Below, piece by piece: positions 1 through 64,000 of a stretch of DNA of 64,000 nucleotides. A program made the translations under genes and the position numbers. Position 1 is the first letter of the stretch. Every line of letters starts with the position of its first letter. Source of the DNA: Takakia lepidozioides. Its lineage: Eukaryota > Plantae > Bryophyta. The stretch is from contig CM060734.1 in assembly GCA_030704615.1 (NCBI GenBank), positions 53,568,001-53,632,000 of the forward strand. The letters run 5' to 3'. The notes below the pieces were generated by a model that saw nothing but the letters and a program-made list of their open reading frames with translations, was not told where the DNA came from and ran no database searches.

Positions 1-1157
1 GGAAAGTATCCAGAAACAGGTAACAGCAAGCTGTGGATGAATGCTTTTCTGACCCCAGTCAGTGGTGGGACAACTGAGGGAAAAAGGTGAATGCCTATTA
101 GTTTACAAAGAGTAGCAGGCGCAATTCAGCATAAGCACTAAGGCAAACTCTCCTTCCCTGCAAGGGGTGTGTTGTGGTATCTTGTGGTATCTTGTGTTTT
201 GGTATCCGGTATCATTGGGTGCATACCTGGTCTAAGTTGCAAGCCTTCAACCCAAGTGCTTGCCCTGATGGAAGAGGCGGAATATACTCCACTCCTCCCC
301 CAATCTCAGCAATTTGGACTCATGAAGAATGGCTGGAAGCCCCTGGAGGAAGTCACAACATGCAGATCCAAAACCAGGATACCTTATTCAATGGTTTTCA
401 ATTGCTAAAAGCTCACCTGGACTCAGAGGTAGAAGAATAGAACCACCGCATAGAAATCCAAAGAACAAGGGATTACATCAGTGGAGTCAGAATTCCAGAG
501 AGCTCCTCAACATAAACAGATTCGCAAGTGGATTCATCACTGGAAACAACGAAGGGCATTAAGGAGGACTTGGCAACAACTGTGAGCACCCTGCACATTC
601 CCTGCCACCCACTATTGAAAACAATCACCTCAATCCGAACGACACTACTCTGCCCTCGTATTTTCACCTCACTCTCAACTTCCATCAAACCAGGTTCTCT
701 TCTCACCTTCCCCCCGTCTTTTTTTCCAGGTCCTGGCCAGAGAAGTAACTAGTGTTGGCTGTTGTGTGGCAAAAAAAGACAGATCTCAGGGAAGAAAAAT
801 AGACTCTCCCTCCCAGCCTTTGACCTACGTCACCTCACTCCATCGGGTGCCTTACCTTCTAAGCAGTATCCAATTTTTCAAAACCTATGCTCGGCACCGT
901 TTTTCCCCAAAGATGTCATCATTCAGTCAGTAACCATAGAAACTCTACCAGCAGACCAGTTTCAAGCACTGCCCCCAAGCATGGACCAGCAACAGCTCAG
1001 GGGAATCATGATTCAAATCTGTAAGAAAACCCCAAAACCACCCGTCAACTTTGCCTGGGTTAACTCTCTTCCCCCCGGGACAGAATTATCAAATTCTTCT
1101 TCCACGACAATCGGCCATCAAATGTGACTCCTTGTCCCAGCCTACCTTCTCTGCTCG

Positions 1158-2733
1158 ATGATACTTAACCTCCATTCCTGGAATATCAGGGGGCTAGGGG
1201 CAGACCCAGCATCCCTCAAGCGCCTGACGATCAAGACTTGGTTGGCTCACTTCCTCGGAAATGAATCAATCATTCTGCTTCAGGAGCATAAACTCGACCA
1301 ACTCAAAATAGATAGCCTCACTGACTACATGTGGCCTATGGCAAACGCTTTATGGAAACCTACCTCTGAAGGGACAAAGGGGGGAACATCAATTTTACTC
1401 TCCCCTTCCCTCCAACCCTTCCTATCCAATGAATCCATTTGGCTTCCGGGTAGACTGCAATTCTGCTCTACCTCCCTTCCCACAGGTACCATTGGGATAG
1501 TTATTAGTCTACGCTCCAAACTCTGCGACAGAGAGAACTCAATTCTGGGCTGTACTTAATTCCAGAATGTGGGATCAACCATCTATAGATAGTTGGATAA
1601 TCGCAGGCGATTTTAATATGGTTGAATCTATTGAAGACAGAAGAGGTGCAGGGGCATTCAACCCTAACCCTGATGAACTGGACCAATGGAATGCTTGCAC
1701 TATCTCTCACAGCCTTGCAGAGGCAGCTCCAATCTTTGGGCAGACATCGAACATCAAATTTACCTGGACCAATAACAGGTCCCATGGGAGGGCCACTCTT
1801 CTTACCAGGCAGAGGTGGCTGCCACTGATATAAAGTGGAAGGAGCAGTCTTGGCGAAGTTAAAGTATTTTGTCCAATTGTACTGTTCACCAACCTGCCTT
1901 CTAGTCTCAGCAGCTCTGTCACTCATGTGAGAGAGGTGGGCAGTGGCGCAACCAGCTGGTAATGAAGCAGAGTTAAGCTGCACCTTGTGGGGTGGGGATG
2001 TGCCACTAGCAAGCCACATGATGTTCTCAACTACATCAATTTTAGCCCCTGCAGCACACATCCAGTCCAAGCCCAAAAGCAATTGTTCGCCAATGGTAAC
2101 CATACAAGTCAACATAACAGACTTATACATTTCTCTAGATCTGGTTCAACAATCCAAAAGGCAGCCACAAGAACCTATCCCATTAGGGTTTGATCATGCA
2201 CCTGTTTCGATGTCCCTCTCTTTTCAGGACTCTCGTCGTCGAGGCCGAGGCCTCTATAAGATCAACAACCTCTTGCTGAAATTACCTTCATTCAAACAGG
2301 GGTTGCTGCAAGCATGGGCTCAAGCAGGGAATGACAATCAAAACCCAACGGACAGATTTATGACCAAATTGAGAGCAGTAAATGTTGAAAGCCAAAAAAT
2401 GAGCCAATCATTGGCTATCATTCGAAAGAGGAAGGTGGCTGCTTTGACAAAATGTCTTAAGGTTTGCCAATCTAGATTGGAATCCACCCGCTGTGATGGG
2501 TACCTATGTGGAAGCCAAATGCAACTTACACATACACTACAAAATCCAGGAGCGAAAATGGAAACTCCGTCAACGAAAGGCGAGAAGATGACAAAATACT
2601 TCTTCGCTAAGACAAGGCTAAGGAGAGCCAACCAATCCTTATCAGAGCTATGTGATCAAGCTTCAGGTGTCACAGCGACCACACCCAAAGCCATGGCAGA
2701 GATGTCTAGTAAACACTTCCAGCTTCTTTTTCG
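1158..2733 (+). pseudogene. Non-LTR (L1/Tx1-like) retrotransposon ORF2 5' part: APE endonuclease plus linker, frameshifted and truncated before RT
   Basis: APE motifs in order across ORFs 1158-1559, 1567-1833 and 1943-2755: SWNIRGL, ILLQEHK, WIIAGDFN, FTWTNN, DHAPV, followed by the L1-type linker YKINNLLL...GEKMTKYFF. Confidence 0.88.
1790..2120 (-). pseudogene. Short retroviral-type aspartic protease fragment inserted antisense in the LINE endonuclease
   Basis: ORF 1504-2130(-) contains LLLGLDWM..AGAKID, resembling the C-terminal flap of Ty3/Gypsy proteases. It lies between the LINE motifs FTWTNN and YIS..DHAPV, which are normally close together. Confidence 0.45.
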
Positions 2734-2807
2734 CTATATAAGCAGTTTCTCTTAAAGACACCCCCGTTCCAGTAACCGACCCTAATTCCAGGCTGACCGA
2801 TTAAGCC

Positions 2808-3290
2808 ATAGTCGGCACAGATTATTAGTACAGGCTAAATGCATGAACCGCTTTCCCCTTTCCGATGGCATAGTCGTTGCCGACTATGCCACATTTTTCA
2901 TGTACCCAGTCATGTGACCGAACCAAGATACCCGATATGGAATTACCAGTCAGTGAAAATGTTCCAATGCCATATAGTCATTGCAGACTGTGTGAATCCA
3001 ACAATGTTGCAAATTATGCTGACGTGAGCGAATGATGCTGTGAGGAACCACCAAAAGCTACATTTACGGATGACGGGTGCAATAGTCGTTGCAGACTATA
3101 TCGTTTAAGTTCACTTGTGCTTAATTCGACAATGTACCAAACCGTCGAGTGGAAGCCGTTGTACGGAAACCATGATGTGCTCAGGTGAGCGGAGGAAGAT
3201 GCAAGTAACCCACTTGGTTAAAATGTAGCCTAGCGAAAACTACACGTTCGATAGATGTAGTGCAATAGTCGATGCCGACTCTGACACCAG
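2808..3290. repeat. Dispersed palindromes ATAGTCG-N4-CGACTAT
   Basis: Examples: atagtcgttgccgactat (~2869), atagtcattgcagact (~2974), atagtcgttgcagactat (~3082). Confidence 0.7.
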
Positions 3291-3433
3291 GTTTGCTCAC
3301 GTGAGTGGCATCACATAAGTGCATATCACAATACATTGTGTAGAGAAACCGAAGACTTACATTGCAAACATATGCTCCCAATTGGTAGTATCGGTATGTC
3401 CACCATAACAGCTAGCTTTCCAGCGCAGGAACA

Positions 3434-5727
3434 TCATCTCTCGCACGGCACTGGAGGAGGACCACCAGGCACGGATCGCCACAAATGACACCTTTGCTTC
3501 CGCCTCAGAACTTGCTGCTCTCCATTTTGTACACAAGTGAATGTGTGTTTTCTGAAGGTCCTGCGATATGTATTTTTTCGTCTATTTGTCCAAGCTCTAG
3601 CCCCAATGGAAGCCACATGTCCTTTCTCGATCGGGCATAGGTTCCCCCCCTCCATACACCAAACGCACAGCAGCCCAGTTCGCATTTGCATTGTCGGCCA
3701 TGAATCCTCGAAAATGTGGTTGGCCCTTCCCTGCTCTTCGCATCTGATCGATGATGCATTCCCACATGATTACTTGTGATGTTGTATCCTCTGATTTCAT
3801 TTCACAAATTGCGATTGTCATAAGCTTCCGGTAATTCGGATGGTACACGTGACACGCCATTGTGCTCTAGCCGTGTATTCGTTTGACGTTGTCGAACATA
3901 ATCCAACTCGACCCCAGCTCACCACTGGGCCGCATCTTGTCCACCAAATGCACTCCACAGCCTTTACCAACAGATGACATCTTGAAGATAAAACATCTCT
4001 CATCCACACTCCCTTGACCGGGGAAACGGCTCCCTTGGATATAGTCGTACCCGCTCCAACTTTTCATTGTCATTGACGCTTCTACATCGCTCCCAATCCC
4101 CATTGCCGCTTTTGTCTTCTGTGTCTCGTAACGAACACCTTATCTGCTCACTGCACCCACTTCCTCCATGAGCTCCTCGAATTGTTCATCAGATAGCTTC
4201 CAACTCTCCGTTGCACCAGGAGATAACACCTTCTCCATGTCGATTGATTCAGCAACAAAAAGCTGGAGTGTTTTGGGCCTGGCTGAGGGTGACCTTTGGA
4301 TCTCTTCTGCAATTGCACTTTTTGCCTTTGCTGCTGCTTCCCGACATAGCCCAAGTGCAGAGGGGTGTGAGGGGTTCCCAACATGGACGGCTGCTCTGGT
4401 CATTGTTGGTGGACCAAGGACGTAAAACATTTTGGCTGGGCAAATGTGCATGCACGTGGGTGCATGATTGCACACTACGCATACAAATGTGTTTGGTGGA
4501 ACTTGGCTCTATGGCTTGAATTGACGTCGGAGTGTCCCAACCAGTGCATCTCATTGTGCTTTCCCTCCCTTATGAAGAATGGGCACGTTCCCCGGACGCA
4601 CCTCAAAGCTCCAGTTTGAACAGTAAACATATCTGTCATGTGAAAGTTGGTCAGTACTTGACTACGATCTATGCACTTCGTGGACAAACAATGTACCCTA
4701 TGTAAGTCTGGACCGACTTAAACAAGTCATAGGGCGATGACCATAACTGCAAATGGAAACCTCACCTCACAGCGCCGCCTTTTGAACCTATGAGCGGGAG
4801 CTTTATGTTGGTTGTTTTTGTGACCGTCCATGGATTCCCGTCGTACTTGCGGTCCATGCCGTCAAACTGGCCAGTTGGGGATGTGTTCGATGTCGGGGGC
4901 AACTCATACACAACATCACCGTCCACGATCCGCGGCAAGCATTTCACCTTCTTCGCTTCTGCAATTTCAAAATTTATCCTTCCAAGCTGCAATTTGGAGT
5001 CTAGGTGTAGAAGCTTTAGCACATCCAGTATAGATTGCACGGGCTATGCGAATTTAGCCTTGTTGCCCATAAACTCCTCTCGACGCAATTTCTATGGAGG
5101 TGAAGCAGATTTTCCCGGAGTGCTCTCCCGCCTTCCACTACTGGATCTTCTAACCACACATTCCTCACTGTCGCCACTTGAAAGCTCAATGCTCTCAACT
5201 TTGACCACATTAGCACCCCGGACGGAAGCCAGAGTAGGATACTCATGAGTGGTCGACAACCTGTATGTTGTTGCACGGACACCAAATACTTTGTATACGA
5301 CCTCACCTGTAAATGGCAGAACCCATGACTTGTTCCCGGGGTCTCGAACTGGATCCAAGATACGGGTTTTGGTGACGCCCCCTTCACTCATGTCCTCCTC
5401 CTCAACAACAAAGGAGAGAGGGTCCAGATCATTAAACCTTCCAAGTATTACTTTGTCAAGTAGAAACATCTGATCTCCCTGTGCCTTCACCTTAACAAGA
5501 TCAGAGGAAGGTGGACATTGCAGCCTTACGATCCATTCTATGTTTGGCTGCTTCGAACCTGTGCCGCAGTCCGGGACTCGAATGTACAAAATAGAGTACT
5601 CTGCCAAATGCGCCCAACGTGTGAGCATTAAGGCAGATGAGGAGCAGATGAGCTGGTGCAAGCATGCAATGCATCTTTTGGACTTCCTAATGAACTGTAC
5701 GTCAACAACGGTAAGAAATAAAAGCAA
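3434..5727 (-). pseudogene. MULE-like transposase with GCM-like N-terminal Zn domain, frameshifted and 3'-truncated
   Basis: Fragments MDRKYDGNPW, CVRGTC, RAAVHVGNPSHP, DYIQGSRFPGQG, WIMFDNVKR, FRGFMADNA and ERTCGFHW are colinear with the 18174-20006 ORF. Confidence 0.85.
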
Positions 5728-5869
5728 AAGGAATATTTAATGGATGAGAGGTCGGATGAAAACCATCAGCGCACCAACTGGCAGCAGCACGTTCAGCTGG
5801 CAATGGCTATTTCGAAGCAAGCATTGACCTCCTCTTCATCTGAATTAGTGCTACGCGAAAGTGGAATGG

Positions 5870-6560
5870 CTTATTGTCGTTGCCGACCACGACTATTTCA
5901 ATGGCATGTACATTGTGAAATAGGAGTGGGGACAGTTTTTCTTCCGTAGTCAGCACCGACTTCATCCAGTTTAAATAAATTCCGACGACAGATCTGCCAG
6001 ATTTCCATTGAATTTGAAGACACATCGGGATAGTCGTTGGCGACTATTACAGTAAATGTTGAAATTGGCCAACACATCGGCCAATGTCGCTGCGGATGTT
6101 CATTTCACGTAGTTCATTTTCGCTAATTGGCTTGCAAACGGGAAAGTCGTTGGCAACTATTGGTTATATCGTCAACCTCTTTCCAAATTTGCACTGTAGT
6201 CGCTGCCGACTTCCTTATGTACGCACATTTTTTCCTTAACACTTTCTTTTTTGCATTTAATGTGCTTGTAGTCGGCACCGACCTTCAATTTTCCGGAAAT
6301 GTGCACATTCCATATGACATATTCCTCGATACTGGGCTGTAAATTGAAGTATTTTCCGCATTGTGAGGGTGTAGTCGGCCCCGACTACGAAAATTGGCGT
6401 ATGTTGTGGCGGATTGCGCCGAATGAAGGTAGTCAATGAAATCGAAGTCAGCACCGACCTTATGGAATTCTTGAAATTCGTAGGTATGCACAGAGTTCAA
6501 GACAGTGAACAGTTGTTCATCTTCAATGCGATTACATTGTATGGTCGACGCCGACCAATT
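5870..6560. repeat. Dispersed palindromes (A/G)TAGTCG-N4-CGACTA(T/C) upstream of transposase A
   Basis: Examples: atagtcgttggcgactat (~6030), gtagtcgctgccgact (~6196), gtagtcggcaccgac (~6268), gtagtcggccccgactac (~6371). Confidence 0.7.
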
Positions 6561-6788
6561 CTTCCGGAAGGCATTTGCCGGGCTGTGTGGTTGCCAATCG
6601 ATCATTCACTTCCAAAATACGCGCAATCTGACGCATATTTTCTGCTCCTCCTGAAACTTCCACGACCCTGCAAAGGACATTAAGAGTCACGGATATTGTG
6701 TTCGGATATTGTGGCCGGATATTCTAGTTTGCCCAATACGCCTTGCATATGGATGGATGCGGTCTCGAGGAGTTGATGAGGGGGGCTG

Positions 6789-6835
6789 CTATTTCATGAG
6801 CCATGAGCCATGAGCGGCATGAGCCATGAGCAGAG
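6789..6835 (+). repeat. Putative terminal inverted repeat of element 1 (CTATTTC followed by tandem CATGAGC)
   Basis: ctatttcatgagccatgagccatgagcggcatgagcc, compared with ctatttcatgagcagaaaccatgagccatgagccatgagccgcatgagcc at 50334. Confidence 0.7.
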
Positions 6836-7243
6836 TCGTAAGTGTCGAAAAAAACATGAGTAGGACTATTTTCCGGAAATGAGTGTCCGCGGGAATAGGG
6901 TTTAGGGTGTCACGGTCATAGGGGGAGAAGGACCTCCCGATGAAGGAGGTTCGGCAATGTTTTTTAGAATTACATATTGAAAGACAATGTTTCGCGAATG
7001 GTAGGGTGGTACTGCTCTGTACAATGGGGGCCCATTTCAGCCTACCAGCCACTTGCAAAATCCACCCACACTCCCAATCCCAAACGAAATGAGGAATGAT
7101 GCATTCTTGGAACGATGGATACAGAATAGAACAAAAAGAGGGCACAATGGGGTTTTTATTGATCCACATGAATTGCATTTGAAGCACGTCTACTGTGCTG
7201 ATTGTGCAAACAAATCTTTAGCCCTGTGCCTTCTGAATACAAG

Positions 7244-7807
7244 TCACGTTGTCAATGGGACTTCGACTGCTCTGAGAACTAGCTCATGAGTCATCGAGCT
7301 CCTCCAGGTAAACTGAATTGCAGCCGTTGTACCGCCCCTGTTGATGTTCACCACAATGTCGTGCCCTTCAATCATACCACCATCGAATATGGAAAGCTTC
7401 ACGTTTTCGTCGTCCACACCAATGCGAATGTCCCCATACAATGGAGAAGATGAGCGCACTCCTTCAGGAGTATAAGTCTCTCCAATGGAGTCCACCCACG
7501 TCCACTGGCAGCAGTTCCACCGCAACAGCATAGCAGTGCGCATTCTTCTGCATGGGTGCCCGTCGTAGCTGGGAAAATCAGAATCAAGGATGCGCAGGAG
7601 CCACGGACTCCTCAGACCAAGATCGTCACCCCGCTCGAAGGCGTACTGGCCTGGGATATACTCAAAAGCGGACAATGTTTCCACATTCGAACCAGTATCT
7701 TCTGTGTAATCTGTGTACCAGATAACGATGTCTCCCGATGTGGCCGAATACATTGCATAATCGAAGCCTCCATAAGGGCAGTCGTCCCGGTTCCGGAAGC
7801 ACGGCAT
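7244..7807 (-). CDS. Uncharacterised 187-aa protein (transposon cargo, paralog 1)
   Basis: Intact ATG-to-stop ORF that aligns end to end with 8364-8941(+) (CPY.G.DYAM, SGDI, RWNCCQWT, YGDIR, DGG.I.GHDIVV, ELVLRA.EVP). Conservation at the protein level shows it is coding. Confidence 0.75.
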   Translation of the reverse strand: MPCFRNRDDCPYGGFDYAMYSATSGDIVIWYTDYTEDTGSNVETLSAFEYIPGQYAFERGDDLGLRSPWLLRILDSDFPSYDGHPCRRMRTAMLLRWNCCQWTWVDSIGETYTPEGVRSSSPLYGDIRIGVDDENVKLSIFDGGMIEGHDIVVNINRGGTTAAIQFTWRSSMTHELVLRAVEVPLTT

Positions 7808-8363
7808 CCTTGCAAAGGAGGACCTGAGGACGTCTTTGATGCCGATGACAATGACCTTGCGAACAGCAACGAAGCCCTTAGATTTTCAAAATGATGAGAA
7901 GCGGAAGAGCAGTGCGGGCTCTAATAATGGAGCATCTGGGTCACACGTACCCACCAATCATCGTGTAACGTGTTCATCACGCCAGCGGTGGATGAACCGA
8001 TACCTCTTTCTCATCCACGGGGTATAGTTTGAAATCTGCCACCGAAGTCCATCCCCCGGATGGAAATTCGGCGCCGAATTTACATCGAAGGGGGGATGGA
8101 CTTCGTCGTCTCGAGTGGCTATAGGCCCACCTGGCACTTACTGCCCATAGTTTGCATGGCAGGGAAGGAAACTAAAACGGCTACATTCATGGAGCAGCCA
8201 ATCTTCATCCGTGCAGGTTCCTGTCGGGGGGAAATTTAAATGTGCCCTGGAGTGTTTGTGAGGAATTGCAGCGTTTGCTTGAATTTCTTCCAGCCACCGC
8301 GCTGCTGCCTCCTCCATCCGGGAGCTGCTGTCATTGAGCGTACTCCGCTACTCTTTTTCAAGG

Positions 8364-8941
8364 ATGTCGTGCCGCCGAAATCCTGCTGACTGCCCTTATC
8401 ATGGCCACGATTATGCTATGTTCAAACCAGAATCAGGAGACATCATTGTCTGGCTCTCTGTTTTCACAGACGCTTCTGGAATCAAGCGGGAGTCTTTGCG
8501 CGCAATGGAGTATCTGGAGGGCTATTACCGCTTTGAGCGAGGTGAGGGCGAGGGTCAATGCGGTCCGTGGGTCCTGAAAATTGTTGACCTCGATATACCA
8601 AGGTGGAATGGGATGCCGGACAGATCACGCACGGCCTCACTTTGGCGCTGGAACTGCTGCCAGTGGACCAGGGAGGACGGCACCGGGAAAACTATATTCG
8701 TGGAGTTCACTCCGCTTTTCCAGTGTATGGAGACATTCGGCTGAGTTGCGAAGACGAATCGCACGGGCACAGGAGGCCCACAGTGACCTTATCAATGTAT
8801 GATGGTGGTATAATTGATGGGCATGACATTGTCGTCAGCTCCACCAAGGGCACCAGATCGACCGCATTGCAGTTTACCTCGAGGTGCCGCATCAGTAATG
8901 AGCTTGTTTTGAGGGCTATCGAAGTTCCGTCGACTTGGTGA
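8364..8941 (+). pseudogene. Uncharacterised ~190-aa protein (cargo, paralog 2) with one frameshift near 8690
   Basis: ORF 8334-8744 matches the N-terminal half and ORF 8603-8941 the C-terminal half of the 7244-7807 protein. Confidence 0.72.
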
Positions 8942-9217
8942 CGCCCATGTAGAAGGAGGAAGGACTTAGATTTGTCTGGAGTTGCTAAATGTGATACGCC
9001 GTGTTCGATCAATAAAACAACCCATTGTACCTCACTACTCTGTGCTTGTGTTTCATCGTGTTCAAGAACTGCCGTAATTGGCCCACTGTTTACAATTTGA
9101 GGTCTCATTTCTACAATGTGTCTGTCCATATGAATATATCAGAGTCAACGATATCAGAGTCCTGAGGTGAAGAAAATCCATCTATGAGTAAAAGGAAACA
9201 TGTACACGCCGAAGCTC

Positions 9218-10265
9218 GGAAATTCGGCACCGCATTTCATTTTTCTCCATGCAGCGATTTCTGGCAGCTCCCTTTCCTCCGTTGTCGTCGTAACGGAAAT
9301 GTTGTACAACATTTCATTTCCTGACATGGCATTACCAAACTTCGAATTTGAAATGCGGCGCCGCATTTCCATATTGGACCTTGAATTGTCCGAGCATATC
9401 CAGTTGCTAATGCTTGTCCATGTCCATACTTGAAATGCGCCACCGCATTTCCATGTCCGTCATCGAAATTTCGTACCGGACAATGAACTGCGGCACAGCA
9501 TTTCCGGAGAGCACAATGGAATGCGGTGCCGCATTTCCGTCGAAGGGTCTGGAATTGGACAAACAACGATGTCCGTTCTGGAAATGCGGCACCGCATTTC
9601 CATGTTCGTCATCAAAATATCGTATTGGACAATGGAATGCGGTGCCGCATTTCCGTCCATCAAGACGGAATGCCCACACGGGTCTGGAATTGGACAAACA
9701 ACGATGTCTGTTTTGGAAATGCGGCGCCGCATTTTCATGTTGGGCAATCGAAAGTTTTTATAGGACAATGTAAGTTTTTATAGGACGATGGAATGCGGTG
9801 CCGCATTTCCGTCAAAGGGTCTGGAATTGGACAAACAACGATGTCCGTTTTGGAAATGCGGCGCCGCATTTCCATATACGTCATCGAAATTTCTTATTGG
9901 ACAATGGAATGCGGTGCCGCATTCCCGTCTAGCATCATGGAATGGGGAGCCGCATTTCCGTCGATGGGTCTGCAGTTGGAAAAATGTCCATCTCCAAAAG
10001 GTAAATGCGACACCGCATTTCCATGTTCGACCTCCGCATTTCCATTTACCTCCATGGAAAGAGCTGGCAATCGGCAAAACTGCCGTGTCGGAAACGGAAA
10101 TGCGGCACCGCATTTCCATTTGTCGGAACAGTTTCTGATGTCCAAACCATGAAACGGAAAATTGTTCTTGCCCCGGTTTTGGAAATGCGGTGCCGCATTT
10201 CCAAAGGAGGTTTTTGCAGTTGCCACATTTCTGTTCAGACATTGAAATGTGGTGCCGCATTTCAG
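9218..10265. repeat. Irregular array of ~17 palindromes GGAAATGCG-N4-CGCATTTCC
   Basis: Repeated ggaaatgcggcgccgcatttcc / ggaaatgcggtgccgcatttcc, plus a ~135-bp internal duplication (about 9510-9650 vs 9780-9920). Confidence 0.92.
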
Positions 10266-10400
10266 ATTTTGGGAGGGACCAGGTTTGGACGATGTTGTCG
10301 TTGAGAAGCAAATGGGAGAGGGGACATGAAGGACGGGGAGAATTTCCTTTATATACTTTGGAATAGAATTTAAATGTACAGAGAGTTCATTAAAATTCTA

Positions 10401-13400
10401 TTAATCTTGAAAATCATCACTATCGTCGTCCTGTCCTTGACTGTCCTGCTCCGCCTCCACCCCGTCATTGCCTTTCTCATCTCCAGCGGACTGCTCGTTG
10501 GCCAGGCTTTCGAAAATCCCATCTTCACCTTGCGGAACCGACCATCTCACCTCCATTGGCTCGTCGTCCTCCCTGTCTGCATCGCTCTCATCCGCTGAAT
10601 CACATATGAACTTTCGCATCCGTCTACCTGTCTCAGCTGTTGCCAACTCTTTCCTTATCTTTCTGTCCTCCCTAGCCATCTCCAAAATTTGCTCTACTTT
10701 ACTAGGATTCTCACATCGTCTAATCGCTGTATTTGCGAGTTTAGCTGCATAACTAGGAAGGGAGTAGTCCTTCACCGGGCTCGTCATGAAGTCGGCCCTC
10801 ACAAAGAACGGGACATTCTTCCTGGCAGGAAGTGTAGGCCCTACATGTTTCGACCCGGATCCTGGAATCCTGCACATAACAATCACCAACGAGACCAATG
10901 AGAACCACAGTCCGGAAATGCGTTTGACAAAAAATCACCCAGAAGGCTTTGCAAACTTACAATGTTTGCACTCACTCGTATTGCGGGTTCTCCTCGGCAT
11001 CAATGTCCACTGTCTCTTCCTCCGACTCCGACGAATCCGAGGAGTCCTTGGCTTCGATGGGAGCCTTCACATTCCGTTGCAGCCCTTCCAGATGGGATCC
11101 CCAGACGGATGTGTCCTCCTCGTAGGCAAAGAGGTGCCGGTCGGAAAACCGCCCAGCCCACATTGAGGCACCTGTTACAATGCCATCCACACATTATGAC
11201 ATGGCCCTTCACATGTTGCGAATGAAAGCATAACGAGAATTTGCAGAATAGCATACAACAAGATTCTGCATACATGTCCCACAGATGAGGTCGAGCACTG
11301 TGCCCTCCACGTCAGTGCATGTCTCCATAATTGTCTGAATGAAGGCAGGGCTTCGAGTCCGTGAATACCGCAGGGGTTCAGTTGAAGTGAGGCTATGAGG
11401 GAGAAGTTCCGTGGGAACGTTGTTGAACAGGACGTCGTAATCGATGGGGTCGCAGTTCGGGTCAACCAACAATCCCTCCTTCCGGAAAGCAAAGGTGGAG
11501 TTCTCCTTCACAAAGCAGTATGCATCGAACTGCTTCGTCTGCATACACAGTGGGGAACGATTAGAAATCGAATGCGGCACCGCATTTCAAACCCCCTAAG
11601 AAAATGAAAGGACGAGGGCCAATGTCGTAATTACCTTCTTCCCTTCCGACCGAAGGCCCAATGTGTTGATGCACGTCCACTTCTTCTTCAGAATTGGGAC
11701 GACGCTCTTGCGGGTCCACTTCGCAATTCATGTCTGCGTGTTTTTGCCTCTGCTCGCCAGGACAACCACACAGCCTCTGTCGTCCAACACCATGCAGGCG
11801 AGCCCGAATCCTTTCTTCCAAAAGTCCTCGGAGTACCTGTTCCAAGATGGCAAAGCTTGCAGTCCTTCCACAGGCTCTCCGTCCGGAATATCCAAGATGA
11901 TCATATCGCAAGACCACTCGGTGGCATTTCCGCCCCTCCTGCAATCCTTGTCTGCACACACCCTCTCAAAGAACGAGACCATCTTCAGAAACCCAGGGGT
12001 GTCGGAAGGCTCTTCGGCAGCCGCCTTCTTCAGTGCTCTGCCCTTCAGACCCTCCATGGTCTTCATGTATGCCAACTTGGCTGCCCGTCCATCCAAAGCC
12101 GCCAAGAAACTCTCATTCGCACACTGGACTACTGTATCGGGATCCACTTTCGGCCTTTCATTTCCACCGGCTCGAAAGGGTGCCCCCCCGGGGGGTTGAA
12201 GAGTGCCTTCTTTGCCGAGCCAGTTCTCGTCCCTCTCGTGACAACGGTGGGAACATGGGATTTCGGCTGCGTCTCGGGGGGTGGGCTGGTTGCAAAGTCT
12301 CCATCAGAGTCCTCTTCCTCACCCTCTACCTACACTATCTGTTTCTGCTTCTTTGTTTTCTTGGGTGTCACAACTGCTGCTCCTTGCTGGCGAGTCCGCT
12401 TCTTGGACCCCTTCTGTTGAGCCTGCACAGCTGCATCCGCCGTCTTCTGTCCCATCTCAGCTGCCTTTCTGGATTGTTCCAGAGCAGCAGCTTCCTTTGC
12501 CGACTCTGGCCGAGCAGGGACACGTCTTTCCTTTCTCTTCTCTTCTGCTTTCGCGTGCAGATCTTTCTCAGACTCGTCAACAATTCCGCCAGACATGTCC
12601 AAGTACCACGGGCATCCAACCAGATGCGCGGCATGCCATTGTTTCTGCATCTCGGGTGTGTAGACACAGCTTGGGTCCGCCACGGTCCAAGCCATGAAGA
12701 ATGGGGGCTCTTGAGCTAGGACCCCTGTCTGAAGAAGCACATATTTCATATACCTGCAGGGCAGTCAGCATGCGTGAGCAAATGTTGAGACCAACGTACC
12801 CGCAGAGTGCAACCGAAAACTTAAAATGCGAATGCGGTGCCGCATTTCCCAGAGAAACCTCATAACCAGGCTTTGCATACAAGGACAGCTGGGCTTCACT
12901 TGTAAACAATTCGCATTGCAGTTTTTCCCGCTCCCTGGCAAAAAGGTTGTCCTTGTACGCACATCTGAAATGTGTCACGTAGTCTTCCAATGTCTGTGTT
13001 CCATCCCATTTGACGTACAAGCCGAACGAATTTGTATGCATTACGACTTGCTCCTTCGCATTCGTCATTACCTGCGATTCCCACATGCATTGTCACGTAG
13101 CAGTTCAGGGAATTCATTTCAGAAAAGCAAATCTGGGGAAGTACCTTGAATTACCTGGAACCACCAAGTCATGCGGTTGAGCCACACATCCACTGCAGGG
13201 TCGGAAATTTCAAGAGGAAAAGACCACATTGTCCTTATACTCTCCGATGCATTCCAGATCGACAGCCACCGTGTCTGCCATTTCCGATCCAATGTGAGGA
13301 GCAGGAAGAAGAGTGGCTATTGCTAGGAAGGAACTTCAGTGCATTGAAACATCACCTTCTCTTTTGCTTCAACACATGTCGTTGAGAGGTGATGCAGTTT

Positions 13401-15305
13401 CTCCAGCTGCATGGTCGGCTGCATGGCCCGAGAATAGTGTTTTGCAATCTCGGGGATGAAGTCCTTTCCAAGTGTCGGATCTACAATGGCCACCAGCTTC
13501 ACAAGCTTTGACTTGTATTTCGTTTTGGACTTGACCCCGGCTTCCTTCAAGTGCTCAGTCAATGACTGCAACGTTTTGACCTGCCCCTCACTTTCCATGA
13601 AGAAGCGTTTGGCATGGGCCAAATCCAGCTTGATGTTTGACTGCCAACAAAAACATGCAGAAGCGTTACATTCGATTTAAGTGGAAAGATTACTGGAAAT
13701 TGGGGAAGGATGAGCAGAGGGAAATGGGAGGACGACTTACTTCGTATATAACCTCCACCATTCCATCCATAGTGAGACGATACCATGTCCGGTCAGTTTT
13801 TGCCACGGCTTTCTGAATGAGCTCGGGCTCCAGCATTTCCACAAACATGTGCGGATCAGTGAGACAGTTTTCCTCACCTTGTACAGCATATGTGCCATGT
13901 GGGTATGCACGTACGCATTTTCAGTGACCCTGCAAGGCACACTCTCCAGTTCAGTCCACGAAAGCACGGAAACAAAACATATTGGAAACCGAAATGCGGC
14001 ACCGCATTTCGAACGTGCTTGGGAGGGTATGAGTATCTTACGAGTTGAGGTCCGCCATGGCATTCTTGAGCAGGGAGGAGTCTGCCGCCTTCACCTTGAG
14101 GATGACACACTCCACCATGTAATGCCAGCCAATGTGCTTGGCATGATTCTGCTTGATGTACTCCCACCAGGCGAGAAGTCGGTGATTCCCGTCCCACACA
14201 AAGAACATTTTACCCGACATATGGCCGAAGTCTGGATCACCCTTCAGGGTTGCCTCGAATTCGTCGTTGCAAGTGTGTCAGTGGGTATCCCATGTTGACA
14301 ATTCATCCGCAGTGGGTCCACGAGATTCGCCGTCCTCATTCTCAAGGGAAACATAGAAGGCTGGCGAACCTAGACGGTACCCTTCTCGAAATGCGAACTT
14401 GAGCTTATCCACATCTCCCGAAAGTGCCTGCCTGACGATGGGAAGGGAGACCATGCGACAGAGTGGGATTCGAAGAGTCCGCTGGAATACCCTGCTGCCC
14501 AAAACTCTGCCAATGCTACTATGTGTCTCCTCCAACATTGTATCCGCTGCACTTTGGAATTCCTCCGGAGACATTTCTGCTGGTGGTGGTAGGGGCTGAG
14601 CAGCTGGAGCATCCCCAACTGGAGCTGCACTCTTGGGAATCTTGCGGGCAATTCTGCAATTGCAGAGGCCTCCTCCGGGCCTTCAGTATTATGAAGATCT
14701 TCCTCAACGGTGGTCAGGTCTTGCTACTCACGTTGAGAGGCAGCACCCACCTCCGGTACCACATCGACGATATCGGTCGATCCCATTGCCTTCGCTGCAG
14801 CAGAGACGCCCCCAACATCACCAAGCTGGAAATCAAGCAGGAACTGGGCTTCAGCTCGTGGAATCGGTTTTGCGGGAGACTACTCTGCCCTCCCCCTGAT
14901 TGCCTTGTGCTTCCTCATTCTTGCAGGTGAAGGTGTTTGCTGCAATTGAATCTGCTTCATTTGTCTGGGTGGGGGGGAAACGGCCTGGTCCGGTTCAGAA
15001 ACAAGTTGAAGGACGGGCTGCTTCTTCTTCGTCTTTGCTGGAGAAGGGCTAGACCCCTGCTGACGATTCTCCATGACCTTCGAAGGTGAGTCGCTCTCTG
15101 GGGCTTTGAACTGCAAAGACTTGCCCTTGGAAGCCGCGTCCTTGAAACGCACATGGCTAGGCCCGGCAGGAAGACCCGTGCTTGTGGATTGGCTGGGTGT
15201 GCGTGCTGCAGCTAGCTCCACGGACTCTACCTGCGGCTCTTCGGATTCCTGCAATCCCTCCAGCACGTCCACCTTTCCGGTTAGGCATGCAAACATCTTC
15301 TGCAT
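10401..15305 (-). pseudogene. Multi-exon ParB-like domain + N4C/N6A methyltransferase-like fusion gene (element 1 copy)
   Basis: RIPLCRM..R..D..KL..F..GY..G...FYVS and VWDGNHRLLAW (14038-14574); CDMIILDIPDG (~11900); RSPAFIQTIMETCTDVEGTVLDLICGT/GASMWAGRFSDRHLFAYEED (11100-11370). GT..AG introns and several stops or frameshifts. Confidence 0.82.
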
Positions 15306-15925
15306 TCAAGTCTCCTAACATACAGTCTAAGAATTGCAGAAGAAAAATGAGGCGGGTTTTGGTGCTCGATCAGCTGGCGAATCCCGATAGCACGGAGCTC
15401 TCATTGGTGGCTGGGTTGCCTGCATGGCCTGATGCTGCGAGATGGCAATCTCCTCCTGTAGTCACATCTGCTTCCTCCCCTTCGGCATTGGCCTACGTCC
15501 GAAGTACAATTTTTGGAGCTTACGACGATGTCTCTTCTCTGGTGCATGCACTCCCTCCCTCTCAGGTTCGAGCATAAGAAGAACAGAGACAGGGAAAAGG
15601 GGCGAAGAGTGCAGATAGAAAGGGCGCGAGAGGGGTGACTGAGGAGACACGACAAAAGAAGATGAAACGGCGGTGATGCACCACTTGGGTTCGAAAAGGG
15701 TTGGACGAAAGTGTCTCATCGTGGACTTTGCGTCATTACGAAATTCGAATCGTTCAGGGTACGCCTGCCGTCCGAAAAACAAACATCATTATCGAACGGT
15801 CCGGCCGCGCCGCCTCATGCCATTTCGGTCAGATAGAGTGCAGACATGTGCCGCAATTCCGTTGCTCCACGTGTTCACATTTCAAGGCATTTCCGTCCCA
15901 GCGTCTGATGACTTGGAGTGAAAAT

Positions 15926-17535
15926 GCAAATGCGGCGCCGCATTTCCTTTAAGTACCATCACGAAGCTACACATCCGTACTTGTTGGAAGAAAATGTGGC
16001 ACCGCATTTCCGTTCCACCTTCACATACCTTAGTTGTTGAACGGAAATACGGTGCCGCATTTCCGTCCCACAACTCCATGCCTGAGATACAAAAGGGAAA
16101 TGCGGCGCCGCATTTCCGTTCTAGAATGTCAAAAGGTGCGAGTGGGATGGAAATGCGGCACAACATTTCAGTTCCCGTGGTTCATGATTTTCAATCTGAA
16201 CGGAAATGCGGTACCGCATTTCCGTTCCACCTTCACATACCTTAGTTGATGAACGGAAATGTCGTGCCACATTTCCGTTCGGGAAAGTATAAAGGTCTCA
16301 CCTGAACGGAAATGCGGTGCCGCATTTCCGGTTTGGAAAGTTTGAAGGTCTCACATGGATGGAAATGCGGCACCGCATTTCCGTCCCACAGCTCCAGGCC
16401 TCATATACAAAACGAAAATGCGGCGCCGCATTTCCGTTCTGGAATGTCGAAAGGTGCGACTCGGACGGAAATGCGGTGCCGCATTTCACGATTTTCAGTC
16501 AGAACGGAAATGCGGTACCGCATTTCCGTTCTGGAGAGTATGAAGGTCTCAAACAGACGGAAATGCGGTGCAAAATTTTCGTCCCTCCGCTCCATGCCTG
16601 AGATAGAAAACGGAAATGCGGCGCCGCATTTCCGATCTGGTATGTCGGAAGGTGCGACTCGGACGGAAATGCGGTGCCGCATTTCAGTTCCCGTTGTTCA
16701 TAATTCTCAATCAAAATGGAAATGCGATACCGCATTTCCGTTCTGGAGAGTATGAAGGTCTTAACCAGTCGGAAATGCGCTGCAGCATTTTCGTCACTCG
16801 GCTCCATGCCTCAGATACAAAACGGAAATGCGGCGCCGCATTTCCGTTTTGGAATGTCGGAAGGTGCGACTCGGACGGAAATGCGGTGCCGCATTTGAGT
16901 TACCGTTGTTCATAATTCTCAATCAGAACAGAAATGCAGTACCCCATTTCCGTTCTGGAGAGTATGAAGGTCTTAACCGGTCGGAAATGCGCTGCAGCAT
17001 TTCCGTCACTCGGCTCCATGCCTCAGATACAAAACGGAAATGCGGCGCCGCATTTCCGTTCCGGAATGTCGGAAGGTGTGACTCGGACGGAAATGCGGTG
17101 CCGCATTTCAGTTCTGATGGTTCACGATTTTCAGTCAGAACGGAAATGTTGTACCGCATTTCCGTTCTGGAGAGTATGAAGGTCTCAAACGGACGGAAAT
17201 GCGGCGCCGCATTTCCGTTCTGGTATGTCGGAAGGTGCGACTCGGATGGAAATGCGGTGCCGCATTTCAGTTCCCGTGGTTCATGATTCTCAATCAGAAC
17301 GGAAATGCGGTACCGCATTTCCGTTCAACCTTCACATACCGTGCTTGTTGGATGGAAATGCGTTACCGCATTTCCGTTCTGGAGAGTATAAAGGTTTCCC
17401 CCGGACGGAAACTCAATGCCGGTTTTCCGTCGCACTGGTGCATGACTAAGATGCAAAACGGAAATGCGGCGCCGTATTTCCGTCCAACAGCAATCGAAAG
17501 TATCAGTCCGGACGGAAATGCGGAACCTCATTTCC
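15926..17535. repeat. Phased array of ~30 palindromes GGAAATGCG-N4-CGCATTTCC with 53-bp period and 212-bp higher-order repeat
   Basis: Units start at 16043, 16096, 16149...16467 and 16506, 16559, 16612...17460, in steps of 53 bp with one 39-bp deleted unit. Spacer types recur. Confidence 0.95.
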
Positions 17536-17929
17536 ACATGCGGATCCTGAATGGGTTGCATTGTTCCGAAACAACACAATTGCGGCCTGTCTTGATGAGC
17601 ACAACCTGGTTGTCTGACAGTTTTAACTAACAATCCTGGCACTTGTTAGTGCGAACGTTCATGTCTGCACCGAGAATACTGCTGGATCCACCCTCAGGAG
17701 AAACTGTCAGGAGATGTTATTTCATCGCCGTATCGGCCATCATTGTCATACTTACTGGCTATGGAATCACACCTCCCACCTTCATGCATGTAGCTTGAAA
17801 CAATACTTTCCACTTCTATGTGTGACTTCCAATCGTCGATGGACTCCGCAGATCCACTTACATGGTGCCTGTGAGCCTTGGTCTGTCGCTATACTGAACC
17901 TCGTACTTGCCAACTTCGTGCGGTCTTCG

Positions 17930-20900
17930 ATGGCTCTGAATTCCTACGCTATAGTTTGTTGTCCTCCGGAACTTGGGAGAGCTTGGATCCCAAACGAGGG
18001 AGGACTTTGCAGAGTGACTGAAACTTACCTTTGTTCCAAATTCAAGCTCAAATCAGGCACAGTTTATTTGCAAGAAGAAATGAAGGATGTTCCTGGACAG
18101 GTTGACGAGACCATTGTCGTGCTAGGTAACGACGGAGGTTGCGGAATCGAATGGCACGTACCCCCATCAGATCTTGTACCGAGCTGTGGGAATGCCCATT
18201 CCCTTTCCAAATCAGTCGCTGCCCACACCATCCACAAATGAGTCCGGAAACCGACAGGCGGCCACTGCCAACAGAGTGGTATGCAACGATAATCATTCCC
18301 GACCTGGACCGTCAAGACCCTCCATAGCTTCTCGTGTGGACGTATTCGACATTTCCGACGAGGAAGATGAGTGCATTGAGGTCCCCATGTCCTCCACACG
18401 GTATTTCAAATCCGACATGGACGTCTCTGCAGGTGCTACGCATGTACCCTCGAGCATAACTCCAACCCGGTCCATTGTGCAGCTCCTATGGCAACATCAC
18501 CTCGATGGTTCTTGCTCCGAGCTGGCTGCTCTCGACTATGCCAAATTTCCAGTTAGGAAGGTAACGTATCTGCCTCCCAAAGTCGATGGCAATGTCATCT
18601 TCAAGTTTCCACCTGTTACTTCATCAAACAAAGCCTCAGGGATGTTAACAGACATGGATCGAAAGCATGACGGACACCCCTGGTGTGTGACGAAGACTAG
18701 TAGCACAAAAATTGCTGATGGTATTCGTGTACGATACGTCCTCTGTGCGGGGAAGCTGAGGTGCCTCAATCCCACCTGCTTCCACTTTCTCTCCAAAGGA
18801 GGGCGGAGAAACGAGACGGATTGGACTGGCACAACGCATCATCCATTCATTGTCTCCAGCCAAGCTCCTGCGGGTACTTTCAAGTGCGCACATTGCAAAG
18901 AACCACCGACGTGCATGTCCATGTGCAGAGCCAAACAATATTACGTTATCCATTTACTCCCGGACTTGACTAGAGCTTGCATACACGTTGGGGTCCACTG
19001 CCACCCCTTGGCGAGAGGCAACATGCGTGAGACTGTGCAGGAAGCACACGACATCATAAAAGAGGAGGTGAAATTGAGCCCCAGAGCCAGACCAAAGCAG
19101 ATTCAGCTGAAGGCAGCCCACAAGATTGCTCTTGGCAAAATCATGTCTGAAGATGGTTCAGACCGGGTGCCCTTGAACAAAGAGGAGATGCTTGACCTGT
19201 TGGAGTCCGTCTCGCACATTTGTAGTCCGAATGTGCGGAATCACATCGTATCTTGCAAGCAGGAGTTCGGCCGGGGGTTGGACATGCACTCAATCCTGGA
19301 GGTGAAACGAATGACTGGATATGACTACATCCAAGGTAGCAGGTTTCTAGGGCAAGGCAGCGAATCCGATCGTTGTTACATTTTTAAAATGTCAACGTGT
19401 GGGCCTGGGAGTGGAGTCGACTTGGTCACTCGCATGACAACTGGAAACTTGTCGAATGCTTGGGTGATGTTTGATCACATCAAGCGAATTACAAACCATC
19501 AGTGGGTGACTATGGGTGCGCATGTTTATGACTATCACTCCAAGAGGCTCATGACGATTGCAATCTGCGAGATGAAAGGGGAGGACACACAGTCGGAGAT
19601 GCATCTGTGGGAGGGCATAAACGAGCAGATGGCAAGGGCGGGATTGCCAGAGCCCAATTTCAGGGGATTCATGGCAGACAACGCTCAGGCCAACTGGGCA
19701 GCGGTGCGGCGTGTGTACGGTGAGGACCCCAATGTTCCAATGGAGGGGAAAGAGAGATCCTGTGGATTCCATTGGATGCAGAGTCTATCTCACTACACTA
19801 CCAAATTTGTTGCTAGCTCATTCCAGGCTGAACACCGTGTCCTTTGTACGGCGTGGAAGGATGCACCCACATTTGATGACGCGGAGGTTAAGTTTGCTAT
19901 CATCGAGGCTTGGTGGAACACGTCAGGTGCAGTGGAGACAACCAATCTAGGAGCCTTGCACATCTGGTTGGGGTGGTGGCATTTCCGGTATCGAGAGTTC
20001 GGATAGTACATGCGGGAGGTATGATGCTGTCATTTTCGTGCAATTGTTTTTCTATTACGGACCTTTCCATTGGTTCCTCACCATTGTTTGTGTCCTTGTA
20101 GGAGCGGTGCTTGGATTCCGACACGGACATGCCGAACACGAATATGGCAGAATCAGTGCACTCCTCCTGGCGAGCGTCTTTTGCCGCACATCTGGTGGAC
20201 GTAGTGACGGCCACAACGGAGGACATCGACAGAGCAATCATGCAGCAAGCCACGTACTACAAGTTCCTGAGCGGGAAACAATGGGGCTTTGGGCCGGACA
20301 GGGTGGAATTGTTGGTACGAACAGCTTCGAGGTCGAAGAATCCACTGAAATGGGCGACAACATTGCGAGAGAAGATCAAAGGGACGCCTCTACACCGCAG
20401 AGGTGAGCACCTAGAGGGGGACGTCTGTACTTGCCCTGTGAGGCGGAGGATTGAAGAGGAACCCGGGTGCGAAGAGGATTCCTGGAGATCCGACAGGAAA
20501 ATTCGGACAGCACCTCGAGGGCCCGTCATGTTGCCACACAATGTGTCTTCCAGCAGTGGAAGCCCAACAAATTCCAGATCGCCATCGCCTTCAAGCGGGG
20601 ATTCCGTGCAAGAAATTCTCACCGCTCGCTTGCCCCAGATTCCGCCCGCTGTTATGTAGTATGGCCAAGCCATTGTGGAGACGACTGTGTCTACGTCACA
20701 GTGGAGAATTGCTTGCACAAAGCCGTCCTTTCGAGGCAGGTGTTCCGCAATTCGAGTGGATACATGGCAACGTTGTTTAGAGATGATAAGGAGGAATCCA
20801 GATGGTGCTGTCCCTGCTCCTACTTTTACAGGAAGATTTGTCCATGCAAAGTTTGCGGAGGCGACAACCACCCAGTTCTGGTTCTGCAGGCACGACATTA

Positions 20901-20963
20901 TGACTTGCGTGTATGGAAAGCCCAAGTACAGCATACAAACAATGCCAGAGGCTCCCCCGGTGT
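17930..20963 (+). pseudogene. GCM-like/MULE DDE transposase of element 1 (5' part; continues at 51729-51156)
   Basis: 610-aa ORF with DGHPW..CAGKLRC..C..CAHC..C..HVGVHCHP, WVMFDHIKR (D1), FMADNA (D2) and ERSCGFHW (CxxH). Intron 20019-20101, then NMAESVH (E). In-frame TAG stops at 20004 and 20657 and a frameshift near 18170. Confidence 0.9.
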
Positions 20964-21546
20964 AGCCCAACGACGCAATGGCGTGAGCATGCGAGCGTAC
21001 GCTCACGCAGGAGTGACGTGGTGTGAGCGTCATGTCAACATGCTGATGTGGTGGTAAATGATGATGTGGCACTGTCCGTCATCTGCCACGTCAGCATTAA
21101 CATGCGCCGCCTATAACCGTGGATGGTCCTATGACCGTGGAATTAATGCAGGGAATCTTGCCTAAATAGAATCAAGACGAGCGTTGAGGCCTACAATTGC
21201 AGCATCCAACATTGTGCAATTACAAATGCTTGTTTCACTTTTACAATTACGAGGACGAAAAAATATCCTCACAAAGTGTGCGCCATAAAGGCTGCCACGG
21301 GAAGACCTCCTCCCTCCTCAAATAACAATGAGAGTTAGGATCATCTTCAAAAGATGATTGTAGTGCATAGCGACAGCAAGACATGTAGACTTCGAACGGT
21401 GCAATGACAAATGTGCACTACCTGAAAGTTGTCACTCAGAGCTCACTCCGTATAGTTGGAGGCCATATCATTGCACCGCCGACGAATTGATGTGAATTAC
21501 ACATTTCAAATCATGGTCGTCCACATACCACATTGCATAGTTGACG

Positions 21547-24500
21547 CTACCCATGTGTTGTTTCCTGCTGCAAAAGAGTATCGACCTCGTTGAAACTCAT
21601 AGTGGCCTGGTGAATGAAGTTGTCACGTTTGGGATCGCAAACCATCCTCTTCAAAAATATGAAATACAAATGTTTGCAGGGTATGAATTTACCTCTCTTG
21701 CCCAAACTGGTTGATAGCACATTCACAAAATCAGGACATGTGCAATTGGGGAAATTGGAAACCGTGATGTCGTAGGTCCTGTCATGAACAACAGATGTGG
21801 AAGTGATGATTGTGAATACCCGACCATATCCTGGATCGGGTACTTCCGTGGTGCTTCCAACACGAGCTTGGAGCATTCTTGCGGACTCCACTTTGCCAAA
21901 GTGTTCAGCGGTTGAAACGCCGAACGAGCTTTCCATCTCGTTTGGTTGGCCACAAGTCAGGATTTGCCGGGGGGACCCGGGAGGACGCATAAGTAGTAGC
22001 ACATGCATGGAGTTGGGGTTGTCTCGCAAGGGAAAAACCTGCCTCCTCCAGCATTTCAATCTCCTGAAAGCTGAGATGTGTTCCCACCTTCACGGGCCAA
22101 ACGCTTGGAGGAGATGGCTTCATCACTACGGAAGGACGCATAGTTCCATGCACACATCTGGCACAATCATATGCGCAGAACCAGAACTTGTGGTTCTTGG
22201 CTTCTGGTTGACCATATGGACGCATCAAGCCCGTGAAAGTCGGAGCAGGAGTTCGGGCACCACCTCTGGATATAGATGAAGTGCACTTCTCAAAATTAGT
22301 TGCCCTGATCGCTGTACATTTCACACGAGAGCCTACACTTGTGCGTTCTATGTACCAAACGTGGTCGGGGCATGCGAACTCAAGCACATCAAGGGGGTTG
22401 TTTCTCTCCTGCACCATTTCAGTGGCACTGTTTGATGCTGGAGCTTGCCGTCGTGTTGGAGGTTCCTCCACAATGGAGGTTCCGGACATGGAGCTGTCAT
22501 GCAGGGGAACACGAGGCTTCGAGAAGTTATCACGGTCTGCCCTGTGGGAATCTAAATCCAAACCAGGTGGAGTGTTCAATTTCCTCTTACAGGAGCCGAA
22601 TCTCTCCTCCCCTTCAAGATGTGGAACTCTAGAAACAAGTGGCGTTCCCTGGGCATACATGCTCACCGCCTGTGCTATCTTGATTGGATCCCCAGATCTG
22701 TTTGCAGCAACATCAACTCCCATTTGTCCGGACCCTTGCCACCAACCCCACCTCGTAAGAAATCACGGTATCGGGTTTGTTGTCGCAAGGCACGTATCAA
22801 ATCATCTGTTGTTGCCACATACAAATCCCGACCTCGTTTCCCAGACTGCTGCAACCATGCGTTGTGCACAGTTTCTGCCAAATTGCAAGATGGCATGTCC
22901 GCCATTTCCTCAATGGACATGTTCTGCAAAGTGCAGAACCACACTTCAAAACAGTGAACAGAAAACAACATAAAGAAAGCGAGGACACAATAAAATGGAA
23001 AGCAAATGTATGGAAAAGCAATAAATATAAGCCTCGTACCAATGGCATGGCTGCTCCCCACTGTCTATACCGGAAGTGCCAAAACGCCAGCCAATCTTCC
23101 AATGCTCTCATACTCTCAAGTGATGCAGCTCCAGAAGAGAACCACCAGGCACGAATTGTCTGGAACAAAGTGTCCGCCTCCTTCATTGTTCTAGCATCTT
23201 TGTACTCTTTGCACAATTTACGGTGCTGAGTCTGCATCTCTGGTTTGATGTCCGACTTTGTATGTTTTTCCAGAGATTGTGTCCAATGGAATAGACATGT
23301 ACGCTCTCTTCCTCGCATTGGCACTTTTGGGTCGCCCGATCCGAAGAGAATACGAACAGCATTGAAATTTGCTTGAGCACTATCCGCCATGAAACCTGCG
23401 AAATTTGGAGATGGCAGCCCATGACAGCCCATGACACGTATCAGGGAATTCCACATGAGCTTCTGGGATTCCGTATCCTCGGATTGCATGTCACAAACTG
23501 CAATTGTCATAACTCGTTGGTACACTGGATCGTAGACATGACAAGCCATTGTTGTCCAATCCTTCACTCGTTTCACATTATCAAACATAAGAAAACAGTT
23601 CTGCAAGTCCCCAGTCTTCTGCATCCGCTTCACGAGGCTAACCCCACTGCCCTCCCCAACAGTCGACATTTTGAAAAGAAAAACTTTGATGGCACCTTGA
23701 CCTGGGAATACATTGTATGTAATCGCACTTGCTCACTCGTTTCAATTCCAAAATATTGTCTATGTAGCCTCTGATCCTAGAGCCCATTCTCAATGCATTG
23801 ATCTGATGCCGAATGTTCGGTGAACTTAAAGTGGAGAAATGATCCATGACCAGGTCCAATGCTGCACCGTCAAGTTTAGTCCCCACAGAATCCCCTTCAC
23901 TCAAAATATGGCTTTCCAAGAAGGACTTGCTTGCGCCAAGAGCAATTGCAGATGTTGTTGCGGATGGGTTTCTCTCGAACTCCTGTTTAATCAACCTCGA
24001 TACTGTCTCAACACTCTCCTTGTAATCCCCCTTCGAGACAAGATGGTTATGGAATCCAAAATGCACACAAGCTCTTGTCATTGTTTTCAAACGGTGGACA
24101 ACATAGTACATTCTTGCTCCGCAGAGCGCCAAGCAGGATGGCACAAGTTTGCAGAATTTGCAGACGAAAGTGTTTGCCGATGGAGGGGCAGTCCCAGGCT
24201 GAAATGGATTTTCCGCCAAACCCTCCCATTCGCTTTGATTATGAACCCCAGACTGAAGAAAGTGTCTGCAATTCAAATTATCACACCTAAGGTGTCCATT
24301 GCAAACTGTCCTCCTGAAAACAAGCTTGTCATCATTCTGAATATTGGATGTTTTTGTTCTGCACCACGGGTGCCCGTCGTGTTTCTTGTCCATTCCATGC
24401 ATCACGATTGTTACACCTCCAACTCGTGGAGGAGGAGGCAGCTCGAATAGGATATCGCCATCAAAAGTCTCCGGCAAGCACTTCACAGGCACCTGCTTCA

Positions 24501-25167
24501 AAGATTCCCAATCAATTCCCCGCAACTCACTTTTGAATCCAGCCATTCCTCCCATCGCCCGCAATTTTGGAATGACACTACAAATCTCTTCTTCATCAGC
24601 TTCTCCAACCACAGTAGGAAGGACTAGATTTGGAATTTCACTTATGTCATCATCGGAAGAATCCGAAAGCTCAACGATTGGAGTGGAGGACGTCTGTTCT
24701 TTTTTCACCACCACCTCCCTCTTGTCTTCAATGACCGAAGCAGCAATCCCGGGCGTCACATATGACCCAAGGGACTTTCGCCGAGGCTCTCCAAGTACTC
24801 TGTATCGACCAGGACGCACTCTCCACTGGCTGATATGAGCTGTCTCATCACGGTTTTGGAAAGAGTATTTCAACAACTTCCCTTTAAGATCGTACACCTC
24901 TTTCTCCAAAAAGATGGAGCCATTCTGCAGCTGAAAACGGGTAGCCAAGACATGTTCCAGAACAATTGCAAATCCATTGTCAAGGACTTCCTGGGAGAAC
25001 GGCACTGGTTTGTCGTCAGAGAAGAACTCCGCTTCAGAGGAAGCCATCTTCTTTCCTCGCGTACGTTTGTACCTTGCTATCGCAGATCTAGTGTAAATCG
25101 GTTTACTGATGTCTCCAGAACACAGTTGAAGAATGAGCAGAGAATATGGCGGAGGAAGCTCAGACAA
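21547..25167 (-). pseudogene. Full-length GCM-like/MULE DDE/SWIM transposase of element X (few frameshifts)
   Basis: DKKHDGHPWC..CNGHLRC..CKFC..HFGFHNH; FLMFDNVKR; FMADSA; ERTCLFHW; intron 22924-23039; NLAETVH; SWIM PNCTCPDF..PCKH. Frameshifts near 23710, 22705 and 21905. Confidence 0.92.
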
Positions 25168-25903
25168 TGACTATGCATATTATGTTATTCTTTCCAGATA
25201 TGCAGCCGTCCATTTTAATTACTTTTCTTGTGGGCCCAGTGGTCAGAGTATCCCTAGGAGCAGTGTCGGCAGCTGTTAAACCGTTAACCAGAACCTCATC
25301 AATAAACCCAATAACAAAGCCGACTTCCTGGAAGCATGCCACAGGATCTGAGGATGGGATTGCAGATTAAGTAAATGTATCTTTATACTACTACCAATGA
25401 TCATGCGCACCTGGAAAGTTCCAAATGTGAAACGAATGTGGGGTTTGGCTAACAATGATGACCGTGTATGATATTCCAAGATTTGTCATCAAACTCTCGT
25501 TCATTTACATTTATTTGTGTAAGACTGTGCGCCAAGATTTTTGGGATTCGATGTTATTTTTAAATATTGAAACCGTTCTAATAAAGAACACGCCGTTTAT
25601 TTTGGGCGACACACGTCAGACATCCATAACTGAATACGAACTGCTGTATACCAATTGCTGGCATGTGCACTAATAAGGGAACGACTATGTGTAACGGTCA
25701 CGCGAGAGGGAATCCGATGCTTCTAGAGACACGCAAGAACGCAGGCAATCCCGCAAGAAATCAGGAGTCACTGCGTTTTTCTACTTTTCGCGCTTAGAGA
25801 GAGAGTGGTAGTCAAGCTGGAGAGGGTTCCTTCTACAATACGAAAGAGAAGAAAGTCTCTTTATTTTACTTCCCTTAGAGAGAGACGCAGAGCAAGAGAG
25901 CAA

Positions 25904-27720
25904 ATGACGAGGCATCGTTTGTTGGAGAACACAGGGCCAAGGCAACAGGTGAACGCGGAGACTGATTCAGAAGAGCAGACGGAGACTGAGGCAGCGGCTG
26001 TGACACAGTCGGCGATAAGAGTGCACCAGCCTGTGGAGGCAGAGATGATTCGCAGGGACACTGAAGGAGGTGGAAGCACGCGGAACGCCGAACCGGGAGA
26101 AGGTCCAGAAACCCTAGAGCAGACAGAAATTCCAGCAGATGTGAGAGGGAAGAGGAAAGCTGCAGAAGGGGATCCAATTTCAAAACCTAAGAAGGCGCCA
26201 GTAAGTTTTATCTAACTTACATTTCATTGTTGAAGATATGCGTAGAGATTGAGTGGAATGTCCCAGACAGGGATTGTCGCTACCGACCATCACAAAGGTG
26301 ATTTGCTTTCTACTCCTCTGCTAAGGGTTTACCGCACAATGAGTGGGTGACTATCGGTACAGTCATTCACTATTGTTCAGATCATACAGTCTGTCTGATT
26401 GCCTTTCAAGGAGTCCTTCCTCTTCCCTTCTTTAGCAGGAACTACTGAATTGCGAGCGTCGTTAACGCCATTCGATTCTCCTCATGAGATTTATGTACCT
26501 ATGTGTTTGAAGAGAGAGTGAGGGTCGGCATACCGTCAATCATCATTGTTCAGACCATACAGTCTGTCTGATTGCCTTTCAAGCAGTCCTTCCTCTTCCC
26601 ATGCTGGCGACGGTAATCACAGTGGAGTCAATCTGAATAATCTGCACTTACTGTCCGCCCTAAACTATACTGAATGTCGTTGCCGCCAATCACTTGCACA
26701 TAGATGTCATTACACAACACCAATCCGGCAGGTCGTTATCTTTTGTGATTGTCGTTAACACCGTTCGCTATCGCTCTCGCCTTTGTTTTGAATACGGCAG
26801 TATCAGCTTTGCTTGTGTAGATTGTGCTAAATTGTTTCACACCATTCATAGTGAGTTTCTTTGAGACAGAGTGATGGTCGTTACCGCCATTCACTATTTG
26901 CAAACTACTCAGTCACAACTGAATGGCATCGTGCAAAAAACTGTGAGGTCGAAGCCTACAGGATCAGAGGGGAAAGGATCTGGAGATGGGGACGAGTCCG
27001 CAAAAAGCTCAGAGAATACAGATGAAGCAGATGAATCTGAAGTGCACTACCTTGACAAGGTGAAAGAACTCATGTCATTCCAGAAGGTAAACTCTCAGGA
27101 GGTTATACGAGACATGCTCGTATCTGGAGGGCGTCTGGACATCCCTCTGTGTCGGATGATATCAATGCCTGTTGTGCGTCCACCTCTTTCCCATGACATA
27201 ACAAAATTGGAGAGTGATTTTGTGCATGGATATAGACTTGGTGCACAAGTTTTTTATGTGTCACTAACGGATATAAATGGGAAAAGCACATTAGTGTCTC
27301 CAGAGATCAGTGATAACTGGGATGAGTGATGGAAAGATGCCAATGAGGAGTTCGAGCTGGGCCTCATGATGGGAAAGAACACCCAGCAATTCTGCAACCA
27401 CATGTTCTACGTCTGGGACGGCAACCACCGATTGCTGGCATGGATGGGATACATTCAGAAACACCATGCGAAAGACAAAGACAAGCATGTTGTTGTGGAG
27501 GCAATGGTTTTGGATCCCGGAAACGACATCGCTAGGCTTCTTACAGCTATGCACGACGTGAACAAGTAAGTCATCCAGGAGATTTCATTCCCTCTGTAGT
27601 GTCTTATTAATCCTCAAAAAACAGTGTTAAGGAATGCAATGTTTCCAATGTTTTTGCAGATCGACAGAGAAATCGCATGTGACAACAAGTTTGGTTCACA
27701 CACTATTCCGAATTCAGAGG
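25904..27720 (+). pseudogene. ParB-MTase fusion gene of element X, 5' half (ParB-like domain)
   Basis: LDIPLCRMISMPVVR..KLESDFVHGYRLGAQVFYVS and FYVWDGNHRLLAW. Introns from 26201 and at 27566-27659. Cut after ..TLFRIQR at 27720. Confidence 0.85.
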
Positions 27721-27860
27721 ATAACCATAGGAGTGCTTGCGGTGGATGCAGGTGCAGGTGTAGGCTATGTTAGGAACTTAGTATTCCAAACCATAAGCCG
27801 CAACAGGTTCTCTACCCGGTTACCTTGTGGAGAGGGGGTTAGGGACATGTTCATGACTGG

Positions 27861-29130
27861 TTGAGTGTCAACACGGAGGTGCCACTAGTTGCTGGGGACA
27901 GTGCCGGTTCGAGCACTAGCGATACTAGTGGGTACACGAGACGAGGTGTGCGGTTTAGGCCACCTTCACCTCCTGTGTCTTCTACGGAAGGTTCTGATTC
28001 GGATTGTGAATCAGGGGGACTCATACCGGCGGTGCAAGTTGTTTCATTGCCATTGTTGTGGGACACAATGGAGGAGATGTATGGAGCTACCAAGGGGCCA
28101 CGAAGGTACTCTGGGGCGGTGGGCACCATCGAGTTGGATGATTTTATCCAAGAGTTTGATAGTTGGTGTGATTTGCAGCAAATGCGCAATCCACAACTAT
28201 TTACGCCTTTCATGGCATGGAAGGGGCTGTTTCAGCACCTGGAGGGACTGCCTATGGATGATTACCATGAGTTCAGGTGAGGGCATGAGGTTGAGATCGA
28301 GGAGTGGAGGATGTACTGGTCACCCGACTATGTCTCCATCACTAGGGGCACTAGAGCCACGAGGGCAGTGGCTACACCTGCCGCTGCACCGGCATCTTCA
28401 GCAAGCAGCAGTGGGACTGTCCACCCAAGCCACTACCGCACCAGCACCAGTACCCATGCCTGCCTTCAACCCTGTTGTGGAGTTCTTCGAAGAGTTGAGA
28501 GGGAACTACCAAGGGGTGAGGACAGAGAACTTGCGGAGCTTGCAAGAGTTCCAACGGAAGCCGACTGAGAGCTTGAGGGAGGCTTTCACTCGCATGAGGT
28601 GCTTGATAAATGTAACCCAAGGGGTTACGGAAGCTCATGCAGTCCAATTCTGGTATGGGATATTGGACAAGGAGCTGAGGAGAAGGGTGCGGGATGCAAC
28701 TCTCCTACAAACGGCCCAACCCACCTTAGCAAATGTGTTTTTGCTGGCAGAGCGGATAGAGCTCAACATGGTGGAGGAATGAATGGTCATGGTGGGATTT
28801 GCTAAGGAGACACCACGGGGTAGTGGTGCTCCTAGCCAACCACTACCTCAATGTGCTCAAGGCAACAAGGGGGCTCAGGTGAAGCTCAGGGAAGGACAGA
28901 GAGGACCTCAGATGCAGGGGTCTCTTCCTTCATTTGCAGGCCAACAACGGGTTGAGGTGGTGTGCTGAACATGTGGAGGACCCCATGTCAAGAAAGATTG
29001 CCCAGAGGGAGGCAAAGGGCCGGCACATGCACAGCCTGCACAGTTGCAGTGTGGGCATTGTGGCAAACACGGGCATGGAGAGGCCCAGTGTTATGGTTTG
29101 CATCCCGAGTTGCGCCCAAGCCAGTTCCAA
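27861..29130 (+). pseudogene. Retrotransposon Gag with CCHC zinc knuckles
   Basis: PRRYSG..LDDFIQEF; FQRKPTESLREAF..F..IL..LRRRV..TLANV..AERIE; CGHCGKHGHGEAQC at ~29047-29090. Confidence 0.8.
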
Positions 29131-29929
29131 GGGAACAATGGTGGCCGGGGGGCGAGGTGGAGCAGCCCAGAGAGGACAAGGTGGCCAGGCATGAGGTGCA
29201 GGCCAAGGGCAAGCTCAACATGGCCAAGGACGCGGAGGTCAGGGTGTTGACCAAGGCATGGTCAACCGGCTTCAGCAGCTAGAGCAGAGGCTCGCTGCCA
29301 TGGCTACAGCTCAGGTGGTACCGGCTCCAAGGCCGGATGGTCCACCTCCTGCTCCTGAGGGAGGAGATATGGGAGGCATGGGATTCATGTGCGGAGCAGC
29401 ACTACCACTAGTGCGGGTGGAGTCTGCTGCAGCCGTGACTCGAGGAGCAGCACGAGTTCCTGAGCCACGAGGTGCAGAGGTGGAGTTGGATTCACAGCGT
29501 GGGGAGGCAAGCCGTCAGGCTAGGCTTCCTCAGTCATTCACATTGGCGGAGACAGTGTCGACGCCATCCATGGCACCTAGTTCTCGCCCGACTGTTACCG
29601 ACGTGGAGGTTACTATGCCATTAGGGAGAGCTACACGGGTAGCACCACTACCTAGTATTGCCAAGGCTACGGCAGCTAGTGTGCTGCTAGGAGCGGCCAC
29701 ATCTGTGTGCCAGGCTCCATTGTTCTCGGCTACCATAATTGCGACGCCGGGGGTAAGACCAGCTGAGGTGTTCAGGCTCGCAGCTACACTCCGTGAGATA
29801 GTGGGAGGTGTAGTGCCGGAGGGATCCTCGGATTTGAGGGTCAAGACTGCCACGGCGGTGCCATGGCAAGTTGCAGCTGCCATGTCGATGGAGCTGCCAG
29901 CTAGGCCAGCCATTGAGCGCGCCATGGTT

Positions 29930-30340
29930 ACACCTGGAGTTGTCATGTTAGACAACCAGGATGGCATTTTCTGTTTGAGTGGACCGGCAGGCAAGAGGTA
30001 CCGACCACTGCGGGTCTTGTTGGACTCGATAGCTCAGCCATTGATGCTCGGCAAAGCTGCTATTGCAGGCTTGGGCCTCATGGAGGCGGATATGGAGCCT
30101 TGTCCTTTCCAGATACAGACGTCTCTGGGAGGATCGAAGCAGGCTCGGGGCATGACACGGCGTGAGTTGGCTATCAGACTACGGCCGGATCACCCTACAG
30201 ATGGCTCAGTGATGCGAGCCAAAGCCATTGTGACAGACGCGGTCTCATACGATGTCCTGGTTGGTGGGGCATTGTTGTACCCCATGGGCTTCACCCTGGA
30301 TTTTTGGGAGGAGTCGGCTTCCTATAGGCCTGCATGGTAA
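29930..30340 (+). pseudogene. Retroviral-type aspartic protease
   Basis: RVLLDSIAQ (degenerate DSGA) followed by YDVLVGGALL..MGFTLDF in ORF 29258-30340. Confidence 0.7.
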
Positions 30341-30718
30341 TCAGGGGAGGGCCGGCATGTGCAGCTCCCTGTGACATTCATAGGAGGAGTTGCGGTTGCC
30401 CAGCGAGGCAAGATGCCGACACTAGCAGCATTCACAGCGACAGTGAGTTGGCCTGGAGAGTTGCTTGAGGGCAACGCTCATTCAGAGGATGTGCCACCTC
30501 CGGGAGAGCAGGATGACATGTATGGTATGGCGGAGTTGCCTACCATGGTTGCTCAGACTCCATTGTGGGGCACGAGCAAGGATTTGTAGCGGGATGCTGA
30601 TCGACGGGTGCAACAAACCTGGGTGGAGGCTTTTATATTGTTAGGAGAGGAGGAGAGTGCGGGGATTGCACCAGGACCACCTCAGTTGTCTCCATTGGAC
30701 ACCACACCTATTGTGTAG

Positions 30719-31834
30719 CAGTATCCGGATGAAGACATTTGTCTTCTGGACTTGTTTGGCGGGATCAGCACCGGATTGGCTGCTGTGTTACAGGCAGGTG
30801 TACGAGTTCAGCGTTACCTGTATGTGGAGAGGGATGAGACTGCACGACGCATTTCACTTCGCCATGTTGCTCAGTTGGTGCAGTGGTACCCTGAGTTGTT
30901 GTCGGTGTCTGCAGTTCGTGGATATCAGCAGGCCTTGCCAGCAGACATTTTGTTGCTGGGGGCGCAGGATTTGGAGCGGGTTGGCTCCATTGATCTGGTA
31001 GTAGCAGGTTGGCCCTGCCAAGGGCATTCATCAACCGGGCATGGCAATGGATTGCGAGACTCGAGGTCGGGTCTGTTTTGGGAGATGGTGCGGGTTTTGC
31101 GCCACTTGCAGCTTCATCAAGCTGTATCTCCATCATACATCTTGGAGAATGTGCCATTGATTGGCGATTCTCGGGCCAGGGTGATGGCCAATGTGCATCA
31201 AGTCCGGTCGTGGCTTGGGTCAGCAATGTTGCTAGATGCAGCTACAATGGGGTCACGGGCTCATCGTCCACGGCTATGGTGGAATAACTTGATGTCACCC
31301 GCACTGCTCAAGCGTGCATTTGATGGGGTGCAGCGGCCAGCACATCTCACAGTGGATAGCATTCTGGACACAGGGAGGCAGTCTCAGCGTGTGAGACACG
31401 ATGACCGTTCGCCTTTGGCAATGGTCAACAAGGTGGGTCAACCACGAGCAGCATTACCTACACTGCTCAGCTTCCCAGGATCGCATGCTTTCCGGGATAG
31501 TGGACCTGGCCTCCTATGGTATGCTCAGTTGCAGCAGTTAGTGGAGCCTAATGCTGACGAGCGTGAGCAGGCAATGGGTTTTACCACTGGTACCACGGCG
31601 GTGTCGTCTCTTTTTGAGGCATCACGTCATCAGGTGTTGGGGCAAGCAATGGATCTCAATTGCTTGACCTGGATTATCAGCTTGGCTATGGCTGAGCAAT
31701 GCAGAGTGCGGAGTACCCTTCCCTCGATGGTCTCTCTGCCTACCGAGACGGTACAAGCAGTGAGTGGGGGCGAGCATGTAAGGACCACGGGGTGCAGGCA
31801 TCCATGGCACACGTGGGAGGTGTTCGAGGTTTAG
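30719..31834 (+). CDS. C5-cytosine DNA methyltransferase domain, DNMT3-like, within the retroelement polyprotein frame
   Basis: Motifs I LLDLFGGISTG, II YVE, IV DLVVAGWPCQG, VI ILENV, VIII AHRPRLWW, IX EREQAMGF and X RHQVLGQAM are all in one open frame. Confidence 0.93.
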   Translation, partial: QYPDEDICLLDLFGGISTGLAAVLQAGVRVQRYLYVERDETARRISLRHVAQLVQWYPELLSVSAVRGYQQALPADILLLGAQDLERVGSIDLVVAGWPCQGHSSTGHGNGLRDSRSGLFWEMVRVLRHLQLHQAVSPSYILENVPLIGDSRARVMANVHQVRSWLGSAMLLDAATMGSRAHRPRLWWNNLMSPALLKRAFDGVQRPAHLTVDSILDTGRQSQRVRHDDRSPLAMVNKVGQPRAALPTLLSFPGSHAFRDSGPGLLWYAQLQQLVEPNADEREQAMGFTTGTTAVSSLFEASRHQVLGQAMDLNCLTWIISLAMAEQCRVRSTLPSMVSLPTETVQAVSGGEHVRTTGCRHPWHTWEVFEV

Positions 31835-32399
31835 AGGGAGTTGGCAGCCAAGGCGGCTGTGATGGATGAGGTTGGGGATTCTTCTCGGGTTGAGGAGGTC
31901 CTCAAGGATGAGATGATGGGGCAGGATGAGGCCTTTTCATTGACTGAGCAGGCAGGGAGTACTGCTCAAGAGGTTGCGGCATAGCAACCACGGGACGCGT
32001 CCTCTATCTCTAAGTCTGCTGGACTTAAGGTTGCAGTTACGAAGGGCAATTGGGAGCCTGACATTGGACCTATTGTCACTAGAGGAGAGAGACGACGTAT
32101 ACGGCGGTTCCTGAGGCTTACAGGAATTGTTTTGCCTCTCGTGCTATGGTGGAGGAGCATGAGAAACATGTTCAGGTTGTGCATCGACCGGGTTTGGTCA
32201 ATAGGGATGCGGATGGATTGAGTCGCAATCCATGCACGAACCAACAGGATGACACTAGAGCTCGGTGGCATGGTGAGACGGACAAGAAGATGGTGCCGGG
32301 GTGACATGCATCTGCCTTTTTGTGTATCTTGGCATCGGGAGGTCAGGTTGGACCTACAACAAGGATGACTGTAGACGGAGTGTCTGAGGACCCTGAGGT

Positions 32400-33282
32400 T
32401 AGTGATGAGCCAGGTGGTGCCAGAGATATACATGAGGATTCGGCTGTGTTGGACTACCTCCGCACGGGAGACACGGCAGCCACTGTGACTGCCAGGGAGA
32501 GGGATCGGATCCTGCAACAAGCCAAGAGGTTCAAGTGGGAGGGGATACACCTACTTCGAGTGTGGGAGGATGGTCGGGTGAGGATTGTGCCTTACCCCAC
32601 ACAGCGTGCATGGTTAGTGCGGCATGCCCATGAGGAGTTGGGGCATTTTGGAGTGCGACGCACTCACAGTTTAATTACTGCAGGGGCAGTATTGGTGGCG
32701 TGGTATGCAACCATTCGTAGGGACACTGCTCAAGTCCTTAACCTTGACGATCCGGACGTGTGGGTACGTGCATGTGATCAGCGTGCAGAGTTGTTCAAAA
32801 AAGTCATGCCCATGGCTTTTGAGAACCTTGCCATTGCACAACACCGTGATACGTTGAGGTATGCCACTATACGTGGTGGAGGATATTGTCTTGGGGTTCG
32901 GAGGTTTAGCCCTGGTGACTATGTTTATCTGCAGCAGACTGCTCCTACAACTCTGGATGTTACTGCAGGGCGTGTTATTCTGAGGGTTTGAGAGGTGTTG
33001 CCCTCAGGGGTCCTGATCTTGGAGGGTCGGGATGGCATGACTTGGAAGGACCATGTGCGTAATTGTGCGCCATGTCACCTTCCCAATGTCGATGGCAGAT
33101 TTGACCCAAACTTGGCAGTGGTACCTGCAGGTTTGAGGTGCATGCTCTGTGGATCTCCCAAAGGGGTAGCCACCATGCTGGTATGTGATCGATGCTCAAG
33201 GGGTTGGCATATGGGATGCTTGACACTACCTCTTGAGAAGGTTCCTGACGGAGATTGGTTGTGTCCACACTGCTTGGGATAG
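32400..33282 (+). pseudogene. Integrase remnants (HHCC start, GPY/F-like tail) with C-terminal PHD finger
   Basis: LVRHAHEELGHFGVRRT; FSPGDYVYL; PHD C4HC3 CMLC..MLVCDRCSRGWHMGCL..VPDGDWLCPHC (~33139-33273). Confidence 0.85.
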
Positions 33283-33664
33283 TGGCAGTGGACATGATTG
33301 GAGGCAGCTAACAAGACATGGGAGGCCAAGCTCATAGGAGTCAATACATGAGATACCAAGCTCAAGTTCACAGGTTGCAAGACGGCGACTAACGATGGGG
33401 CAACTCTTGCACCCGGCCTGTTGATCTATCGAATTTGAGTGTAGTAGGGATAGTGGTGGAGGACTTAGTGAGGCTATGGTCACTATCACATCTTGTGGCT
33501 ACCTGGACTTAGAGGGACCTAAGCACCAGCTAGGGGGGCGATTGTGTGGACTAGTGATTGCCATAGTGGGCAGCATAGTGGCAGCCTAGTGACTGACTAG
33601 TTGTAGCCTAGTGGTTGGACTAGTGGTGGACTAGTGATATACTAGTGTGTGGCGTGCACATGTG

Positions 33665-34148
33665 GTGTGTGGCGTGCACGTGTGTTGTGTGGTTTTGGAC
33701 AGCGATGTAGTTGTGTAGCGATATGTATGCGTACGACAGCTGTCAAGTTATTTTACCACTAGTGTGAAACTAGCTAGGAAATAGCTAGCTTTTACATATT
33801 GACATTTGGGATTGGCCCAAGTGTCAATCCAGGGGTCAAGGCAGATTTAGGCCCTGGAGTAGTTATCTTCACGGCAAGCGCGGGAGGCTCATCTTTCTTG
33901 AGTTGAGCCTCACCGCGCCTAGCTATGGCGCCGTAGTGTGGATTCCCCATGGCGTGGGGTGCACTTGGCTTGACTTGTATTTGAGTGATGAGTTTATATA
34001 TGCATGAGTTTATGCTTCAGCTTTGTGAGCTCGCATGAGCTTGTGCTTGTATTCTTCTTCTTTATCTATTGTGTGTGTGGCATGCACATGTGTTGTGTGG
34101 TTTTGGACAGCGATGTAGTTGTATAGCGATATGTATGCGCACGACAGC
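33665..34148. repeat. 76-bp direct repeat (33665-33740 and 34073-34148) in an LTR/3'UTR-like region
   Basis: gtgtgtggc.tgcac.tgtgttgtgtggttttggacagcgatgtagttgt.tagcgatatgtatgcg.acgacagc occurs twice. Confidence 0.8.
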
Positions 34149-37100
34149 AACGGTGGCCGCAGGTGCCTGCCACTGCAATCCTCCTAGCCTCTCTCCCAAT
34201 AGCTTGTCGTCCCCTTCCAACGCGAGCAGATGCCTTCCGCAAATTGTTGCAGCCACCATGGAGGACCTGCATCCCGTTGTCAAATCGACTATTGTTCCCC
34301 CTTCTGATGAACACATCTTGATGAAGGTTTGCATGAACCTTGGGCTTTTCTCACGAGTCCCGCAGAAGAAGGTGTCATCTTGTCGTTTGTGGAGTCTATC
34401 CTCTCTGACCATGTTCCTCCTCACCACATCCTCAATGACACTGTTGTGGTCGGTGTCAAGCTTTGCAACAATCTCCCGCAAGTTGAAATTGGCGTCCATG
34501 CCCCTCAGTAGGCAAAATGCATAGAAAATCTTAGTCTACCAGTTCAAATTTCAGCAGGAACCCCGTGAGATCGAGATTATACAAGAGAAGACCTGTAATA
34601 TTCTGTACAGGGTATGTTTGAAGAAACAAAATGCACTTTCCAGCTCCACAACTCTAAAATGCGTTGTGATAATTGTTACCGACTGCAACGTCAAAACCCC
34701 CCACCTTTGTTTGATAGTCGGCACCGACTATCAAATCCCACAATCCCGGCCTACACACTGATTTACTAGCATGACACACCATTCTCATAGTCGATGACGA
34801 CTATGAATCCAAGCCAACTATGAAAGGACAGTAGGCAACCCCGAGACATAGTCGGCACCGACTATATATGTGTAGACAATCCATACCAACCACAAAGGAT
34901 ATTTGACGACATTTAAATACATTTTGAAGAAAATGTTGAGGAAGGTGTAATAGCGGTGATGAAAAATTGAAAGTGGGGAGCAAACAATTTAAGCAGTTTA
35001 AGCAGTTTGAACTTACCTGTGCCGCCTTGCCTCTCCAGATTGAAGTGGTAGCCGATTGAGGCAAGTCCACTTTCTCTTGATAACTTTGAAGGGCCCCGCT
35101 GGGCCCACACATCTCCAAATTTCAACCTCTGACTTAGCATCACCCTTGAGAAAATAACAAGGCAGCCGTCGTCATTGAGCAAGGATGCCCAAGCAAGCCG
35201 GACATCGGCAAAACTACCGTTCATTGTGTAAATATTGCAGCACGCCAATGCATGCGGGACGATATCCTTTGTCTTTGCATTCCAAACGGGTACAATGTCA
35301 TCTCTGCCACATCCTCTCATAGACTGTCCATCAGGGAGATCCACCATAACACGTGGTCTACCCCCGCTTTAGAGACTGTGCCACCCCTACGCAAAGGCTC
35401 GCGGGAGTGGTGCCTCTCCAAAAACGCGTCGATATCTCCCCTCGGCTCTGGCCACTTACTCGTTGTTCATTTGGATGTCAACCTCTGGATGACAAGCTGG
35501 AACCAATCGCACTTGAGGCATGCTATGTCTGTGTTTGGAATCCCTCTCGCAAAGAGATAGCCTCGTAAAGTAGCACAGTTGCCAGCTGCATGCCCCTCCC
35601 GTCACTTGTGTTTGCCCATGCAGGGTTTCAAGAAGAACGATTCCTGCGCTCAATCTGGAAGTTGTGTAGGGCATCTGTAAACGCCAGTTGGTTGTCTTCC
35701 CTGTAAGCACCATCTGTCTCATCTACACTCTCCACACCTGTGTTGCCTGCAGGCCTTGTGCCCAGGGGGGGGGTTCCTACCCTGTGGTGGCTGTCTTCTT
35801 CTATTTCTATTTCTTTTTTCTAGGTTTCTTCTTGGCCACCGCTTCTTCCAGAGCTGTATTGGCTTGTTCAAGGTGTGCGGCAGCGACGACTGCTGCCTCC
35901 TCGACACCTTCCTCCATCAATGGCTCCATGTGAGTTGGTGCTGGCAGCTCATTCTTGGTGTACTTCTTGAACAAATCCACTTCTTCGTCAGGAATGACAT
36001 CGGGTGGTAGGTCCATCCACCAGTAGCAGGGCAGATGCGTGACTTTCACGTACTCACCTAAGTGCATGTCGTTGTACATTGTGCAGTCTGACCGTAGGCT
36101 GGCCCACTGTGTGACACTGGCTGGCATACACTTAATATGTTTGTTGGCGAGCAAATAAAAGTTTATGTACCTGTTGCAGTGCACCAAAAGTCGACGTGAT
36201 CATGACGGACATTGGGCCTGATTGCAATGACATGGAAGAAATGTATGAAAAGCAAGGGCCGTAGTCCCTTCCCAGATGCAATAGTCGGCAGCGACTATGA
36301 TACCCAATAGGCCAAAGCTAGTGTCATAGTCGGTGGCGACTACGACTCCCAACTGTGGACGCCAACCTCTGACCGAGGCCCTATCCAAAAGTGGCTATAT
36401 ACTCTACCTCATGGCTACCGCATACCCACCCTATAGTCGTTGCCGACTATGTAATAGAGTAAGTTTTTAAATTTCCGGGACGTAGTCACTGCCCACTTGC
36501 AATAGTCGGCAGTGACTATGACACCCAATAGTCCAAAACTTGTGTCATAGTCGGTGGCGACTATGACCTCGCCAACGGTGGGTTCAACTGGCTACGACAG
36601 GGCCCGTTTCCTAAAGTCGTTGCCAACTATACCCCATGGCTAACCCAGCCCCATCCTGTAGTCGTTGCGGACTATATTGACGACCATGTCTGAGCCCAGT
36701 AGTCGGCACCGACCACGAGCAAGACCAAGACTGCCGACTATCGGAATCTTTGCCGACTATAACATACCTACAGATGAACGTTCGCTCGCTAGTTCCTACA
36801 ACCCATTTGTTGTATGTCATATGCAAAGCCAAAGCGGAATTGCAATGACAATAATGTACCTGTACACGAGCCTGCAAGCTGGCAAAGACCCACCAGGCTG
36901 CTCGGTAATCGGCCAACTTCGGGCAGGCCCATCCTTCATCTCGCACCAGAACAACTCCTTCCAGTACTTGATGCAGAAATCATCCACCCAGACAGAAAAG
37001 GTCTTGAGCATGGGAGCCTCTTCCTCGGTTGGCAGCTGCAGGAACCCTTTCTGAATTACCAGCATGGCCAACTACCGCTCTGCTTCCTCCTTTTGCTGCG

Positions 37101-38724
37101 AGTCCACGTCGATTGTTAGAGATGTTAGATTGCAACAATAACTCAAACATGAAGCTACCACCAGTATTGCCAACATCTTACCTGGAACCACTATATCATT
37201 TTGTCGCACCACAAGCCAAACACCACATCTGTGGGAGCATGGGGGAATTTCCCATTTTTCTGGGTTGTGGAGTCAGAATTCCACAGCTTCAACCATAAAA
37301 CCTTCTCTTTTGGGCTGACCTCGCTCGTGGCAAGCATCTGCAACTTCTCGAGAGTCATTTCCGGCTTCTGATTGACGGCAAGTGACTTGTAATGCGTGGT
37401 TATCTCAAAAAGTAAGCCAGTTCCTAGTGCAAGATTGCAAATGGAAGATAATTTGGCGATTTTGGTGTACCACTTCGTCCTGTGCACCTGGAAATCGCTA
37501 GCAAGTTTCTTCTGGATGAGCTCGGTGTTCTCAGCGGTGGCAGGCAGGTGGGCATGGGCATCCAAGCACACGTTTCTAATTCTACGGAATCTTTCCTGAC
37601 CCATATACTCCATGAGGGCATCCTGCGGCATAGTTATCCAGTTCCCATCCCACTTGTTCAAGCACTTCTTGTAGACGTCCGCTAGAAGAGCTGATTGGTA
37701 CTGCTCAACAGGTGTAGTTGCGCACTTCTGGAAGTAGAATAGCTTGTGCGGAAGCTCGTTGGACACATTTCTGCGATCTGTCACGCTGCAAATTAAGGCA
37801 CAGAATGATACCTTCATGTGACCATCGACCTTATTCAATTTCGTGACATAATGACCTACCTTAAAACTCAGGTTTTTTGGGTTGTTGTGGGCTCCATGGT
37901 ATAGTCGGCGCAGACCATACTTGTAGTGAGGTGGGTCTCAACGGAGGGATACTCGCCTTCCTCTTTGAACTCCCTCCCACCTGGCAATACTTCCAACTCC
38001 ATCTCACTATACACGTCTAATTAATGAATTGGAATGATGTCTCCGTTCTGAAGAAGTCAATCCCCTCAGTTATAGTCGGCTCCGACTATAACTGCACTGA
38101 CCAAATTCAGCATAGATGATTATATTTACAAATTAGTCAATGAAGCTACACCGGTGCTGCCTCCAAAATTACACCAACTGCATCTGTCACCCACAGGGAC
38201 TGCTTATGCAAGACCTGTAACCCCATGTATTGGACATCCCCGAATTGCTAAGCTCTTACACCTATGCTCATGCGAGCAGAAGTGGAGATAGAAACTCACA
38301 CATTCATACGATTCATTGCACGCCGTATGAGGCCCAGATCGGAACTCTTCACATCCATAATCTTTGCGTTCACCCGGTAGTGCCAGCTCGCTTCGTCTGC
38401 ATGCTTATGACCTCCATCCACGCATACCACATGTGATTCCTGTCGTAGATGTGCAGCCATTTGTTGGAGAGAAATTCCCACTCCGTGTTCTTTATCTCTT
38501 CCTCAAATGCCGCATCCACTGCCTGCCAATGTACAGTTTTGGCTCTGTCCACCGTCGTCATTGATGGAAAGCAGAAGTGATGCAAGTGCATCGTTGTACC
38601 TGTCCGCCTCCAAAAACAACTTGAGCTTGTTGATGCCAGGGCGCTCAGCCATGCGCATAGCCGGGAGGGGCTGCATCCCGCATAATGGTATTCTTGGCGG
38701 AGCACCATTCCTCAGCAAGTGCAA
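34149..38724 (-). pseudogene. ParB-MTase fusion gene (ATAGTCG-N4-CGACTAT subfamily), degenerate, multi-exon
   Basis: RIPLCGM..INKL (38503-38724); IYDRNHM (degenerate DGNHR); MVDLPDG (~35340); REKSPRFMQTFIKMCSSEGGTIVDLTTGCRSSMVAATICGRHLLALEGD (34210-34360). Confidence 0.8.
34714..38092. repeat. Intronic clusters of ATAGTCG-N4-CGACTAT palindromes (34714-34870, 36280-36760, 37900-38092)
   Basis: Examples: atagtcggcaccgactat (~34714, ~34848), atagtcggcagcgactat (~36281), atagtcgttgccgactat (~36433), atagtcggtggcgactat (~36547), atagtcggctccgactat (~38072). Confidence 0.85.
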
Positions 38725-39397
38725 AATAGATCCGGCCGAGGGTAGCTACCGTGTGAGCAGCTCACGTGAGCACGCTCACGCTTAAAGTGGAAAACGTGAG
38801 CAGAATCCCTTAAGCGTGAGCAAATTCCAAGCGTGAGCAGATTAGTGAATGGGAGCCTACAACCGAGGGAAGAAGAGGGCCTATTGCCGTGGACAGAAAC
38901 TACAATGCACGGACGCATGCCCACCCCATCCGACGGGACAATCCAAGCTCCATGACGACCGTATGGTACGAATGTGCGATGAAAAACGCAACGGATGAAT
39001 GGTTTCAGGATGAATAAAAAGTGGAAAGGATGAATGGTGGATAACTTGTGGATGAGAAATGAGCGAAATGGATGAACTATGACTTCGTTTTTGTTTCACG
39101 TGGAGCAATTGCATCTCGAGTGTGTCCTAAATTTCAGATTTGTCGGCTGATCCTGGCAGTACTTAGAGGGAACTTGAAGGAAACTGCTGAAGTTACAAAG
39201 CAATTACATACAGGAGTAAATTTGAGTTACCTATGGACTCTTCTGATGGGGGTGGGGCTGCAGAGGAGGGAGGAGGATAGAACATGAGAAGTGGAGGACA
39301 AAACAAAATTGCAGAAAAATTTCTCCAAAAACAATGAACCCAAAAAATTGAGTCCAAAAAAACTTTGAAGGCGGTGTGTGTCTAGGTGGGGGGGGGG

Positions 39398-40102
39398 GGA
39401 TTAAGGTGTCGTCAACGACATCCTAATTACCACCTCCTGTTGCCACAAACATTTCATGGAAAATCCCAAAAAACCAGAAAATTTGAATCCAACAAAACTC
39501 TCAAGCCAACACGTGTGCAGGTCGCGGGGATTAAGGTGTCATCAACGACATCTTAAATCCCACCAGCTGCTGCCACATGTCTTTTCAGATTAAGGCCCAA
39601 AAGCGGAAAAACCAAAAATCCAACAAAACTTTGAAGGCGGTGCGTGTGCAGGTCGAGGCGATTAAGGTGTCGTCAACGACATCTTAATTCCCACCACCTG
39701 TTGCGATATGACAGTTCATGGAAAAACTCAAAAAACCAAAAAAACATGAATCCAAAAAGCTTTCAAGGCGGTGCGTGTGCAGGGGGGATTCAGGTGTCGT
39801 CAAGGACATCTTAATTCCAACAACCTCAACAGAATTTTCAAGGTGGTGTGTGTGCAAGTCGGGGGGATTAAGATGTCGTCAACGACATCTTAATTCCCAC
39901 CACCTGAACAAAACTTTCACGGCGGTGCATGTGCAGGTTGGAGGGATTAAGGTGTCCTCAACGATATCTTATTTCCCACCACTTTTTGCGACATGTCAAT
40001 TCATCGAAAACCCAAATAACCAAAAAAAATATGAATCCAACAAAGCTACGAAGGCGGTGCATGTGCAGGTGGGTGGATTAAGGTGTCGTCAACGACATCT
40101 TC
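39398..40102. repeat. Seven-copy array with palindrome TTAAG(G/A)TGTCG-TCAA-CGACATCTTAA
   Basis: Copies near 39401, 39531, 39662, 39790, 39868, 39947 and 40078, in 80-130-bp units. Confidence 0.88.
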
Positions 40103-40229
40103 ATTGGAAAAACCACCAACCCCAATACAAACAAAACGAAAACAGATTCAGCCAAAATAGAAATGGATGTATTCATTACATTGAACAAAGTGGAGTCATT
40201 TTCAAAGAATCCAACTCCTTCTGAACACC

Positions 40230-40775
40230 TCGCATTTCAGTAATCCTATCACGCTGCAGAAGTGTATGAACGTCAGTGGGACCCATTGTACACTGGTGAA
40301 TGCACGTGTCTCGGTGAGGATCACAAAACATCATGTGAATGTAGATGTAGTATAGGTGTTTGCACGGGACAAATTTGGGTTTCTTTCCAATAGAGCTTGA
40401 TAAAGTGTTCTGGAAGTCCGGACATGTGCAATTTGGAAAATTCCCAACAGTTACCTCATGAGTCCTGTCGTGAACAACAGAACCCGATGTCACCATACTG
40501 TATACCCGCCCATAGCCTGGAGGGGGGACATTAACAACTTGGATCACCCGACACTGCAGGTTTCTTGCTCACTCAATTTTGCACTCGTTTTCGGGACCTG
40601 CCTCAACACGACAGACCAGTTTTCCATTTCGTTTCGTAGGCCAGTCGTTCCCATGTGGTGGACGTGGGGGGAATGCGGATTGCGAACCCCGACATGAAAC
40701 TGGTGTTATGACTACTGGGCCTCTTGGAAGACGAAACCCGGCATCCTCCAGCATCTCAATTTCTTGCTTCGACAC
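40230..40775 (-). pseudogene. Transposase C-terminus with SWIM zinc finger
   Basis: QEIEMLEDAGF..WPTKRNGK; PNCTCPDF..KFVPCKHLYYI; close to 21547-22059. Confidence 0.88.
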
Positions 40776-40974
40776 GTCGGACCTGACGCTGACGCGACCA
40801 ACGTCACGTCAGTTTTGCCGAAAATTCAATAAAACATGAGTTAGGTGAAAAATATGCCACGTAGGTGGACACGTTGTATTCCAAGCGACATCTTGGCAAG
40901 TGAATGAATTGTTTTATAAATTACTCCGTCCGCCAATATTTGAGGTCATTTTTAAATCATTATTGTTAAATTGA

Positions 40975-41530
40975 TGCGACCTCCAAATGGTGGTGGTCGC
41001 AGAATTTATCTTATTTTTTAATAGTTGCGACCACCAGCAGAGGGGTTGTTGCAACATTTTTTGTTTTTTTAAAAATAGATGCGACCACCAGCAGGGGTGG
41101 TCGCATTTTTTTCTTTTCTTAAACAGTTGCGACCACCGCTACTGGTAGTCGCACAATTTTTATTTTATTTGTAATAGGTGCGATCACCATCAGGGGGGTG
41201 GTCGCAATATTTTTCTATTTTTTAATATCTGCGACCACCAGCATGGGGGTGGTCGCAGCATTTTTCTTTTTTTTAGTAGGTACGACCACCAGCAGGGGGG
41301 TGGTCGCATCATTATTTTTTATTTATTTTTTAATAATCTCTGTGACCACGAGCATGGAGGTGGTCGCAGCATTTTTCTTTTTTTTTAATAAGTGCAACCA
41401 CCAGTAGGGGGTTGGTCGCAGCAATTTTCTGTTTTTTAATATCTGCGACCACCAACATGATTGTGGTCGCAGCAGTTTTTTTTTAAAAATAACATGCGAC
41501 TTCCTCGTGCGACCTGGAGCGGTCGCAGCA
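40975..41530. repeat. hAT subterminal repeats TGCGACCACC..GGTGGTCGCA
   Basis: About 10 inverted pairs separated by T-rich spacers. Confidence 0.85.
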
Positions 41531-41895
41531 TTGGATTCTGATTCGTCGAGCGTGTGAGGCTTGGAGGCTGGAGGGTATATAAGGTGGTCCCAATGCCCCT
41601 CACTTCTTTTGTCACAAATACTTTTGTGGCAAGTGAATGTTCTCTATTCCTTGAGCAAGAGTGTAAGCCCAAGAGGAGGGTGCAGACCATTTGCTATTGT
41701 GGCTTCCACCAGAGCCACTGCAGCAAATTGTTGAAAAACACAATACTACACGGTGCATTGATCCACTTGGATTGATGCCGTAGTGTTGAGCCATCGCATT
41801 TTGTTCTAAGTTCTATTGCTCTTGACAAATCTACCAAGTACACTAGTGTTCTTCGTTCAACCTTTAAGTCTTTGGTTAGGGTTTTGGGTGTGAGG

Positions 41896-43942
41896 ATGAG
41901 GGAGGAGTGGATCCCTTGGTTCACCGTAGACCCGCACAAAAAGCACGGTGTTCAATGCAATCTATGTGCATTGAAGCTGGCGGGTCACAAAGATCGCATG
42001 TTATATCACCTCGGTTATAGAGATGGGAAGAATGCAGGGGTTACTTTGTGCCCAAAAGCCTCAATGCGAGTGAAAACCCACTTTGCCCAATGTGGAGGCA
42101 ATATCCCACCGTCTCTTGATGTGGCCGCGGCTTCTGAGCCAAACACTCCAGGTTCGAATCAAAATGTCCCTCAGAGTTGTATCCAGGGGGATTCTTGCGA
42201 GGCGTCTGCTGTTCGTGGAGAAGCCGGTGGGTCAAGAGCAACACCCGATTGTACGCCAGCACTTGTACGGACCAGACCATTGAGGCAACAATCAATGCAA
42301 GAAGGCTTAAATTTGTTGCACAGGAGGACTCTGGATAAGAAGTGGGCCCAATTTTTTCTACGAGGCCAATATTCCGTTCAATGTCTTGAGTCTTCCTGTG
42401 TTTGTGGCTGCTGTCAATGCCACGTCCGATTCCAAGTCCACATACACACCTCCGAGTTATCGCGATCTCCGCACAGGATTGTTAGAAGAGACTATGTCTG
42501 ACCTCACCCAAAAGGGGAATGAAAAGACAGGTGATTCTCTCCGGAAATATGGAAGTACTATATGTGCGGATGGTTGGAGTTCTGTTACTAATCGACCACT
42601 GTTCAATGTCATGCTGGTCTGTCCTGCGGGGGAACAATTTTTGGGATCCGTTGACACAAGCGGGGAGAGAAAAGATGCACGTTATTAAGCAGGGTTGTTG
42701 ACGAGTTTCATCGATAAAATTGGAGCTGATACAATTGTCCAAGTGTGCACGGACAATGCATCTAACATGGTTAATATGGCCGATATTTTGATGGTACAAT
42801 ATCCCCATCTATATTACCAAGGGTGTGTTGCTCATATCTTTGATCTCATTTTGGAGGATTGGGGAAAAGAATCATGGATGAAACAACTAGTAAAAAGGGC
42901 AAAGTCGGTTGTGACGTTCATTCGTACACATCACATCCCTCTGGCATTGTTTAGAAAGCATGAACCCAAATACAGCCTTAGGAACCCGGGTGAAACCCGC
43001 TTTGCCACAAACTTTTTGATGGTGGATCGATTGGTGACTGTGAGGGCGGGTCTGGAGTAGGTGATCATTGACCCTCAATGAGATGCGTATGTAGGCACCT
43101 TACGCGACTCTTGTAAGTCCAAGTCTTTGAGCAAAAGTCGGAGGGTCCGCACAATCATTCGCTCTGACGAATTCTGGGCGAAATGTGCAAATTTTGTGTA
43201 CATGGTGGAGCCGGTGTTGATTGTTTTGCGGGAGTTTGATGGAAAACAACCAATAATGGATAAAACATGGTTGATATTGGAAAACCTTGAGAAACACGTG
43301 CAATCCTTGAGGCGTCCTCCATTTTCTATGGACGATGATTTGGCGGCAAGGACCGAGGATGCATTTTACGACCGCAAACGGATGGTTCGCACGGACTTGC
43401 ATTATGCGGGGGCCTTGCTAAATCCATTCTTGCTGGACAATACGGATTTGAGAGACGATGTAGATGTCAAAGCCAGGCTTGTACGGGTCATCATGCAACT
43501 CGCACCCTTGAACATGGCAAAGCGAGCTTTGTCCGAGTACCAGTGCTTCTCGGATCGCCAGAATCCTTTCCATGATATGCCGGATCCAAAAGCAATGAAC
43601 ATATTGCCACATGAATGGTGGGATCTGATTGGAGCTGGAGCAAGAACGTTAGCTCCTATTGCAAAGCGTATTCTTGCTCAAGTGTGCTCTGCCTCGTCCT
43701 GTGAGCGGAACTGGAGCAATTACTCGTTTGTTCACAACAAGATTCGCAACAGGTTGAATCATGTCAGGGTTGACAAATTGGTTTATGTCTACACGAATTG
43801 TAGAGTACTGCGAGAGAAGACAGCAAGTGACGCATCTGCATGGTACGAGAAGAATCTGTTGTCTGAAGAATCTGCCTCAGAGGTCCAATCTAGCAGCAAT
43901 GATGACACCGACGCCGCGAGGGACTTCGACTCCGACGGTTAG
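41896..43942 (+). pseudogene. hAT transposase (BED-like finger, DUF659 core, dimerisation domain) with stops and a frameshift
   Basis: VQCNLC..RMLYHL..C; TICADGWSS..RPLFNV; QVCTDNASNM; CVAHIFDLILED; ETRFATNF; EWW..AKRILAQVCSASSCERNWS..RNRL. Confidence 0.93.
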
Positions 43943-46505
43943 GATGGGTCCGATGATGTGGGCAATCCTCCACATGATCCATATGAATTTAATGATAATG
44001 ATGCTATAATGCATCCATCCTTCGATGACCTTGTTGTTGATGAACTACGACATGGTGTCATCCCAATTGTGGACCCCTCTCCCCTAGTGGAGCACACTCT
44101 CAACAATGAAGTTGAGGTCAACTCTTCCCCACCACGAATTCCACGGACTGCAAGAGATGTGCAGGTCAAATCGTCGGATGATGACAACTGGTCGTTGTTA
44201 TTCCTTCACCGACATCGTGCCCCTGTGAACCGTGCTTCATCTCACGCCGCTCCATCTCATGTTTCTCTTTCTCAAGCCGGTCCATCTCATGCTGGTCCAT
44301 CTAGTCTCTCTCCCCCTCATGTAATTCCTTCCATCGCTACTCCGATCCTGGGAGATGCTTCTTCTGTTGCGGGACTTCTGCAAGTCGAACCATCGGATGA
44401 CGACGACCGGCCATTGTCGTTTCATCTGGCCCGACGACGTCCGCATATGAACTGTGCTCCCTCGACCCTCGCTGGTCCATCTCATGCCCCTTCCTCTTAT
44501 GTCGGCCCCTCTGATGTACGTGCGAGTAGCCTTCCTCATACGAGACCTGCTCCAAGGCCACCACGAAATCCGGGACAAGCCCAGAAACGGCAGAGAATAG
44601 TGCAACCTTTTGTGGTGACCGACCTGTGAACAGGCCTGATACCCTAGATGGTATTCATGATAGGAGTGGAAATCGACCAGAGAGACAACTGAACGTACTC
44701 CGAGGACGACCACAGGTCCAACGGCCAGTTGCCTTTGGAAACGAAAGAACAGATGGAGATCATGATTCTAACACTGATCATGGGAACGGGGGTGAAGTGA
44801 GTGGGGACGAAGATTTTGTACTAGGTGTGAGATCATACCATCGTCGTCGTGCCAGACGGAACTAAGTACAGCTATAACTTCTGTCATATGATGTGTAGTA
44901 TGTTTCCATGGATATCCATGTTTCAGTTTGGGTACATGCATACGTGTACGGAAATAAAAATGGTGGAATATGTGTACCCAAAAAAGGGTTTGGTGATTGT
45001 GCGTGTGTTTGTGTTTCGTCATTACCTATTATGGTTTCGAAAGCCACAAAGGCCAGGTGCAGCTCCCAACATTTATCTTCCCCTTCACAAATCCATGGGG
45101 AGTCGATACATGTGTTTTTCATCTGCCTCTCCAAACATACATACAGGTGCAAGGGGACCAACCTCCTGGTGGTCGCACCTATTTTTAAAAAAACAATTGT
45201 GTGACCACTAGTAGCGGTCGTCGCAACTGTTAAAATAAAAGAAAAATGTTGCGACCACCCCCCTGCTGGTAATCGCACCTATTTACTGATTTAATAGGTA
45301 GTAAGTTAGTACGTAGTAAGGGGGGGTTCCCTTATATGGCCTCTCAGGGTAGTGGGACCCTTCTAGAAGCCCGCCGACCCTGGGAGCCTTCTAGAAGGCC
45401 CTGAACACATGTGAGGTAGCCTATACTATATGCGCACACAAATGCATGCATATGGAGGAATGTATGCGTGCATACAAATTTTAGATATGCATAAGAACAA
45501 TTTTATATGCACAACACTTAAATAAGGGTACCCAAAAATAAAATAAAAATTGTGATTCATCTAATCTTAGGGTCCATAGTCAAAATATCAAAGGATGGAA
45601 TAAGAATATTCTATATAGAATATTCCATATTCATTGTATTATTATTCCACATGGGTGAGTGTAGGAATGGGAGAGGAACATGTTGCTTTTATGGCTTTCC
45701 AACATGAGAAAAAAGGTCGAAAAATTAAAAAGTGACAAGGCACGGCTCCTTGTTAGATACAAATGGTGAAGGTACGGGCTCTTCCAATGGTGGGAGTCTA
45801 GTTTGAAGTTCAGAATGGAGCAATGCTCAGGGAATGCGGAGCTTGACAATGTGATGGAGATGGTCCGCCTGCGCATTTGGGTAGTAAATGGCGATGGCCC
45901 GCAAGGGAATTCAATTTTACAAAAAAGATTATTGATTGGTAATCGAACCCGCAATCTCATAACTTAAAAAACATATTCCTTACCAAACCACCACCCATTT
46001 AATCTTGTTACATAGGTTTTGCAGTATCTATATATCTATCTTCTGAAACATTTTTATTTTACAAAAACATAATGTCCATCAGAGATAGAACCCACAACCT
46101 ATCGGGCATCAAGCCTAGTTCATACCACTACACTACCCATTCAGACTTGAAACACTAATGAAATGAAACACTACTGAGATAAAGATAGTCACCATGTGTG
46201 TACATAACATGCCACAATACTCATAAGGGTTGATCTTACTAATGATGAAATTTGATAGTGCTGAAGTGCATGTCGAACTTGCATTCAGGTAAAGGGATCT
46301 ATGAAATGCAGTAGAGATCTATATACAAACTATTACATAGATAAATCAAATGACAGGAAGATAACATGAAATCTGATTTCAACACCATGTCATTTGCCCC
46401 ATTTGTTTTACCTTACACTAGAGAGAAATACATGTATCATAAAAAATAACCAAAAATTCGGACTGACAATGAGGACAATGTATTGTATATGTAATTTCTA
46501 ATTAC

Positions 46506-49500
46506 CTACATAACATCATCAGCTGATACTTCATCATCCGTGTCATAAGCCTGTGATTCAGAGGCATACACATCCATGAAAGCCTCAACTCTACGCAACC
46601 TATCCACGGATTGTCCAACAATAGCTGCTCTTCGGTCAAACAACAGATCATTGGAAAGACCTACATCACGTTGTTGATGTATTGAATGCAAAGCTTGGGA
46701 CTTGGCATACGAAGGTAGATAAAACGATGAAAGAAGACTTTGGGGTAGACTATCGTAGATGGTCCGCACAATCCCATCACTGCATCACACGTACATGTAT
46801 ACTTATGTTAACAAATCAAATGGGAATGGTTTGCTTTGCAAATAATATAGAGATTGCAACAAAGGGAATGGAGGCGAGACATACTCACTAGGAAGTACTG
46901 CCGAGATGAAGACCAAGCTTGCGCGCCACCTTAGGAGCGGGGGGTTCCAACAAACTCACAGGACGTTGAATGGTTGGAGTTACCACAGATGAAACCAAAA
47001 CAGGTTGAGTATTTTGAAGTGTAGAGAGACGTGCTGCATACAACGTCTGGTCCCCCTCAAGACCAAATACGTGACGTCCAGACTCGCGGGCAATAATAAA
47101 TGTAGAACCTGCAGGAAAAAAACATGCAATGATGATATTATATCGGATAACAGTTAATGATCATGAATCAGAATTACAAAATGGAGACCAATGCAAACCT
47201 GTGCCAGCTGTGAGATCCAAAATGCGGGAGCCAGGAGGTGAGCATGTCTCCAACAACACTTGCATGAAGGCGGGACTACGGTCTCGCGCAACCTCCAGGC
47301 TTGTTGAGGAGTTTGCATGGGTAGTGCAACATTTGGAATGTGGTTGTAGATGGCATCCAACTCAACAGGGTCTACAAGGGGGTCCACAACTTTGCCAGAC
47401 TCACGCAGTTTGAATAGTCCTCCTTGCTTGGTGAGGACATGGGCGTGGAAGAACATGGTCTGTTAGACGTGTCATTTCCACAAAAACAGTGCACCCGGAT
47501 GGTTTAATAATATGTATGAGAGTAGAAAGATGAAACATCAAACAATGAGATATTGAAGAGGGATGATTTTTACCTTTCCTGTCTAAGTGTGTAGAGGGGT
47601 GGTATTGATGCAAGTATATTTCCTTGATAATACGGAAATAGAGCTGCCCCTGAAAAGAGCTCCAATGCAAAGGAATCATTGGAGCCCTGCAAGAACACCA
47701 AGCATCCATTGTCATCCAACAGGTCATTAGCAATGGAGAATGCATACTCCCAATACCATTTATCAAAAGCATTCTAGGGAGGAACCTGTACACCATCCAA
47801 ACAGCCCTGTAAAGGCATTCCTGTTGGGCAGTCCACGATGATCATGTCCACAGCCACATGCACGCTTTTTCCATCCACAACAATAGACCAAGTTCCTGGC
47901 AACTGCAAACAACATACAGAAAATGTAGGAGTCAATAGCCGGATGATGAGGATATAAAAACATCGAAGAATTCCTTACATTCAAGTTTGTTTGTTGGGGG
48001 AAACTCACATTTTTGAAGAACTCCATGAGCTCTTTCAAGGTCGCATCAGGAGATGTACTTGAGGCCTCCACCATATCAATGAAATGAGTAGGCATGATCT
48101 TCATGCGATACATGCTAGATGCACCACCAAAAAATGACACTGCACTGTAAGGATGTTCGCCTGCCTTTGGCTTGTTTCCTCGAGTAGTAGGTGCAGGCAC
48201 TACAACCAACTGATTTGAAGGATGTGAAGAACTACCAATAGGACCAGCAATAGAAACCACACCTGCATTGGGGGCCACACCTGCATTGACATCCGCACCT
48301 TTTCTTTTTCGTGATTTGCGTTTTGGTACACCCACAACGGCAGGGACCACTTGGGCTAAAGCGTCAGCGGCCTGTGTAGCAATCTGTTCTGCATGCTCCT
48401 GATCAAGAACATGGACTTCAGTGGAGATACCCCCTTCATCACTCACTGACTGCCTGCGAACACATTCCTTATGAAGTCCCATTTCTGCATAGGGGATAGT
48501 ACCCTTGGGCATATCCAAATACCAACCCCCCCTTCCCGGTGTTCCACACCCCAATCTTCCTCAATTGCAGGTGTGTACATGGAAGCTTGTTGAGCACCAA
48601 ACTTCCAGGCCATCAGAAACTTGGGCTCAGCCTTAAGTCGATCACTCGGTACAAGCACAAATCTCATGTACCTAAAATACAAACACATTCAAAGTTATTG
48701 TGGAGACAAATATTTATGCAACATGTTCAACAATTGAACAAACACATTAAGAAACATGTATATCCCAATGTACTAGAAAAATACTTGAAGCATAGACATT
48801 TTTGACTTACAAGGTGTATACACTATCCATGTACAATGCAATGGAAAGATGGTACCTGAATAAAATCCGTCTCACCACCTTCTCCCCACCTGTTTGTTGT
48901 TCCCAATCATTGCCTCTGAATGGCCCCTTTGGCAATGAGAACTCTCTATGAAACAACTCATTGAAATGAGTCATCTTCCATGTATCCATGTAGTCTCCCA
49001 GACTCTCACTCTCTCCTTCCTCCAAGGCAACATGAAATTGGCCAAGCTGAGTGGTGTACAAGGCAAACTGAGCCAAGGCAACCTTGTGAAGCTGCCAGAA
49101 AATACAGTCAGTTAAATAATTATGTTAATGTGTCATCAACAAAATGAATTAATTGCATTGAGAAGATAATGATTGTATATGTACCTGCCACCAAAAAGTC
49201 CTTCTATTCAGCCAAGGATCAAGTGTTGGCACACTGATAGGCCCGGGTGGAAAAAAATTACGGTCGTGAAGTGTTTGGTCTCCATTCCATATATGTAGCC
49301 ATTCCACCTTTTCTTCAGGATCCACCCGGGCGGTAGCAATGTTCACCATTTTCTCTTGGGTCATTTCCTCTGATCCTGCCTTTACACGTGACCAATGCAA
49401 TTAAATTCTTGGAGAAACCCCTCTCCAAGGGTTGGATCAGCAATAGGAAGCAACTTCACAAGCTGACTCTTGTGTTGCTCCCTTGCTTTCAATCCAGCCT

Positions 49501-50333
49501 GTCTCATTGTATCTTCAAGGCCCTCTTGACTCTTTGGCCCCTCAGCAAGTTTGTAAGCTTCCCCCGCCATGCGTTGGGCCTCAACAATATCATGCTGCCA
49601 AAAGAACCAAAACAGTTCATAACATGAACCAGAGGTGAATCTTGTCTATGGATGCAAAGAATGAAACTTGGTTAAGAAATGATGTTACCTTGTACAAAAT
49701 CTCTGTCATTGCATGGACTGTCAGGTTATACCAAGTCTTTCCTGCTTTCTTGATGCATTCATCGTATTGCTCTTTCCTCAATACATTCTTCCATTCAGAG
49801 ACAGGTGTAAGGCCAATCATATTGACCTTGAAAACCAAGTGCACAAATTTGGATGTAACATGTGCCCTCTCTGTTGCCCTGCACATATAAAATATGATCA
49901 TTAGAAAGAAGATGTGTATATGTACATCCATTGAGCAAGAACATGACAACATTGAACTTGAAAGTAAATGAAGAATAGAAAGGAAACTCACACATTCACT
50001 CCATCCATGATGGACCTGAGGGAACCACGATTTTCAATGTCCGCATTGAGCACCCAACTTGTCACACAGACATGTCTTGACAAGTTGGCCCCATGAACTT
50101 CATTGATATAGGGATACCATGCTTGAAGCCTATGTTTCCCATCCCAGACATGAAACATCTTCCCCCGAAGATGATGCAACTTTGGCTTGGACTCAAGATA
50201 CTTCTCAAACTCATCATTGACTGTTTTCCAATGACTATCCCATGTAGAGATGATATCAGGACCTACATCTATAGTAGATCCATCAATCCCCTCAACAGAA
50301 ACATAGAACACGGCTGCTCCTGGATGAGGTTTA
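46506..50333 (-). pseudogene. ParB-MTase fusion gene, fourth copy, 5'-truncated by the element 1 terminus
   Basis: PGAAVFYVS..MFHVWDGKHRLQAW; DMIIVDCPTG (~47830); RSPAFMQVLLETCSPPGSRILDLTAGT/GSTFIIARESGRHVFGLEGD (47050-47290); many GT..AG introns. Confidence 0.85.
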
Positions 50334-51729
50334 CTATTTCATGAGCAGAAACCATGAGCCATGAGCCATGAGCCGCATGAGCCGCATGAGCGGTGAGCCG
50401 AAGTCTAAGACACGCGGATTTCACGAGCGGACTCCTCCAAATTTGGAAATGCGGCAGATTAAACAAGTATTAAAATAATAGTTTTTTATTTGACCTTGCC
50501 GTTTTTGGAAGTTCCAGATCCTGTAATGCGGCGAAGATATGTCGTCAGTAACAACTCCGCTCATGGTTTTTTAGATCCGCTCATGGAAATGAGTGACCGT
50601 GCAACGAGAAATCCAGGATACCACGGCAAAAGGACGTTGCATACTGGCATGTATAGACTATTCCGCGGTTTTACATGCCTTAACATTGGAATGAAGCTGA
50701 CCCTTTTGCCGCGATTGAACAAATAGACTCTACACAATTCTGTCATCTTCGAGTATTCGGCGGGAAAGGTTTGCGACTCAACTGGGAAATGCGGTGCCGC
50801 ATTAGGGTTCGCACGTGCGAAATTTCTGGGCAGTTTGGTGTTGGTGAATGTCGCATCTACCAGTACCTACGACGTTACTTGGAAATGCGGCGCCGCATTT
50901 GCTTGCCGGGGGTCGAATGAGGAAAGCAAAGTTTGGGAGAGCAGAAAAACAAGAACCCTCCAACACACAAAAATACATGCACGTGGAAACACGAGTGAAT
51001 GACATAGTATTATCTTAGTTCGAGCAAAACAAGTTACTGGTAGGCAAGACATAAGTCGGACCTTTCTGTGGCCAGAGTCAGAGCTACTTGCAGCAGTACA
51101 GTTCTACTATCCGAAAAGGATGGGCGTACCATAGTGTTGGGACCGCAAGCCAAGGTCACTGGTCCCCTAGATCCATATTCAGAAGAGTGTACACCTCTTG
51201 GGGGCTCAACCCTGGTGCATGTATGAAGTGATGAGTTGTGGAATTACACCGGAGTCTCTTTAGGTACACGTAGTACAGATGCTTGCAAGGGCAGTATGAT
51301 GTCCCCTTGTTTGCCATGATCTGGAAGTCGGTGCAATTGCAGGTGGGTAATTCTGAAATGGTGATGGTGTACACCTCATTGCGAACAGCTGAGCCTGCCG
51401 TGGCCATCTGATACACACGCCCGAAGCCTGGTGGGGGCACTTCTGTCGAGCTCTGGATTGTATAGTTCATCCGAAGTGCATTCCCCATCCTTGTCTCGTT
51501 CACTATTGAGGGAGGTCGCCGCCTCTTCGGTGTCCCCCAATGGTGTGTAGGATGCTTAGAGCTGTCGGGTCCCATTGTTCTTGCTCTCATAGGGGTCGGT
51601 GGTGGAGGTTGTGGAAGCGGAAATGGTTGTCTGGGGACGTCAGTGCGCTGCACCATCCAAAATCCTGTGGCGGTAAGGGCGTCGGCCTCAACCTGACTCA
51701 GATCGCAGCCTGGTTCCACCGGCCACACC
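50334..51729 (-). mobile_element. Element 1, right 1.4 kb (inverted): transposase 3' end and terminal repeat
   Basis: CTATTTCATGAGC terminus at 50334, GGAAATGCG palindromes at ~50785 and 50881, and an ORF that resumes the transposase broken at 20963. Confidence 0.78.
51156..51729 (-). pseudogene. C-terminal part of the element 1 transposase with SWIM finger
   Basis: VWPVEPGCDLSQVEADAL..GFGRVY..PTCNCTDF..CPCKHLYYV. Confidence 0.88.
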
Positions 51730-52599
51730 CAGGGATGCCTCGGCGTGAGCCTGGTCACGTGAGCGTGTGAGCGCAACTGCGCTCACGCCACGTCACCTTG
51801 TGCAAATGTCACGTCACGGGGCTCACTCCACGTCATCACACGTGAAGGCCGCGTCACCACGCGCCCAGAAAGAAGTGGAGTGTATTCCCGCGGATTGGCA
51901 CCCTTTACCGCGGAAACAAGCTGGACAACATAATAAAAGGCATTGAATAAAGGATGGATGAATGTACAGTTGGATGATAAACAGATGGATGAGTGTGAAA
52001 AATGAATGTAGATGGATGAATGAGGGATGGATAAGAGTAAAATGGATGAATGTATAATGGATGTTGAGCAATGACAAAAATTCATGACAGGAAGATGCAT
52101 GACCAAAACTTTTGACGAATGCACAACGTATATGAAATGAGTGTGGAAGGTTTGTGGGGTGGATTAAAGAGTACAGAGGATGAATGTACAATGGATGTTG
52201 AACAAAGGAAAAAATTCATGAATGGAGCACACATGAATACACTGTAGATGAATGCACAATGGATATGAGAAGAGTCAGGGAGGTTTGTGAGATGGATTCA
52301 TACATATTGCAATTTAAATGAAAGTTGATTCTGTGATTATTATTTGTTCTAAAGGAACAACTACGGTGGAGGAAGGGGATTCAACGTTTTCCAGATAGTA
52401 TGAAAATGAATATTAAAAGAATACAGTTCAGTCTGACTCAGAGTCAGTACAATGTATCCCCGCTTCCTCTGCATCTAAGTCTATGTATTTTAGAACACCG
52501 GATCCACGCTGGATACACCTACGGCTGGTCACTAAAAAGTCAGGGGATAGGGACTCGGCCGCATGAAGTGCCATTGCTTCGGCATAAACAGGAAGCAGA

Positions 52600-55500
52600 A
52601 AATTGGAAAGGGGGCTGTCGAAAACAGACTCGCCAGAAATGACTGTATCTCCTGAAGATCCACCGCTGCCTTTCCTGAAAGACAGGCTGAAAAAGTTATT
52701 ACTGTAACTTTGATGTTATTGAGAAATTGAGTATGGCTCCCAAAGAGGGTTTAGCACTTACTCACATGAAAAGTCGTTGTCGACCTGCTTATCTTCGGGA
52801 TCGTCATCATTTCGCATTTGAATCCGATCAGTCTATGTGCCTGAAGTGGAGCCAGACAAAAGGGGGAGGAGCACTGTGTTGTAGAGGTCAGAATCACCCT
52901 CCATGCCAAAAAAGCTTCTTCCGCCTGCCTTGCATGCATGGTAAGTTGTTCCTGCACCACACAGGAGGACATGAATAGTTTGGTGGGGGGGATTTAAGCA
53001 GATGAAACTGTTGAAAGAAAACCAATTCAGAAGGGAAAGAATGAACCTGTGGACACAAAAAGATCGACCACCCGTGCAGAGCGGTGGCTGCATGACTCCA
53101 GCAGTATTTGCATGAACACTGGGGACTTTTCCTTTGTACCTCTCCAGGGAGTGCCATCTGGTCTCTTCAGAGTCTGACTGGACTGCATGAAGTTGTACAA
53201 AATGTCATCGACATGGGGCTCATAGGGGGGGTTGACGAAACAACGCTGATCAGAAATCTCAAAGCTGCGGATGGAGGATGATGTCTTTGAGGTGCGAATC
53301 CTCCGCAGGCAGATCGCCTCGAACATCCTCGTCTGCCAAAGATAGCAGGTTAGTGTGGTAAACACAATCTATAGTGGAAGTGTGTACATCGGCTATTCAG
53401 AACTCAGACACAAAAAAATCATTTTTATCACGAATCGGTGATGATCGTTGTCGATCATAACAGATTCTACTAAAGTGGAGCTGCAGAGAACATTGAAACT
53501 GATCATGAAAGCACAAGCAGAAGGGAGACGGCATACCAGCTGACCAGGGAAACCCCCGTTCACAAGGTAGAGGCTGTTCACACAATTTTATGTGCGCAAA
53601 ACTTCAAACCCTGAAGACTTGAGGTATGATGCCAATGCCCGACGACTATCATTGTCACATGACTGAAAAAACAGAAGTGTCCCTGCATCAGAGAGGAAGT
53701 TATTACAGAACCCAAACACCCAACTCCAGTAGTTGTCCTCGAATTTGTTCCAGCCTGGCGTCTTGCCCTTTGGAAGAACTTCTGGCACAGCCTAGCCATC
53801 CGGAATGTCGAGAATGACAATGTCGGCCGCATAAGTTTTCTGCACACCGCACAGGAAGGTGGGACCTGTGCTCACCTGCAACAGACATGTTTTTTATAAG
53901 AACGAAAGCAAGAATGTTTTCAAAGAACGGGACTGAAATACTGCCAACGAAACTTTCAGAGAAAAAGGAAAGAAACTGGAATCCTCACCAGATTGAGGAA
54001 TGAGATTATATTGTCTCAGGTAGGCGATGGCACCCCAGTGTATCCTCTCTTTCGACTCTGCATCATCGACAGCCAACCCTCATTAACAATTTTCATCTCT
54101 CCTGCCGAATCAGAATGGGAAGGGTGTGGCTTGGCATCGAACACGCACTGAACAGTGCGGGTATATCTTCCAGCAGTAAAGTCATGCCCACTCTCCATCT
54201 CCTTTTCTTTCTCCTTCCCCTTGTCATTTTCCTTCTCTTTGGACTTGTCTTTGTCCTTTGGCTTTGCTGGTGAGATGGCTATGACATCAACAGCCTTGTC
54301 TTTTGGTTTGCGGCCCGCCTTCTTTCCCTTCTGCGGCGTTCCCTGAGCATCAAGCTCCTTGGCAGCCAATGTTGCTATGTTTCGTTGGTACTCTTCGTCA
54401 GTCAAAGGCGCCAGCATCTCAGCGTTATGTTCAAGTATTTCATATGCTGTTCTTGAAAGGTCGTGTGCTCCGGTGGGCAGTCAAGGTACCACCCACAGTC
54501 TCTGAAGTGAGAAGGACTCCAGTCCTTCAATATCCCTGCAGTATACATGGTTGGATCGTTTGCAGGGTCCGACCACATGTCAAGATAGTCTGGAATTCCG
54601 CTCAGGTGATTTCCTTCCATAAGCACATATTTCGTGTACCTGAAAAAATGAGATAAATCCAAACCCACAAAAGCGCTCAGTGAGTAAGATGCAAGTAGAA
54701 TAGAATGAAAAAAACATAGATTGAAATGGCTCTGAGAACTGCTCCAAGGACCTTTCAGGACCACACGAATGCTCCAGATGTGAATGTCGTCAACGCCATT
54801 CAAAACATTCCATTCAATGATACTGTAAATACACCCTAATCTAGGTGAATCCAAACTATCGTTTTGGAATGACACAGATATAGAAGTGAATGTCGTCAAC
54901 GACATTCACTAATCAAGCCTAATTTTTTCTCAAATGAAGCAAAATCACAGGATGGAAATCATAAACTCGAGTAAGGAACCCTCCAGGAAAACTCAATGCA
55001 CATTCATAACGAACATATCACTGAGGACCTCACAACAACACTGTATGTGAATGGCGTCAAAGCCATTCACAAAAATACCAACAAAGAACCAATTACTTAG
55101 CTCCCAATCCATGTAAATTCAAATTGTCGCTGTTGAATAATACAGACACAGAAGTGAATGTCGTCAACGACATTCACTTTGGATTTCTCATAACAGAGCT
55201 TATCAAGACTCCAGATTCCTCGCAAGAGGCAAAAACAATGCAGAACAACTGAATGTCTGCATTGACATTCAGCAATATGAAGTGAGGAACCCTCACTGTA
55301 ACCTCTATGGACATTACAAAAATTTACATAACTCTGAGGACCTCTCAACAACTCCGGATGTGAATGTCGTCAACGCCATTCAAGGACATTATCAATTCTA
55401 ATCAGAGACACTATAATTACACCCTTAGATCCTAACCAGGTGAATTCATATACTCGCATAAGAATGACTCAGACAAATAAGTGAATGTCGTCAACGACAT

Positions 55501-56554
55501 TCAATCTGGATCTATGATTGCAATCCTTATGAAGCCACATTTTTTCCCAAAAAAAGCAGTAGAGTTTCAAGTATGACATTGCACCTGTACACAACTCGCA
55601 TCATGGCCCACTCTCCTCCAACCTGACTGTCAAAGTCGTTGGACCGTAAAATGTTACCATCTTTGGAGAACTCCCGGAAAAAATAGTATCTCCAGGTGAG
55701 ACCTCTCCACTTCCTTATGTATGCCTCCAATGACATTTGGGGAGGGGAGACAATTGAAATGTTCAGGTCCTTCAAAGTCTGATCCAGCACAATGACGGCG
55801 CGCTTTTTGAGCTGCAAATAGTATATTTGTCAGAATTGCAAATAAGATATTCATCACATACTTGAAGAGAAGAAAACGGCATGTTTGAATACACACCTGA
55901 CTCCAAAATGTAGCCTTGTGGAGCTCGTTATCAAACACCAAATCACTGATTCCTTCCACCTTTGTGCCAGGCTGTATGGTGCTCTTTGGGAACTGATTCA
56001 AGTCCTTTACTGTTTGATCTGAGTTCCATATCTCCAACCACCTTATTTTTGTTTGTGGGTCGACCATCGATATGGCCAGCCGGTGCAATTTCTCCTGCTG
56101 CATCTCCGGATGCACATGCTTGTCATAGTGTGTTTTGATCTGTTGAAGGAACTCAGGACCAAGTCCAGGATCTACTATTCTAAGCTGCTTTCCGAAGGCG
56201 GACATCAATTTGGTTCTTCGCATTTCAAACTCCTTCTTTATTGCAGCTTCCACACCCTTTGATGTCATTAGTTCCTCTGGTGTAGTGCGGTAATATTCGG
56301 ATTTTCCCTTCTCAGCTGCCTCTGCCAGTTCTTGCTGCATTGATTCAAGTAGTGATTAGCTCCGAAGGGACTACAAACATGTATTCAAAAAGTAAACAGA
56401 GTACAGACTCGGGCTTACCGCATACATGTACTCCAGAAACGCCTCTCGTGTCAAAGAATACCAAGTGCCTGCAGCTCTTCCTGTTTCGCACTTCTTGATG
56501 ATATTGGGTGGTAGTACTGTCCGAAAATCATCCAGCTTCATCACCTCCAACCTC
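52600..56554 (-). pseudogene. ParB-MTase fusion gene of element X, 3' half (helical region and MTase-like domain)
   Basis: LEVMKLDDFRTVL..TWYSLT; LRIVDPGLG..WLEIWNSD; ADIVILDIPDG (~53810); KEKSPVFMQILLESCSHRSARVVDLFVST/GTTYHACKAGGRSFFGMEGD. Confidence 0.82.
54779..55505. repeat. Six intronic palindromes GTGAATGTCG-TCAA-CGACATTCAC
   Basis: Copies near 54780, 54886, 55047, 55153, 55360 and 55481. Degenerate relatives lie in the 26201-26930 intron. Confidence 0.88.
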
Positions 56555-57039
56555 ACCACAGGAGAAACAATGATGGTCTGGCTGGTCATCACCCCAGCCT
56601 CACATTCGACAGCATGCTCTAGGACTGGCCGGTGATCAAATCCGGACCAATCACCTATAAAAACAAGCGCCCACACAAAACTAGCATGGCACACAGTCAA
56701 GCATGCAGGTATGGAGGGGATCCAAACACAAGAAATCAGAACGACAACTCCCCCACACCAAAAACAACTCCACGGTGTTGCTCCTGCAAGGACACCCCAG
56801 CCCAAACTCGGACTGACTTTTGCCTCCACCTACGGAAAGGTCTTGGCCCAATGAGATGGTGGAAACTATGAGGAAGAGAAGCTAAAGCAATGCCTAACCC
56901 CAACATGCCCTCATCCCAACACTTTTCCTCTCCTCTCTTCCCTCACTTGCTTGACCATGGGAATATCATGAAGATACTCCTCAAACCGCCCTCCACGAGC
57001 TTCAAAATTCGGCCTTCAAGACCACATGCCAGTCCTTAG

Positions 57040-57775
57040 GCAGTCCACCAGTGCCTCCACGAGTCAGCACAGGCCGTCCACAGATCAACACGGGCCACCA
57101 CAGACCAGCACAGGCCCACACAGGCCACAGCCTATCACAGCCCTACACAGGTCACAGGGTCACAGCCCGTCACAGCCCCAAAGGCCACATGTCATAGCCT
57201 GTCACAGCCCCCACGGCCACAGGTCACAGCCTGTCACAGCCCATCACAACCCCAAAGGCCACAGGCACAGCTTGTCACAGCCCTACAAAGGTCACAGGGT
57301 CACAGCCCCAAAGGCCACAGCCTGTCACAGCCCATCACAGCGTGTCACAGCCCGTCACAGCCCCAAAGGCCACAGCCTGTCACAGCCCATCACAGCGTGT
57401 CACAGCCCGTCACAGCCCCACAGGCCACAGGGCACAGCCCACCTCAGCCTGTCACAGCCCGCCATAGCCCATCACAGCCCATCACAGCTCGCCACAGCCT
57501 GTCATAGCCCATCACAGCCCCACAGGCCACAGGGCACAGCCTGTCACAGCCGCTCACAGCCCGTCATAGCCCCACAGGCCACTGGGCACAGCCTGTCACA
57601 GCCCCTCACAGCCCGTCACAGCCCAACAGGCACATGACACAGCCTATCACAACCCTACACAGGTCACAGGGGTCATAGCCCCAAAGGCCACAGCCCCTCA
57701 CAGCCCGTCACAACCCCACAGGCCACAGGGCACAGCTTGTCACAGCCCGCCACAGCCTGTCACAGCCCCTCACGG
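57040..57775. repeat. CACAGCC-based degenerate minisatellite (~10-bp unit with higher-order duplications)
   Basis: Dozens of cacagcc(t/c)gt, cacagcccat and cacagcccca units. Confidence 0.9.
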
Positions 57776-58499
57776 TGTAGAGAGGATAACACACTATGGG
57801 GGAGATGAAGCGTTGCGCAACAGCGCTGCGAGCAGAGAGCCGGGCCATGGCGGCGATCATAGCTAAACTTAGATAGGGCTGGGCTAAACAAGAGAGAGCG
57901 CATTCTACTGCCATTGGGGCGGAGATTACATCAAGATCAAGTTTGTACCCAACGAATGCATCCAAACTACCCCACGAGTTCCTTCAGGCACCATAAGGCT
58001 CCCAGCAAGCTGGGGATCCGCACCGTCTATGCGAAGAAGAACTGGACTGTTCAACAGTACTCAAACCCCCCAACCCTGACCCAAGGTTCAGTACCTGCCC
58101 ACGACAGGCCCAAGATTGCATCTCGCGACCCATCTACCCCCCACTGGAACACGGATGACCGCGCCATCTACTCGGTTTATTATGCTAGGTCTACCCGCCC
58201 CATAGTTGTGGATTCCACATAGTATCAGGAAGGTCACCATCTTTTCTTATATCACCAAAGCAACGAGGCCGCCCATCAACACTGGTCGGGGTACCCCCTT
58301 GCCCCCACTACCAGAGACACCAGGAAAATATATGACTACAAATCCAAGTGGCGCTCTACCCCTCTCAACACACTGCTCAGATCGGGCGACAAAGAGGACT
58401 ACCTCCCCTTCACACCGGTTGGAGTTTATCAAGAGCCAAGCTCAATTTGACATAATGAAGGAGTATATGTGCCCCACGAGATCAACAAGACCCCGACGG

Positions 58500-60085
58500 C
58501 TATATAGGGGGTTGCAAATCCATGAGCATGAGGGGTGAGCGCATGAGCATGAGCAGAGGTTCCCTACCCTCGCCCGAACCTACACCGAACCTAATCGAAG
58601 GTGGAGGTCGGCAACCAAAACTGCCGACTTAATGCATCTTGGTAACAGTCCACGGAAATAGGAGGTGGACCGCCTATGACCGTGACCTGCAGGTGAGTTG
58701 TTGTAGTCGCCACCGACTATAGCACCACCTTCATAATTGGCAAGTCCGTACGGCAATGTTGGGTGTAATGGTCGCCACCGACTATATCATCCCCAGTCAA
58801 AGCTAGACCTAAGCTAGACCTGAACTGTTGTGCTTATAACTACATAGTCCAAAGCTACTTGTTCTTGAAATGGACACAGTTGAGGTGTGATTGTTTGTGA
58901 GGGAAGGAGTGTGCACATGGAAAATAAAATATTTGGGCATTGTTGCTGTCATGTCATGGCAACGGTCATGACATCAATGAGCAGACTAGTGACCTGATTC
59001 ATTTGGATATTTGTCCGAGGTATTTATGGCTTCAGCAGACCAAGCTCAGCACTCTAGCAATTCCAAACCAAGGGAATGTGAAGGGTTGGAGGATGGCGAG
59101 GATGTGAAGATCATTTAAAAAGTCTGAACATCCACATTGGAGTAAAATTATGCGCAACATTCAATTACACCCATATCACTGGACGATATGTTCCACATGA
59201 TTCAGCTCATCAGAGAAACCCCTTTGTATCTGCATTCCAAGAAAAGCAAATGCAACTACCTAACATTCGGACTACCAAGGTCCTCACCATACTCCGACGT
59301 TATGTCCTGCAACACCCCAGAAACTACTGTCGCGGGGGAGGGACCCGGGAGCAAGTCGAGGCCAAGTCTTAAACTGATCTTTGGGCTAGGAGTCCTCTCC
59401 TCATGATTGCAGTCCTTTCAAGCTGCGCCATGCCAGATTCAGTGAAGTTTTACACCCACGAGTTCAAGATCGGCGCTCAGCTACCTCGCCAACCAGACTC
59501 ATTTTACAACACAAAGAGCAGTATTATCGAGCCCCACCACTGCCTCTCTGCTTCACAGGTGAACCCCCATTCGCTACTATCTACGTTGTGTTATTATTAT
59601 AATGATTTCATTCTTGTTTCCCGCAAACTTTGGTTTGTCACCTCACCCCCCACTCAATATGTGCCATGGTGTTCTGAGGCTTGCGCTCTGGTCCAACCCA
59701 TGTTGGTTACTTGTTGAAACCCTACACATCCCAGAGCATCAGCCTCCTCCAAGGTAAGATTTGTACCACTTGCCACATGCCAAACTGGTGGTGGTTCCGG
59801 CATGCCTGGTACACCATACTTAGGCTTGCTGAATACACACGACATGATGTCGTGCTTGCAGAACCAGTGTTCCTTCAGAGTGGTCAATATTACATCTCTG
59901 GTTGGTATCGACACGAATAACACAATATTTGTCGCGAAATGACGGATGAGTCCGTGCAATTCTCCACTGCGAGGCTGACACATCTCTCTCCACGACTGGG
60001 ATGCCGTATTGGGTAATGATCATGGGAGCATGAATGAGAGTTGGGCGTGCAACGTCCTTTTGTTGAGGGGACATAGAGCACATTG
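58500..60085 (-). mobile_element. Element Z: terminal fragment of a GCM-MULE element
   Basis: CATGAGC/GTGAGC repeats at 58521-58555, gtagtcgccaccgactat at ~58703, and a transposase fragment at 59654-60085. Confidence 0.55.
59654..60085 (-). pseudogene. Transposase fragment (Cys-rich pre-SWIM domain)
   Basis: SQWRIARTHPSFRDKYC..QRC and WFCKHDIMSCVFSKPKY..PEPPPVW; strongly similar to 20660-20963. Confidence 0.8.
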
Positions 60086-60089
60086 GACC

Positions 60090-62360
60090 ATCACGAAGTT
60101 CATCTTTTAGAGTTGAGAAAACAAGGGCTATGGTGGAAGCTATACAATCGCAACTCACCCACATGGTCATTTTTTGCCATCAATGATGGTGCCGAGGTGG
60201 ATGTGGACAATCCCCAGGTAATGCGCTGCATTAGTTGTCACGATGCAACCCTAGGTCTAACCATTGTAGCATTGCACAGTCGATGCAAAAGATTGATCAC
60301 ATATAATAAAGCTAATGGAATTAGCACGCTATGAAGAAGCATGTGGAAGTTGAGCACTCCGCTCTGTCTGTGAAATGGGAGAAGAAGTAAACAGTAGAAT
60401 CAAAGATCCTTTAGAGTGACAGAAAGCAAGGAAAAGAGCAGGTATCTGCCCTACTGCTATTTCAGATTTTCTTGGCACCATCAATCATTTTAGGAAAGAT
60501 CATGAGGTTCAGAAAGGTTTCTTAGAGGATCTGATCGATCCTCTTTGTCATCAAGTACTATATGCCCCTAAGGACAGTAGAGAGCATATGGTTACAAAGA
60601 CTTTGCTTGCGGTAATGTGTCCTCGAGTTGTTTTTCCATCGAGAAAGGTCTTCACTGATGATGTGTTACCCAAATTGGTTGAGAAAACTATACACACTTT
60701 TGTGCACCCTTCTCTGGCTACATGTATCTCAGCCACTGCAAGCTTTGACCTATGGATGTCAAAAGAAGCTCACGATGTGTTTGCCTTGTTGTAAACCTTG
60801 TAACTAGTGAGTGGGAACCCAAACATGTCACTCTTGGGTTGTTTGAAGCCACTGAGACTACTAGAGCAACGATGGCAGTAAAATTACAGCAACTTCTTGA
60901 GAAGTTCTCACTAGTCACAAAGAAGATCATTTGCTATGTCAAAGATGAAGGAGCAAATCTGGCCACTATGACATTGACATTGAGGACGGTTGTAAGCTGT
61001 GAAAGTCTAGGGTTGAGTGAACCATTTCAGGGTTCTTGTTTTGGACATGCTATGTCCAAAGCATGCCAATATGCTACAAATGATGAAAAGGTGTGTAGAG
61101 ATATGAGGTATGTTTCCATCGAGCGCACAAGCTGAGATCCAGAAATGCATCACTTGGCCTAAAAAGTCAGGGAAGGGTCGTCAAGAATGACACAAGACAT
61201 GCATTGATTTTGGAATGAGGCCTTGTAAGCTGAACACTCTCATAAAACCAAGGTTCTTCCCAAACCTTTTTCATTATGCTCAAAGTCTCTTGTTAAGGTC
61301 AACATCGTAGGAGCTTATATTTGTGCTTAAATTGTAGGTTTGCGAGTATGATGATTCTTTTTTAAGAGGCCCTACGCTTCCGAAATGCCATCAGCCTCTG
61401 CCGACAAACCATTGCCCTAGCAACGAGTTTGTGTACCTCCTGCAAAAACGTGGGCCATTGCACAAGGAGTCACAAATGCTTTCTCACCTGTGGTAACGAA
61501 GTGTGTGCTCAACCAATCACTTGGTCATTGGTTGCTTACTAATGCTCTTCACTCTGCCATAAATCTCACTTTTGAAGTTCAAGGAAGACATATCCAATAG
61601 GCCGGACCGCCTTGCCAACATTATGTCATAAAACTTTGAGTACAAATTGGCAAATTTGGATGTGAATATGAAACATGAGGTCATTGATGTGTTGGCACCT
61701 TTTCTTGCATTCATGAGGAAGTATGATCACAAGAAAGCTCACAATATGTTGGGTCTGATGGTGGATCCCAGATTTAAGGGCCTCGGGCTAGTGACAGCTT
61801 TGCTTGGTCATGAGGCAGCTATGCAAGTGGTTGCAAAATACGACTCAAAGACACTCATGCCTATGCTCTTGACATGTTACCGCTACATGGCTCCATCTAC
61901 TGTGGTTGAGAATGCTTCTGAACATGCTAGTGAGAGCAATCTTGATCTGTTTCAGACTACAGAAACAGCTGTTGAAACAACAAAAGAGATTGTTGTGAGA
62001 GAGCTTTCTCTTTACAGACGTTATCAAGTTGACATTGATAAGTGTAAGTGTCCAATGGCGTGGTGGAAAGCTCATGAAGCCATGTTCCCTACGGTGGGAC
62101 TTTTAGCTCGACAAATCTTGGGAATTGTTGGGAGTCAGATTGAAATTGAGAGAATTTTCCCTATAGCTGGAGTTCTCACTGCACTGCGCCGTTGCCGCCT
62201 TCAAACAAATAATCTGGAAAAAATGATATTCATCGCCAAAAATTGGCGAAACGATCCCCAACTTGGATGTACTAATCCAAAAACTCTTACATAATTGTAG
62301 GAGCAAGAAGAAGACTTAGTTGAGGAGCTTCAGGAGGAATTTGAGCAAGAAGTGGACTGA
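60090..62360 (+). pseudogene. hAT transposase, heavily disrupted
   Basis: BED-like WSFF..RCISC..STL.KH..EH; SFDLWMSK; YVKDEGANL; CFGHAMSKACQ; dimerisation WWKAHEAMFPTV..ARQILGI..SQIEIERIF..RRCRL. Confidence 0.9.
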
Positions 62361-63992
62361 GAAGAATTTCCAGATGAAGATGATATCTGTCAAGATGTGT
62401 GTCTGACCATGTCATGAGGTACTTTCAAAACCAGATTTCAGGTTTTTAGCCCGGTAATGTTTGTTTTAATTTGTTCACTTGTGATTTGTGCTTGATAGTA
62501 TATGCGTGGATCAATTGTAGGTGAATTAAGGCATGAATAGTTCTTGGTGTGTGTCAATTTTCAGCTCGTGATTGGGACCAGAAGTATTGTGTTCTATAGG
62601 ATGGTTAAGCTAACAGGCTTGACCTACGCACTCGGGTACACTGCCGCACATGTGGAGGCACGTTTGGTATGAAAAGGTTATGGTGATCAGGTCTCAATAT
62701 GAGCAATTTATTGTATGGCTGTTTGGAGAGCATGGGTAGGCCAAGCACATGATGATCATGCCCTACTGCCTTCACTCTTCCATTTTTTTTTTGCAGTTGG
62801 AAAACCAACGAAAGCAACTCATTCAGGTATGTCCCTGCTGCTTGCTTATGTCTGTGTTGGTCTTAGCCTCCCTTGGTCAACGAGCCCATGAGTTCTGTAT
62901 TCTTTTGCATGATAGATTCTTTTGGTGACTTCTTTTCTCCTTCTTCTTCTGCCCGTGACAAACATGTAGCTCCTGCAACCCAAATAGGTTTTTTCCCGAA
63001 GCCTTAGTTGCACCGTTGGGCTTACTACAACTACTTATAGATCTGAGGGATCTTAATGTCTTGTGTCTTTTCCAGGGCAGCATGTTGCAAGAGAAGGTCA
63101 AATGATACAATGCTTTGATCTCGTATGTTGTTGAGATTTACTTCGCAACAATGGAAGGATGCTTTGTTGTGGGCTTGGAATTCAGATTAGGTATAGTCTT
63201 CAGCTGAGTTTGAAGCTGGGTCCACTCTCGTAGGATACGGATCTGGGTCTGCCTTCATTTGGGTTATCCATCTTCTCATTTTTCTATGAGTACATGCGAG
63301 ATGGAGCAATGTGGGCCGTGCCCCATTTTTTCTGCTGGTTGTAGTCTATACCAGTAAATTGTCTTTAGTAATTGTGTTACTTGCTTATTTTTATTGCAGT
63401 GGACTCTATGTGTTTTTGCAGCAACATACTTGACATAAGAACATTAGATTATAGTAGTATTTGTGTCCATTGACATTTTATATTGTTACGACCTACATGT
63501 TATGATGGTAGCAAGGTGGTCTTATTATGGCAGCGAGTCAGAATTGTAAAGTGAACTCCATCGTGTCCATGACTAACTAGTGGCCCTCACAACTGGTCTT
63601 TTTCTCATACACCTCATCCTACAAGGAGGCAACAAGAGGTTCTTGGAAATACTAATCAGAAGTGCTTGGTTTTATTTTCAGTTCACCAAAGTGCCTTAAG
63701 GTTCTTCTAACCGTAACCGTTTCAAGAACCGGCAGTTCTATCCGGGTTATAAAGTTTAAAATATATCCTAACCGGATTGGCTAACCGGCATATGCAAGTA
63801 GCCAAATAACCGGAACGTATCATAACCAGAAGATATGAAAAGACACTTAATAACCGGCTCCGCAGGTTCTTGAAAATCTTCAAAAAGTGATTAACCTGAA
63901 CTGGAGGTTCCTAGAAGACAGTCATGAAGAGAGAACCTGAACAGAGAACCTGAACGGGGTTATCAAAAATATTACATAACCACCCAACACTG
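60090..63992 (+). mobile_element. hAT DNA transposon, 5'-truncated, right TIR at ~63975-63992
   Basis: Transposase remnant, AACCGG subterminal repeats at 63710-63960, and an end ..cacccaacactg (reverse complement CAGTGTTG, a typical hAT terminus). Confidence 0.75.
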
Positions 63993-64000
63993 GTCGGGAC

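Follow-up and report, generated by a model that had tools for sequence, protein, structure and literature searches.

A probable Mutator-like transposon lineage of bryophytes whose ParB-like and methyltransferase-like accessory gene has long been co-inherited

Why should a Mutator-type transposase gene lie head to head with a spliced gene reminiscent of ParB–methyltransferase fusions, and what might that second gene do for the element? The window analyzed here, a 64,000-nt stretch of the Takakia lepidozioides assembly GCA_030704615.1 (contig CM060734.1, positions 53,568,001–53,632,000, forward strand), is a transposon-rich nest of broken insertions that holds no complete element and is barely touched by RNA contigs. 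An earlier note, drawn from the letters of this DNA, described two divergent gene pairs. That of element 1 is as first read, with M1 (minus strand, ATG at 15305) facing T1 (plus strand, ATG at 17930), both genes bearing stops and frameshifts; in element X, T2 (minus) does face M2 (plus, ATG at 25904), but M2 is represented by its ParB-like half only, because a Ty3/gypsy-like element cuts it at about 27800. The window pair is a damaged copy of a cut-and-paste transposon abundant in liverworts and mosses, and the element very probably belongs to a bryophyte lineage of large (about 10–15 kb) Mutator-like DNA transposons in which the accessory gene has long been co-inherited. The transposase copies are as follows.

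3417–5037, minus: T0, older transposase copy; element 1 is inserted in its upstream region
17930–20980, plus: T1, GCM and Mutator DDE transposase, with a frameshift near 18180 and a stop at 20004; the cut precedes SWIM
21550–25170, minus: T2, transposase of element X with GCM, MULE and SWIM; 41% identity to T1
40248–40781, minus: T3, SWIM-bearing transposase tail; a palindrome array comes next, at 39403–40100
50326–51760, minus: transposase-side end of a family-A element, with the T4 SWIM tail (51171–51491), two family-A palindromes and a terminus like that at 6781
59783–60008, minus: T5, transposase tail fragment, DNA 71–78% identical to the 3′ part of T1

There are thus four further transposase pieces (T0, T3, T4 and T5) rather than the three counted previously. 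The GCM-MULE-SWIM description fits T2, and SWIM is also found in the T3 and T4 tails (40.2 and 51.2 kb), but T1 comprises GCM and MULE regions only, its SWIM region being missing because the gene is cut at about 20980. T1 harbors the catalytic residues D (19473), D (19677) and E (20150) and a CxxH motif (19761). Pfam MULE and GCM match none of the transposase copies, and SWIM (PF04434) reaches an E-value of about 0.002 in T2 and T3, slightly below the Pfam cut-off. The Foldseek comparison suggested in the earlier note, carried out on a structure model with a pLDDT of 79, returned as best matches the ISCth4 transposase (E = 1.6e-3) and the GCM domain 1odh (E = 3.6e-3, probability 1.0); on this predicted model, the fold is that of an IS256/Mutator transposase with a GCM domain. 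A wide structural search yielded generic helical bundles alone. Since Pfam MULE, GCM and ParB give no matches, both the transposase and the ParB-like assignments are made from fold, motifs and profiles.

Riccia, Calypogeia and moss-derived contigs contain the same head-to-head pair, as found by exon-by-exon homology searches with the spliced models. A facing partner is present at seven of 15 transposase-picked loci (L005, L016, L029, L030, L031, L032 and L041), the remaining eight showing no visible partner, and a facing transposase at three of five partner-picked loci (L033, L037 and L039). The layout is fixed in all ten of these outside paired loci, with no other arrangement seen. Identity matrices of nine transposase–partner pairs are strongly correlated (Spearman 0.865, Mantel p = 5e-5), and the two gene trees, whose comparison the earlier note had proposed, show no supported conflict. 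The partner yields dN/dS values of 0.05–0.13 across its ParB, middle and MTase exons and, as judged from these ratios, is under purifying selection. Fold, linkage and co-divergence together support the earlier view of an old, diversified Mutator-type group, and the second gene is indeed spliced, conserved, head to head with the transposase and co-diverging with it. A passively captured cargo, or a chance neighbor in a transposon-rich region, might be suspected from the nest of broken insertions and from the three partner copies in the window that lack a facing transposase; this reading is largely refuted, and we consider it highly improbable, given the same layout in ten outside loci, the co-divergence, dN/dS near 0.1 and a copy depth (from contig depth) that is uniformly high across the block.

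The left side of element 1 carries its terminus and two small additional genes.

6781–6831, plus: left end of element 1, a G-rich terminus followed by CATGAGC repeats
7244–7807, minus: s1, small cargo gene (187 aa), part of the high-copy unit; it shares 65% identity with s2, its inverted paralogue
8334–8941, plus: s2, small cargo gene, with a frameshift near 8684 in the window copy

Contig depth rises about 500-fold at 6781, where contigs of other copies begin, and the G-rich ends at 6781 and 50326 (sister end) resemble each other and differ in their flanks. Mutator-like elements have terminal inverted repeats and an 8–11 bp target-site duplication; no right end or target-site duplication matching element 1 was found within the window, and no pair of terminal inverted repeats and target-site duplication in the window or the outside loci examined. 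The segment at 50326–51760 is a possible inverted right end of element 1 itself, with flanks devoid of a target-site duplication. Searches with s1 gave no known family; its dN/dS against s2 is ~0.47, and a 63-bp hairpin (8043–8105) lies between the two genes.

The partner gene is present in five copies.

10401–15305, minus: M1, spliced ParB-like and amino-MTase-like gene, damaged
25904–27720, plus: M2, the element X partner; its ParB-like half is at 27009–27578, and its introns hold palindromes of another type
34149–38724, minus: M3, 5′ end cut at the element end at 38738; motif IV DLPDG
46506–50326, minus: M4, truncated 5′ by the end of a family-A element; motif IV DCPTG
about 52850–56870, minus: M5, ParB exon lost; motif IV DIPDG

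M3 and M4 are the two additional copies reported before; M5 had been overlooked. In M1, the ParB-like exon (14026–14574) contains a DGNHR motif, the MTase pieces lie at 11659–11937 (motif IV, DIPDG) and 11251–11496 (motif I, VLDLICGT), and all seven introns checked have GT..AG ends. The MTase half is recognizable from PF01555, which matches the Riccia protein P0163 with E = 2e-7, and from HHalign (91–94% to two phage methylases), the profile match spanning motif IV to motif I; the window copies match the shared MTase profile. A motif order of IV-TRD-I and a SAM-binding motif I are present, as in the beta class. Beta-class N4/N6 DNA methyltransferases carry (D/N/S)PP(Y/F/W) as motif IV. Here the motif reads DIPD, DLPD, DCPT, DLPS, DLPT, DVPE, DHPH, DQPH, NQPS or CLPN (the phage counterpart is DLPY), and the canonical catalytic aromatic is absent in every lineage read. 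Because the DPPY position reads D-x-P-[S/T/D/E/H], it is doubtful, from sequence, that this domain methylates DNA. An AlphaFold model of the MTase domain (seven sequences) has a pLDDT of 32.

The ParB-like assignment is weak. The DGNHR motif (box II GxxR after a hydrophobic strand) is nearly invariant among 53 homologues; the best recurring profile matches are subthreshold (phrog_1033 ParB-like, E = 0.08; DUF1015, E = 0.06), and the embedding look-alikes, DUF3723 (0.96) and ParB_N (0.92), fall under the safe level for recognition. Neither Pfam (any copy), PDB nor HHalign finds ParB at significance. A canonical ParB clamp combines a helix–turn–helix (HTH) with a dimerization domain and CTP-gated loading at parS; no HTH family was found in the middle region of the partner. 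Of the fusion named in the earlier note, then, the PF01555-type motif order stands; the canonical catalytic aromatic is missing, and the ParB assignment draws on a motif, subthreshold profiles and embedding look-alikes. No relatives were found in viral contigs or plasmids, nor, for the ParB-like part, in phages. The single match among prokaryotic genomes, a cyanobacterial bin (L040), was rejected as a donor and is read as plant contamination because it contains plant-type intron-like breaks and palindromes.

Such palindromes are the second distinguishing feature of these loci, and element 1 carries two concentrations of them.

9219–10263, no strand: 16 clustered family-A palindromes, on the downstream side of M1
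15927–17534, no strand: about 29 family-A palindromes, GAAATGCG-N4-CGCATTTC, arrayed in a 53-bp phase between the M1 and T1 starts

Three introns of M1 contain a single family-A palindrome each (11569, 12829 and 13991), and the window holds 49 matches versus 0.05 expected. M3 introns carry AGTCG-N4-CGACT and an M5 intron GAATGTCG-N4-CGACATTC; most paired loci have lineage-specific palindromes in the intergenic region and partner introns, and also behind the two genes, that vary in sequence and retain a CG-N4/5-CG core (arrays are weak or absent in L037 and L039). In family A, the outer CGs are kept in 45/53 and 43/53 copies, and the central CG is TG, CA or TA in 38/53. The palindromes are mainly element-internal. 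The left end, at least 1.3 kb away from them, is marked by CATGAGC repeats of its own. We read the 53-bp array as a tandem array because its spacers recur at 106/212-bp periods; a CRISPR or RNA origin was rejected, Rfam giving no match.

We propose that the accessory protein recognizes the CG-dyad palindromes of its own family, that a nucleotide-binding ParB-like domain may mediate loading or oligomerization there, and that the bound protein would prevent host 5mC silencing from closing the divergent promoter that the two genes share, in a mode likened to that of VANC in VANDAL or VirB in Shigella. The MTase domain would more likely bind or shield the target base, or work with altered efficiency, than act as a canonical DPPY enzyme. 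We give palindrome binding that holds the promoter open an even chance of being correct. Given that the element genes are CpG-depleted (o/e 0.64–0.74), any protection would be partial or transient at best.

The transposase could itself be the palindrome binder, since the family-A half site, ATGCGG, matches six of eight bases of the animal GCM site ATGCGGGT. The palindromes would then serve its GCM domain in autoregulation or in assembling the transpososome, with the accessory protein acting as a transposition cofactor like maize MURB rather than an anti-silencing factor; for the WRKY-GCM1 domains of MULEs, control of their own expression through binding at internal sites has been proposed, and a Calypogeia locus (L028) has palindromes and no detected partner. 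We consider this unlikely, as the palindromes of other lineages depart from the GCM consensus, sites are located within partner introns and a long way from the left end, and Plavaka elements, with an unrelated transposase, also have paired palindromic sites next to ParB cargo.

An active writer, placing 4mC (or 6mA) at or near the CG-dyad palindromes as a self mark that blocks host 5mC, is likewise an unlikely reading. It would account for the retained beta-class motif order and SAM-binding motif I, purifying selection on the MTase exons and the resistance of the outer family-A CGs to decay; DLPxG aligns with phage DLPYG, one lineage (L037 and L038) has D-x-P-H, whose His could stack like Tyr, and eukaryotic 4mC enzymes exist in Marchantia (DN4MT1) and rotifers (N4CMT). 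These proven enzymes, however, have SPPY, whereas L040 and every copy from the window and from Riccia lack the aromatic, one Calypogeia copy lacks the Asp, and several lineages show erosion of the glycine-rich loop. More doubtful still is a full ParB–parS-like nuclear system, in which a nucleotide-gated clamp would load on family palindromes, spread and write 4mC/6mA from a noncanonical active site so as to block host 5mC, protein and palindrome co-evolving in each family.

VANC binds internal motifs of VANDAL elements. The anti-silencing role of VANC in Arabidopsis (PMC6446971) offers a parallel: there too a Mutator element has an accessory protein, along with internal motifs specific to the family. 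VANC has no sequence relationship to the bryophyte protein and a proven function, whereas the bryophyte motifs are palindromic and the function predicted. According to a Bostrychia preprint, binding and modification of its own sequence are known for no transposon other than VANDAL.

The cargo type is not new, although the earlier note did not recognize a described family; algal counterparts were published in 2025. In Ectocarpus, a ~1100-aa ParB-like and N4/N6 DNA MTase gene lies opposite the transposase of the giant DNA transposon Sola1-1_Ec32, with self-binding and self-modification proposed (PMC12477816); compared by description, the arrangement is shared, but that element is a brown algal member of the Sola superfamily rather than a bryophyte GCM-MULE-SWIM element. 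Red algal Plavaka elements carry PF01555 methylase and ParB cargo (PAG2/PAG3), found also on Chondrus Mutator elements (10.1101/2025.02.11.637652). There too tandem inverted-repeat arrays adjoin the ParB gene, but the domains occupy separate genes, fused to SET and 2OG-oxygenase, and hop between transposon families, whereas the bryophyte partner fuses both domains and co-diverges with one transposase lineage. The same self-protection idea has been proposed for these algal elements (PMC12477816; 10.1101/2025.02.11.637652). Our literature search found no paper on a land-plant Mutator version of this cargo. Phage ParB-N6_N4 methyltransferase fusions (PMC12704722; for example, Vibrio phage D93 VPHD93_0127) share the domain order and include the nearest sequence matches of the MTase domain; they are about 400 aa, intronless and canonical in motif IV, unlike the plant protein with its long middle region, and the bryophyte ParB-like domain is too diverged for significant alignment with them. 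Marchantia DN4MT1 and rotifer N4CMT (10.1101/2021.02.12.428880; PMC8885841) likewise represent a prokaryote-derived beta-class amino-MTase fold in a eukaryote, but are host genes, with SPPY, proven 4mC activity and no reported ParB domain, and not transposon cargo. Identity of the partner with DN4MT1, judged by description, is unsupported: DN4MT1 has TSPPY, and its description makes no mention of a ParB domain.

The function of the algal ParB/MTase cargo has so far been a proposal only, which the bryophyte elements make testable: the Takakia genome holds many near-identical copies, several families provide matched protein–palindrome pairs and liverworts are transformable. Should the protein prove to deposit 4mC or 6mA, land plants would have an epigenetic writer encoded by a transposon, possibly usable as a programmable module for marking DNA; should it prove a pseudo-enzyme, it would represent a methyltransferase fold maintained by selection as a shield or reader.

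The window is plant DNA rich in transposons, and translated self-comparison together with profile scans recovered both divergent gene pairs that the earlier note had described (element 1, partner gene M1 (−) and transposase T1 (+); element X, transposase T2 (−) and partner gene M2 (+)). Its extra partner genes and transposase pieces are also present, with totals higher than it counted: five partner genes (M1–M5) and six transposase pieces (T0–T5). Contig depth rises ~500-fold at 6781, the start of element 1, and stays high over two small genes, a palindrome cluster, and the 3′ end of M1; most contigs matching this block are ≥95% alike, and it is thus one abundant, partly recent repeat unit. 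Features of element 1, including the palindromes of family A (its lineage), are as follows.

Window 7244–8941, within element 1: two small divergent paralogous genes, ~190 aa
Between the gene starts of element 1: ~29 family-A palindromes in strict 53-bp phase
Behind M1: 16 family-A palindromes
In three M1 introns: one family-A palindrome each
Near the sister end at 50326: two family-A palindromes

The ~190-aa genes, separated by a 63-bp hairpin, match no family in Pfam-type libraries or Atlas, show a dN/dS of ~0.47, and were not seen in outside loci. The element 1 copy in the window is dead, with stops and frameshifts in both M1 and T1; of the GCM-MULE-SWIM order assigned to it, the GCM/Mutator part is kept and T1 is truncated at ~20980, ahead of SWIM. 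The MTase half of M2 was removed by a retroelement, the 5′ ends of M3 and M4 are truncated by ends of other elements, and nowhere in the window or loci could an element be shown to be complete, with both ends and a target-site duplication. The Ty3/gypsy-like retroelement interrupting M2 (27850–33400, +) encodes, at 30752–31834, a DNA methyltransferase domain of the C5 type (PF00145, E 1e-11). Ends at 20980 and 51742 both begin GGCGTGAGC and truncate transposase genes at nearly the same protein position (VWP motif), which may point to an inversion or to a hotspot where both insertions occurred. A degenerate 10-bp satellite (unit CACAGCCCGT) occupies 57068–57773.

A phmmer search returned 1009 transposase relatives, none of which matches Pfam MULE or GCM; homologues occur in two liverworts, Riccia sorocarpa and Calypogeia fissa, and in metagenome contigs, including JGI sets that are presumably peat-moss samples. 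The predicted structure of one relative (pLDDT 79) has ISCth4 (E 1.6e-3) and the GCM domain 1odh (E 3.6e-3) as top structural matches, both with modest E values and both as would be predicted for a GCM plus Mutator transposase. ISCth4, a transposase of the IS256 family, is related to Mutator. At the Mutator positions, T1 retains D, D, CxxH, and E, and MULEs that combine WRKY-GCM1, DDE, and SWIM have been described (PMC1702500). A beta-rich, well-folded N-terminal domain precedes GCM in one homologue (P0151, residues 1–90) and is found in T1 and T2 as well.

Searches run exon by exon assign the C-terminal domain of the partner protein to the beta-class amino-methyltransferase fold (PF01555, E 2e-7 for the Riccia protein). 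Its nearest matches are phage DNA methylases, with a profile alignment spanning motif IV to motif I; in one of these methylases, ParB_N and N6_N4_Mtase domains are fused, an arrangement that phages often have (PMC12704722). No lineage has a typical motif IV: Asp and Pro are mostly kept, S, T, D, E, N, or H stands in place of the aromatic residue, and some lineages show erosion of the glycine-rich loop. The N-terminal domain defines a family that counts at least 654 database proteins and in which DGNHR is nearly invariant; it appears ParB-like by that motif, embedding look-alikes, and recurring sub-threshold matches; profile alignment and PDB comparisons gave no significant match to ParB. The ~500-residue middle region matches no family.

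Among 15 independent loci chosen by transposase alone, each with ≥6 kb upstream, the partner lies upstream on the opposite strand in seven: 4/5 from liverwort assemblies, 1/1 from a long ENA contig, and 2/9 from moss-type contigs, in which CpG decay is strong. Three of five partner-picked loci have a head-to-head transposase, the remaining two have LTR-retroelement sequence directly upstream, and no other layout was seen in either set. Transposase and ParB-like identities correlate (78/78, 67/70, and 60/52%, for example; Spearman 0.865, Mantel p 5e-5) in a small sample of nine pairs that includes non-independent kin, and the two trees show no supported conflict. Several lineages share one genome and element X is closer to a moss-type copy than to element 1, so co-divergence does not follow from host phylogeny alone. 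The earlier note would have yielded to a usually unlinked partner or incongruent trees; pairing counts, identity correlation, and trees therefore refute it on neither point, and its old transposon group with a second gene emerges as a real, old two-gene Mutator lineage. Between two Riccia families, with dS near saturation, dN/dS is 0.05 (ParB-like), 0.11 (middle), and 0.12–0.13 (MTase); that the partner gene is passive cargo is nearly excluded. One R. sorocarpa locus (L034:10001-11195) carries an MTase-only copy between two host genes, lacking transposase and palindromes and with retroelement-like sequence immediately upstream; it is either a truncated copy or possibly a domestication. A ParB-MTase gene of plant type, seemingly intact and showing both intron-like breaks and CG-N4-CG palindromes, occurs in a cyanobacterial bin (L040, CADCWO010000058.1); it is probably bryophyte contamination.

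The 20-bp palindrome of element 1 (~50 copies versus 0.05 expected) is absent from element X; in equivalent places, other copies carry palindromes of their own, as do the Riccia, Calypogeia, and ENA loci, all built on CG-N4/5-CG, with weak or no arrays in two paired loci. In family A, the outer CGs are kept in >80% of copies, and at the central CG decay to TG, CA, or TA predominates. This pattern is compatible with a putative bound CG dyad being under selection or protected in methylated DNA, and array homogenisation could also contribute. In the most likely model, the accessory protein would bind its own family's palindromes and hold the divergent promoter open, its MTase domain having altered or no catalytic activity; we give this model an even chance. 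Alternatively, the transposase may bind the palindromes, the family-A half site resembling the GCM consensus ATGCGGGT (PMC2172107), with the accessory protein as transposition cofactor, which we think rather improbable; we rate equally the alternative that the accessory protein is an active 4mC/6mA writer. A CpG-decayed moss-type copy (L016:2766-3443) has TTCCAA-N4-TTGGAA palindromes between its two genes, the outcome one would predict had CG-dyad palindromes decayed once the element was dead. A hAT element (window 40950–45290) carries palindromes (TGCGACCACC arms) in its ends in 51-bp phase, similar to the 53-bp array in element 1 despite an unrelated transposase.

Ectocarpus Sola1-1 has a 1104-aa ParB-like + N4/N6-MTase gene opposite its transposase, for which self-binding and self-modification were proposed (PMC12477816), and Plavaka and Chondrus Mutator elements carry PF01555 and ParB cargo adjoining inverted-repeat arrays (Bostrychia preprint, 10.1101/2025.02.11.637652); we found no literature on bryophyte Mutator elements with a ParB-MTase gene. 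By its domains and layout, the bryophyte two-gene Mutator represents a putative new land-plant variant of this recently proposed transposon accessory-protein class, with additional evidence that the two genes co-diverge, that palindromes are specific to each family, and that the active site is non-canonical.
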